DNA from: Ancylonema sp.
Taxonomy: Eukaryota
Direction: 5' to 3'
Assembly (NCBI GenBank): GCA_050230475.1
Contig: JBFLGF010000001.1
Span: 62,001-126,000 of the forward strand
DNA: 64,000 bases
Within the stretch, counting starts at the first letter, position 1. Every line of letters begins with the position of its first letter. Under the pieces are notes generated by a model that was not told the origin of the DNA, searched no databases, and saw only the letters and a list, made by a program, of their open reading frames with translations. Of the stretch, positions 1 through 64,000 are shown in pieces. The translations under genes and the position numbers were made by a program.

Positions 1-229
1 GGCGGAAACACTGTGGCAATATGTCGAAATTGTCACCATATGTCGAACTTGTCACCATCTGTCAAACGTCACCATATCGAGCTATTCAATATACCTTGCT
101 ACGGTAGTACCAAAAATAGAAGAAATCCAAAAACCATAAAAGAGGATTTTTGATGTAAATCATGATACGAGTTGTAAGAACGGAAAAACTTCCCCAACCA
201 TCGGTTCAAATCATACTAGTACCCGGACG

Positions 230-1414
230 CAGGGTTGCACAATACGCACAATACGTTGAGTTATCATACGCTAAATACGCGTATTGTGTTCCAAGCGTAT
301 TAACACGCTAGAATACGCTTCAATATACGCTAACTTTTGAATTTGCACGAATTTTTGGTATGATATTGCAGGTACAAAATTATGACGGAGGCAAACCCCA
401 CAGCGAGGTCCACGTGGTGTGAAAGTGAAATGGTGAAAGTGAAATTTATTCGATACAAAATCGCACGGCGAAAATCATCTACATCTTTGCTAGTACACCT
501 TATCCGACCGTTCATGTTAAAATGGGATGTTGGCGGGAAGGATGGAACGTGTTACCCCATTTTCCACGCCTTGCAAGATCATTTGACTCGGCCGTAATAA
601 GTAGCGTGCGGCTGCAAAGATATACTTCATCCATGTTCAAGTCACTGTGGATTTTGGGCCACCGGTTCCGTCTTTCAATGCCGAGAGGATCCATACTGTC
701 ACGCAGGGAGGAGAAAACACGGAGCCAGGTTTGCATTTTGCTTCAATACTCTATTGACCCTCATGTCGATTATTGTCATCGTCAAAAGAAATCTAGAGGA
801 GGTTGCACTATAATTATGGAAGATTATAAAAACTAAAACTCTATACTTGTATCAATGATATGCGTTGTGTCAATGATTCATTCTCATAGATGTTGTCGAA
901 AAAACTTTGTAGTGAAGAAAATAGTTGATTTGAAGTTGTGGTTAAAAATATGTAAAACTTATAGTTTTAGCGTGTTGCGTGCCAGAAATAAGGGTACAGA
1001 CGTAGTTTGGTCCAAACGTTGACTCATTGGACACGAGTAATTTGTGGTCCGATTGATGTGATGAACATCAATGAAACGTGTGCAGATGAAATCAAATGAA
1101 AGTAGAGGAGATGAGAAGAGTGGATCTATCAACGAATGCCCCATTCTCTCACCAGAAAAATGGATAAAACAATTGCACATCTATTGGTAGAACATGCGGC
1201 TGTCATGTATTTCACTAGTAAAAGCCTCCAATTCGATTTTGGATAGGCACCCAATGTTGTCATTCTACTTCCGGGTATGTGTGGGGTATCAAAACCATGA
1301 AAAACCACATGTGTATAGACACGTATTCTCGAATCGTGAGATTTTTCAACACGCGAAATACGGCGTATTGTGACCCCACCGTATTGATAGCGTATTGCGT
1401 ATTGCGTAACCCTC
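230..1414. mobile_element. Non-autonomous hAT-type DNA transposon
   Basis: TIRs cagggttgcacaatacgc / gcgtattgcgtaaccctc; near-perfect 8-bp TSD cccggacg (222-229) / cccggagg (1415-1422); subterminal aatacg/cgtatt repeats; weak transposase-like remnants on - strand. Confidence 0.7.
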
Positions 1415-1760
1415 CCCGGAGGATCATGGCTCATAGCGGATGCATTCGGAAGACGTTCGCTAGCGGACGCGTCCGCGACGTCCGGGTCCGCAAGGCGTCC
1501 GGGTACGTAGGGAGTATTAACCAAATCAAAAAGTTGCCGGGCGACAAAGATATTTGTGTTCTTCCGAACTTGAGATCCTACAACTTTTAAGATACAGGGC
1601 AACTTTAAGGCCTGGGGATAATCGCCCATACGAATTTTAGCGAAAAAGAAATAGGACGGGGTCTATGGGGTGTGAGGATCTGTACGGTACCTGGACGTCC
1701 ACTGGAAATTTGCGGACGCGTCTGCGACGTCTGCGTACGCAAAGCGTCCGGGTACTACCA

Positions 1761-3346
1761 CAGTAAAACCTGTCTTAAGTAATACTGTCTTAATTAATAA
1801 CTTGTCTTAATTTATAATTTTTTCCGGTCCTGACCTTGGGCGAGTGTAATTATTAACAAACCTCTCAAACGTGATAACTAATAAGTTTTCCCGGTCCCGC
1901 CTACATGTTAGTTAATTAATACGTGCTAATTAATAATGTACGGAATCCGTACGTATTTGTACAAAATATTTGTACGGATTGAGGATATGAGGGAGGGGGT
2001 ATAAATAACAACAACCGAAAGAAAAACGGTCTTTTCTTAAAAAAAAACGAATTCTGATATTTATTTTGTTATTTTGTAGAGGAATGCGGGGTAAAAATAT
2101 GTACGGGGTTGGCTCATGTTAGAACTACCGTACGGGGCACCCTAAATGATTTCTGTTTTTCCAAAATTAATTATTATCGTAATGATTTTTCAAAATGATC
2201 CCGGGATTCCGTTAGTTATAATCGATGATTTCTGGTAATGATTCCATGAATCCGTTAGTTATTATAAATGATTTTTGGGGATGATTCCGGATTGTAGGAA
2301 TAAAAAACGTTAAAGATTTCCTTGTTTAGGAATTAAAAATCAAATGATTTGTCTCTATCTGGGTCATTCTTACATATTTACCGTACATTTTGACGTCTCA
2401 AGTGCACGTGGCAAGCACTCGTACTAGTCGCAATATCTTTACCGGCCACAATTTTTTCGTTATGGATGGTCTTAATTTGTCGTGTAGCGCGCCTAATTGG
2501 TAATATTTCCCATATCGGGGGGCTTTACGGCCCGGTACGTAGTTTCTCACGTCGTAAATGTTGCTCGTCCAAATACGTGTCCTTCAGCACGTGCCTACTT
2601 TGTCGTGTCCGCCGTTTCATCACATCTAGAGTCACATCCAGGTGACCCCCAATTTCCCGTACATGATTCCTAAAACGTGTTTTACTAATGATTTTGAGCA
2701 TAGATGTGTCTTTGAAGTGCGCGTCCCGCACGTGTTCCGCACGCATGCACAAATCTCGCGCACGGTGCTGACCCATAGGCGTTAAAATTATATTATTATT
2801 ACCTGGGGGGGGGGGGGTACTTCCTACACCCCAAGGGTGCCGGGATGTTTCCAAATTCATGAAATGTGTTTGGTGAACCGGTTACAACGTACAACGTGGC
2901 AGTATTCAATTTAGGGCCTAAGACGTTATATCGAACTACTTAGCAAAAATGGTCAGTACTCACTACTTAGTCAAATTTCAGTCGATTACAGAAATTGTCC
3001 CGGGGTGCTGACCCATGCGCAAATCTTGCGCACGGTGCTGACCCATCTATGGTTTTGAGTATCCTTTTTCTACCATTTAGTAATTAATTTAAATGATTAC
3101 TTTCGGGTTTCAATAATTAATTAAAAATCATTCACGGTGCCCAGTACGGTACGTTTATATCATTATGATTATGATTATACGTGAAAATACACATTTGGGT
3201 TGATTCCGACCTGGATATAATCCCGTTGCCCCTCGTATTCACATAGAAATTGATTTCAGGTCATTTGGAACCGATCCTCTCTTAGGTAATAACCTGTCTT
3301 AATTGATAATGTTTTCCGGTCCCGACATTATTGACAGGTTTTACTG
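1761..3346. mobile_element. pogo/Tc1-mariner-like non-autonomous element containing a nested element
   Basis: TIR cagtaaaacctgtc / gacaggttttactg followed by TA; subterminal ctgtcttaat repeats at both ends. Confidence 0.65.
2128..3149. mobile_element. TA-flanked non-autonomous DNA transposon (CCGTAC TIR family)
   Basis: ta|ccgtacggggcacc ... ggtgcccagtacgg|ta; same TIR recurs at 20279-20544; internal sequence recurs at ~27200-27640. Confidence 0.65.
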
Positions 3347-4662
3347 TATCATTCAAGAGCGAATACAGTTTCTTATAACGATGCTTATAACGATGCATCT
3401 CATAATGAGGTTTTCGTGTCGTGGTCCAGATGCTTCGTGGCAAACACTGACGCAAGTTCCGTCGAAACATTGGCGCACCTGTCTGTCACATGGGTTACAG
3501 ATGGAAAAGTCATCCTGCCAATCACAGGAGGCTGTGAAGGATCGCAAACCTTTCTACGACGGTTCTGATCACAAGTCAAACCTTGGTAGGACCAGATTCG
3601 TCATTCATAAGCAACGGACGGCTTTGGTTTCTCTCCGATTTGAAAGCGACGGCCACTGGTCATCAATTGTATGAGTGACGAGCTCCTGTCCAGTCTCGTG
3701 TGCCGTTTTCGGCCTTACATGTGGAGTACAGACCGTGTGAATACGTTGTATAACATGATGCCACGTCACATTGCCAGCAGTTCTGGTTCTGTAGACACTT
3801 TAGTTCTCCTCGGGCACTAAACGCTCTCGGCTTCAGCGGCTTCTCTATGATACAACTCGCATTGAGTGGTGATGACTTGAAGACTTGTCGGGAGTGTCAT
3901 ATATTCGACTAGCAATTTATGCTTCGACTTCTTCCGGGTTGGAGATTCTGGCAACTTGGAATTCAAGATCCCCATAGGTGTAAGTGATAAGCATTGGCCA
4001 GCTGCGGAAAAGCACTGTAGAATTTAGTCGTGATATCAAAACTATTTGACAGTTTCACCATGATTAAGCAGGACCGCGTTGACATCAGACAGATAGGGCA
4101 TGCACCTTGAGAGTACGACTGGGTGAAGCATTATGTGAAGCGATGCTTGGCTGTGGATGGATCGGGCTGTATGTATATTACTAAATTCATATATGTGGTA
4201 GAAAAAAAAAAAAACCCACATAATGTTCCCACAACTCGCCAAAATTGGAAACTGATCCCTGTTCTTATCCATGTTGCAAGCTCCATGTCTCTTGTGCCAT
4301 CCGTGGTTTCTGGGGCTTGCGGAATATACATGTTTGTGTTTGATACTGGATTTCGTATGCTCATAATGTGTGCAGCAGAGGAAGCTGCAGACAACACACC
4401 ACGGTTCTGTCGGTAGTTGTACCCTTCGCAATACGGAGTATGGACCTAAGGAGCCGCTACAAAAACAAAAAAAAAGTAATAGCAGCCAAGAAATTGATCA
4501 AGAGACATGGAAAAGCACAAAGATTCCGAAATTAGCATTTGTACACCGCGGATGTCATGCTACGGCACTCCTTCACTCCAGCTCTGATGATCTGATCCTT
4601 TTTCTGCAGTGTTGAGCAACCCCCAGCTGAAAGTGCGATCAGTTGTCTCCTTTGCAAGTCAA

Positions 4663-7579
4663 ATGGCAGCTGCAAAAGCTTGCATCCGGGTGGACGTGAC
4701 GTCAGACACAGTGTGCCCCTGGTGTTACGTGGGGAAAAAGAACATTGAAAAAGCGATTGAGGAGGTGAAAGACAAATACGACGTGCAGGTGCGTGCGCAA
4801 TTCACAGAGAAGTAGGTGCAATCAAAAGTATGGTGTGTAATGCAACCAATTTTTTATTATGGGGAATAATGATTGAAAGACCACGAGGGATTCAGAAGGA
4901 GGGGCGAGGAGATTTGCAGTGTTACTTACATGCGTAGTCACAAATGGCTAATGGATTCGATAGCATTCCCTCTCCATATTTGGATCTGGGACTGAAGTAG
5001 CCAGTAATAGCCTAGACAGTTGTCTAGACTGTTGAAACAAGGGGCAGTATTATCTTATACTTTTTTATTGCTGATTCCACAGCCGTGATTTGTCAAAAGA
5101 CAGACATTGAATTACATAAGAAAATATATTAAGATCAAAGTAGATTAACATATTGTAAGAAAACGATAAGGTGCATGTTGTCCACCGACGTCTGCAGGCA
5201 TGCGTCCCTCAAGCGCATGTGATGTCCCTCTTCTCACATCCGTGTACGTAGGCATTCAGTAGTCCTGCCATGTGCCACTTGCATACGTACGTGTGCTCTG
5301 AACATTAACAGCAAGTAGTTTTTTATCTTTGACTTTGGCTGGTTCCAGGTGAGGTGGCATCCCTACTTCCTGAACCCTGAAGCGCCCAAAGAGGGCCAAG
5401 ACAAGTTAGAGTATTACAAGCACAAGTTTGGGGGGGAGAGGGCGGAGTCCATGCTGGCGAACATGAAGGCTCTCTTTGCGCAGCATGGGCAGGAGTACAG
5501 TATGGGTGGAAAGACGTGAGAAACGGCACATGATGCTTTTTGTGCGAGGGTCAAATATATAAAACAAACAAAGAAACAAAAAAGACAATTAATAATCAAT
5601 AATAACACACAAGTCAAGTCAAGTTTAATGTCATCATTGCAAAGAAAGTCCTGGATGCAATTTTGTATGCTACCAGAATTACAGAGGAAGAGGGCAAGGG
5701 GTGCTGTCTTAGTTTCAACTGGTGTTACACATTCATTTGCAGAACTATCCACAGGTCTACACTTTTATATGTCTACACTTTCATTTGTATACATGTCTGC
5801 AGATATACACTTCTGCATGTCAACAGTTCTGTGGTCACCATAGTTGTTTTTTCGTCAAAATTTATGGACTTCATCAAAGTCCTACCTTGCTGATAGGATC
5901 TGCTCATCCTGAGCGCCAGTTGTGGTGCAGAATTCCATCTTTGCGCTGCATGTTTCATCTTCTTCCATGTCTGCCTTTTTTTGTTCATGCCGAACCCTAA
6001 CCTGTATTCCTCTGGACCCCTCTCCCCCCCCCCCAGCGGCAATTCTCTCGACAGCCATCGTCTGTTGGAGCTTGCAGGACGACAAGGCGTGGAGAAACAG
6101 AACGCTCTGGCGGAGGAGCTCTTTCTCAACTACTTCACGCAGGAAAAATACATTGGAGATAGGTAAGGGAATGCGGAGAAGTGAATCCAGCCATTGATGG
6201 GGTGATGATGGTGTATGGAGAGGATGTCATACAGAGGCAGGGGGGATATGAGTAGGGGGTAGGCCACGGTTGTAGGTCGTATAGCTGTCATCGAATACCA
6301 TAACAATGTATGGACATGAAAATTTTAAATAATATATGAAATAATAATGTAGAAGTATTTAATTCTATCGTCAAAGACGAAGGCTTGAGGGGCAAAGTGG
6401 TCAAATATGATTGTCAAAGCCAAACGAAGTTTAGCGTGTATAGTGGACATTCAATCAATGTGTGGTTTGGCGTTGTGGGGCTTCAGGGAGGTATTGTTAG
6501 CGGCTGCAAAGAAGGTGGGGTTGGAAGGGGCGGAAGCATGGGTGGACGATCCAAACGCAGGGCTGCATGAGGTGAGGCAGGGTGGGTGGTGTGGTTGTTC
6601 GGACCGGGTGTAGCTTGTGTTCGTTAGAACACGTGGACGAATGAGAAAGATGGTTCTCGTGAGGGCAACCTTGATCTGTTTCTGAATTCCTTGCTGACTG
6701 CGACAAGGAAGCGGGGGGAAGGGGTGGGTGACATGGAAATATTTACCGGTGTGTATGATGTCTTGGCAAAGGAACACGAAGGGCACTTTGGTAGGACCTT
6801 ATGTTGATACTAGTAGATTCGAAAGAAGCTGTTGCATCAAATATTTCTCGGGTATCTTGTATTGGATGTTTTTCTCTTGAGGCCATCTTATGAGAGCTAC
6901 ACCATTGGAACATGGTTTGTGTACCCATGATGTGATACATGTGATGATGTGATACACGTGATGATGTGATGCATGTGATGATGTGATACATGTGATGATG
7001 TGATACATGTGATGATGTTATACATGTGATGATGTGATACATGTGATGATGTGATACATGTGATAATGTGATAAACGTGATGATGTGATGAACATGTTGA
7101 TGTGACAAACGTGGTGATGTGATAATGGCGATGATGTGATACATGAGATGTTGCGCTCCGCAGGTGATGGAAGGGGTGAAGAGATATGCACAAGGGGTGC
7201 AAGGCGTGCCACACTTTAGGGTTCGTTCAAGTCCTCTCATTTGTTTTCTGGGGTTCAATGCATGAAAAGGGCTTGGTGTGATATACGTTTTCGAGAGAAA
7301 TGGATTTTCTGGAGGTGGTGACACTTAGTTTGTCTTCGAAGGTGTATTTCGTGGACCATACTGCGATGTGTTCACATTGCTCAGAACAAAAATCAAATAG
7401 TGTCGGTAGGTGCGGAAGACGGGAGGTCGTTTTCGTTTTCGTTTGTTGCGCTGTAGCTAACGCCCTAGCTCTCTCACTCTTGCGTATTGATGTTGTTTCA
7501 GATTGGTAAAACTCAATTGTCGGGCGCGCAACCGCATGCAGCATTTATTCAAGCATTCGAAAACGCGGAGGTTGCATAA
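4663..7579 (+). CDS. DsbA/FrnE-family thioredoxin-fold oxidoreductase, 6 exons
   Basis: Exons 4663-4788, 5349-5515, 6037-6162, 6487-6571, 7164-7220, 7502-7579 join in phase via GT-AG introns; SDTVCPWCYVGK active site, VRWHPYFLNP, GNSLDSHRL, GVQGVPHF, LSGAQP. Confidence 0.92.
6925..7145. repeat. 17-bp minisatellite (catgtgatgatgtgata)n in intron 4
   Basis: About a dozen tandem copies visible; explains the His/Ile-rich ORFs on the - strand. Confidence 0.9.
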
Positions 7580-8857
7580 GTATAGGAGGAGGTTGTATAG
7601 TATGTGAGGGGGCTTCTAGATGTGGAAATATCTGCTAACGGCAAGCACTAGTTGGTGCGCATGCTTTCTGAAGGTTACGGCTCGTTTGTTTTTCTGTAGG
7701 CTAGATCTTTCTTATAGTCGTGTTGATTGCCACAAATACGATACCGTTTGTCGCTTAGTTTATGTTGTTTGTAATACATGAATTGCTCAAATTGTATTAA
7801 GCATTATAAATAACTGTTATCCGCTTTTGTGCATTTGCATTCCGAAAGACTCATGGACTGTAGTGGATTGTGGTGCATACTGCCTAACTCCACAACTACG
7901 TGAATGGTAAACAAATGCATCTCACACCTCGGGATGACTCTTTACGCATTTCTCCCTTGACGCATTCACTCCATAAGAAAAGTAGAACTTTTTGGCCGTC
8001 CATGTACGTACGGAGATAGTATATGGAATCGAAAAGCGAGGTATCCGATATAATGTGTGTGTGTCCGATAAATTAGTGGTGTGTTCTCGAGTTCTTGTGT
8101 AACCAACTTTTATAGTCATTGGTATCTCTCATTGGTTACCTCGTTTTTTAAGAGACAACATGACTTCATGAGAAAGAGAGACTTCTATTCAAGAATATGC
8201 AACTGGAGGAGTCTCTATTCTGTGTTGATAACCCAACATAGGTGCAACCCTTTCATCATCATTTGAGGCGTATAAAAACACGACAATATTATCTTGTGTT
8301 GATAATGTATGGTGATTGGGTACTAGTGTTAGATAGTCATTGTGAATCCGCCTATGTGATCAACAATAAGACGATGTTGCAATACAATATATGCGGGATG
8401 GTTGATGTGGTGGAGAATGTCCACCACATCAACCATCCCGCACCATCCTGCATCAACCATCGCTGGAGATAGTGCATTTTACTCTGTTTGGCTAGATGTT
8501 CTGGACAATGCACTTATGTCGCACACCATGTCGTCTTCAAGCGTCGAGCAACTCAAACGAAGTCAGACAACAATGTTTTGCTATCGTGAACGAAGCAGAA
8601 TTCTTTGAACCGAACTGGATGACCATATCCACCCCTTGCCCAACTCTTCTAGCCTATCCGACAAGTGAAGTCTAGAAAGTGTAAAATGCGGTGGAACACG
8701 TGCCTAGTCTCATTGGGATGCAACCGGGGAGTAGAGAGTGTGATACGGAGGTCGTAAGAATGTGGTAGGACTAATGACTACAATCTATTTCATTGTGACA
8801 CCTGATGTATTACACATCGATATTCTCATGCTCGCATTTCACGTTCTGCTCACGGTC

Positions 8858-9089
8858 CAGGGTTGCACGACTCGTCCGACTAGTCCAACTACCCAAAAAA
8901 ACTACAATATTCAAAAATAATAATAATTATAATCGTAGTATCATAAATTGTTCGATTGCTCCAGCATGCCCCCTAGTCCTCGACTGGCATTGTTGAGTCG
9001 TCTAAAACCTCTCGGTATTTCTGAGTGGCGGCGAGTCGCCGAGGCGGACTCGCCGAGTCGTAGGGTTGGGGTACCGTTGTGCAACCCTT
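8858..9089. mobile_element. MITE with cagggttgcac TIR (same TIR type as 230-1414)
   Basis: cagggttgcacgac ... gttgtgcaaccctt; internal gactcg/cgagtc repeats; no clean TSD. Confidence 0.55.
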
Positions 9090-10033
9090 CCGCTCACGTA
9101 AATCAATGATGAAAGAATTATCCGGGTAGATGATGGCGCATCGAGCTTAAATATTGTTCGAATAATTTAATACATGCCATTCGTTTCCTTCCATTATAAC
9201 TTACTTAGGCACGCCACGGTCCCCTACAACTTGTGATGAAATTTTTTAATGTTTTGTTATTTGTACAACTCGTGGTTGAAGATGGTAATATAATTGTCAA
9301 AGTGTGGAAAAATACGGCGATGGATTTCTTCATGAGTGAATACGCAATTAGTGATGCCATCAATCGTTCTCGCAAAAGTAGTCTATTTAATGGTTCTTTT
9401 TTTTTGAACATTTCAGACACCACGCACTGTATTCTTTTTCTAAGTTTTCCAAACGTATAATACACGCAAAGAGTTGTTGGAAAACAAAAACGTTTTTTGT
9501 CAGTAAGATGATGTTGTGGATCATACATGAATGATGTAGTGACCGTGGTTGTTCACGGGCTCCTACAAAGTGGTGAGTCTTGCTATGTCTAATAATTTCG
9601 TATATTTTTTTGAAAAACATAAATTCATTGAAGTTTGTAGGGGCGCCATATTGATCAAAGCTACCAAAAGGTGCAGAAAACAATTACAACTTAGCAATTT
9701 AAATATTTAGGGGTTATCCTTAATAGGATTTAATCTGGGTTTCTATGTTAATAACCTCCCAGTGGGTAGTTTAGGGCCTTATTTGCCATTCCTCTCTCCA
9801 CCGACACACCGCAAGTGTGGAGTTCGCCCGCCATGGATTCGTTGCCGATAGGGCGTACACTCGACATTCCATCACTTTTGGCGCCGCACCAGCTCACTTC
9901 TTAAAGTTCGACTTTTGTATCTTGAGCTGCACATGTTCTGAGAGGAAAAGAAACAAAAAGGTAACCTCTCGCCTCAGTCTCCTTTTGAGGACAGGTGTGT
10001 TCACGTGCCACGTGGCACGAAAGAGAGAGGGCG

Positions 10034-13000
10034 ATGCTTCGAAATGCTCGTCAGCTGATGTTCTGCAGCCGAGGACATCGGCAGCGGACGGCAGCTGAGC
10101 TGGTTGGCGCATTGTGTGTCTCTGCCGGACGTGGCTTTGCTACAAGGTCAGGCCGTTGGCGAGACCGAGATGTGAAGTACAAACATCCAAAAGCGCGACA
10201 CCCTGCTGGCTCACGAATGAGGTTTACATTGTCAAAGAGGCCTCGTTATTACATTTATCAATAAAGCCAATTCGGGGTTATTATTGAACTTGTGCAGGGT
10301 GGCGGGGGCGATGCCATACCAAAGCGTATGCCTCTAAAAATCTTAATCCCGCACTTGTTGAAGCTGCATATGTGCCAACAAGCCCCACCTCGTCCTAAAG
10401 AATTTGTGCAAGTTGTGCCAACTCACGGGGTTGGCATCCACGTGGTTTGCCAGCGATTCAGGGGGGGAAGGGGGCGGAGGGGGAGGAGTAAATGTTATTC
10501 AAGACTTGCTTTTGGGGCCAATGGGGACCAGGTTCAGCTCCGACCTATCGTTTGCCACCTTGGATCCGGATACCCTGACAGGAGCGAATCCGGGGGAGTT
10601 TTTCAATCTAGGTATGTACTCATTTCATGTTAGGAAATATTCAGAGGCGGCCCCTGCAAGATGGCTATTTTATTGTCTCAGAATATGTACGGAATATGTA
10701 CGGAATGAGATCCTCGTGAGTACGAGTAGAGAAAAGGGAAGGCTACAATACTGAATGCAACAAGAAAAGCTACAAACCAGCAGAACAGAGGATACATAGA
10801 TTTGATTGAAATATGTTGAAAGCAAAGTGGCATCGGGACCAACTAGCGGTGAAAGTACTATGTATCTTTTCTAACCTGGGTGGATTGCAACACAGTGCAA
10901 TAAAACAGACATGTGTAATAACTAAATCGGGGATGCATTATACATTCAAATTCAGATGTCAACGACTGAAGCTGGCACCATGATGACCATCATCACAATC
11001 ATAATTGTCATCATCATACTCATCATCCTCATCATCATCATCATCATCATCAACAATGTAATCCTCATCATCATCATCCTCATCATCATCATAATCATCA
11101 TCATCATCATCAACAATGTAATCATCGTTATCGTTCGAAGAGACATCCTTCCACAATCCTTTCACCCAATCGTGTGTTTCACAAACCCACTCCATCACAA
11201 ACGAACGCATACACACACAGAAATTTAACATCAAAATTTCTTATCAATCTGCTTCCGCACCCGCATCCGTACCCTATCGGTACCTGTGTCCGTACCCGCA
11301 TCCGTACCCGTCCCCGTGAAGTGCAGTGGGCGGCCGCTGGACCCGCAGCAGTGCCTCGGAGACGGTTATCGACCCTTTGAATGGGGAACCGTTCCTCAAG
11401 GGACCAGCCACCGCACCTCACGACCTCCCCCCATTCGTCCACAGCCTCCAACAATGCTCCAAGTCGGGCCTGCACAACCCCTTCAAAAATCCTGACAGGT
11501 GTCCTCTCCTCTCTCTCTCTCTCTCCCTCTCCTGCACCCTTTGTGCTTGCGAACCTGTCCCCTCATTGGCTGAAGAAGATTCTTTGGTTGTTCTTCAGGT
11601 ATCTCAAGTATGGGGAGGTGTCGGCTCGGGCGGCAGAAGCCCTGAGGAAACCAGAGGTAAACCAGAGGGGCATATTGCCAGCTGTAACACTCGCTATAAG
11701 CAACTTCGTTACAAACGTCTACTCGTTATAAGAAACTTCGCTATAAGAAGCTAGGCAGTACCAGAAACTGTTTTTCGGGGTTTCCAAACTGTTCTTCTGC
11801 ACATCATATAAGAAACGTTACCTGTAAGATATTTCCCCCCCCCCTCCCCCCCGGATTCCTTCTACCAGGGTGTGATTGTAGTGGCACAGTTGGCGTGGTG
11901 CTGATCCGTCTGATTGGGGTTTAGGGTTCAGGTCCACTCTTTTTTCAGCCGCCTCATCCAGCGCGTCTCCCCCAAAAGCACTCCACAGGCCGACGCGGAA
12001 GTAAGCGTCACGCAGAAATTCCTCGAAAATTTCTCCGGGGATCAGGTGAAAAACGCCATCCTTGAAGACTGCGCGGGGCGGCGTGCTCTGTTGTCTCAGG
12101 TGTTTCCTCTGTTGCCTCCAGGTGCGTTTCCTGGCGCGCTCGTTTGGTGTCCCTGGCAACCACAGTGGGCAGCAGAGCAACGGGTTCAGGTGGCCTTATG
12201 GACCGGTAAGCAACACAGCACACACGGGCTATAGGCGCACCCACCATCCTATAGGCACACTTTCTCTTTCGGAAAAATCCGATAAGTAATCCAAAAAAGT
12301 CGTGGCAATGTTCCTCATAAAACGAACATTTCACATAAAGATCGCATTTTTCAAGTGTTAATTTCGAAGAAAGCTTCATCCAATACTTTTTTTCGTTGGG
12401 GTTTCACTCTACAGGCACATGACGATCCCAGCTCTCCCCCCCTCCCCCCCCCCCCAGGTCGCCCTCATCACCCCCTTCAACTTCCCCCTCGAAATCCCCG
12501 CCCTACAACTCCTGGGCGCCCTGTACATGGGAAATAAACCATGCGTGAAATCCGATACAAAAGTGGCCATAGTTCTCGAGCAGTTCCTCCGTCTCCTCCA
12601 TTCCTGCGGCCTTCCCCCATCTGACGCGGACATGATCCACTGCACGGGGCCGGTTATGGAGGAACTCTTGCTACAGGCACAGCCCAAAATGACCCTCTTC
12701 ACGGGGAGCTCTAGGGTGGCGAGTCATCTCGCGAGGGTGCTGGAGGGGAGATGTAAGGTGGAGGACGCGGGGTTTGATTGGAAGGTTTTGGGTCCGGATT
12801 GGAGTCGGGAGGTGGAGGGGTATGTGGCATGGCAGTGCGATCAGGACGCGTATGCGTGCAGTGGCCAGAAGTGTTCTGCGCAGTCCATTTTGTTCATGCA
12901 TGAGAAATGGGGGGAGGCGGGATTTGTGGATCGCCTGAGGGAGCTGGCGGGGAAACGGAATTTGGAGGACCTCAGTGTGGGGCCTGTGCTGACGGTGAGG

Positions 13001-14649
13001 AAACAGGAGTAGTTTTTTCTTGTTTTTTTTTGGGTTTTTTTTGTGGGTCCGTTGTGCTTTTTGGGACAGCCACGAGCGTTACTTTGCGATTACAATGGCA
13101 GTTAAGGATGGATGTACGGACTTGGGTTTGGTCACTCTATTCTTCAAATCTCCCCTAGTATGCCTCCATCATCCCTTCATATCATGGAAGAAGAACAAAA
13201 AATGTAAAACTGTTTTTCACCCGTACACCTCTAGAGGACCCGTAATTTATCCTTGAGCACCCCATATTTAACCCTTAAACAACCCCTGATCATCGCGCTA
13301 ACAACCCCTTGATAATCCGTACGTAACCTGTTGACTAACCCCTGGATAACCCGCACAACTCGCAACACGTCTTCCGAAACCAACCCCACTACCCTCCTCC
13401 CAACCCCCCCCCTGTGCCCGATTGTACTTCTGTCCCCAGGTGACCACAGAGAAGATGCTGTCTCACGTACAGAATCTGTTGGAAATTCCGGGGGCGTGGT
13501 TGGAGTTTGGGGGGGTGGCCCTGAGGGGGGGGGATCACTCCATCCCCCCCGTTTACGGGGCCATAGAACCGACGGCAGTGTTTGTGCCGCTGGAGGAAAT
13601 GTTGAGGACACCTGAGGCGTTTCACCTGGCGACAACAGAGATCTTCGGACCCCTGCAGGTGAAACAGAGGGTTGTTGGCAGGTTTGGCGATGTGAATTGC
13701 CTCAAAACCAAATGAATTGAACACCACAAAGAAAAACTAAAAACCAAAACAAAACAAGACAAGAACACAAGGAAACAAAACAAACAAAACAAAACAAGAA
13801 AGCAAAACAAAACAGAACAAGAAGAAAAGAAAATAGAAAACTAAATAATAACATACAAAATAACAACAATAACGCAACGAACAAAAAATCATAACTTGTT
13901 GTCCCATCTGCCCCCCCCCCCTCTCTCCCCTCCCCCCTTCCCCCCCCCCAGGTGCTCACCTCTTTCAATGACTCCACCGAGCATTTGGTTTTGGAATCCT
14001 TGGAGCGAATGCACGCCCACCTCACTGCAGCCGTAGTATCCAATCACATACCATTCCTAAATGTAACAAAATCACACCCCCTTTTCCTGAAAACCATGGA
14101 AATGAAAACCCATTTCTTTTCTAGCATCCCCTTCCTAAAAGTAAACCAACCCCCGTGTCCTGAAAAACGCAAACCCGTGTTTTTCCTATCATGTGGCTCA
14201 CCGTGAGCTCGCCACGTGTCCCGCAGAGAATGCTTGGTTCCACCTGCAACGGCACCACGTATGCGGGTATCCGTGCGAGGACTACTGGAGCCCCACAGAA
14301 CCATTGGTGAGGCAGGGAGGGAGGGCGGGGAGGGGGGGGGGGGGGATGAATGCTAGGCCTTCATCCGTGCTGTTCTCTATCAATCTGGATTGGAACCGGA
14401 TTGGTCCAAGTACTACTGTTCGAAAAGTGTGAAGCACTGTTGTCTGGATCCCGGATTCCGGATTTCGGATTTTGGTGTTTGCTGATTGGTTGGTATCCAC
14501 TCTCTGATAGGTTTGGCCCTGCGGGAGATCCTCGTGCGGCCGGACTCGGTACTCCGGAAGCGATTCAAATGGTTTGGTCGTGCCACCGAGAAATCGTTTA
14601 TGACACAAACCCGCCCCCACTCCACTGGACAGCACCGAAACCCACTTGA
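10034..14649 (+). CDS. ALDH12A1: Delta-1-pyrroline-5-carboxylate dehydrogenase (ALDH12), mitochondrial, 11 exons
   Basis: Exons 10034-10146, 10532-10611, 11327-11498, 11599-11656, 11932-12045, 12122-12205, 12458-12994, 13440-13658, 13952-14062, 14227-14306, 14511-14649; motifs DPLNGEPF, ITPFNFPLEIP, FTGSS, EDAGFDWK, YACSGQKCSAQS, TEIFGP, TTGAPQNHWFGPAGDPR; Arg-rich N-terminus resembles a mitochondrial presequence. Confidence 0.95.
10985..11132. repeat. Imperfect (ATC)n microsatellite in ALDH12A1 intron 2
   Basis: Directly visible; source of the poly-I/M/D ORFs. Confidence 0.9.
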
Positions 14650-14854
14650 GCTGAGCTGGCAGGGGGGGGGTGGTGAGGCAATGGCTGAGCTGACGGGCAC
14701 CGTTTCGTTTACCAGCGCACCCGTATTTTCATTGTTCTGATTACTAGTTCGAGACTAGCTTTCATAGTGAGTTGAACACAAAAGCGACGTCATTCCTGGG
14801 ATAAACTAATCGTAGATACAAAATTTTATATCCTTCCATCATGATTGTTTTAAA

Positions 14855-15209
14855 CATAGTTGCACGGACCGGCCGATCGGGGTTCCGAGGTACCAATTCT
14901 GGATCGAAGTCCATCCTTCTAGGCCAAAATGCCGGACCGGCGGTAGTAGGATACTCTCGGCTTTTCTTTCGAGATTTTGGAAGGTTGTCCATGGAGAAAA
15001 AAAACCGGAAACAAACTATTTTGGCTTGTGCAATGTGCGGAATGTAAGAAAAATGTACACCTTCAACATTCTATGACATGTCCATTTCCCCCCACAAATT
15101 GCCGGGGAATTTTTGAGCCCTAAAGGATCCCCACTCCAAACGGGTCCCGACTCCGGAGCCGGTATGTGCGGTGTCCGAGATGTCATTCGCACCGGTCCGT
15201 GCGACTATG
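14855..15209. mobile_element. hAT-type MITE
   Basis: TIR catagttgcacggaccgg / ccggtccgtgcgactatg; 8-bp TSD gttttaaa / gttttgaa. Confidence 0.8.
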
Positions 15210-15967
15210 GTTTTGAATATCATGAGAGTCAATAAGAGCGATATTGAGTCGATAATGATTTGACATGCGTACCCAAAAAAAATTCACGTCTTTGAGATTT
15301 CATCATGTAGTATACCCTCGTACCCGAATCTCAAATTCCGGATCGAAACCGGATCGGGTTAGATCCGGAACTGCGCCTAATCACAGAGGTCCCAATCGGA
15401 TTGGGCACCACAATGTCATGAAGTTATGAAATCATGAAGGAATTTGTTGTCAGTTCTTGCGTGGCTGTAGGTAAGCGAGTAGTATGAGTAAAAGCGAATC
15501 AAATTCAAAAGGTACCCTCGAAATTGTAGTTGTCGACAATTGATGTCACGTTGTTCACGTAACCGACATTCTATTTTAGTAAGATGCAATCTATCGAAGG
15601 CATCAACTCGAGGGACTGCTGTATGCCTCTGACGTGTGCGGAGGACCTCTTTTGTACCAAATCACTTCCAAACTTATGCACTAAAATTGGATATCATCGG
15701 AATACACTCGGAATGTGTGCGATCAAGATCCATATATGTACACCAAAGAATAATACTCGAAGGAAACAAAAAACCTACACAAGAAATCATTACCCGTAAA
15801 AAATATAAGGCTTTGAGCAGAAGCCTTATCAAAAGGCACGACGTTGATGCCACATCACATTATACCGAAGGTGGCCCGGGCACATGTATGCTACTGCAAG
15901 ATACACAAATCTACTTGTAACATTGACTGTGTACAATGGTGAGGAAGAGTGCAGGGTTGGAGGAGGT

Positions 15968-16065
15968 GGAAGTGGACATCAGAGAGATTCCCATTTGAAT
16001 GTTCGTCCGCACACCCCACAAGGAGGTCGGATGTCCCTATTCTTGTCACATCATTTGCGCACTTC
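15968..16065 (-). ncRNA. Box C/D snoRNA with two LSU rRNA guides (copy 1)
   Basis: - strand: gaagtg..cacttc terminal stem, C-like box AATGATG, D' box CCGA preceded by ATAGGGACA-T, D box CTGA preceded by TGGGAATCTC-T; guides complement conserved LSU GAGAUUCCCACUGUCCCUAU. Confidence 0.85.
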
Positions 16066-16133
16066 CATCTCCTCCTTCCTCCACCCAATCCCTATCCAGA
16101 ATCCTATTCAGAATCTCTATCCAAAGCACTCGG

Positions 16134-17292
16134 CTAGGTTTGCCTAGCTTTCTTTTTAGGCCCTTGGTTTTGGGGGCAGTCATAAGATTTATGACCCTCC
16201 TCCCCGCAAACGAAACATCCCTTCCCTTTGCTTTTATTCTTCGCATCAACATCACGCTTCTCATTAACCCCCTCCGCATGACTACCGCCCCCGCCCCCGC
16301 CACCCCCTTGGTTCCAAGTAGATGGTTGGGGTGGGGGTACCCCTTCCCTAACCACCGCATACGACACTTTCATGGGCCGCCCGAGACATCGAACTTGGTC
16401 CATACTCACGGCAGTCTCTAGCGACTGCTCGTCCTCGAAATCCACGTGCCCGAAACCCTTGAACTCGCCTGTGACCTTGTCTTCCACGAACCGCACGGCT
16501 TTCACGCTGCAGTATTTGAAAAAGTCTCTCACGCTCGCCTCGTCGATGTCCCATGAAAGGTTTCCGATGTACACTGTGAGACAGCCCGGGGTTTTTGGGG
16601 GGGGGGCGGCGAAGACGGGTTTCGGTGCGGTGGCTGCGTCCTTTTCGGCCTTCTTCTTACAGGGTTGTATCTTCAGCCATCTCCCGCCCCTGCTTGGTAA
16701 GAGATAGCGAAAAATGGGAAGCTTTGTGAGCAAACAATCGGGGTAAAGTTGGTGAGGTCACCATTGATGGTATTCAGAGATTGAGGTAGGGACGACTCTA
16801 TAGATTAGAAACTAAGAAAATACATTGACACAAATCGAAACAACTTAAGTGAAGTGATTTGTATGCTTCCCCCCCCCCTTTTTTCAACAAATAGAGTATT
16901 GTCGTGTTTTTCTCTGTACTAAAAAAAATGGAATATGATAATAATATGAGAAAAAAACAATAAAAAGGAAAAAACGAAATGAAAAAAAAAAGAGGGTGGA
17001 CAGGGTCACCAAGACTTACATATCTGTTCCGTCGTAGGAGAGGGCTTTCTTGGCAGCCGTCGCTGTCTGCACCACCCACGGCAAACAACTTTCAGAAGAG
17101 TGAAGTGACTGAACATGCGACAGGAAGAAGAGATACAATGAAATGGACAGCACCAAAATTGGGAATGAGATCGCGGAAATGAGCTGCATACCAAAGTGTG
17201 GATGGTGATCAACTGTATCCCATTCGCATCATGACAGTCAAACTTATACCAGCTGTTCCTCCCCGACACTGATCAGTTCATTCATTACATTA

Positions 17293-17327
<35 letters not shown>

Positions 17328-18575
17328 GGGGGGGGGGGGGGGAAAGGGGGGGGAGAGATAGGAAGCTGTTTGAAGTGGACATCCACTGTTTGCAGTCCCT
17401 CATGCCACTGCTTCTGTCACATCATATCATTGATGAGCCTGGTAACTTCATTCTCACTATTCTCAATATATCCTCATACATGAGGGTGGCTCAAGTACAT
17501 AAAGACGTTCTTCTTCTGGTCATTGCCTACAGCAAGGAAGTAAACGATTGATGAGGAGTTTGCAGGAGTCCAGTTTGAAGTGGAAGTGCACATCAGAGAG
17601 ATTCCCATTCGACTGTTCGTCCGCACACCCCACAAGGAGGTCGGATGTCCCTATTCTTGTCACATCATTTGTGCACTTCTCACATGTATCGCTGTTTGTA
17701 TCCACCAATCTCTTGACTCAAGGGCATAAACACATTCTGGTCTACATTTCATATGCGTAATGTCACGTGGACCGGGAGCCCAGAGTGGACATATGGAGTG
17801 TATATTAACAGGACAGACGATGTGCGATGAATTTGAGCCGACCCGAAAAAAAAAACCGACGAATAAAGAAGCAGCATGTAATAACAGGCCGCTCGCTGTC
17901 ATAAGATTGGCAAAGATCCACTTTAGATATCGTAAACAGAAACTATTCATCCATACTGCCTTAGAAAAATCTGACATTAAAAGGTACCGCGGTGCACCGA
18001 TGAGATGAAAAATGACGCACATATCGGAGAAGATGATTCCTGAGTCTCCTGCATTTTCACCTTGAATGCGATGAACGCCAGCCCTTTAAACCTCCCCGTG
18101 TCGGGAAAGGTGGCCATGTCGATATCAGCAATGGCTCCGCAGTCCGCAAACAGTGCGTGGATGTCATCTTCCGTCGTATCGTACGGCATGCCTCCCACAA
18201 AGATCTTCTTGGGATCATACTCACCCCTGCGGCACAAGAATTCCAATACTGCGTCATTCATTAGCTATTGTTTATAACAGCCAGTTCTGAGAGACGGAAA
18301 TACGATATATGTCAACCTCTGACTCGCCGGCACTGAACTCAACAAACAGATTTTAATAATTAAGAAGGAACAGCGGTGGGTGAAGAGAACTGTACTCACC
18401 CCTCATCTTTGACTGAGGCCTCTTGTTCGGTCGTCTCTACAGCTCTAGCGACGTACTGCATGTCTGACGAGCGGGAAACGCAATTATTCGAGTTCGAAGT
18501 TCCTGCCGGAATGCGTCCGGGTATTCTGAGGGGCCGCAGCTGCGCAAAAGGGCTGCGGCGTACGGAACCGTACAT
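16134..18575 (-). CDS. PHIP1/nucleolin-like RNA-binding protein (2 RRM + CCHC zinc knuckle); start codon uncertain (18575 or 18461)
   Basis: Exons ~18575-18400, 18226-18061, 17066-17020, 16689-16134 in phase; KIFVGGMPY / RFKGLAFIAF and VYIGNLSW / EFKGFGHVDF RNP motifs; CFVCGEEGHKSYDC. Confidence 0.85.
17577..17679 (-). ncRNA. Intronic box C/D snoRNA (copy 2)
   Basis: Near-identical to 15968-16065 with boxes and guides intact; longer terminal stem gaagtgcaca/tgtgcacttc; lies in an intron of the RRM gene. Confidence 0.88.
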
Positions 18576-18580
18576 GCTAG

Positions 18581-18589
18581 TTAGGGTTT
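18581..18589 (-). promoter_or_regulatory. Telo-box (AAACCCTAA) at the 5' end of the RRM gene
   Basis: ttagggttt on + strand; telo-boxes are typical of plant ribosome-biogenesis genes; a short motif that could occur by chance. Confidence 0.4.
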
Positions 18590-18899
18590 TGCATACTGTG
18601 CGGGGAGCCCGAAGCCCAATGAGCCCGGAGCCCACAAGATAAAGGCTCATTAAGCCCGGAGCCCAAAGGGCTAAATGTCGGAGCCCATGTCGGAGCGTAA
18701 GATTTGGGCTCGGAGCCCAGAATCCATAAATTTATGAAAAAAACGGGAAAGCGAACGGATTCTACGGCCCGATGTAATTGCCAACAAAAAAATCTTAAAC
18801 TCCAGCCGCCATCGATCGTCACCCGCGAAAACCTGTACTTGAATCCTACTATCCAGAAGAGACGCATTGTATTAAAGCACGATGGGAACCCCATCTGAG

Positions 18900-19800
18900 T
18901 ACAACACCAACGTTATCGTACCAACCTAACGGAACAGAAGGAAAACAACCCCAACCCTAAAACAACAACCGAGCAACAATCCTTAACTCTGCCGACGACA
19001 ATAACACCCGCAGAGGGGGGGGAGGTAACATAGCCATACCCTCTTCCAATCGCAACGTCCTAGCATGGATTGCATGTGCTAGAGAACGTTGTAAAGCAAT
19101 AGAAACTCTCTGCCGAAACCAAGTAACTAATAACAAACTACTAACATTCCGCCCCGATCGCCCATTCAGTTGCGCCGCACGGTGAGCACAATCCACCAAT
19201 AACCGATTGCTTGCATCGGAAAGCGCACCGTACGTCTCTAACGCCAACGGGATAAACTTGGTCCCTGCCGCGCGATCACGATAGTGAGTGTCTTTGCGCC
19301 GTTCTGCATCTTCCGCGGCCACCAACCCTCGACAAGCCGCGTGATCCACCAAGTCACGCCGCGTGGGGTCAGCAATGACACCACATCCACCAAAGCCCCT
19401 CCACCAAATCCGAAATATCACAATATCCACTCGCCCCTCACGACCGCCCGGAGCGGAGGACGGAAGAAACCCCGTACGTTCACATTGAACATGCTGACCC
19501 GACTCGCGGAGGATGTGATGTACGGAATCTCGCACCGAGTCATGAGATGAAGTGCGCTCCACCCCTCGACTGCAGCGCATAAGATGCGTACCCAGGGCGT
19601 CCATAGAGTTGCCGCACGTGCACGTATCATAGGTAGCAAGGCAAGGGTGGGGAAACCCGAGGCGCACGCGCACGGCAGTAAGGAATAGGGGAGGGGGGAT
19701 ACGAAGGGAGGGAATGATGGGGGACGCCCGGGTCCACTGGCGGACCGAAGCCTCGCCCTGGATGTCGCGAGATCGGTGCTTAGAAAGTTCTTCACCAATC
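18900..19800 (-). mobile_element. 5'-truncated non-LTR retrotransposon (CRE-like) encoding Zn finger + restriction-like endonuclease
   Basis: ORF 19673-18957: CTCG..HLMRC, HDSVRD, RVDIV, AERRKDTHY, FIPLALETYG, QRVSIALQR. Confidence 0.75.
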
Positions 19801-20544
19801 TAAGTTTCGTACGTGTGCCTCCATATGTGAGCACTTAGCTTAGTGAAGACAAACTTGTGCAGTTACCGGCAAGGACGACTTGAACCATTATTAGGGTAGT
19901 GATGTAGGTATGACATTGCAAACATTTGCCCTTCAACTAACCGCTTTGTAAAAATGCTCGTGGCCACTATTGCATGATGTGATATCTTCCGAAGGACATG
20001 GCGGTGATATTGATAATGAATACACGTGTGAATGATGGACACGACAACAATTCCATTATGTTCAACATTTATAATGATAGTGTGCGTTATGTTTGTCAAC
20101 AATGTGAATATGGTGGACGTAAACATCCGCAAAATTAAGGATGAAAGGTGGACTCATACATAATATATTTATGAATTTAGCAAAAAAAATAGTACACCAC
20201 CGAAAAATTATTTCATAAATAATTACTTCACTAACGATCTTTACATGAAGCGATCGCATTTCACTTATAACAAAGTTACCGTACTCGGCACCGTAAATGA
20301 TTTTTAATTAATTATTGAAACCCGAAAGTAATCATTTATATTAATACCTACGAGGTCCGAATCATCAACCACAGATCATTGATATTAATACCACTTTTAA
20401 ATTTGTTTTGAATTTTATATGGAGGCTTCAAGAAATCATAGCTAAAAATCATCAATAATAACTACTGGTTTCCCGGAATCTTTTTTACAAATCATTAACG
20501 AATTAATTCGTTTTGAAAAAACAGAAATCATTTACGGTGCCCAG

Positions 20545-23500
20545 TGTTAGAATATTTTGGATAGCCATATGTTATGCTTGCTAGTCCAATTGTAACCGGT
20601 TACTCTAACCGGGAGCAATATTCTATATGTGCCTGTATGCGGGGCCGGGCAAGTCTGTGCCCGGTCACCTGACATGTTTCCGACGCTTAGAGACGTTATT
20701 TGTTTGACGCGTCGCGATTGGTTTGTTTGGTCGTGTCAGAAATGTCCGGCATGTGCCGTTGACATGTAGAAGAGCTGTCAGTCAATGATAGGCCGACGGT
20801 CAATTGTGCCGACCGTCGGCACGCAACAATCTGTAAAGCGCATCGGGTATTACCATCCCCGATGCAATCACACTAATAATTCGTTCCACACACGCAACTC
20901 CTGTCTCGTTGATCATCTCAGTTGAGTGATAGAGATCCTTTTGGTTCGTTTTGTCGCCCACCTAATTATACCGGCACGTCTAATCACTCAAAAGCTTATA
21001 GGTTATGGGCCCACGTGCGGTCTAGTTCAGACGCCGTGTTGGTTAAAAACTAAAGGCTCCACGCGATTTCGCTGCGGTAATCTCTGTGAACGGTATATTC
21101 TGCCAGTGAGCGCAAATATATTCGTAGTTGTTAAGTGCTGCACGTAATTTTGACATTGCGCTGCAAGTTTTCGAGCTGAGTGCTGTAGTGCAGGAATTGC
21201 ACTGAGAACTCGAGCTGAGCGAGAAATTTTGTGAAATCCTAAACAATAGCTGCCACAATGTCGGATAGGTCGCAAATCCCTCAGTTTACTAGAGCTGATT
21301 ATACAGGAGTATGGGCTGGCGGACAAGAAACTGCATCGTTTGGTGAGGGATTGGGACAGCTTGCCGCGAAAGTGTCGCCCAGACGTGATCCTTCCATTGA
21401 CACCTAACAACGAGCTGCAATTTGCCGCCAGGGGGATCGACGTGGATGTCGAAATATTGGTCAGACAGCAGCAGATGTCCCAGCAGCTGCTGGAGCTGGA
21501 AAAATGGGATGAAGACAATTTGGCTGCTTATGTCATCCATTGTGAAGCACCTAGGTCCTTCGGAGCTGACGCACGTCACGGACTGCACGACAGCTGCCGG
21601 AGAATGTGGGATGCCCTGAGGACATTCTCAGGTGCAGGGTGCGATCGAGATCGCAAATACGGAAGCACTGCTGAGCGCGATCATACAGACAGAGGCGGAG
21701 GACCTCAACGTATACGTCAAGCGTCTGCAGCAGCTGCACCAGGACCTGAAGAATCTGGGGGCGCCAGTATCTCCGACGAAGCAGGCGATCAACCTGCTGA
21801 ACTCTTTAAACACGCATTACAGCCCAATGGTCTCAACGCTGATGCCGTGGTCCGAGTCGTCACCACACCTCTTCACGATTCCCCACATCGCGAGTGCGCT
21901 CTGCGCGAACGACGTGAGGAAGGAGCTGAATGAGCGTAAAAGGGGGGCGCTGCCAGGAGGTCACCAAGCGCATTATGGTGGACCTGGGGGGGGGAAACGG
22001 AGCTGGAGGTAGCAGCAGATCTGGTGGTGCGAATAACTGGAGCTGGTCGCAGAGACGCTGCAGGCCGTCGAATGCTTCGGCTGCCACAAATTCGGCCACC
22101 TCATTCAGAGCAAACTGCCTCACCAGCTCCTGGCGGAGGCCATGCGGGAGCTTGGAAATGTCATAGGTGGCCACCAGGCAGGCCACCGAGCTGCTCAGTG
22201 GCGACCTCGCCAGCAGCTGGAAATGTTGCGCACGCTACTCAGGGAAGTTCAAGGGGGAGGCAGAAGTGCAGATATTGCAACATTGTAGGGCATACGATTG
22301 AACATTGTAGAAAACGCACGTCTGATATGGCTCTAATAAACCCAGAAGCTGCTCGAAGGGCTGATGCACAAGCTAGACTTGCACGCTTTGCTGACAAACC
22401 CTTCGACGCCAATGTGGATTAAGCTTTCGGTGCTTTCTCGTTCGATGTTGCTCGAGCATTGTCTGCTGGTTCTCACACAGACTATCCTGTATTCAGGTGC
22501 TACCGACCACATATCATTTTCACGGAACGTGAACATTTTGTGGAGTACACACCTACCCTGAGCACGCAGAAGGCCTACATCACCACTGCCGACGGCTCGT
22601 CACACAAGGTGGAGGGCACTGGTTTCGTGCACATCCGAGTGAGGACATGGCGACGCTTTTTTTGTGCAGCCACTCAGCTCGATCCACGTCCCAACCTTTG
22701 CCTGCACCCTCGTGTCGACATCGTGCCTCGTCAAAAGAGGTGGGCTGAGCTTTCTACAGCTGCCCACGGGTCCACAATTAAAAAAGGGAAATGTGAAATG
22801 GGCTGATGTGCTGCAGCAGCCTAGTGGTCTGACTTGCTTGCTGCCACAATCGTCATGCCTGGATCTCATGATCAACAGCAAATTTGTCCACAGGCATGGT
22901 CTTGCATCACAAACTGGGTCACCCCAGTTCTGATGTGATGTCAGATTTTGTCAGACGTGGTGACATCCCAGAGTTAAGTCAGGGAGAATTAACTAAAGTA
23001 AAGGGATGTCACGTTTGTTGTCAGGGGAAGATGATTCAGCTCAGTCATGCTAAGGTCAGTGAAGATCTGGGGACATGCCCCAAGATGGGTCGCATCCACC
23101 TGGATCTCATTGGACCACTGTCTGTCAGGTCTGCTAACGGAGGATTTACATATGCTCAGAAAGGGATTGAGGTATCCACACGTCTGTCATTTGTCAGCTT
23201 GCTAAAAACAAAGGATGAAGCACTGAACCGAGCAAAAGTCACTATACAATTGCTCGAGGTCCAGTCAGGGTTGCCCCTACAGTCTATACGGACAGACAAG
23301 GGTGGGGAGTATGTGTCTCAGGACTGGATAAACTACTGTGGGGGGAAGGGTATTGACAAGCAAACCACAGAAGCATATAGTCTTGAACAAAACGGAATCT
23401 GTGAAAGAGAATAGAACATTGACAGAAAAAATGCTGCATATTAATCTGGTCAGGTCTACCGAAGTCGTATTGGGATGTGCATTGTTACATGCAAATCTGG

Positions 23501-26500
23501 TTACGGAACAGAACTCCCACTAAGTCGCTTGCTGGCAGAATCCCAATTGAAGTCTGGGAGGGAAAGAACATGAAAATGAACAAAAGTCATAATTTTGGGT
23601 GTCTGGTCCAATACTTGAAGGTTGGGGGGGGAAAGAACAGTCAAGGGGACAAGTTTGCCCCTCACACTTGCTTTGGTGTGTTTCTGGGGATGGCTGCGGG
23701 GAGTGCAGGCTACAACGTCTTCGACCCCCATAGGGTGGGGGTGATATCACGCATGGACGTGCGGTTCTTCGAGGAGGTGCCGGGGTACCCGAAGCTCATG
23801 GGGGGGAGAGCTCCCAGGTTCAGGCGGCAGCAGAAAAACATTTTTTCTACCTTTTCCCCGACCCCGAAGATGAACCAGCAGCAGCAGTTGTGCCAGCAGC
23901 AGCAGTCCACCCCAACATGCCAGCAGCAGCAGTCCACCCAATCATGCCAGCAGTTCTGCAACCGATGCCAGCAGTTCTGCAGCCAATCCCAGCACCAGCA
24001 GAACCAGCAGTCCCTGAGCCAGCAGCTGCCATCGACTATCCGCACGACAACTTCCAGCCACAAGCTGCTGAGGTCCCTAACGCCACGATTGTGTCCGCTG
24101 ACAGCCAATCAGGGATCAACAACGCAGGAGGTCGAGATGCAGGGGAGGAGGAGGTGCAAGGAGGGGGTGCGAACCCAGGAGTGGGGGAGCCAGGCAGCGT
24201 AGCTGATCGGGTGATGGCCAGAAGGCGAGCCAACTTTGCCGAGTATGGGGATCTCATGTGATGTGGGGAGGAGTTCGATGACGCAGCTGCAGCACACCTA
24301 CTCAGCGACTGAGTGGGAGCCCAGCTGCTTCTACACTGGCTTCAACGGTCCTGTGGATCCTGGCTACGCATGCGTAGCATCCAACAGCAACTCCTCCGAG
24401 CCACTGACCCTCAACCATGCGATGATGAGGCCAGACTGGGACCAGTGGGACAGGGCCATTGTGGAAGAGCAAGAGCTCGCTGCTGCCCTGGAGACGTTTA
24501 ACACCTTTGAGGTGTGTGTGCTTCCTCCAGGTAAAAAGGGTGCAGATATGTTTTTAAGGTCAAAACAACACCACAGGGGGATATAGAAAGATATAAAGTC
24601 AGACTGGTCGCACAGGGATTCTTACAGCAAGAGGGTATTGACTATAATGAAGTATTTGCACCAGGCACCAGTAATCGACAGTACATCTATCACCCTTCTA
24701 TAGCCAACCAATATGACTGGGAACTAGAACAGATGGACGTAATCACAGCGTTCCTGCATGGACGTCTGGAAGAAGAAGTTTACATGAAAATACCACCACG
24801 GATGCATATCAATGGGGGTGCTGAGGGAAAGGTCTTACGACTTAAGGGGGCTTTATACGGTCTAAAACAGAGTAGCCACGTGTGGCAAGAGATGTTCAAA
24901 AAGTTTATGATATCTAAAGGGTTTACACAATGCGTAATGGACACATGTATATATATGAGGGGGGAAGTTGACAACAAAATTATACTGGGCATACATGTAG
25001 ATGATCAGGTGATCACAGGTCCTAACGCAATGGTCGTCAAAACTTTTAAAGAAGATATGGGTAAAAAGTTCAAAGTTAAGGATCTGGGTCCCCTAACCCA
25101 TTTCCTGGGGGTGGAAGTGAAGAGGGATAGACAGAGAAGACTGCTCACACTGGGACAGTCAGGATTCTTAAGGGGAGTGCTTGAACGCTATGGGATGCAT
25201 GAGTGTAATCCAACCAAACTCCCCCTCGCCCCTGGAACTCAATTTACACAAAATGATGAACCAACTCTTTCCCCTACCCCTGAAGAAATAACAGACTTTC
25301 GAGGGAAAGTGGGATCTCTCATATATGCCATGAAACAAACCAGACTGGACATCGGGTATGCACTTGGGGTACTGGCTAAACACATGGGAAATCCTGGGGT
25401 CGCACATATAAGGGCGTTACATCAACTATTCAGATACTTGAAAGGGACTTCAACCACGGACTGACGTTTGTGGGTAAGGACATATTTGAAGTAAAGGGTT
25501 ACTGCGATGCATCATGGAACAGTTGCAGCATGACAGGCAAGTCAGTCACAGGATGGGTAACCACGGTTGGGGGGACAGCACTGAGTTGGAAGTCGCAGAA
25601 GCAGTCCATTGTTGCACAGAGCACTGCTGAGGCTTGAATATATTCGCTGCCTGTAGTGTATCTAAAGAGTGCTGTTATCTAAAGTCTCTCTAAGAACTCG
25701 AGTTTCCAAACCAAATCACAATCCACACTGACTCCACAGCTCTCTCCATGATCCAGAACCCTGTGCAACGACAGAAAGCAAAACACTTTAATGTGGTATA
25801 TCACTGGGTACGGGAATGCCACAGCACGGGGAGACTGGAGACTAAAATATGTGTATCTTGCAGGCGCCAATCAACCAGCGATATGATGCTAACCAAAGCT
25901 CTTCCTCTCTACCTCCAGTTTTACTGGACAGACACAGCAAAAGTCTAGGTTTTGGACGGTTATACTGACGGTCTTTTCTTTTATTTTTATGATCGAAGGT
26001 TTCGAATGCCATGCATGTTGGCAGGGTGTTGTTATGTTTCTTTTCAGGCAGACGTGATGGGGAGGGTACACCAACTTCAGCTCATCCAGCTAAGTCACAC
26101 TTTCACCCAAATACCTCGAAAAGACACCTGAAAACGCTGAAGTACACTTTGAATTCAGAAAGTGTGAATCTGCTCAACTTTAAACTTGTCAGTTTGTTCT
26201 GAATTTTCGTATGTATGTCTAAATCATTGTTGCAAAACTTGTGTCAAAAGTTGCCGATAGGACTTGTAATTTTGAAGTTATGCTGTTTTGAGATTTTTCT
26301 GACTGGAAAGTGTGAAGTTTTCAGAATCGTGAAGTGAAAAAGTTAAGAAATCAAAAATATTTTCATAAGTTTTTTGTTTTTCGCCTAACTTGTGGCATTT
26401 GTTTGTATGTGCAGGGCTTCGGCCCGAAAAACGACCTAAGGATCTGGAGCGATCGGACTTCTGGAGTTCCGATCGGCTTCCGATCGGTCTTCCGATCGTC

Positions 26501-27116
26501 CCGAACGGCTGCATTTATCGATAGAATCCCCTAGCACCGCTTGTATGCTAGGGAAGACCAAAACTGTTTTATATGTTATGCAATGGTTCTGCCATGATTT
26601 GGCAATGACTTGGGTACTTTTGTAGATGTCTGCATCTATGCCAACTTTAGCATGGCATCCGAGGGGATGTGTTAGAATATTTTGGATAGCCATATGTTAT
26701 GCGTGCTAGTCCAGTTGGACCGGTTACTCTAACCGGGAGCAATATTCTAGATGTGCCTGTATGCGGGGCCGGGCAAGTTTGTGCCCGGGCACCTGACTAG
26801 AGACGTTATAGAGTCGTTATTTGGTCGAAGCGTTGTGACTGGCTAGTTTAGTCGTGTCAGAAATGTCCGGCATGTGCCGTTGACATGTAGAAGAGCTGTC
26901 AGTCAATGATAGGTAGGCCGACGGTCAATTGTGCCGACCGTCGGCACGCAACAATCTGTAAAGCGCATCGGGTTATTACCATCCCCGATGCAATCACAAT
27001 TATAATTCGTTCCACACACGCAACTCTGTCTCGTTGATCATCAGTGAAGAGATCCTTTGCGTACGGTTCGTTTTGTCGCCCACCTAATTTTCCGGCACGT
27101 CTAATCACTCAAAAGC
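20545..27116 (+). mobile_element. Ty1/Copia LTR retrotransposon copy A (frameshifted)
   Basis: 5' LTR 20545-21000, PBS ggttatgggccca 21001-21013, gag with CCHC knuckles, protease, integrase (HHKLGH..CHVC, IHLDLIGP, IRTDKGGEY, QNGICER), RT (MDVITAFLHG, LYGLKQS, IHVDD), RNase H (YCDASW), PPT 26661-26669, 3' LTR 26670-27116 lacking its last 5 bp and the TSD. Confidence 0.95.
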
Positions 27117-27946
27117 GCTATCAGAGCTCAGATGATTAAAATAATATATTTCATACAACAACAATCACACTCAAACAATATTCAAGAAATACATATAACA
27201 CTCATATCCATAGTTGGGTGTTTGACGTGCGCTTGCGCACGCGTGCGGCACGCATGCACAAATCTTGCGCAAGAATTGCGCGCACCGTGCGCAAATCTTA
27301 CTACATGTTACCACCCACCGGTGGGGGAGGGGTACTTCTTACAACCGAGGGGAAATGCGAAATGTTTGCGAAATGTTTTCAAAATTGCGAAATGTTATTG
27401 GTAAACCGGTTAAAACGGTGGCAGTTTACTATTTAGGGCCTTATACGTTATATCGTACTACCTACAGTGTAAAATGGCCATAACCACTACTTTGCAAAAT
27501 TTTGAAATTTGGAATTCAAAATCCGATTCGTCCAAAATTCGACTACTGGATTTGTCCCGGTGCGGCACGCCTGCCGCACACGTGCGTTTGCGCTTGCGAC
27601 ACGCGTAAGCAAATCTTGCGCACAGTGCACGCCCAAAAGTATGCTCTCATCATTGTACATAGCGGATGTGTCCTCGCTATAATCTTTATGTCCTCGAATA
27701 AAAGTTTGTAATCCATGTTATTTTTTCTCCCTTTTTTCGTTTTTTTTTTTTTTTGGAAATTTGGGCTCCGAGCCGGGCTCCGGATCAGCTCCGAGCCCGG
27801 ATCTTGGGCTCCGGACTCAGACCCAATTAGCTCCGGGCCGCGATCTTGGGGTCGGCTCCGGCGGATCCCGGAGCCCAAAGGGTTTCGTTGGGCTCCCCGC
27901 ACACTAGTTTTGCAGCATAAACCGTACACAGTTGAAGGGCTGAATA

Positions 27947-28246
27947 CACTGCTCCCTCGGTATAACGACCCTCTTTATAACGACAACCTCGATATTACGA
28001 CATTTTTAAAACTTTTTAAAAATCAATATGAAATCGCCCTCGAAGTAAGCATAACGACACTGTACATAATGACAAAATATTTCAGAAAGTTGTTACTAAA
28101 TGTCCATATACTCTGTAAATAACGCTATTGCTCGCAGATAACAATGTATGGAAATTGAGAAAAATATAGAAACCTTATGAACGACACCTCAAATTCTCTA
28201 CAACGTGTTCGAGTTGTTCCATATGTCATATCAAGAGAACGTCGCC
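27947..28246. mobile_element. Left end of a pogo-like DNA element, truncated by the Gypsy cluster
   Basis: ta|cactgctccctcggtataacgac followed by repeated ataacgac; no matching right end in the window. Confidence 0.45.
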
Positions 28247-30851
28247 TGACGTGCCAGATGAGATCGGTGTCATGACGCTAGAGATCGCTAAGGCGAAACC
28301 CCTCTAGATTGTTCAGAAACCCCTCTAGATTAATACTCTGCTATAACGAGAGTATTCGAGATAACGATTTTCTAGAACTAGTACTTTACAAGAAAAATAG
28401 TGAAGTACGAAATTTATACGACTCGAAAATAACGCGTGGCGTATTTTCCGAAGTCTAGAATCCAGTAGTCTTCAACAAATAGCTGCGTGTCGATTTTGTT
28501 AAAATCACAAGTCACTTTCGACTTGTCGATAATCCCGGCGATAAATCCAGCCGTAGAACTAGGTAATATCTCGCGCCGTTTCATTATAGCGCCGAGATTA
28601 ATTGTAATGTTCTAGAAGCCACCCTGTCGTTACTTCGATAGCTTAACTCTAGTTAACTATGCCGGTTAGCACCGCGCAACAACTTTTTGAGATAAAAGTC
28701 AATTTTGTACTTTCAGATATGCCCGCTTCCGCTGTCAGATTGCGTTGTTAAGAAATCCCTTCCAACAAATCTTATGTGTTATCGGAGTTCCTTGCAATTA
28801 TGTGAATATTGCATCCCTTCGCTTACGCGACTTCGCAACGTGCTCGTCGTCCGTCTCAGCCTGATATCCGTCAGCTTGACAGTAAGTTTGCAAATCATTC
28901 TTTGCAATCTGTGTGTGTGTAATCTGATTCATCTGAATCTATCGCTGACGCTCTTTTTGAGCCAGCCTTGCAATCGATTGTATTTTCTTACATCGATTCG
29001 CTGACTTTCTCTCTGAGCTAGCAAGCGTGCGTGTGTGTGTAAAACATTTGTCGATTTGCGTGTGTTCGCTCCGAACCGGAAATTTCATTTGTGTGTGTGT
29101 GTTTGCTGTCGCTCGCTCCGAGCCAGCATTTGTTGTTTACACCTGTCTGCTGACGCTCTTGCTGAGCCATCATCTTTTATGGACGCGCCGTCGATACTTT
29201 GCTTTCGCACCGAAAGTAACTCTTACGGCTGTTAACCTTGATAGTCTGCAACCAGACTATCTTGTTTGCTTTATAGTATTTTCACAACTTTTGTACTATA
29301 AACCATCTGTTAGCTCGCCCTCAACGTAGTGAATTTCACCCTAAAGTAGTTAGCTCGCCCTCAAGTAGTGAATTTCACCAGACCGCTGAGACGTGTGATA
29401 GATATAATATTGATATCTTAGCAGAGACTCAATCTGCAATATTACTTAGTGAGAGCAGCCGGACGACCAAGTCCACCTGAGACCTTTCGATCACCTACGA
29501 ACATCATCGATACCAACCCAGTCGACATCATCGCTACACCACCACGAGCATTACCACATGCATCATTCTGAGAAATATTAGAGAATATTGGTGACATAGT
29601 ATTAAGAATATCATTCCGGGCGGCCGACTCCAAACATCACGTCATCGGTAGGGTAAATGGGTCATCGATGATGGAATCAGTCGATGGAGGGGTAATCGCA
29701 CTCAAACTATCGACAGAAAGGGGTCTTGTCGATGTAGTGGAAGTGCATATAGGACCCTGGAATATCGTAACTCAGAGTACGGTGCTCCCTTGAATCGCGG
29801 TAGTGATTGTAAACAACCACAAAACGAGGCAATTTTCGAGCTTTATTCGCTGTACTACTCACTGCTAGCAAGCTATCACACGGTGCTCTTACTTGACGAC
29901 TTAAAAGTAACGAGAGCGACACAAGATTACAGCAATAGATGCGTTGAGTCTTGATCAACAGGCAATCGATTATGATACAATTTTTCAAAACTTGTCAATA
30001 GCAGCGCAAGAGGTGTGCGAATGGATTGCACGGATGAGCGAACGCTCGGTAATTCAAACGGGTGATTTCTGATTGCGCAGCAGGTCAGACAATCGATAAC
30101 TTCGGTAACGAGAGTAATTCACAAATTGCAAAGCGAGAGCTTGATGCAAAGCAATCACAAATGAGCGAACGCTCGATACACACGATGTTTCGAAAGCAAA
30201 AGATCACGGATTGCGCAAGGCAAAGAATTCAAAGTGTCGAGGAAAACAATGGTGTGCAAGGAAAATCTCTTCAGCGTCAAATTCAGCGAAAGCTGAGATT
30301 TGAAAGTTGTACAGGAGTCCTTATTGTCAAACTCGAATATTCTACTCGCGCGCTCGCTGGGATATGCGTGGCAAGGAATATCTAAATCAACTCGGCGCGC
30401 ACGCTATAATTGGTTGCAGACATCTCTAATTGATTCTGAGCTGTTGATCTAAAGAGCTACGGTCACGATTGATATTAATGACAGTCTGACACGTAGTCTA
30501 ATCAATTCAAATACAAAGGGGAGCTAGTCAAAGGTTGACTACTCGAAACTTAATAAAAGGGCGCCGGTCACCATCTCGGAATGAAATGAGCGGGGGCGGA
30601 GTCGTGACAAGGCGGAAAAACATAACGGTGCGGCTATTTTAATATTCTGATTCAAACAGAGGGGTTTCTAGGTGACGATTCATATAGGCATGAAGGGTGA
30701 CGTGCCACATGAGATCGGTAGGGTAAATGGGTCATCGATGATGGAATCAGTCGATAAAGGGGTAATCGCACTCAAAGTATCGACATAAAGGGGTCTCGTC
30801 GATGTAGTGGAAGTGCAGATAGGAGGCTGGAATATCGTAACTCCCCCCCCC
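28247..30851 (-). mobile_element. 3' terminus of Gypsy family-1 element X: PPT-A-B-A
   Basis: G9 tract 30851-30843; A 30842-30698; B 30694-29773; second A 29772-29649 continuing at 28267-28247 across a solo-LTR insertion. Confidence 0.8.
28268..29644 (+). mobile_element. Solo LTR (family 3) with TG..CA ends and 4-bp TSD
   Basis: tcgg|TGTCATGAC...CACGTCA|tcgg; removing it restores the A repeat (gagatcggtagggtaaatgg); start resembles family-2 B (tgtcacgacgtctgagatcg). Confidence 0.82.
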
Positions 30852-31019
30852 TAGAGTGAAGAGCTATGCGTTCACATATGGGTAATCAACAAAATTTATT
30901 AGGATCATAGTCACAGATTGTAGCATGTAAGGATGTAGCACAAGGGTTGCTCTCAGAAGCTAAAAAATGACAAGTTGTCGATAATGTGGAAGGTGCAGTC
31001 ATCACAACATCAGGGTCTG

Positions 31020-34000
31020 TATAAGCTTTTGAGTGATTAGACTTGCCGGCATATTTAGGTGGGCGACAAAACGAACCGTACGCAAAAGGATCTCTTTCAC
31101 AGATGATCAACGAGACAGGAGTTGCGTGTGTGGAACGAATTATTATTGTTGATTGCATCGGGGATGGTAATACCCGATGCGCTTTACAGTTTGTTGCGTG
31201 CCGACGGTCGGCACAATTGACCGTCGGCCTATCATTGACTGACAGCTCTTCTACATGTCAACGGCACATGCCGGACATTTCTGACACGACTAAACTAGCC
31301 AGTCACGACGCTTCGACCAAATAACGTCTCTAAGCGTCGGAAACATGTCAGGTGCCCGGGCACAAACTTGCCCGGCCCCGCATACAGGCACATCTAGAAT
31401 ATTGCTCCCGGTTTAGAGTACCGGTCACACTGGACTAGCACGCATAACATATGGCTATCCAAAATATATTCTAACACACCCCCTCGGATGCCATGCTCAA
31501 GTTGGCATAGATGCAGACATCAAAAGGAGTACCCAAGTCATTGCCAAAACATGGCAGAACCATCGCATCACATATAAAACAGTTTTGGTCTTCCCTAGCA
31601 TACAAGTGTGCTAGGGGATTCTATCGATAAATGCTGCCGTTCGGAAGACGATCGGAAGACGATCGGAAGCCGATCGGAACTCCAGAAGACGATCGCTCCA
31701 GATCCTTAGTCGTTTTTCGGGCCGAAGCCCTGCACATACAAACAAATGCCACAAGTTAGGCGAAAAACAAAAAAACTTATGAAAATATTTTTGATTTCTT
31801 TTAACTTTTTCAACTTCACGATTCTGAAACTTCACACTTTCCAGTCACAAAAATCTTCAAAACAACATAACTTCAAAATTACAAGTCCTATCAGCACCAA
31901 CTTTTGACACAAGTTTTGCAACAATGATTAGGACATACATACGAAAAATTAAGAACAAACTGACAAGTTTAAAGTTGAGCAGATTCACACTTTCTGATTT
32001 AAGTGTACTTAAGCGTTTTCAAGTGTCTTTTCGAGGTATTTGGGTGAAAATGTGACTTAGCTGGATGAGGCTGAAGTTGGTGTACCCTTCCCCATTACTT
32101 CTCTGCCTGAAAAGAAACATAACAACACACCCCCTGCCAACATGCATGGCATGAAACCTTCGATCATAAATAAAATAAACGACTGACACCCCTTCATAAC
32201 CGTCCAAAACCTAGACTTTTGCTGTGTCTGTCGTAAAACTTGGGGTAGAGCTTTAGTTAGCATATCTGCTGGTTTGCGCCTGCAAGATACACATATTTTA
32301 TCCCCGTGCTGGGCATTCCCGTACCCGTGATATACCACATTAAAATGTTTTGCGGTCTTTGCACAGGATTCTGGATCATGGAGAGAGCTGAGGTTGAATC
32401 AGTGTGGATTGTGATTTGTGTGGGAATTTGAGTTCTTTCAAGAGAGACTTAGATAACAGCATTCTTTAGACACACTACAGGCAGCATATACTCGCCTCAG
32501 CAGTGCTCTGTGCAACAGTTGACTGTTTCTGTCTTCCAACTCAGTGCTGTCCCCCCAACCGTGGTTACCCATCCAGTGACTGACTTCCCTGTCATGCTAC
32601 AACTGTTCCATGATGCATCGCAGTAACCCTTTACTTCAAATGTGTCTTTTCCCACAAACGTCAGTCCGTGGTTGACAGTCCCTTTAAGGTATCTGAATAG
32701 TTGATGTAGAGCCCTTATGTGTGCCACCCCAGGATTTCCCATGTGTTTTGCCAGTACCCCAAGTGCATACCCGATGTCCAGTCTGGTTTGTTTCATGGCA
32801 TATATGAGTGATCCCACTTTCCCACGAAAGTCTGTTATTTCTTCAGGGGTAGGGGGAAGAGTTGGTTCATCATTCTGTTTGAATTGAGTTCCAGGGGCGA
32901 GTGGGAGTTTGGTTGGATTACATTCATGCATCCCATAGCGCTCAAGCACTCCCCTTAAGAATCCTGACTGTCCCAGTGTGAGCAGTATTCTCTGTCTATC
33001 CCTCTTCACTTCCACCCCCAGGATATGGGTTAGGGGACCCAGATCCTTGACTTTGAACTTTTTACCCATATCTTCTTTAAAAGTTTTGACGACCATTGCG
33101 TTAGGACCTGTGATCACCTGATCATCTACATCATGTATGCCCAGTATGTCTGATGTTTGCTTCCCCCCTCATATATATACATGTGTCCATTACCGCATTG
33201 TTTAAACCCTTCAGATATCATAAATTTCCTGGAACATTTCCTGCCACACGTGGCTACTTCTGCTTTAGACCGTATAAAGCCCCCTTAAGTCGTAAGACCT
33301 TTCCCTCAGGCACCCCCATTGATATACATACGTGGTGGTATTTTCATGTAAACTTCTTCCTCCAGACGTCCATGAGGAACGCTGTGATTACGTCCATCTG
33401 TTCCAGTTCCCAGTCATATTGGTTTGCTATAGAGAGGAGTAGGGTGATATAGATGTACTGTCTCGATTACTGGTGCGCAAATACTTCATTATAGTCAATA
33501 TACCCTCTTGCTGTAAGAACCCCTGTGCGACCAGTCTGACTTTATATCTTTCAATATCCCCCTGTGGTGTTGTTTTGACACCTTAAACACACATATGCAC
33601 CCCACAGCCTATTTACCTGGAGGAAGCACACACACCTCAAAGGTGTTGAACGTCTCCAGGGCTGCTAACTCCTCCACAATGGCCCAGTCCCAGTCTCAGT
33701 CTGGCCTCATCATCGCATGGTTGAGTGTGAGTGGCTCGGAGGAGTTGCTGTTAGATGCTACGCACGCGTAGCCCGGATCCACAGGACCGTTGAAGCCAGT
33801 GTAGAAACTGCTGGGCTCCCACTCAGTCGCTGTATAATTGGCGTGAGCTGCGTCATCGAACTCCTCCCCCCCATCACATCACAAAATGTCCCCATACTCC
33901 GCAAAGTTGGCTCGCCTTCTAGCCATCACCCGATCAGCTACACTGCCAGGCTCCCCCACAACATCTGGGTTCGCACCCCCTCCTTGCACCTCCTCCTCCC

Positions 34001-37000
34001 CTGCATCTCCACCTCCTGCGTTGTTGATCCCTGATTGGCTGTCAGACAGCACAATCGTGGCGTTAGGGACCTCAGCAGCTTGTGGCTGGAAGTTGTCGTG
34101 CGGATAGTCGTTGGCAGCTGCTGGCTCAGGGACTGCTGGTTCTGCTGGTGCTGGGAGCTGGCATCGGCTGCAGAACTGCTGGCATGATCGGGTGGGGTGG
34201 ACTGCTGCTGCTGGCATGTTGGGGTCCAGACTGCTGCTGCTGGCATGTTGGGGTGGACTGCTGCTGCTGGCACAACTGCTGCAGCTGGTTCATCTTCAGG
34301 GTCGGGGAAAAGGTATAAAAAGTGTTTATCTGCTGCCTCCTGAATCTGGGGAGCTCTCCCCCCCATCAGCATCGGGTACCCCGGCACCTCCTCAAAGAAC
34401 CTCACGTCCATGAGTGATATCACCCCAGCTCTATGGGGATCGAAAACATTGTAGCCTGCACTCAGCCATCCCCAGAAACACACCAAAGCAAGTACGAGGG
34501 GCAAACTTGTCCCCTTGACTGTTCTTTTCCCCCCCAACCTTCAGATATTGGACCAGACACCCGAAATTATGACTTTTATTAACTGTCATGTTCTTTCCCT
34601 CCCAGACCTCAATTGGAATTTTCCCAGAAAGCGACTTAGTGGGTGTTCTATTCCTCAACCAGTTTGCATGTAACAATGCCACGTCCCAATAAGACTTCGG
34701 TAGACCTGACCAGATTAAGATGCATCGCATTTTTTCTGTCAATGTTCGGTTCAGTCTCTTTCACAGATTCCGTTTTGTTCAGGTATATGCTTCTGTGGTT
34801 TGTTTATCAATACCCTTCCCCCCCCAGTAGTTTATCCAGTCCTGAGACACATACTCCCCTCCCTTATCTGTCCGAATAGACTGTAGGGGCAGACCTGACT
34901 GGACCTCGAGCAATTGTATAGTGACTCTTGCTCGGTTCAGTGCTTCATCCATTGTTTTTAACAAACTCACAAATGACAGACGTGTGGATACCTCTATCCC
35001 TGTCTGAGCATATGTATACCCTCCGTTAGCTGACCTTACAGACAGTGGCCCAATGAGATCGAGGTGAATGCGATCCATCTTGGGGCATGTCCCCAGATCT
35101 GCACTGACTTAGCATGACTGAGCTGAGTCATCTTCCCCTGACAGCAAACCTGACATCCCTTTACTTCAGTTAATTCCCCCTGACTTAACTCTGGGATGTC
35201 CCCACGTCTGGCGAAATCTGACATCACATCAGAACTGGGGTGACCCAATTTGTGATGCCAGACCATGCCTGTGGACAAATTCGCTGTTGTATCATGAGAT
35301 CCAGGCATAACGATTGTGGGCAGCAAGCAAAGTCAGACCACTAGGCTGCTGGCAACACATCAGCCCATTTCACATTTCCCTTGTTTAATTCAGGACCCGT
35401 GGGCAGCTGTAGAAAGCTCAGCCCACCTCTTCTGACGAGGCACGATGTCGACACGAGGGTGCAGGCAAGGTTGGGACGTGGATCGAGCTGAGTGGCTGCA
35501 CAAAGAAAGCGTCGCCATTCCTCACTCGGATGTGCACGAAACCAGTGCCCTCCACCTTGCTTGTGTGACGAGCCGTCAGCAGTGGTGATGTATGATGAAG
35601 GCCTGCTGCGTGCTCAGGGTAGTACTCCACAAAGTGTTCACGAGCCGTGAAAATGTGGTCGGTAGCACCTGAATCCAGGATCAGGGAGTCTGAGTGAGGA
35701 CCAGCAGACATTGCCCGGGCAACATCGAACGAGAAAGCACCGAATGCTAAATAATCCACTAGCGTTGAAGGGTTTGTCAACAAAGCGAGCAAGTCTAGCT
35801 TGTGCATCAGCCCTCCTAGCAGCCTGGGTTCATTAGAGCCATGTCAGATGTTCTTTTTCTGCAATGTTCAATTGTGTGACCGACAATGTTGCAATATCTG
35901 CACTTTTGCCTCCCCCCTGAACTTCCCTGAGTAGCGTGCGCGACATTTCCAGCTGCTGGTGATGACGCAGGGCAGTGAGCAGCTCGGTGGCCTGCGTGGT
36001 GGAACCTGTGACATTTCCATGGCCCCGCATGACCTCCGCCAGATGCTGGTGAAGGGCAGTTCGCTCTGATGTGCCCGAATTTGTGGCAGCCGAAGCATTC
36101 GACGCCTGCAGCGTCTCTGCGACCAGCTCCAGTCGCACCACCAGATCTGCTGCTACCTCCAGCTCCATTCCCCCCCCCAGGTCCCACCATAATGCGCCTG
36201 GTGTCCTCCGGGCAGCCCGGGCAGCGCCCCCCTTTTTCGATCGTTCAGCTCTTTCCGCACGTCGGCGAAGCAGCGCACTCACGATGTGTGGAATCGTGAA
36301 GAGGTGTGGCGACGACTCGGACCATGGCATCAGCGTTGAAACCATCGGACTGTCATGCGTGTTTAACGAATTCAGCAGGTTGATCGATTGCTTCGTTGGA
36401 GATACTGGCGCCCCCCGATTCTTAAGGTCCTGATGCAGCTGCTGCAGACGCTTCACGTACACGTTGAGGTCCTCTGCCTCCGTCTGAATCTCAGCAATGC
36501 CTCCGTATTTGCGATCTCCATCGCACCCTGCACCTGGTAGAATGTCCGCAGAGCATCCCACATGCCGGCGGCTGTCGTGCAGTCAGTGACGTGCGTCAGC
36601 TCCGATGGCCCCAGGTGCTTCACAATATAAGACATAAGCCAGATTGTCCTCGTCCCATTTTTCCAGCTCCAGCAGCTGCTGGGAAATCTGCTGTTGTCGC
36701 ACCAACACTTCGACATCCACGTCGATCCCCCTGGCGGCAAATTGCAGCTCGTTATCAGGTGTCAATGGAAGGATTACACGTCTGGGCGACACTTTCGCGG
36801 CAAACTTTCCCAATCCATCACCAAACGGTGCAGTTTCTTATCCGCCAGCCCATACTTGACCTTGAAGGCCCATCCTGTATAATCAGCTCCAGTAAATTGA
36901 GGGATTTGCGACCTATCCGACATTATGGCAGCTATTGTGTAGGACTTTACAAAAATTCTCGCTCAGCTCGAGTTCTCAGTGCAATTCCTGCACTGCAGCA

Positions 37001-37629
37001 CTCAGCTCAAAAACTTGCAGCGCAATATCAGAATTACGTGCAGACCTTAACAACCTCGAATATATTTGCGCTCACTGGCTGAATATACCGTTCACAGAGA
37101 TTACCGCAGCGAAATCGCGTGGAGCCTTTAGTTTTTAACCTAAACGGCGTCTGAACTAGACCGCACGTGGGCCCTTAACCTATAAGCTTTTGAGTGATTA
37201 GACTTGCCGGAATATTTAGGTGGGCGACAAAACGAACCGTACGCAAAAGGATCTCTTTCACTGATGATCAACGAGACAGGAGTTGCGTGTGTGGAACGAA
37301 TTATTATTGTGATTGCATCGGGGATGGTACTACCCGATGTGCTTTACAGATTGTTGCTTGCCGACGGTCGGCACAATTGACCGTCGGCCTATCATTGACT
37401 GACAGCTCTTCTACATGTCAACGGCACATGCCGGACATTTCTGACACGCTAAAAGCCAGTCACGACGCTTCGACCAAATAAGTCTCTAAGCGTCGGAAAC
37501 ATGTAGGTGCCCGGGCACAAACTTGCCCGGCCCCGCATACAGGCACATTAGAATATTGCTCCCGGTTAGAGTAACCGGTCACAACTGGACTAGCACGCAT
37601 AACATATGGCTATCCAAAATATTCTAACA
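31020..37629 (-). mobile_element. Ty1/Copia LTR retrotransposon copy B (frameshifted), inserted in element X
   Basis: LTRs 37629-37181 and 31476-31020, PBS 37180-37168, PPT 31485-31477, 5-bp TSD gtctg/gtatg; same domains as copy A. Confidence 0.95.
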
Positions 37630-37634
37630 GTATG

Positions 37635-39377
37635 CACACATTGTAGCAGATGTAAATGGAATTGAAAATATTTTGGATTCAGCTTCCGATGTCAAAGGTA
37701 ACTTGTGTTTTGCAAAACCATGAATGCCATCAATAAACAAGTATTGTCATCGCATGTTGTCTTAACAGGTTCTGAAACAGGTTCTTCTTTGACGGTATTT
37801 TCATTTTTGGGAATGTTGGTAACTTGTGGTGGACATAAATGTATCACAGTTTCATCCTGGTAATGTATCATTTGCACAATGTGTTGGGGATTGGGATCTT
37901 TCAAGTCTATTAGGAGACTGTAGGGTAAGTCTCGTAATGTCTTGTTATTCTGGTTGTCTGGGATGGTCGCTGCTGTTGCGGATGAAGAAGTTGTAGAGTT
38001 GGAACCAGGCGAAGTTGCATTGGTGTCTTCATCCATGTAATCCATATGTATTGTGAATGAGAAGGGGTAATCGTTCTCAGAACTGGTGTCGGATTTTTTA
38101 GACTCGGAGTGTGAAAGAGAATTGTTAAATGTGGAACTGATTGGTTCCGGCTGGGGACTTGTTGGTGTTGTAGGGACGCTCCCCCCCAGATTCTGAGATT
38201 GTCGATGAAATGCACCAAGTAGACCGCCATACCAAACACAAATTTTATTGTCCATCATTCTTCCAAAGAGTTGGCAGTTTCGTTTGTTCAAGTAATTGGT
38301 GTCCGGGTGTGGAGGTATGGATATATCATCTAAGTTGTAATGTACAAATCTTGCACGCTCGCCAGGTGTTGGTGACACCCAGTGGTTGTTGGTGTTGTCT
38401 TTCGGCATCCCTTCTCCGTACGCGTACTGACGTAGATGTAGTCGCCATGTTAAGACATAGTCGGGGTTGTCTTGGTAAGGTGTAATCGGTGGCATGAATT
38501 GTCTTTCGTCGTAATAGTTGCTCTCATACCTATGTGTATTGGCCTTTTTGTCTTGTTCTCGATGCCCAGGATTGAGTAATCGTTCGATCTGTCGTTCCAT
38601 CTGTCGTTGGGAACAGTTGCTCTGAGTTGTCCATTGGGGAATGTATTTTGCTAGATATGTGTTTGTCGGTAAGAGTGGGAACCAAGTTGTAAAGCGTTGA
38701 CTGTAATCATCTTTCCAAGAAATTGTAATGCAACTTGTACAAGTTCCTTAGACCACAGGGGGTAATCAGCTGGTCTGGTATGGTTGTAGAACATGTATGT
38801 CGGTATAAATGGATGCATCTTCTGAAGTTTTTGGACGAGTATCACTAGTGTAAACAGGGCTGCCACTCGAGGATCTTTGATTGTGGCAACGGGTGTCTCA
38901 TTACGGATCACCTCGGTATGCAAATTGCCGCAGATGAAGTCGATTGGTCCATGAGTCTATCATGTTTGAGAGATCGGTACTCGTTGTATTCACCAATGAG
39001 TTTGGTAATCTTGTATCGAAGCCATTTAACGCAGAGTTGGGTAATTGTCTTGGGAAGAGTGTTTGAATGTCTTTCACTTGGAGACGTTGTGACATACGTG
39101 CCTCCGGGTCTTCTTCTTGAGTGGTAAGGGTAGAGATACGGAATCCGCCTTTGAGTAGCATGATGAGTCCAGAAAGGTCGAGACCTGCAAATGGTAACCG
39201 TACATGAAGGCCATATTGTGGGTCGATGAGTCGAACTAATATGGTAATGCATTTATATTCGTCATACAAAATGCCAGGCCAAAAGGGTTGCCATGGGGAT
39301 TCTATTTTTGCGGTAAGCAACATCTTCTTCAGAAGTCGTTCACTTTCTTGACTAAGCATAAGGTTGTCAAACGTCAT
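37635..39377 (-). pseudogene. Disrupted 3' accessory ORF of element X (methyltransferase-like N-terminal part, S/T/P-rich tail); continues at 31019-30886
   Basis: Consecutive - strand ORFs 39377-38901, 38923-38651, 38600-37692; removing Copia B joins ..TSATMCA|DPDVVMTAPS.. in frame up to a stop just before the PPT. Confidence 0.6.
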
Positions 39378-39384
39378 TTGTTTC

Positions 39385-39690
39385 GCGTGGTAGTCATGTT
39401 TGCGTGCAATATGTGGAGATGCAACATCAAAATATTTTTGTAGAACGGTATCAACGGAATCAAGCCAGGGAGCGTCGAAAGCTGCAACATTTGCAAACTG
39501 GGAAAGTTACCTCGACAATCCTTTGCAAAGGTCACCCGAGATCCTGGTATCTGCCACCCCCTTGATATGATCTTCGTCGACTTGGCCGGACCGAACAAAC
39601 GTGCCACATTAGGGGGTGCGTACTATGATATGGTGATCATCGACGCATACACTCGACGAACGTGGGTCTTACTTATGATATTGCACAAAC
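39385..39690 (+). pseudogene. Copia-type integrase fragment (not in ORF track)
   Basis: Manual translation: SCNICKLGKLPRQSFAK..PLDMIFVDLAGPNKRATLGGAYYDMVIIDAYTRRTWV. Confidence 0.8.
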
Positions 39691-39789
39691 CCCCCCCCCA
39701 CATACTATACCTTCACCTGGTTTTTCTCTTCTGACACACCCCCCCCCAGATCATACCCTCCGAAGGCATCACCGAGGGTAGGGTCTGTG

Positions 39790-40933
39790 TCCTACTGGGG
39801 ATGAAGGAAACCCAGGATGGCAGCACACCACTCCAAGATACTCCCGTCGATGGCCTGGCCGAGCATATGTAGTCGTTCCGCGGGGGACACCATAGGTCCA
39901 TTGTCGGTGTCGTCACGATGAGCTGTGCCTCACGCACGGTGGGACTCTCCCACACCTTGGTGAGGGTGTTGTAGAGGTGACGAGGTCCCATTTGACCGGA
40001 CGGGGACATCTTGAAGGCGTTGCTCTTGTCGAAAGAGACTAACGTGGGCAGCACCCGACGTGGCTGACCGCGCACGTTGACGAACCGATGAGGAAAAGAA
40101 GATAAGGGAGGGCTGGTGGTAGTCTTCAAGCACCATGGTGAGGACAGCGAGCGGATGGTTCACTAGAACCCAGCGCTGGGGTTGATTGGGTGCCGCCAAG
40201 TTGGTCTAGAAGCGTCGGAAACCGTGTGACAGGCCTCCCACCGTGGGAGCGTCGATACAGATAGAAGGTTCTCCGTGGAAGCTGCAGATCTGAATATTTC
40301 CACGCTTGACAAGGGCATCCGCACGCACATCCAAATTCTCTAGCAAGTAGATGACTTTCCTACCCGCCTGTTCATCCTAGCATCAATAGATCAAATGCAC
40401 CAGCTCCAAGAATGAGCCACACCGACTATCATCTGCCCCCTTACCTAGGCCAACTGTAGTGAATGGTTGACAAGGAAAACCCGCCCCAATGAGATCAATG
40501 GATCCGTATCCGGCCGCCAATTAGCCATCAGGGTGTTGGAGATGAGGCGGATGTCGTGAGGTAGGCGTGTGTCAAAGCCTTGTATAGCTGCCACGGACAA
40601 GAGGTGTGGGTACCGCAGCTTCTTATTTGCCACGTGCCCCTGCGCGGACAGATGCACTTTGGTGTTATTATCCACAACAATAAGCGTCTTGACCTTTAAG
40701 TTGGCCTTCCGGGCCATGGTCGACACGGGGCAGCCCACGCCACAAAAGAAGTCGACCACGTGCACGCCTTCGGCGAGCTTCTGCGACGGGAGTCGACGAA
40801 GGTTTTGAGAAATGGGGTGAGCACGGTTCATCTCAGGACCTGTCCAAGGAGGCAAAGGGGACTGCAGAAGTGCAAGGATCACGGCACGCTCCGCTCCATC
40901 CAAACGGGCTATCCACAGTCGTCTAGCACGCAT
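39790..40933 (-). pseudogene. Dnmt3-like DNA (cytosine-5) methyltransferase domain in a retrotransposon, decayed
   Basis: Ordered motifs across frameshifts: I VVDFFCGVG (~40755), IV IDLIGAGFPCQPF (~40480), VI YLLENL (~40340), VIII IDAPTVGGLSHGFRRF*TNL (~40230), IX PTVREAQL (~39940), X ERLHMLGQAID (~39860). Confidence 0.88.
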
Positions 40934-42037
40934 CTAACGGAAAGCATATGTGACTACTTAAAGGATTTGTCTCTTAACAACGGTAGCGCACAAATTCAAT
41001 GCTTTACAACAACGAAAAATAAGTGTATGGTAAAGCAATGACGTCTTGGTATGATTTTGAAATGTTAATTATGAAATCGTTATCGTCGGGCTAACGTACC
41101 CGACGAGCGTACAACGGTACAATGATTAGTGGTCGCTCTTCCTACCGACGGTTGTAACTATTTGACCGCCGCGCATTCTAAGCATGCCAACGCACACTTG
41201 TATACGGCAACTTGCCGGACTCGGCCTTCACCACACAACTCCAGCCACCGGCGTGGTGACACCGCCTAACATTCTACAACGACTACTAGAAAGGTCACGC
41301 CCGTACAAGTATGGACGTGCCATGAGCGGACGGATACCCGGGTGCAGCATACCCGGCTCCGTGTCATAAAAGACTCTAAGGAAATTAGCGGAGAAGGCGA
41401 GCAAGGTGGAATAAGTGCCTATCCGAATTAATTCCTAATAACCACAGCACGCTGGCTCAGCAATTCAAGTTTTTGTTCAAAGGTTGAGAGACGAGGAGAA
41501 ACTACTAGAGTAGGTGCGGGAATCAACCAAAACGCAAGTTCTCTTTAGGAACGGCAAGCTTCTTAGCTGCCGGATCTGTTTGCATAGTTTCCAAGAAGGG
41601 AATAACCAACCTTACCAGTCGCGGGCGTTGCACGCATAGTTCAGACATGGGTCCCTCTCGCCCACACATGCCTTGGTCATGGACCCCATCCCTTACCAAT
41701 GTCGTGTTGTGGAGGAGGGTGTCCACCTGTTTTTGTAGATCGGGGATATCCAGGTTGGGCACTTGCAGGGTGCGAGCGTTCAGCAGCCGGTTGGTCAAGA
41801 AGGTAGTGGCAGCAGCAGCCTTCTGCTGGTCGCGAAGGGACTCTCGAGTCTAATATCTTCCGCGTACCACTGATCTGCCTGTCGATGTACGGCAGCTATC
41901 TGGCCCTTGTTGCCGATCTCTGGGCCCGTGTCACCTGCAAAGCACTGAAAGCCTACTGCCTCGCCACCCGGCGTCTGCAGATCAAGTGTAGCATATAGGT
42001 CAATAGCAAACTTGGTAGTGCGTTTGGATGTGGTGCT

Positions 42038-42391
42038 CTAGTCTGGGTTGTATTCCACATGACTTTCACGAAAGTGCATACTGTTGGTGACACAATGAAT
42101 GAATTGTGCACCAATGAGAACATCATAGCTAGTTGCATTGTCCACCACAATGTGGAGATACACACATGCTTCATCGAGTGTTCTTTCATTCAGACCCTCT
42201 TTTAATTTTCTTTTGGTGACACCTCTACAGCGAGCACTTTCTCCACATGTCATGGTGTAATTGATGCTAGCATGAAGGTTAGCGTCCGTTAACTTCATCG
42301 TATCTCCCACTCTTTTGCCTACCATGACATAAGTTTGCTCCTGTATCCCAAATGGAGATCTCTGGCTGATACCCATCCAAAGTGAACACAC
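42038..42391 (-). pseudogene. Retroviral-type aspartic protease remnant
   Basis: C-terminal protease signature HIVVDNATSYDVLIGAQFI; catalytic DTG motif not recognisable. Confidence 0.55.
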
Positions 42392-42630
42392 CAGCCTGGT
42401 TTGGAACTGACTAGGTACTGAGCACTTACTTGATAGGTTGGGTCACGAATGGAGAAGAGTGCTCATCTAGAACGCAGCGGGTCGTCCAAGGTAGTCATCA
42501 TGGCAGGGTGGAGGTGATCGGTGCCTCCACCAAAATGCGGTAGTGATACAACAGATGCTGCAAATAAGTTGTTGACTACTGACGAAGGGTTAGTACATGC
42601 ATCCCTATAGTCAAGCGGCAATCTACGACC

Positions 42631-42955
42631 GGGAGGGGGTGTTGTCATAAGAGTAGAGTCCCCACCACTGGGAGTTGCAACAGCTTGTGACAGCGGCTTA
42701 CCCTCACACCTTTCCATTCGAACGGGAGGGGGTGCTTCAAAAAGAGTACAGTTTCCTCCATTGGAAACTACAACATCTTGTAGGGGCGTCTTACCCTCAC
42801 ACCTTTCCTTGCGACTAGGAGGGTGTGTTGTAACAAGAGTGCAACTTCCTCCACTAGAAACTACAACAGCTTGTGTCAGCGGCTTACCCGGAAGGGAGGC
42901 TAAGGAGAGGCTCTGTCCACCACTAGAGTCAGCAGCACTCTGTGTTAGCGGCCCA
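42631..42955. repeat. 93-bp imperfect tandem repeat in the putative gag-protease linker
   Basis: Units start at 42631, 42724 and 42817 (period 93 = 31 codons), plus a partial fourth. Confidence 0.8.
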
Positions 42956-42970
42956 TTGTCATGACTTGAG

Positions 42971-44145
42971 TGACGTGCCAGATAGGATTGATAGGGTAAA
43001 GGGTCGTTGATGACGTAATTAGTTGATGTATGACGTCATAACGTAGTCCATCGACATGAATTGGCAAATGTCGATATCGATGACTTTGTAGGTGTAACTG
43101 GGCATCTGCCCTAACTAAGGAGTTTTGCGCGCTTGATTCGCGGCACTGATTGTGAACAATCACGTAAACGACGGCAGGAACGTCGCCTTGACTTGGCAAC
43201 TCTCTCACTGCGGGCAAGCTGACAACGCGATAGCTCTACAATGATACTAAATGCAGAGTATGCGATACAATACCACAGTAAGAACAGTTATAGCTCTCGG
43301 TCAGCGAGCAGCTATTTATGTGTAAGTCTGCACTACTTGTAATCAGCAGCAAAAAGATTGTGGGTCTGCACACCGACTTGCGTCGTTGTAAATGTGTGAG
43401 TCACGAGCAACAACGATAGTAAAGTACTGAGAGCGACAGCTCGATCATCCAAACGATGATAATAGCAAGCAACTAGATGTAGATGCGAAAGATTGCAAGC
43501 AAAGCAAAGTCACACACACAAGATACAAAATACACGAGAGGCAAGATGGAATGCAAGTCTCTTCAGCGTTAGATTCAGCGAAAGTTGAATTTTGAGTTCG
43601 AAGTACACCGGTTTTATTCAAACTCTACAGACGACGCTAGACGCGTGTCGATCTACAATTCAATCTCACAAAATATGTCTCGCGCGCAAATGTCTTATCT
43701 ACAATATCTATCGTCGGATATTCATCGACGGCTAACATTTATGACAAGTCATCACAAGTTGATTTCTGACTAGTACAAAAGTGCCACGTCGGATCGACGA
43801 CTAATAAATGCTAAGCAAATCTAATGCAAATATTGAGCGGGGGCGCAGGCTGACAACTGGAGCTCGGGAGCGGGGCGGAAGTTGTAGTGCGGCGGAACTC
43901 TTGATTTGGCGCGGCGCAGACGTGATTTATTATAGGGAGAGATTTAGTAGATATTAGGGGTAAAATAGCTAACGATCTCAGACGTCGTGACAACTGACGT
44001 GCCAGATAGGATCGATAGGGTAAAGGGTCGTTGGTGACCACCTGATGTATGACGTCATAACGTAGTCCATCGACATGAATTGGCAAATGTCGATATCGAT
44101 GACTTTGTAAGTGTAATTGGGCATCTGCCCTAACTCCCCCCCCCC
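42971..44145 (-). mobile_element. 3' terminus of Gypsy family-2 element: PPT-A'-B'-A'
   Basis: G10 tract 44145-44136; A' 44135-43995; junction GGCACGTCA-GT-TGTCACGAC; B' 43992-43117; A' 43116-42971. Confidence 0.82.
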
Positions 44146-44573
44146 AAATTGGTAAGACATGCGTCCACGTCTGGGTCGTTGAGGCAGATGTAGGAAGCAG
44201 GATCGCAGTCGCATAGTAGAGCGTGCAGGCGAGCAGAAAACAAGTTGGAGTTGTCAGGGTAACGTCAACAACTTGTGCTTGAGTTTGTAAAATCGGAGTA
44301 CAGTGGATTGTTCCCTACTTGCAGTCGAACTGGACTAGTAGTTGAGGATGTATCCGAATCGTGTGGTGATGCTGGGTGTTGTACTGGTTGCTTGTGAAAC
44401 ATCAGTCGTGCCGTTGTTGGCGAAAGTAGTAATTTGTGAAAGAAAAACCCATTAACTCCATCAATTAACAAGAAGTGGTCTTCGCTGTCTTATGATGTTG
44501 GTGTTGAGGAGTTGGTTGAAGATCGGTGTGTCTCCGAGTCATTAGGGGGCATTCGAAGTCTTGGTGATAATGG

Positions 44574-47500
44574 TAGCAGTGAGTTGTACATCGAATAAAG
44601 CTCGAAAACTGCCTCGTTTTGTGATTGTTTACAATCACTGCCGCGATTCAAGCGAGCACCGTACTCTCAAAATCAGCGAAAGGGTCTGTGCCCACCAACT
44701 ACGTGACTTCGACGGCTTTCAGTTCAAGAAAGGTACGTGAAAAGTGTAGTTTTTTTTCCCCCTACCTCGTTGCGTTGGCATAGATTCATATCTGTGCATC
44801 CAAGAGTAGTTGGAATTGATATCTATACGATGTGCGTGGTTTATCTGTGAAATTTTGTGAAATCGCTGTGAAATTTGCGTGCTGGATTATCATTGTGAAA
44901 GCTATTTCGTGAAATTGTGAAATTCTTAGCATCTTTGTGATCTAGATTCTTGCAATCTTTGCTTTGGCTACCATTCGTTACGGGTTGTTACTAGATTTAC
45001 CGCTTTGTGACTAAGAGAACCACGAATATACTTCATAGAGTTAGTTCCTGCACCTGGATCACGCAGTACCTAGCCTTTCACGCCAGTAAGGGAGGGTCAA
45101 TTTCTTGCAAGTTCATTCTGTTTTTTGTGACACTTTACAAATACGAAAAGAAAAATTACCTATACCCTGCCCAGAATTTTTACCCTGCGACCTCACGGTC
45201 CTCCAAGACCCGATTCAAATTTACTTGACCGAGCTCAATTCATTCGACATCTCAGTATTATGTGGGAGGTGAGTGTAAACATAACGACGATGGATCTCAG
45301 TATGTGGAGGGGGTAAATCAAAACTTTGTTGGCCCTTCACCAATGGCTTGTGATGAAGATTTTGAACGTTTAGGAGAGGCAGCTCTTGCATTCCCTGTTG
45401 AATTCCATGCCCTCCGGTACAATGCTGAGGAGGGGGCGTTCTTTTATGATGGTATTGCATGTTTAACTACAAAAAATAACCTGAAGAGCGTCTTTACATG
45501 CCTGTTTGAATCGTCAGCCAGAAACCCCTCTGTTTTAATTAAAATATTAAAATAGCTGTACCGCTATGCTTTTCCGCCTTGTCACGACTCCGCCCCCGCT
45601 CATTTCATTCCGAGCTTCGTCGTTGACCGGCGCCCCTTTTATTAAGTTTTGAGTAGTCAACCTTTGACTAGCTCACCTTTGTATTTGAATTGATTAGACT
45701 ACGTGTCAGACTTGTCATCTATATCAATCGTGATCGTAGCTCTTCAGATCAACCGGGCATAATAAAATAGAGATGTATGCAGCCAATTATAACGTGCGCG
45801 CCGAGTTGAGTTACAAATTCCTTGCCACGCGTATCCCAGCGAGCGCGCGATTAGAATATTTGAGTTTCACAATAAAGACTCCTGTAACATTTCAATTCTC
45901 AGCTTTCGCTGAATTTGACGTTGAAGATATTTTCCTTGCACACCATTGAATTACTCGACTCTGAGTTCTTTGCCTTGCGCAACCCTTGCAATCTGTGTCA
46001 TCTTTTGCTTACGCAATATCGTGTGTATCGAGCGTTCGCTCATTTGTGATTACCTTGCATCAAGCTTTCGCTTTGCAACCGTGTGTTTATCATCGTTACC
46101 GAAGTTATCGATTGTCTGACCTACTGCGCAGTCAGAAATCACCTGTTTAAGTTCCCGAGCGCTCGTTCATCCGTGCAATCCATTTGCACATCTTTTTTGC
46201 TGCTAATGACAAGTTTTGCAAAATTGTATCGTCATCGATTGCTTGCTGATCAAGAATTGAAGCATCTTTTTGGTGCAATCTTGTGTCACTCTCGTTACTT
46301 TTAAGCCGTCAATTAAGAGGAGCGTGTGATAGCTTGCTAGCAGTGAGTAGTACAGCGAATAAAGCTCGAAAACTGCCGCGTGTTGTTATTGTTTGCAATC
46401 ATTGCCGCGATTCAAGCGAGCACCGTATTCTTAAGTTACGATATTCTAGCCTCCTATCTGCACTTCCACTACATCGACAAGACCCCTTTCTGTCGATACT
46501 TTCAGTGCGATTACTCCTCCATCGACTGATTCCAGCATCGATGACCCATTTACCCTACCGATCCCATCTGGCACGTCATCTTTACCTCCGTAAGGCTTAG
46601 CTGTTATACGACGATTGGACCCGCCGGCTCGCTCATGAGCAGTTGTTGCGGGAACAGCACTTGCGTGAGATGATCGACGACCAGAAGCCCATGATGGCGG
46701 CAGCTGGTGAGAAAGATGCATGGAAGCTGGGCAGTCAACTCTACCCAAGTGAGACAGAAGGTATGGTTTCCTTCCTTGAGAGTCATGTAGACTCGTTTGC
46801 TTATTTGACAGCAGATGTAGGGTGATTCACAGGGGAAGCAATGGCAATTTCCTTGACAACAGACAAACCTATCTTGTCACATGCTCATAAAGTTGGGAAA
46901 TCGGAATGCGATTTTGTGGGGGGAAATTGTGGTATAGTGGAACAGCGAGGTCTTATCAGGCCATCTTTGCAGTCAAAATATGCATATGCAAGAGTGGTAG
47001 TAAGGAAAAGGGATGAAACAGGGGCGCACACCGATCTACGTCAATGTGGAGATTACAAACCTTTGAACTTGTACACAAAACTTGACAGATACCCACTTTT
47101 CGCAATTGAAGATGTCTTCCAAGAACTACAAGGTGTTGTCATCTTTAGAAAGTTGGATCTTAAGTCAGGCTATCATCAGATCCCGGTTGCAGAAAAGGAT
47201 AGGTGCAAGACAATTTATTGGAATCAAAACCGTCAGTCAAAGGAATGGACTGTCGTGTCGTTTGGACTAAAAAACGCTCCCCTTTTCTTTCAACGCCTTA
47301 TGGACCGAGTGCTTGCTGGACTATCTTTCGCAAAATGCTATAGAGATGATGTCATTGTTTGGAGTACATCTTATGCGGAACATATTAAGCACCTCGAGAT
47401 TATGTTTCAAAGCCTCAAGGACTAGGGACTGAAAATCCATCCAGGTAAGTGCTTGTTTGGGGTTGAGGAGGTAGACTTCCTATGACATCGGGTAAACACG

Positions 47501-48640
47501 TATGGCATCCGTCCTCAGATGGAAAAAACGCAAGCTATTCGAGATATGCAAGTACCTAAGGATGTGTCACGATTGCGTGCTTTGCTAGATTTGTTTTAAT
47601 ACCATAGGAAGTTTGTGCCAAATTTCTCGTCTATAGCAACCCCTCTCAATAAGTTGTTAAAAAAGGATGAGCCTTGGCGCTGGACCATCAACACTTCCGA
47701 CACTATCTCATAGGGAGTCACTTCACCCTTCTGACTGACCATGCTGCTCTTACATGGATGATGACTACGTCTAGGTTGACTTGCAGGTTGGCTAGCTGGT
47801 CCATGGTGCTGCAAGAATATGATTTCAATACTGAGTATACCCCACGAGTGGAGAGCTCGGTAGCTGACTGTTGCAACAGGTTTCCCATGCCATCTACGGA
47901 AGACAGTCTGAGGCACAAATGGAGGAATCGGGAGTCATTTGCACGGCTGTGGGTGCTGAGCACAGGGGCTTTGTGCTAGCTCCTCCCACTCACTTTGCAT
48001 ACCATGCTGGTGGCAGTTCCCTTCCTGCAGTCTTTACCCCTGCAAGTGGTCCACTTGCACCTTCTTCAGCAGGACCTTCTTTTGCCTCAGCCCTGTCAAC
48101 GAAAGGGACACTGGAGGACGCTCGAGGAGTGACCCCCATGTTGGGACCAGGGGGGGAGCGGTGGGGACAACCCCTTTCCCATCTAGCGACAATGGAGGTC
48201 AAATTGGAGCAAATCCCTTTATGGCGGACAGGGGGGGAGCGGAGGGGACAATCCCTGTGGACGTCTGGGAGGACACCCCGGTGCTCACCTTCCTCAAGCA
48301 TCATCGACACACACTAGGCGCTCTCAACGCAGCCCGCAATCGGTTGTACACGCGAGCTCCGAGTTATCGGTTGTTGGGGGGGGTGTTGTACAAGGATTTT
48401 CCAAGTGGTGGTGGTGTTTTTTTTGTGGCATCATGCTTGTTGTGCCTGAAACAACTGCTCGCCTTCCCTTCATTCGTAAGGTGCATTAGCAGTTATGTCA
48501 TTTTGGCATCAACAGGGTTCAACAATTGCTTCAAAAATATTGTTGGTGGCGCAAGATGGGTCATGATGTGCGCGCTTTGATTTCGAATTGTCATTCGTGT
48601 GTGCGTACAAAGGCTTCTTTCCGTGACCCTCAGCGTTGCA
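44574..48640 (+). mobile_element. Ty3/Gypsy family-1 element Y, internally deleted and truncated
   Basis: 3' part of B (44574-44667) then PBS-like site; RT 46841-47680 (RQCGDYKPLN, LDLKSGYHQI, FGLKNAP, YRDD); partial RNase H (FRHYLIGSHFTLLTDH); integrase H2C2 finger (H..LCHFG..WWRKM..CHSC) ending ~48640; RT-RH-INT order. Confidence 0.85.
45495..46578 (+). mobile_element. Solo B-A LTR of family 1 inserted in element Y
   Basis: B 45495-46433 + A 46434-46578 ending GGCACGTCA; flanked by tctt (extendable to tctttac); reverse complement of 29649-30694. Confidence 0.82.
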
Positions 48641-48755
48641 ATAGACGAGACCTGGATTGAAGATGGAAAACAATGTGTTCTCCACATTTCTCACCCCTGA
48701 AAACGGTTGATTGTGGAAATAATGAAGAGCAAATGAGGCGCAAAAGCATCCCATG

Positions 48756-51691
48756 CTACTCTGCCACAAACTCTTTGTTGTCATAATACTTGCTCTCGCT
48801 TGCCACCTTCTTTTTATTCCGGGCCTGCGCCACATATACATGTATAAGAAGAGGACCCTCTCGACCAAAACTTTTGATGACATACGACACAAGAAAATCA
48901 AAACAACGGCGTATGCCGAAAAAAAAGAAAAAAAAAAAGGAAAAAAAAAAAAAAAAAGGGGGGGGGGGGGGAGGGGAAAGACTACTCAAATTCCGTGCCA
49001 TCTCATTGCGTGTGACGCATGCTCCCCACCCCATCATTAGAACCTAACGGTCCATTGCAAACAAAATTCCCGCCATGTGAGACACGCACCACGTAGGCTT
49101 CATGGTTGGCCGCGATTCGTTTCATGATCATGGATCCGGTGATGGCGTGTTTGCTTTCGATTATCTTCAGAATGCCAGCCGCACGCGGGACCGCGTATGG
49201 GTCCACCATCCCCTGCCACATAGACACATGTACGGATGCCACGTGTCATCACGAGGCGTCGCCATCCGGGGCTACAGGCTCTGAATTCTCACATCTGAGA
49301 GCGGATTTGGTTCCGCTGACGAGCCGTGCGCGACGAGAGAGATGTTGAAAGTCGTCAACTGCGGGTGGGGAAACGAGAGGCGCACTTAGGTGAGTGGGAG
49401 AGAGGTAGGAAAATCCGAAAACTCGTTCATTCGTTAATTCGTTAATTCGTTAATTATTTTCCCCGTCCTCACCATGTCTTTGGTCACCACTCCCGGCGCC
49501 CCAATGATGACCTCGTCCACGTGGCGGCACGACATCACACTCAAGGCGCGCTCGTGGAGGGTCATGATTGGATGATCGGAACCGCGACGAGAACTACCAC
49601 CCACCCCGTGGTCCACATCCGGTTAACCGAATTGGTCAACCGGATTTGAAAACCGTACGGGTGACACCACTTCTTTTTACCTCACGGTGGCATCCGTGTG
49701 AAGTCCCACGAGGAGAAAGTCCCCAAGACTACGAGCCTCCTTTAAAGTCTGAACAAACGAAAAGGAAATGAAAAAGGAAATGAAAAAGGATTTCCCCCCC
49801 CCCCTCCCCCCCGCCCTTGGCGCCGTACCTCCACGTGGCCAGCGTGGAAAAGGTCAAAGGCGCCGTCGCAATAAACGATACGCGCGCCAAGGGGGGGACT
49901 CTGCACGGACATTCACATAAGGCAACATGTGGCAACCCACCCTAACCTTAGTCACTTCTTCCAAGCTATCCATTCTAAGTAAATATTTTGTAACAAAAGA
50001 CGAACTCACGTGTTTCGTGGTCGTGATACATTTGGATGTGAGTTGTGAGAGTATATTTTCCTCCTTATGATTGTGATTGTATAGACGTGTGTGTGAGAAA
50101 GTATGAGTCCCACGTGGAGTGTGTCCCTTCACGTGTCAACGTGTCATTGGGGGATTACATGCATATGCGATGGACACGATTGGGCACAATAATGTGTTTT
50201 CATGGCTCCACCAGGCACGTGGGAGATCACAACTCTTGAGATGCGCTTTCAATGGATGAGATGGATAAGATCCACTCATCCACTTCTATCTAGTATAGAT
50301 CCGTACATATACGTGGATTCGTCTACACGGGCAGCGTATGTATGCACCTACGTCTCTATGTATGTATGTATGTAAGTATACATGTAAGCAAGCAAACACA
50401 TGTGGTATACATGAAATTCATGCATGCGTGTACAAATATTGCATATGTTGGTGTTCTTAACGCTTGTGAAAGGCTTTGTTTGGCGGTGTAAAGACTCCAA
50501 CAATATTTAAAGGGGAATCCCAGAAATGTGAGCATAATAATATTGTGGAGAACCGGAAACGGAATACCAATTGTAGACTTTCTCACATAAACCACCCTTT
50601 ATTCCGAATGGGGGTGTGGGAGGGGTGACCTGGTTGTTGGAGAACTGCACAATTCGTCGAGATGTGGGGAGGAAGTGGGAAATTCTTTGCGAATCCTCTG
50701 ATTCATTCTCCACTTTAGGAAGGGGGCCGTCTCCCCCTGCCACTTGTCCGCTGCTCACGCATTGAAGCATGCGACCTACAACACACCCCACAAAGGCACC
50801 CCTACTATCTATTAGTAAGACCTTGCTCTCCTTTCACAATGACACACCCCACAAGCGTCTATTCATATATAATCCGGAAACGGTAAGGTTATCAAGTAGC
50901 GTAGAGGGTATTGAATCTGTACATATATAACCATATACAAGAGATAGAATATCATTTTTGAGACGACAAGTTGGCTAAGGATATATGCCGAGTTTCTCCT
51001 AGTCAATACTTTGAGGTGTCCATGTATGAAGAGTGTCTCGTAAGAAGGGTGACGTGCCTACGATGTCTGTGCTGGACACGCCCTCTGTGCGCTTGATCTC
51101 CTTATAACGACCTGCTGCCTTGGGCAGTGCGTATGCGTCAGATCCATCGGGAAGGATGCATGGATCGTCGCCGTGGATGATGTAGTCCACTCCGTACTCG
51201 TTATAGAGGCGGTTCAGGAAGGCCTCGTTGATACAGTACGGGGTGGCGGGGATAACCGCATCCACCCACTTGACGGATTCCACGAGGCTCAGGCTGCGCC
51301 ACTCCCATCCCCCAGCACGCTGGATTTATTATTAACGCCGATCAATTTGATGCCCCGATATTCAATTGAGCCATACAAGGTGTGGGAAATACCGCTCGGT
51401 CATGGACATGACTGGTGGCCCCTTATTGGCTCGGATCTCGTCGTCGGAGACCACCCCGACAAAAAGCTCGTCCCCCAATGCCTTCGCCTGACGGAGGGCG
51501 TTTGCGTGACCGTAGTGCATGACGTCGAAGCAGCCGTCGATGAACACTCGTACCTTCTTTCCATCCTTACGCTTACCCGCGCGCTCAATAGTACGATCGG
51601 GAAACATGCGCCAGAGTATCACGCCGGCAGAAACAAGGGCAATTGTCGCGAGGAGAGCTGGAAGAAGATTGGGGTTCTCGGGGTTAATCAT
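48756..51691 (-). CDS. PECT1: Ethanolamine-phosphate cytidylyltransferase, 9 exons
   Basis: Exons 51691-51393, 51293-51058, 50775-50630, 49900-49829, 49748-49681, 49593-49473, 49358-49293, 49212-49090, 48824-48756; two CT domains (DGCFDVMHYGH, DGAFDLFHAGH), RTEGVSSTDIVGRML, N-terminal TM helix. Confidence 0.95.
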
Positions 51692-52218
51692 GGCGAGGGC
51701 TTCGACACGTGGTAACGTGACGAGAAAGAACTCGACTAACTGGGATTGTGCCCTTACAGGTAGGGAAGGGAAGGGAAGGGTGCAGGGAAGGGAAGCGACG
51801 CGTCACCAGCGCTTTGCAGTAGTGCCAGGTGTCGAAATTACAGGCCAAAGGAACTCGAGGGGTCTTCAGTACATCGAAGTCAAGGATTTTCCAGATTTCA
51901 TTGCCGGTATACAGGAATTCTCGTTTGCTGCAAACTTCTTGCACGGAAAACGACGAGAAATCATATGACGGAAGCTGGAATCTGAAATGCTGGTATTGTT
52001 ACAAATCAGTTACTGCGGTATTTCGTCTTTCGGGAAGACGGCCGAAATTGGATGCGGATCGGGGTCGGGATCGTCGTTCACACGGGTAATTGAACGAGGT
52101 TCTGTACAACGACAATTGTGGGACAAAACACCCATCCCATGTGGCCAACATCCCGGCTCTCATCCTTGCCCACCGCGAATTCTACACGTGGCATGACCAC
52201 GGCCACGTGTCTGCAACC

Positions 52219-55171
52219 ATGTCTGCTTCTCTGGTCTCCTCGCACGGTCTCCCATTTCGCCTCACATCACGTGTACAGCGCAAGTCCAAGCAGAGCTTAA
52301 GTCTGAGTGAAAAGAGCTGGAGGTCAGAGAGGCACCCACCGCAGGTCGCCACATTCAAACTGCAGAAGCTGATACAGTCACGATGGAATGTTGTACAAGT
52401 ACCGCAACAGGCGCCTCAGGAAGTGCAGCAGCATGCGACCGATGAGTTGGCAGAGACTGGTGGTTCCAACGACCCCCCTGGGCCCCCTTCTCAGGAGGGG
52501 GGGAGTTTTTTGACCCCGCGCCTCCGACTTATGCTGACTACGAGCCTCGCGTTCGTTATTTGTAACATGGATAAAGTGGTACGAAATCAAATACAATTCA
52601 GGCGCCTTTGAGACGCGAGATGAAGCTCATATGAATCCGGCTGCGGTCATCTATGCTGACGTGATCTGCTTCTTCGTCGCAGATCATTTCGGTGGCTGTG
52701 ATTCCGATGAGTCAGCAGTACGGATGGGCTGCCACCACTTCCGGTCTCGTCCAGTCTTCCTTTTTCTGGGGCTACACCCTCTCCCAACTGCCAGGGGGTG
52801 CCATGGCCCAAATGTGGGGCGGCCAGCGCGTGCTTCAGGCGGGGGTGGCCGTCTGGTCGATCGCAACCGCAGCTGTGCCGTTGGTGGCAGGGGGGGTGCC
52901 CGCGCTGCTCCTCGCACGATTCCTGGTCAGCCTCCCAGGGCCTCCAGGGCCAATCAGGAACATTTCCGTGGCCTCGATCTTCAAGGAATCCTGACGGTTG
53001 GGAGGGTGGGGTTGGGTCGAGCAGGTGGGTCTGGGGGAAGGTGTGAGCCCACCTGCAGCCACGGACATCATCGCACGGTAGAGAAACAGGGGGAAGGTGG
53101 TGAGGAGAGGCTGAATCCAGTGGTATTCAGAGATCCCCCCCCCCCTCTCTATCCCCCCCCCCCCCTGCAGGGCTGTGCCAGCCACAGAGAGGGCTCGAGC
53201 GGTTACCCTCGTGTTCGGGGGTGAGCTGCCACTTGGCAGATTCTTGCTGGCCGGGTATGGGGAGTGGTTAACCGTAGTCTGACCTGGTGTCGGTTCCAGG
53301 TTTGAATGGTGGCACCGTGATTGGCCTTCTCACGGCCCCAGTGCTCATTGAGTGGTTAGGATGGGAGGCCGTGTTTTACATTTTCGGAGCTCTCGGTCTC
53401 GTCTGGTGTGCGTTTCTTCAAGCTCCCCCCGCCCTCCTCCACCCCCCCCCGCCCTCCCCATCCCTTGAAGAAGCCGTTCCTTCCCAACCAGTACGTGCGA
53501 CACCAAAAAACTGCCCACATTCTCGATGCAAATTTAATTATAAAAAAAAAAAAAAAAAAAAAACACAAAGAAACAAAAAAAAAAAAAAAAAAAAAGTTCA
53601 ATAAAACAAAGACAAGTCTCCTGACTCAACTTCCCCTTCCCCCCCCCCCTCCCTAGGTCCCCTGGCGTCGTTTTGTGTCCACCCGCATGGTATGGGTGAT
53701 GATGTTTGCGCACTTTTCCAACAACTGGGGCCACTTCTGCCTCCTTGCCTGGCTGCCCTCCTACTTCAGCGAGGAGCTCCACGTGGATCTGACGCATGCC
53801 GCCCTCGTGGCACTCATACCACCACTGGCGTCTGTTGTAATCTCCTCCTTGGTGGCGGCACCCATGGCGGACGGAATGATCAGTCGGGGAGTGCCAGTCA
53901 CACGTGTAACCACTGCTAACCCTCTTGGGACGCCGGTTGGAAACGCGATTGTTCTCTGATGTTGACCTTCTTGTTTTTTTTTTTTTTTTTCTCCTCTTGC
54001 CTATTTTGTTTGAGGGTGTTTCAGGTGCGGAAACTCGCGCAGGCAGTTGCAGTCCTCTCTCCCGCAACCGCTATGGTGGGTTAAGGATTTTTGAATCATG
54101 AATTATAAGTTATGAATTATGAATTATGAATTATGAATCATGAATCATGAAATCTTGAATCATGAATCGATGCTCAGAGGCAGCAGCGGATAAAGGTGCT
54201 AAAGGTCGGAGGAGGTTGGGGAGGGTGTGCCAGGCGATTGTTTCCGTTTGGACGGGTCTCTCCCCTGTGGCGGTTACTGTATTGTTATGTGGGGGACTCG
54301 GGCTCTCCAGTTTTGCGTTCTCAGGTGGGGACCGCTTGCTAAATCGAAGACAACAATCTTGGTTCAAAGAAATTGTGAATGGTGGAAGAAGCAAGATGAT
54401 AGACGACTGTTTTTTAATCGTTCATCTGCATTGAATGCTCATAATGGAGATCAAACAAGTCAACAGGATAGCAGAGAAGTATACATATCAATATATTTAT
54501 TATTAACATTCCATATTACATATTGTACGTATCAAACTAAAAGCATAGGTAAGTAGATTTACAACCTCCATTCTTAAAAGTTGCATGCATCTGCTCTTTT
54601 ATCTGTCAGGTTACTACAGCACCCATGCGGACTTGAGTCCCAAGTATGCAGCCCCTCTGTTAGGGTTAACTTCCACCGCAGGAGCACTTCCTGGCGCAGT
54701 TGGTGTGCCTCTAACGGGGGTGCTGCTGGACATAACGGACTCGTGGACGGTAGGGGAGGGGCTTTGTGGGCCATAAGCTGTTTCTTATTCCTATGATTGT
54801 ATCTCCTAGTACATGCTTCGTGTCGCTTGGTGCCATTTCATTGAACCGCTTTCTTCTCAGCGGGTGCTAAGGTTATGGTGGCTCGTATGTTATAGTTCGA
54901 CTCGCATGTGTCTCACCTCGTAATGACAACGTGATTGCATCTTGATTTCGTCATTGTGGATTGTCATCGTTGGTGTATCATCAACACGTCACTTCACGTT
55001 TGAAAGTGGAGTTTGATGTGAGGGAGTCTTGTTGTGGCGGGTGGTTGTTTTCAGTGGGCACTGTTTGTGCCGTCGATTTTTTTCTATGTGGTGGGATTGG
55101 CGGTGTGGATAGCGGGGGCAAATTGTGAGCCCATCGATTTTGATGCCTCCCCGGATAAGAAAAGAGAATAG
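52219..55171 (+). CDS. PHT4;5: PHT4/SLC17 anion (phosphate) transporter, PHT4;5/ANTR6-like, likely plastid, 10 exons
   Basis: Exons ~52219-52578, 52683-52925, 53025-53077, 53171-53220, 53300-53490, 53657-53906, 54025-54075, 54234-54324, 54610-54749, 55055-55171; TTSLAFVICNMDKV, GLVQSSFFWGY, VGLGEGVSP, LAWLPSYFSEEL, THADLSPKYA. Confidence 0.9.
54095..54168. repeat. 7-bp (atgaatt/atgaatc)n intronic repeat
   Basis: Directly visible. Confidence 0.8.
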
Positions 55172-58100
55172 TGTGGATTTGAAGTCGTACGTTTTTGGGG
55201 GGCGTTGACACGTGGTAGTCACATCATCGCATGATTTTCCGGTTTAGCCCACTCGAAACGCCACTACAATTTTGTTTTTGGGAACAGTAGTTATGATCGA
55301 GTGTGATATCGTTTGTGCAATAGGACGTTTTTGTTAGCAGATGTGTTAGCCGAGGATGAGTCCGTCCATGTCATATATTAGGGATTATGGATAAGGGATT
55401 TGAACAGAGGATTGGGCGCTATGACTTGCCAATGGGCGTACGTGTTCCCACCACCCTTCGTCACGAAGTATGCATACGCAACTCGTAAAGGGTTGTGGAC
55501 AACGTGAGAGGCATTCTTGGGATTTTTATTTGTTAATTCGAAAGAAAAGTTGTAGGGCATCCATATGAGCCAAACGAGGCACATTGCGAGGGAGATAATA
55601 TTTTTTCCTAGAACAAACATATCCTTATGTCGAAAGTAAACTTTGGGAGGTGAGGTGTACCACACGCAAAGTGAAGGCACGCTAAAAAGCGCTTACCATT
55701 GAACATGTATTTCGCAAGCCCGTTAGTGCTTATTTGGAGTGAGTGAACATGCTTGATTGGCAGCCACCACATCTCGAAATGAATTGGACAAAAGATGTAG
55801 AGATAAGCTGATTGCATCACGACACATCGGGTCACATGTTCACATGGAAATTTACAGGTGCTTGAGTCTTTTAGACCGTTTCCGAACCGGACCCTGGATG
55901 GAACCGGCTCCCCTCATAGTGGACTAGAGTTTAGAATTACAAGAACCATTGTATCTGTCTTGGGACAACCGGCGGTTTTACGGCACAATAGGAGCATACG
56001 AACTATTTTTCCCCCATCGCATTTAACCATCAAACATTGTCTCACGAACCCCTAACCATGGTGTGAGTAACCGATTCGCATTATAACTTGAGTGCCTAAA
56101 ACGTTATGCTTGAAGTGTGTCTGTTGCAGCATAAGCATTATGTCTTAAGTCTCGACTTCGGAGCCGGGTACAACACTACAAGGGCATCTCATCGTGTTGC
56201 ATAGGCACATGTCCGGCAACACCTGGCGTGTAACCCGTTGCTAGTCGTTGATATAGACTTTAGGTTAGGTGCATGTTGTCAGAATGCATCTAGGGTGGTG
56301 TCGCACTATGATTGGTTAGGATCTAGTGCGATGGTTCACTCCGGCATCAAGCCGACGATTTTTATGTGTTGTAGCAATATGGTTTGACGACGGTCGGCTT
56401 TTCTCACGGTCGGCCATAAGAAAAGTGACATGTCAAAAGATTTCCGTTGTGCGTTTGCCGGGGTATGCTACACCCGGAAATGTCACCTTCCAACTAATGT
56501 TCTAGCATACAATTTAGTACGCGAGTGGTCCACAACGAGACCTGCAGATCGTGACGACTGCAAAGCCCTTTATTCCATATCAGATATGTACGAGCATTAG
56601 TCGTAAAAAATTAGTAAGTTATAGACCCACATACGTTTTAGGGAATCATACAAGTTACACGCGAATGCTGCGCTATATATCGAAATGAAAATGCGAACGG
56701 AAAAATATGAGTGTACACGTAATTGTTACGTGATGTCGTTCGTTTATTGTGATTTCATTTTCTTGAGTTGTGGGAATTGCGTGTTGTTTGGGTGCTTGCC
56801 ATCATTGTGGTGAGAATCAACGTTGCATAAAACAATGTCGGACTAGAGCAATATCCCCCAATTTATCGATGCTTCTTACAGAAGTTAGGAATTCAAATGC
56901 CCGTTTGGATCGGTGGAAAAGAATTTTCATCGAATCATAATGTCATTCGATGGGAGGGCAAAACAACCTCGGCCTACACCCATGGGACACTAGACACACA
57001 AAGAAGTCGATGCCTTCTGTGGCAGAGATGCTAGAGTTGATGTTGTCATAAATCGTGAGTTTAAGATCGGTGCCACGTTATTAGAAATTGCTAGTTCGGA
57101 TGTACTTGATATAACGGCCACATTTTTTGCAGCGTTATCTCTCATAGCAAGAACGGCAAGCAACAAAACACAACGCAACTCTCACAACTCACTCATTTGA
57201 AATTCACAAATTACGCGCACACGAAATAACTTTCCGGAGCTTCGTACATAAGCCTTTACCAATTGGCATAATATACCGTTTGCCTTTCGATCTATGGCGC
57301 AGCAATCGCGTGAAACTTGTAGGATTTGGAAAAACACAACGTCTGTTCTTAGATGGTATGTGGACTCATAACATGACGATTTTTCACCAGTAATGCTCGT
57401 AGAGACTCTCATATGGTATGATGGGCTTTGCACTTTTCCTCACAATGGGCATGTCTCGTTGTGGAGGAATTAGACACGAAACCGCTTGTTGGATACCTAG
57501 TTTAAAATTGTTATCGCCGGGAGTAACAAACCTCGGTGATCGTACACCAGATATTCAGATATGAGTGTCGTATATTATCTGACACGTCACTTTCTAAGTA
57601 GCCGACGTTCAGATCTGCCGACCGTCGTTCAGTATAAATGTTCCAACATCTAATATTCATCGGCTTGATGTCGGACCGAATCAACACATCATAGTGCGGC
57701 ACCATCCTAAATACATTATGACACCCTCACCTAACCTCAACGTCAATATCAACGATCAGAAGCTAAATACACGCATGGTGTTGTGCACGTGGCTATACAC
57801 AGTTGGCGGATGCCCAGGTAGTGTCGTACTCGACCCCGTATCTAGACTTAGGACATAAATGTTTGTGATACATTCAGAAAATATCAAAGCACAATGGACC
57901 AGGCTTCAAGGTATGGTACCCATCCGAATCGATTCCCGGAAAAACTATGGGCGTCACGACTATTGGGTCTCCTTCAATCTCCCAAGCTGACCCAAATCGC
58001 ACCGTAACATGGCTCTTACATCCCCCAACCGCCTCCCGAACGAGGCCGAGGAATGGGACCGGGGGATGGGGGGGTGAGGGGGGTTTTAAACGCATTGTTG

Positions 58101-59024
58101 CACGAACCCTCAGTAGTTTCGAACGGTATGTAAGAAGGAACTATTTCTCCCCATCGTAGCCTATTGTTCGGAACGAGATGATATAATAACATATTCAAGG
58201 TGTATGACCTTTTGTAGAGGTTATACACCTCTTAAAAAGTATACACTAAAGGTTTTCCCTGCATAGCATGACATGATAAGTCCGCCAAGATTATCGTAGA
58301 AACGATATTCAGTGATAATTATTCATTGATAACAAAATATAATATGTACTTACACATGGAATATCTTATTGTGTGCTGGTCAATTTCTCCATACCATCAC
58401 GAAAAACACATAGCGCACCCGGAAATAATTATTGAAAGGGTGGGTCGGGTAAAATTAAATGATTCATTATTTGGGGTCGGCCATAAATTCCGTAATCCGG
58501 CGTAGTGGGTCAACATTATAAAATAGATTTTATTCGATATTTTGCTCACAATATACATGTGGTTGGATTCGGTCGCCCAAGCTTCAATCGTGGTCTGGTA
58601 GCGGCCTCATCGATTGTCATTGGTTTTCTTTTCACAAATCTAGGGGGCGGAATAGAAATGTTGGGGAATTATTAAGGTGTACATTTTTCTTATATTTTTG
58701 CACCATGCCCTTGCCAACATGATGAACAACATGAGTTTCTAGCTTTTTTGAACCACGATACACCTTTCAAAATCTCGAAAGGTATGGGAAAATCGAAAAA
58801 GCGAAAGCATGCGGATATCTCCATACACTCACTCACTACTCACTTCTCACTGCGCACTACTCATACTCTATCAATATCTACTGTTCACTACTCTTCCACT
58901 TCATCCTTCTCATCCTCGTCGTCCTCGTCGCCCTCTCCCCCCTCTGAATCCATCAACCGGACGTGTAAATCGTGCCCCCCGCCCTTCTTCCCCCCCCCTC
59001 CATCTCCTCCTCATCCACCGTGAC

Positions 59025-59574
59025 TAGGGTTGTGAAAATACTATAATTGGGATTCTGCCCCCGTCATTACCGACCAAATTACGTGATTACGCGTAAACCG
59101 CGTAATTCGTAATTTGGGAAGCATCACTTTACGCCCGGCCAATTTAGACACGAATTTTCGGCGAAATGTCAATATCAAGCCGGGATTTTGAATTCCACAC
59201 GTGTGGATATAAATAAACACGTACGGACTCGTCCGTTTTCCGTGATCGCACGTCTTTACTCACAAGTACTTTCGTACATTGAAACCATAAAATGTACGGA
59301 AAAGTACATTTATTTTTTTCCGTACATGTATTTGTACAACATACGCTCGATGTACGAAATTAAATATTGTAATGTGTAGGGCTATGTACGGTATGTGTAC
59401 GACTACACTTACATTACGCTTTTGGCCCGGGTAACGGAAATTCCGGGGCCGTCATGACCAAAAGTAGTGAATCGCGGTAATTCGGAAGCTTACCGAGGGT
59501 CTGCGTAATGACGCGTCAAAATGACGCGTAATTTACCGTCAAACGTAACCGTCACGGTAACGCTCACAACCCTA
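59025..59574. mobile_element. hAT-type MITE
   Basis: TIR tagggttgtga / tcacaacccta; perfect 8-bp TSD accgtgac (59017-59024, 59575-59582). Confidence 0.88.
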
Positions 59575-59929
59575 ACCGTGACCTCGTCCACCCTCTCCTT
59601 CCCTTTGCGTTTCTTGGCTTCCTTCTCCTCCTCCTTTCGATGGATTTCGATTCGGAGCAGCTAATTTCCTAGTATCATACTCCAACTTATTGTTGGCATC
59701 TGATTTTTTTCCCCCACGTATTACAACTTTTAAAGCATTCGCCTTCATCTTTTCGGGATCTCTCGTCATACATTTGTCTAGCAGACTTCCTTCCATGACT
59801 ATTAGCGACAAAGTCGAACAATATAGCTATGGACTCACATCCTAAGTTCAGGTATGACAATCTCTTGCAGTTTGCACGGCCGCAGTATAGAGCCGAAAAC
59901 GCACCGCACCGAGATAAGGCCTTTGAACG

Positions 59930-60405
59930 AAATTGAACGGATGAACGGCGAAGAAATGTGAGATAAAGGAAAATGAATGGATTTTCGAGTGTAAAGTGAA
60001 CGGATGAAACGCGAAGAGTTTGAGATAAAGGAAAGTGAACGGATTATTAGTGTGAAGTGAACGGATGAACAACGATAAGGTTTTTTTGACAAAAGTGAAC
60101 GGATGGAGGGCGAATAAATTTGAAATAAAGGAAGGTGAACGGATTTTTGGGTGAAAAGTGAACGGGTGAACGGCGAATAAATTTGAGATAAAGGAAAGTA
60201 AGCGGAATTCAGAGTGTAAAGCGAATGGATGAAGGGCGAATAAAATTTAGATAAAGAAAAGTGAACGGATTTTTCAGTGTAAAGTGAACGGATGAACGGC
60301 AAACACATGTGCATAAAGGATAGTGAACGGATTCTCTAGTGTAAAGTGAATGGATGAACGGCGAAAAAAAAACTGAGATTAAGGAAAGTGAACGAATTTC
60401 TGGTG
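59930..60405. repeat. ~60-bp minisatellite built from two aaagtgaacggat subunits
   Basis: About 8 units of aaagtgaacggatgaacggcgaataaatttgagataaaggaaagtgaacggatttt. Confidence 0.85.
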
Positions 60406-61258
60406 TAATGCGAAAAAACATCTGGAAAAATGAGACAAAAAATGACGGCCGACAGTTACCATCCTAGGGTTACAGTACCATAATAGGGGCGGTATAGGTG
60501 CAGTGAAATTTGTGCGTTGTTTTGGAGTGGGTCATTTTGCTTGCCGGGTCACGGTATAATATATATTTTTAACCCGGGTCACCGGATAGTAATATATGTT
60601 GCCCGGGTCAAGTTTGGGGGTCACCACAAAAATCAATCGTATTTTTTTTACCCGGGTCATTATATATGGCCACTACGGTATGCGGTCAAGCTTTGATATC
60701 CAGCCTCTTAGGCTGGACATTGTGGACATAGTCGTGAGTCACAATCGCATCATGACCGACCCTTACTCATTGGTTGATTGCGATGCAAGCAATCGGATCG
60801 ACACACGCGAAATCTAACCAATATTTAAAAACAACAAACCACGAATGTTCTCAATATATAGACCTACCTAGGGTTTTGTTGAGTTTGCTGAAATAGGGCC
60901 AATGCTTGGAATGATTTTATCATCATGGACGAATTTTGAAATATCGACCAAGCTTTGGATCATTCAATGCGACAGTCATCTTGGCTTGGGCAAAATTTTA
61001 ATCATGCGTAATGTATTTATCTTCATGCGAGCTTGTCTTGTGTGGCAACAAACTAATGACGTGTAACGAACAAATAAGTCGTGAAGTAGTTTATTTGACC
61101 ATTTTGTGCATGGGAAACCGTGACAAACCCTGACAATACACAGAGTGCAAATAACAATAGTAAATCACTAGCTGAAATTCCGCACGTCCGGAAAGTTTTA
61201 CTTGCGCCAGATCTGAACCTGGTCCTCATCATCACCATCCGTAATCCCTAGTCCAACT

Positions 61259-63950
61259 CTAGAACCCAGCACCTGTGTACCGTGTTCCAGTCGTCTCTCC
61301 TGCACGCCAAAGTAGATGGTCATGAGCAACACGCGGTCAAGATTTCTGAAAACTCTTTGTCAAGGTAGAAGGAGCGCAACGGCATCGACAACCGATTGCA
61401 AAACATATCAGTGCCTCGAATGATGTTTGTTGATTGTTTTTTGTGTTGCACCACAACAATTCATGCATAAATGAGAGTGACACACACACACACACACACA
61501 TCAAGATAAGAAAGCGCAAGGGGAGAAATTACAAGAGAAAACAAATGGGGGGGGAACGAGAGCAAATTGTATCAAAAGAAGGGGTGGGAAACAGATAATA
61601 AAATAATAAATTAAAAAAAAAAAAAAAAAAAAAAAAGAGCATAAAAAGGAGTGGGCAAATGATGAGAGATCAATGAAGAAAAAAAATGGTTTTCCGTAAG
61701 TACCATATTGAGGTCCCCCCGCCCGGTATGCAAAGAGGTGCTCGATGGCCACACCATTCAGCGGCTGCGGTGTCAACCCAAGGTCGCTAAATTGAAGGGC
61801 TGCCACACAACCAACAAAGGTCACCCACGAACAAATCCATTGGCAGAAAAAGAGTGGCAAGACGGCAGAAAAAGTGGCATGATGACAAAATGAGTGGCAA
61901 AACGGAAGAAAAGCCAGACGCTGCACCCCCACAAGCCACACCCACGATGGAGTACCTTTCGGGTCGACCACATGGTCAAACGCCAGCGATTTCACATAGT
62001 CTGCCGTGAACATAGTGGGACTCGGAATGGGGAAGGGGACGCGTTTCAGCAGCAGCTCCCGTGGAGCCGTGAGGAGTTGCGCCACGGGCAGAGGGACGGA
62101 GAGGATATGTGGCACCTCGCGGATGGTCTCAAACATGAGAAGAGCCTGGAAGAGGAGGTGGGGGGGCGGGGGGGTTCAGGGGAGGGTGGGGGGGGTGGGG
62201 TTAGGGGGAGGGACAGGTGCTCGGCGGGCAGTGGGTGTTTTACCAGTTCCCTCATTGACATGATGTCAGGACCCCCTAGTTCGTAGGTGAGGCCACAGCT
62301 GCGACCGTCGTCTAACGCGGCAGCCATCACTGCAGACGCAACGTCAGACACGTGGACGGGCTGGAGCCTGCCAGGTGGCAAGCAGCAAAGAGCGGATCAG
62401 GTGACAAGAACGGAGGGGATGCTTACAGGGACGTGGGGAGGGGACGAGGAGTAAGGATCACTTACAGCGCGGATCCTCCATTGATGAGAGGCACTGCCGC
62501 GATTTTCTTAGCCACAATGGCCCACGAGTTGAGGAGGCGGTCTTCCGTCCCCACCAACTCTGCGCTGCGCAGAATGGTGGCCTGAACCCCAAACCCGACG
62601 ACCCCAGGAGTGAGTGACGGGACAGCTGTCACCCTGCCAACCCCATCTCCATCTGGTCCACCCGTACCTGGGGGAAGGCTTTAAGGGTGGCCGCCTCGCC
62701 AGCTGCCTTGGTGCGGTGCTGCTTGGAGGGGGCGGTGGGGGAGGCGCCTAGGCAGGAGAGGTGGATGAGTCGTGCAATGTCTCCGTGGGCGGAAGCAGCC
62801 TTGGCAATGCGCTCGGCGGCGCTCACGTTGATGTCCTCGAAACTGAAATTGCGAGTCTCGAAATCCCGACCTGCATGCAGACGGAGCCCAGCTCTTTTTG
62901 GTCACTGCTTTTTTATCCGGCCATGCGATTTGTGAGACAGAGCAGAGGGGTCATACCGAGGAGGTTGATGACTACGTTTGATTTCGCCATTGCTTTGGCG
63001 ATGGACTCCTCGTCTCTGATGTCAAACCGCATAGAAACAACCTGTGAGGGAAAGAGGAGTGTCTGACGTCAGGATCGACTTCAGCTACCAGTCTGCCTCG
63101 TCATCATCCGCTGGCAGAGCCTCTGTTGGGAAGCTAAGCCCAAACGAAGCCCTTCTTCAGCCCGCTGGAATGGCAAGTCGTTGCCTCGAACACAAAAAAT
63201 AACAATAAACTAGACCTTTCGAATGGGTGTGACTGGTCCATATAATACTATGCTGATTGATAGGAACTGGTGCTGACCTGGCCAAGGTCCCCCATGAGTT
63301 TGAGGTGGCGCTGGTCATCCTCCAGACAGCGATAAGGCACAATCACTTGAGACCCGGAACGAGCTGAAACAGCGACGAGAGTGCTGTCAGAAGACGGACA
63401 CGGCAGACTGGCATCTTCATGTCTCTTACCGAGGAGCTGTACCACGTAGCGCCCAAGAAAGCCAGTCGCTCCAAAGACTGTGGCAGTGACACCACTGTCC
63501 ACATCCCCCGGGGACACCACCATTTCTCAATATTCGGATACAGACCGTGACACGTGCCAGTGCTATATTTTGTGAAGTCTTGCAATCATTCTCAGCAGCA
63601 GAGCGAGCACCTGATAGAAGATCGGCCACCGGGCCCCTTTGCAGTAACACTGCCACGGACTGCTAGTGACGAAACACTTCGTTGCCCTGTAACGAGGAAA
63701 TTGACAGCCTACTATGAAATCGTTGAAGAATAAACACGAGGTTGTGGATTAGAGAAGCGGCCGTTCCCCTTGATGAAGACATGCATAGCGATCTTTCTAC
63801 GAGCTACTTGACGACGTAAGTGCAACTGCTTTCGATGTATTCTACCCATTCTACCCATCAACGGATTTTTCTGCACTCACGCTCATCAGTATTGTTGCTG
63901 CCTCCTGCTGCACTGACTAAAGGCGAGAAAATGCTCACCACTAACGTCAT
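61259..63950 (-). CDS. NDUFA9: NADH dehydrogenase (complex I) 39 kDa subunit; first exons tentative
   Basis: Spliced peptides [88 protein letters not shown]; stop at 61259-61261. Confidence 0.92.
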
Positions 63951-64000
63951 TGTCTGGCAAAAATAGACCACAGCCTCGTCTTAGACTCTGCTGCACTGCT

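Follow-up and report, generated by a model that had tools for sequence, protein, structure and literature searches.

Split direct repeats in a clade of streptophyte Gypsy elements and their possible propagation through end-joined cDNA

Repeat units in the Ancylonema window

The window, i.e., the whole 64-kb stretch of Ancylonema sp. DNA analyzed here, is heavily nested and decayed. Its repeats fall into units termed A and B, and since their matches have E-values of 1e-32 or far lower, they are not due to chance. On the reverse strand, the family 1 polypurine tract (PPT, a G-tract, 30843..30851) abuts a first A unit (A1, 30698..30842), which is the 5' part of U3, begins with AGTTA and ends with CACGTCA. 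The 3' B unit follows (29774..30695) and comprises the remaining U3 and R-U5, including a predicted self-primer and transcript start (30279..30292) for which 13 of 14 pairs form with the primer-binding site (PBS). The start of this B is decayed, and other copies read CA-NN-TGTCATG at this point. The second A unit (A2) is interrupted by a family 3 unit and lies in two pieces (29773-29645 and 28267-28247), the last of them carrying the 3' end of the element. The inserted family 3 solo B-A (28268..29644, forward strand) has TG..CA ends and an exact target-site duplication (TSD), TCGG; its A/B boundary, near 29448, is placed from a motif only. Family 2 shows the same succession on the reverse strand, with a PPT (G-tract, 44136..44145), A1 (43995..44135), the junction CA-GT-TG with its 2-bp spacer (43993..43994), a 3' B starting with TGTCACGAC (43117..43992, predicted self-primer 43584-43571) and A2 with the element 3' end (42971..43116). 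The coordinates thus bear out two statements of a preliminary description, namely that a G-tract is followed by A, B and A in two families and that the family 2 A|B junction reads CA-GT-TG.

The family 1 internal region (37630..42970, reverse strand) consists of a decayed protease-like part, two decayed DNA methyltransferase copies and a Copia-like fragment, with no RT or integrase within these limits; an ordinary Copia element nested in it (31020..37629, reverse strand) lies outside the finding. On the forward strand, all that remains of a family 1 5' B is its final ~100 bp (44564..44668), abutted by a PBS (44669..44682) which, by sequence complementarity, would pair with a site inside B and serve for self-priming. 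Because the rest of this B is missing, the absence of A at this 5' end cannot be established from the window by itself. Further on, a family 1 solo B-A (45495..46578, forward strand; B to 46433, A from 46434) sits in the frame of a decayed Gypsy pol of the split-repeat clade (46579..48720, forward strand), which is then truncated. This pol retains RT (46826-47422), RNase H (47671-47976) and the H2C2 integrase zinc finger (48490-48657) in that order, with the integrase core truncated and further pol homology at 45361-45450; between this pol and its 5' B, the sequence is discontinuous at 45259. The 64-kb window contains neither a full-length element nor an integrase core. Solo B-A units with TG..CA ends and 4-bp TSDs, as had been described, are exact in family 3; for the family 1 solo, whose 5' end is decayed, the TSD would be TCTT, but the sequence is explained just as well by a trimmed B and a duplication of 7 bp.

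Ends, junctions and coding content of related elements

Related loci were compared on short-read metagenome contigs and include 12 complete elements, all copies being decayed. Judged from these sequences, the B-internal-PPT-A-B-A layout is real and a trait of the whole clade, and the split-repeat Gypsy elements are carried by algae and moss-like plants. The repeat order occurs in both families of the window and, in a quick RT tree, in two sublineages that separate deeply. Ordinary LTR pairs were recovered by the same screen in three loci outside the clade (L123, L137 and L139); a ~0.9-kb repeat of locus L136, considered as a B unit, was rejected as an unrelated solo LTR.

All 12 complete elements begin with TGTCATG, the start of B. 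With B starts placed by motif anchors and L074, whose A2 is truncated, left out, 4-bp TSDs flank B-start and A-end in these elements: 36 of 48 positions match against a shuffled mean of 15.75, a value reached in 0 of 200000 shuffles, and no signal is seen at 3 or 5 bp. These TSDs, which the preliminary description had proposed to look for, vary from site to site and differ from the 2-bp spacer; in element L109, the duplication seems to be 8 bp long. In the window's own organism, flanks diverge exactly at B-start and A-end (agreement 0.43 and 0.37, 42 contigs each, among those listed), the contig sets X1 and X2 being a single sample that is possibly the window's own source.

The relatives also supply what the window lacks regarding the 5' end, previously described as B without A: none of 20 5' ends has A upstream of B. 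By contrast with the identical complete LTR expected at both ends of a Gypsy element, the 5' end is B only in 20/20. Among 35 loci, 20 terminate in A-B-A at the 3' side and 12 in a single A; in L078, B is the last unit and unrelated DNA comes next. Three forms are seen, B-internal-A-B-A, B-internal-A and solo B-A; B-A-B-internal-A occurs at none of the 20 5' ends and in none of seven complete two-repeat elements (p 0.016). Identical repeats at both ends, or TSDs flanking A-start and B-end, had been named beforehand as results that would point to ordinary LTRs, and neither was found.

Priming signals delimit the cDNA. A purine tract lies immediately upstream of A1 in 33 of the 33 distinct loci shown (two of them decayed), and the PBS abuts the end of B, its complement being one fixed site in B, ~31 nt past the start of a TATA-like box (18/20). 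Subfamilies differ in their primer/PBS pair, and the predicted fold of one 5' end contains the primer/PBS stem (z -3.67). As the PPT abuts A and the self-priming PBS abuts B, the cDNA LTR is A-B, in agreement with the earlier reading and with the Gypsy rule that PPT and PBS define it. The self-priming PBS is an addition to the preliminary description.

The two junctions differ in their constancy. A|B reads CA-NN-TG in contigs of the window's organism; in relatives, 23 of 25 rows have CAYRACA-NN-TGTCATG, the NN being a 2-bp spacer. The att site lies at A|B inside the LTR, whereas the Gypsy rule places it at the cDNA ends. Of 20 B|A2 junctions, 11 are exact and nine have deletions or insertions (the small ones were identified by eye where short units are repeated), so that altered junctions amount to 9/20 at B|A versus 2/25 at A|B; they include +1, microhomology and long-jump types (L066, L067, L083, L093 and L116). 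In all six elements compared, the B1/B2 pair shows the same age as the A1/A2 pair. From these sequences, the B|A junction looks newly made in every cycle. Such an origin had been suggested from a variable middle at B|A. Much of this middle belongs to a B end that is constant within the family; in family 1 it reads ACTCTC, which also precedes the PBS.

Regarding the coding content, complete relatives have the Pfam order RT-RH-H2C2-rve-PHD, and the D,D-35-E triad is present in 15/15 full-length pol relatives. The enzyme is thus the DDE integrase that had been supposed, and the Ty3/Gypsy pol order, TG..CA ends and short (4-bp) TSDs are all found. No tyrosine recombinase family matched in 81 frames (Pfam) or 25 (PHROGs), a weak negative as these frames are decayed. 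Pol often includes a DNA methyltransferase; the DNA_methylase domain was found in L065 as well as in the internal region of family 1 in the window. Among the matches listed for close relatives, PHD is present and no chromodomain was found, and chromodomain-bearing matches fall outside the clade in the quick RT tree, built without a Tf1 reference. The RT query found no viral relative, an alignment query matched only distant reverse-transcribing virus genomes (27-34%) and was not used, a pattern for the A-end DNA had 0 matches in the metagenome contigs scanned, and a DNA pattern scan of viral contigs gave two matches, both unrelated. The protein matches lent no support to Chara braunii as the host.

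A candidate route through joined cDNA ends

From layout, ends, TSDs, PPT, PBS, TATA box and pol domains, all read from genomic sequence, we consider it probable that A-B..A-B cDNA becomes joined at its two termini, B end to A start, and that the DDE integrase opens an internal palindromic CA-GC-TG site. RNA would start in B and prime itself, as Tf1 RNA does, and reverse transcription would yield A-B-internal-A-B. Imprecise joining of the ends would then give a closed or nicked ring; it could be the work of host end-joining, or RT could continue past the B end into the A start. At the att site following the new junction, a palindrome inside U3, the integrase would cut the two strands at staggered positions, each just past a CA and with the usual 2-nt overhangs as a result, and insert with a 4-bp stagger; the terminal A would be made anew every cycle. 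Dead ends of this route would be B-internal-A and solo B-A, arising if both att sites are cut or by later recombination. The plain 2-LTR circle proposed in the preliminary description does not account for the data in this form: two equal att sites predict B-A-B-internal-PPT-A as well, and since this form is never seen, site choice would have to be biased. That interpretation is overall partly supported.

A ring may also be dispensed with if RT continues from the plus-strand B end into the A start of a different cDNA or of a strong-stop piece, an unlikely course in our view. The product would be a linear A-B-internal-A-B-A-(B) with three att sites, any two of which the integrase could pair, and this predicts exactly the three forms seen and never B-A-B-internal-A. 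The +1, microhomology and long-jump junctions would suit template jumps, and untemplated bases added by RT and retained primer copies are described at Tf1 cDNA ends (PMC11042837). Nevertheless, two internal double-strand cuts are needed instead of one, and A1/A2 and B1/B2 are equally diverged, as from one molecule, although near-identical partners remain compatible with this. We regard it as quite improbable that a closed, symmetric 2-LTR circle is opened at one or the other att site and that B-A-B-internal-A later collapsed to B-internal-A by B-B recombination: the 12 A-only 3' ends would fit such a collapse and B, being longer than A, would recombine more easily, but B-A-B would have to collapse almost completely while 20 A-B-A ends survive. 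It is very improbable that a tyrosine recombinase, their own or in trans, resolves the repeats with the TSDs as recombination cores; PAT, Ngaro and TOC1 share the repeat order (A1-B1-A2-B2; PMC4157794), but TSDs that change with the site, the rve, H2C2 and PHD domains, the PPT and the Gypsy-type RT, together with the recombinase searches, all argue against it. Rearrangement of ordinary LTR elements after insertion (nested solos, tandem duplication or assembly error), which nesting and decay of the window and the short-read origin of the comparison loci might suggest, has a similarly slight chance and is already largely refuted by the recurrence of the order in both window families and both of the deep RT sublineages, by TSDs enclosing the whole B..A unit, by A and B pairs of the same age and by the ordinary LTR pairs of the same screen.

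Returning to joined cDNA ends, we lean slightly towards the broader proposal that an old streptophyte Gypsy clade, with a PHD integrase and often a DNA methyltransferase, moved its integrase site from the cDNA ends into U3 and propagates only via end-joined, ring-like cDNA.

Significance and comparison with known systems

The accepted view of LTR elements is that they integrate as linear cDNA and that 2-LTR circles mostly lead nowhere. If the proposed route is true, a 2-LTR-type junction would be an obligatory route for an LTR element rather than a dead end, and the split repeats known from tyrosine-recombinase retrotransposons would have a counterpart based on a DDE integrase. As the anatomy of this clade would require joined cDNA ends and an internal att site, the old substrate question becomes testable on a defined substrate. 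Moreover, the route would give a simple, recombinase-independent account of the origin and regeneration of split direct repeats. These elements are abundant, and LTR finders that search for LTR pairs will overlook them or annotate them wrongly.

Among DNA transposons, the copy-out circles of IS3/IS911 are opened by a DDE enzyme at abutted inverted ends with a short spacer. There, the transposase makes the junction, whereas in the window's clade it is inherited within the LTR.

The preliminary description knew of no account of the layout for Gypsy elements, but a legend in PMC5890265 states that the repeats of KnitGypsy-Dnmt3 from Klebsormidium nitens are arranged as in DIRS (A-coding region-B-A-B). 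Compared by description only, this element resembles ours in its Gypsy domains, cytosine methyltransferase in Pol, DIRS-like repeats and streptophyte host; the main text of PMC5890265 has no word on its TSD, priming, att site, circle or PHD, and no K. nitens element is among the matches listed. This legend is the single printed mention in the literature searched, in which no explanation of the split-repeat Gypsy layout was found.

Tf1/Sushi and Tcn1, as described in PMC6317226 and PMC11042837, likewise have a PBS complementary to their own predicted transcript start and a DDE integrase. They carry an ordinary LTR at both ends, whereas the window's clade has PHD in place of the chromodomain and att away from the cDNA ends. 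Foamy virus integrase, according to PMC1180852, is a DDE enzyme that cuts a palindromic CA..TG in double-stranded DNA at 2-LTR circle junctions; its palindrome is the LTR-LTR junction and its product an ordinary provirus, whereas in the window's clade the palindrome is a fixed site in U3 and the joined cDNA ends are not att. Finally, PAT, TOC1, Ngaro and VIPER, in the account of PMC4157794, have the identical split-direct-repeat order and encode a tyrosine recombinase, whereas the window's clade has a DDE integrase, TG..CA ends, 4-bp TSDs and a PPT.

Order of the split repeats in the window and in its relatives

The arrangement PPT-A-B-A, noticed in the preliminary description for two families of the window, has been confirmed by self-comparison and junction views, as have the clean solo B-A unit of family 3 (28268-29644, TSD TCGG) and the decayed solo B-A unit of family 1. 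The latter sits within a pol frame in protein homology searches, since one homologue, P0011, matches both sides of it. The readable insertion points (28268-29644, 45495-46578 and 42971) all three lie within other elements of the same clade. A second TGTCACGAC, resembling the B start, is found ~85 bp within the family 1 B (30609-30601, reverse strand; 45580-45588, forward strand). No complete split-repeat element occurs within the 64-kb window, and only ~100 bp of B remains at the 5' end described as B without A; the relatives speak for this reading, with A ahead of B in 0/20 distinct 5' ends.

Regarding these relatives, of 554 loci confirmed in a scan of metagenome contigs, 80 were retained, coming from 12 of the 64 parts of the collection; each of the 80 was screened with real copies of A and B, and 56 were also compared with themselves. 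A follows pol in 40 loci (35 distinct), whose distinct 3' ends are A-B-A in 20 cases (A2, the second A, being shortened in one of them and preceded by a second PPT in another), A only in 12, A-B then unrelated DNA in one, and off the contig in two. All 20 distinct 5' ends begin with B and, in the 12 complete elements, the four bases preceding B and those following the final A are equal at 36 of 48 positions (four perfect TSDs, five with one mismatch, two with two, one with three). Shuffles gave a mean of 15.75 and reached 36 in 0/200000, while in the same elements TSDs of 3 or 5 bp gave no signal and those of 6 bp gave a weak signal (p 0.027). B-start and A-end with 4-bp TSD are found in these complete elements; locus L078 (13460-13600), the case of A-B then unrelated DNA, is the sole one ending at B. 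At another locus (L109:4200-4270 and 13270-13330), the element interrupts a solo LTR not related to it, and the duplication there is apparently 8 bp long.

Positions 42850-46700 of the window were also compared with contigs of three runs (two samples), of which X1 and X2 may be the window's own source. Among the matches listed, joints connect the A end (46578) back to B (45497), the intervening bases being GTTGT, GCTGT, ATTGT or GCTCT; other family 1 copies therefore read CA-NN-TGTCATG, as family 2 does. Among the same matches, loose ends of mixed sequence pile up before 45497 (42 contigs, agreement 0.43) and behind 46578 (42 contigs, agreement 0.37), which fits element ends.

Junctions and priming signals

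The likeness of A|B to joined att sites recurs in the relatives: 23 of 25 rows (two rows being duplicate assemblies) give CAYRACA-NN-TGTCATG with a 2-bp spacer, and the junction is a palindrome of two att half-sites. Its spacers (GC 8, AC 7, AT 5, GT 3) may derive from a single ancestral GC decayed through C-to-T change. In B|A2, the B end that also precedes the PBS is followed by the A start as the PPT defines it. The variable nucleotides claimed for it hold for part of the copies: called by eye, it is exact in 11/20 and altered in 9/20, through loss of 1-3 bp, gain of 1-18 bp, or joining at a point ~135 bp upstream of the PPT (alteration versus A|B, Fisher p 0.006). This last join is seen at L116:10880-11060, where the B end meets the upstream sequence at an AT microhomology and A2 has its own PPT. 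As A1/A2 and B1/B2 identities agree to ~3 points in 6/6 elements, all repeats date from insertion.

Behind the 5' B of family 1, the 14 bases at 44669-44682 match a site inside B in complementary fashion at 13/14, this predicted primer site lying ~30 nt past an AATAA box. Similarly, a loose end at 44654, among the matches listed, continues the family 2 B end with GATTCAGCGAAAG, which pairs with the corresponding site in family 2's own B. In 18/20 relatives, the best pairing partner of the PBS is a single fixed site past a TATA-like box; at least 11 of 13 Watson-Crick pairs are formed in 10/20 relatives versus 2/560 control 13-mers, and the fold of one 5' end yields a PBS/primer stem (z -3.67). 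The purine tract adjoins A1 in 33/33 distinct metagenome loci shown. The PBS and PPT positions thus place the end of U5 at the B end and the beginning of U3 at the A start, which adjoins the PPT, so that the LTR expected in the cDNA is A-B.

Pol proteins, clade and neighboring features

The nearest full pol relatives (50-60% in RT) contain RT, RNase H, H2C2, rve and PHD domains and, in some, a cytosine methyltransferase. The family 1 internal region, from which RT and integrase are absent in the window, matches this methyltransferase twice, by homology as two decayed tandem copies (38181-39248 and 39711-40909, reverse strand). D,D-35-E is present in 15/15 full-length rows of a 16-row alignment, and, of the enzymes for which the preliminary description suggested a search, rve (DDE) is supported over a tyrosine recombinase: no tyrosine recombinase matched in 81 Pfam frames of three complete but decayed elements (37/37, 20/37 and 24/32 frames searched), nor in 25 frames of decayed copies by PHROGs. 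In a quick RT tree of 107 rows, rooted at the midpoint and with a long branch leading to the window RT, this RT groups with every split-repeat locus on one side of a branch (SH-aLRT 99), and the three loci with ordinary LTR pairs fall outside. The observation holds and extends to the whole clade, Coleochaete scutata and Calypogeia fissa being among its named members. Within P0263, a protein cluster of 226 members of this clade, one record is labelled uncultured cyanobacterium and is probably eukaryotic DNA in a bin.

Host genes of the window encode an aldehyde dehydrogenase (12362-13009, forward; 66-77% identity to best matches, ~70% to moss, lycophyte and Klebsormidium proteins), an RRM and zinc-knuckle protein (16137-16757, reverse) and, presumably, a cytidylyltransferase-like protein named from motifs (51040-51700, reverse). 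The identities of the aldehyde dehydrogenase point to a streptophyte host, probably an alga. Self-comparison revealed two copies, 89% alike, of an ordinary Copia element whose paired LTRs measure ~460 bp: one at 20544-27116 (forward), the other (31020-37629, reverse) as a nested insertion 170 bp upstream of the PPT of family 1. A short Copia-like integrase fragment lies on the opposite strand within the family 1 internal region (39444-39731, forward), and self-comparison also gave a diverged inverted repeat pair (65%) and a tandem array (56138-57858 and 59913-60414).

Proposed mechanism and known systems

Because the terminal A could not be copied from the RNA through ordinary strand transfer, it would have to be remade each cycle, the B end of the cDNA being joined to the A start; normal integrase ends would then result if the palindrome is cut, with a stagger, behind each CA. 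We infer this mechanism for split-repeat Gypsy elements from their anatomy only. Reopening of a 2-LTR circle at the internal att site, as initially proposed, agrees with the B-start, the A-end and the internal att, but the two att sites of a closed circle are equal, and the symmetric product B-A-B-internal-A is seen in 0/20 5' ends and 0/7 complete two-repeat elements, which counts against the simplest circle version. Either the att following the new junction may be favored, for instance if RT produces a nicked ring, or the integration substrate may be a 3'-extended linear molecule.

The layout has a one-line precedent in the Fig. 4c legend of PMC5890265, where KnitGypsy-Dnmt3 is given a DIRS-type repeat structure with Gypsy domains, DIRS being drawn as A-coding region-B-A-B (Fig. 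1e). The terms 'circular', 'PHD' and 'target site' have zero counts in that main text, and a term search of three supplementary files gave no match for KnitGypsy. No literature on ends, priming or mechanism was found, Repbase Reports and most subscription journals lying outside the search, and the accessible part of a 2026 preprint on methyltransferase elements has nothing on these subjects. As far as searched, the internal att site, 4-bp TSD, self-priming, remade junction and one-sided product are new. The proposed chemistry has a precedent in the integrase of foamy virus, for which cleavage of a palindromic 2-LTR junction is reported (PMC1180852). Finally, self-priming of this signature is reported for Tf1/Sushi and Tcn1 (PMC6317226), which the present elements appear to resemble in having a PBS complementary to the element's own sequence.
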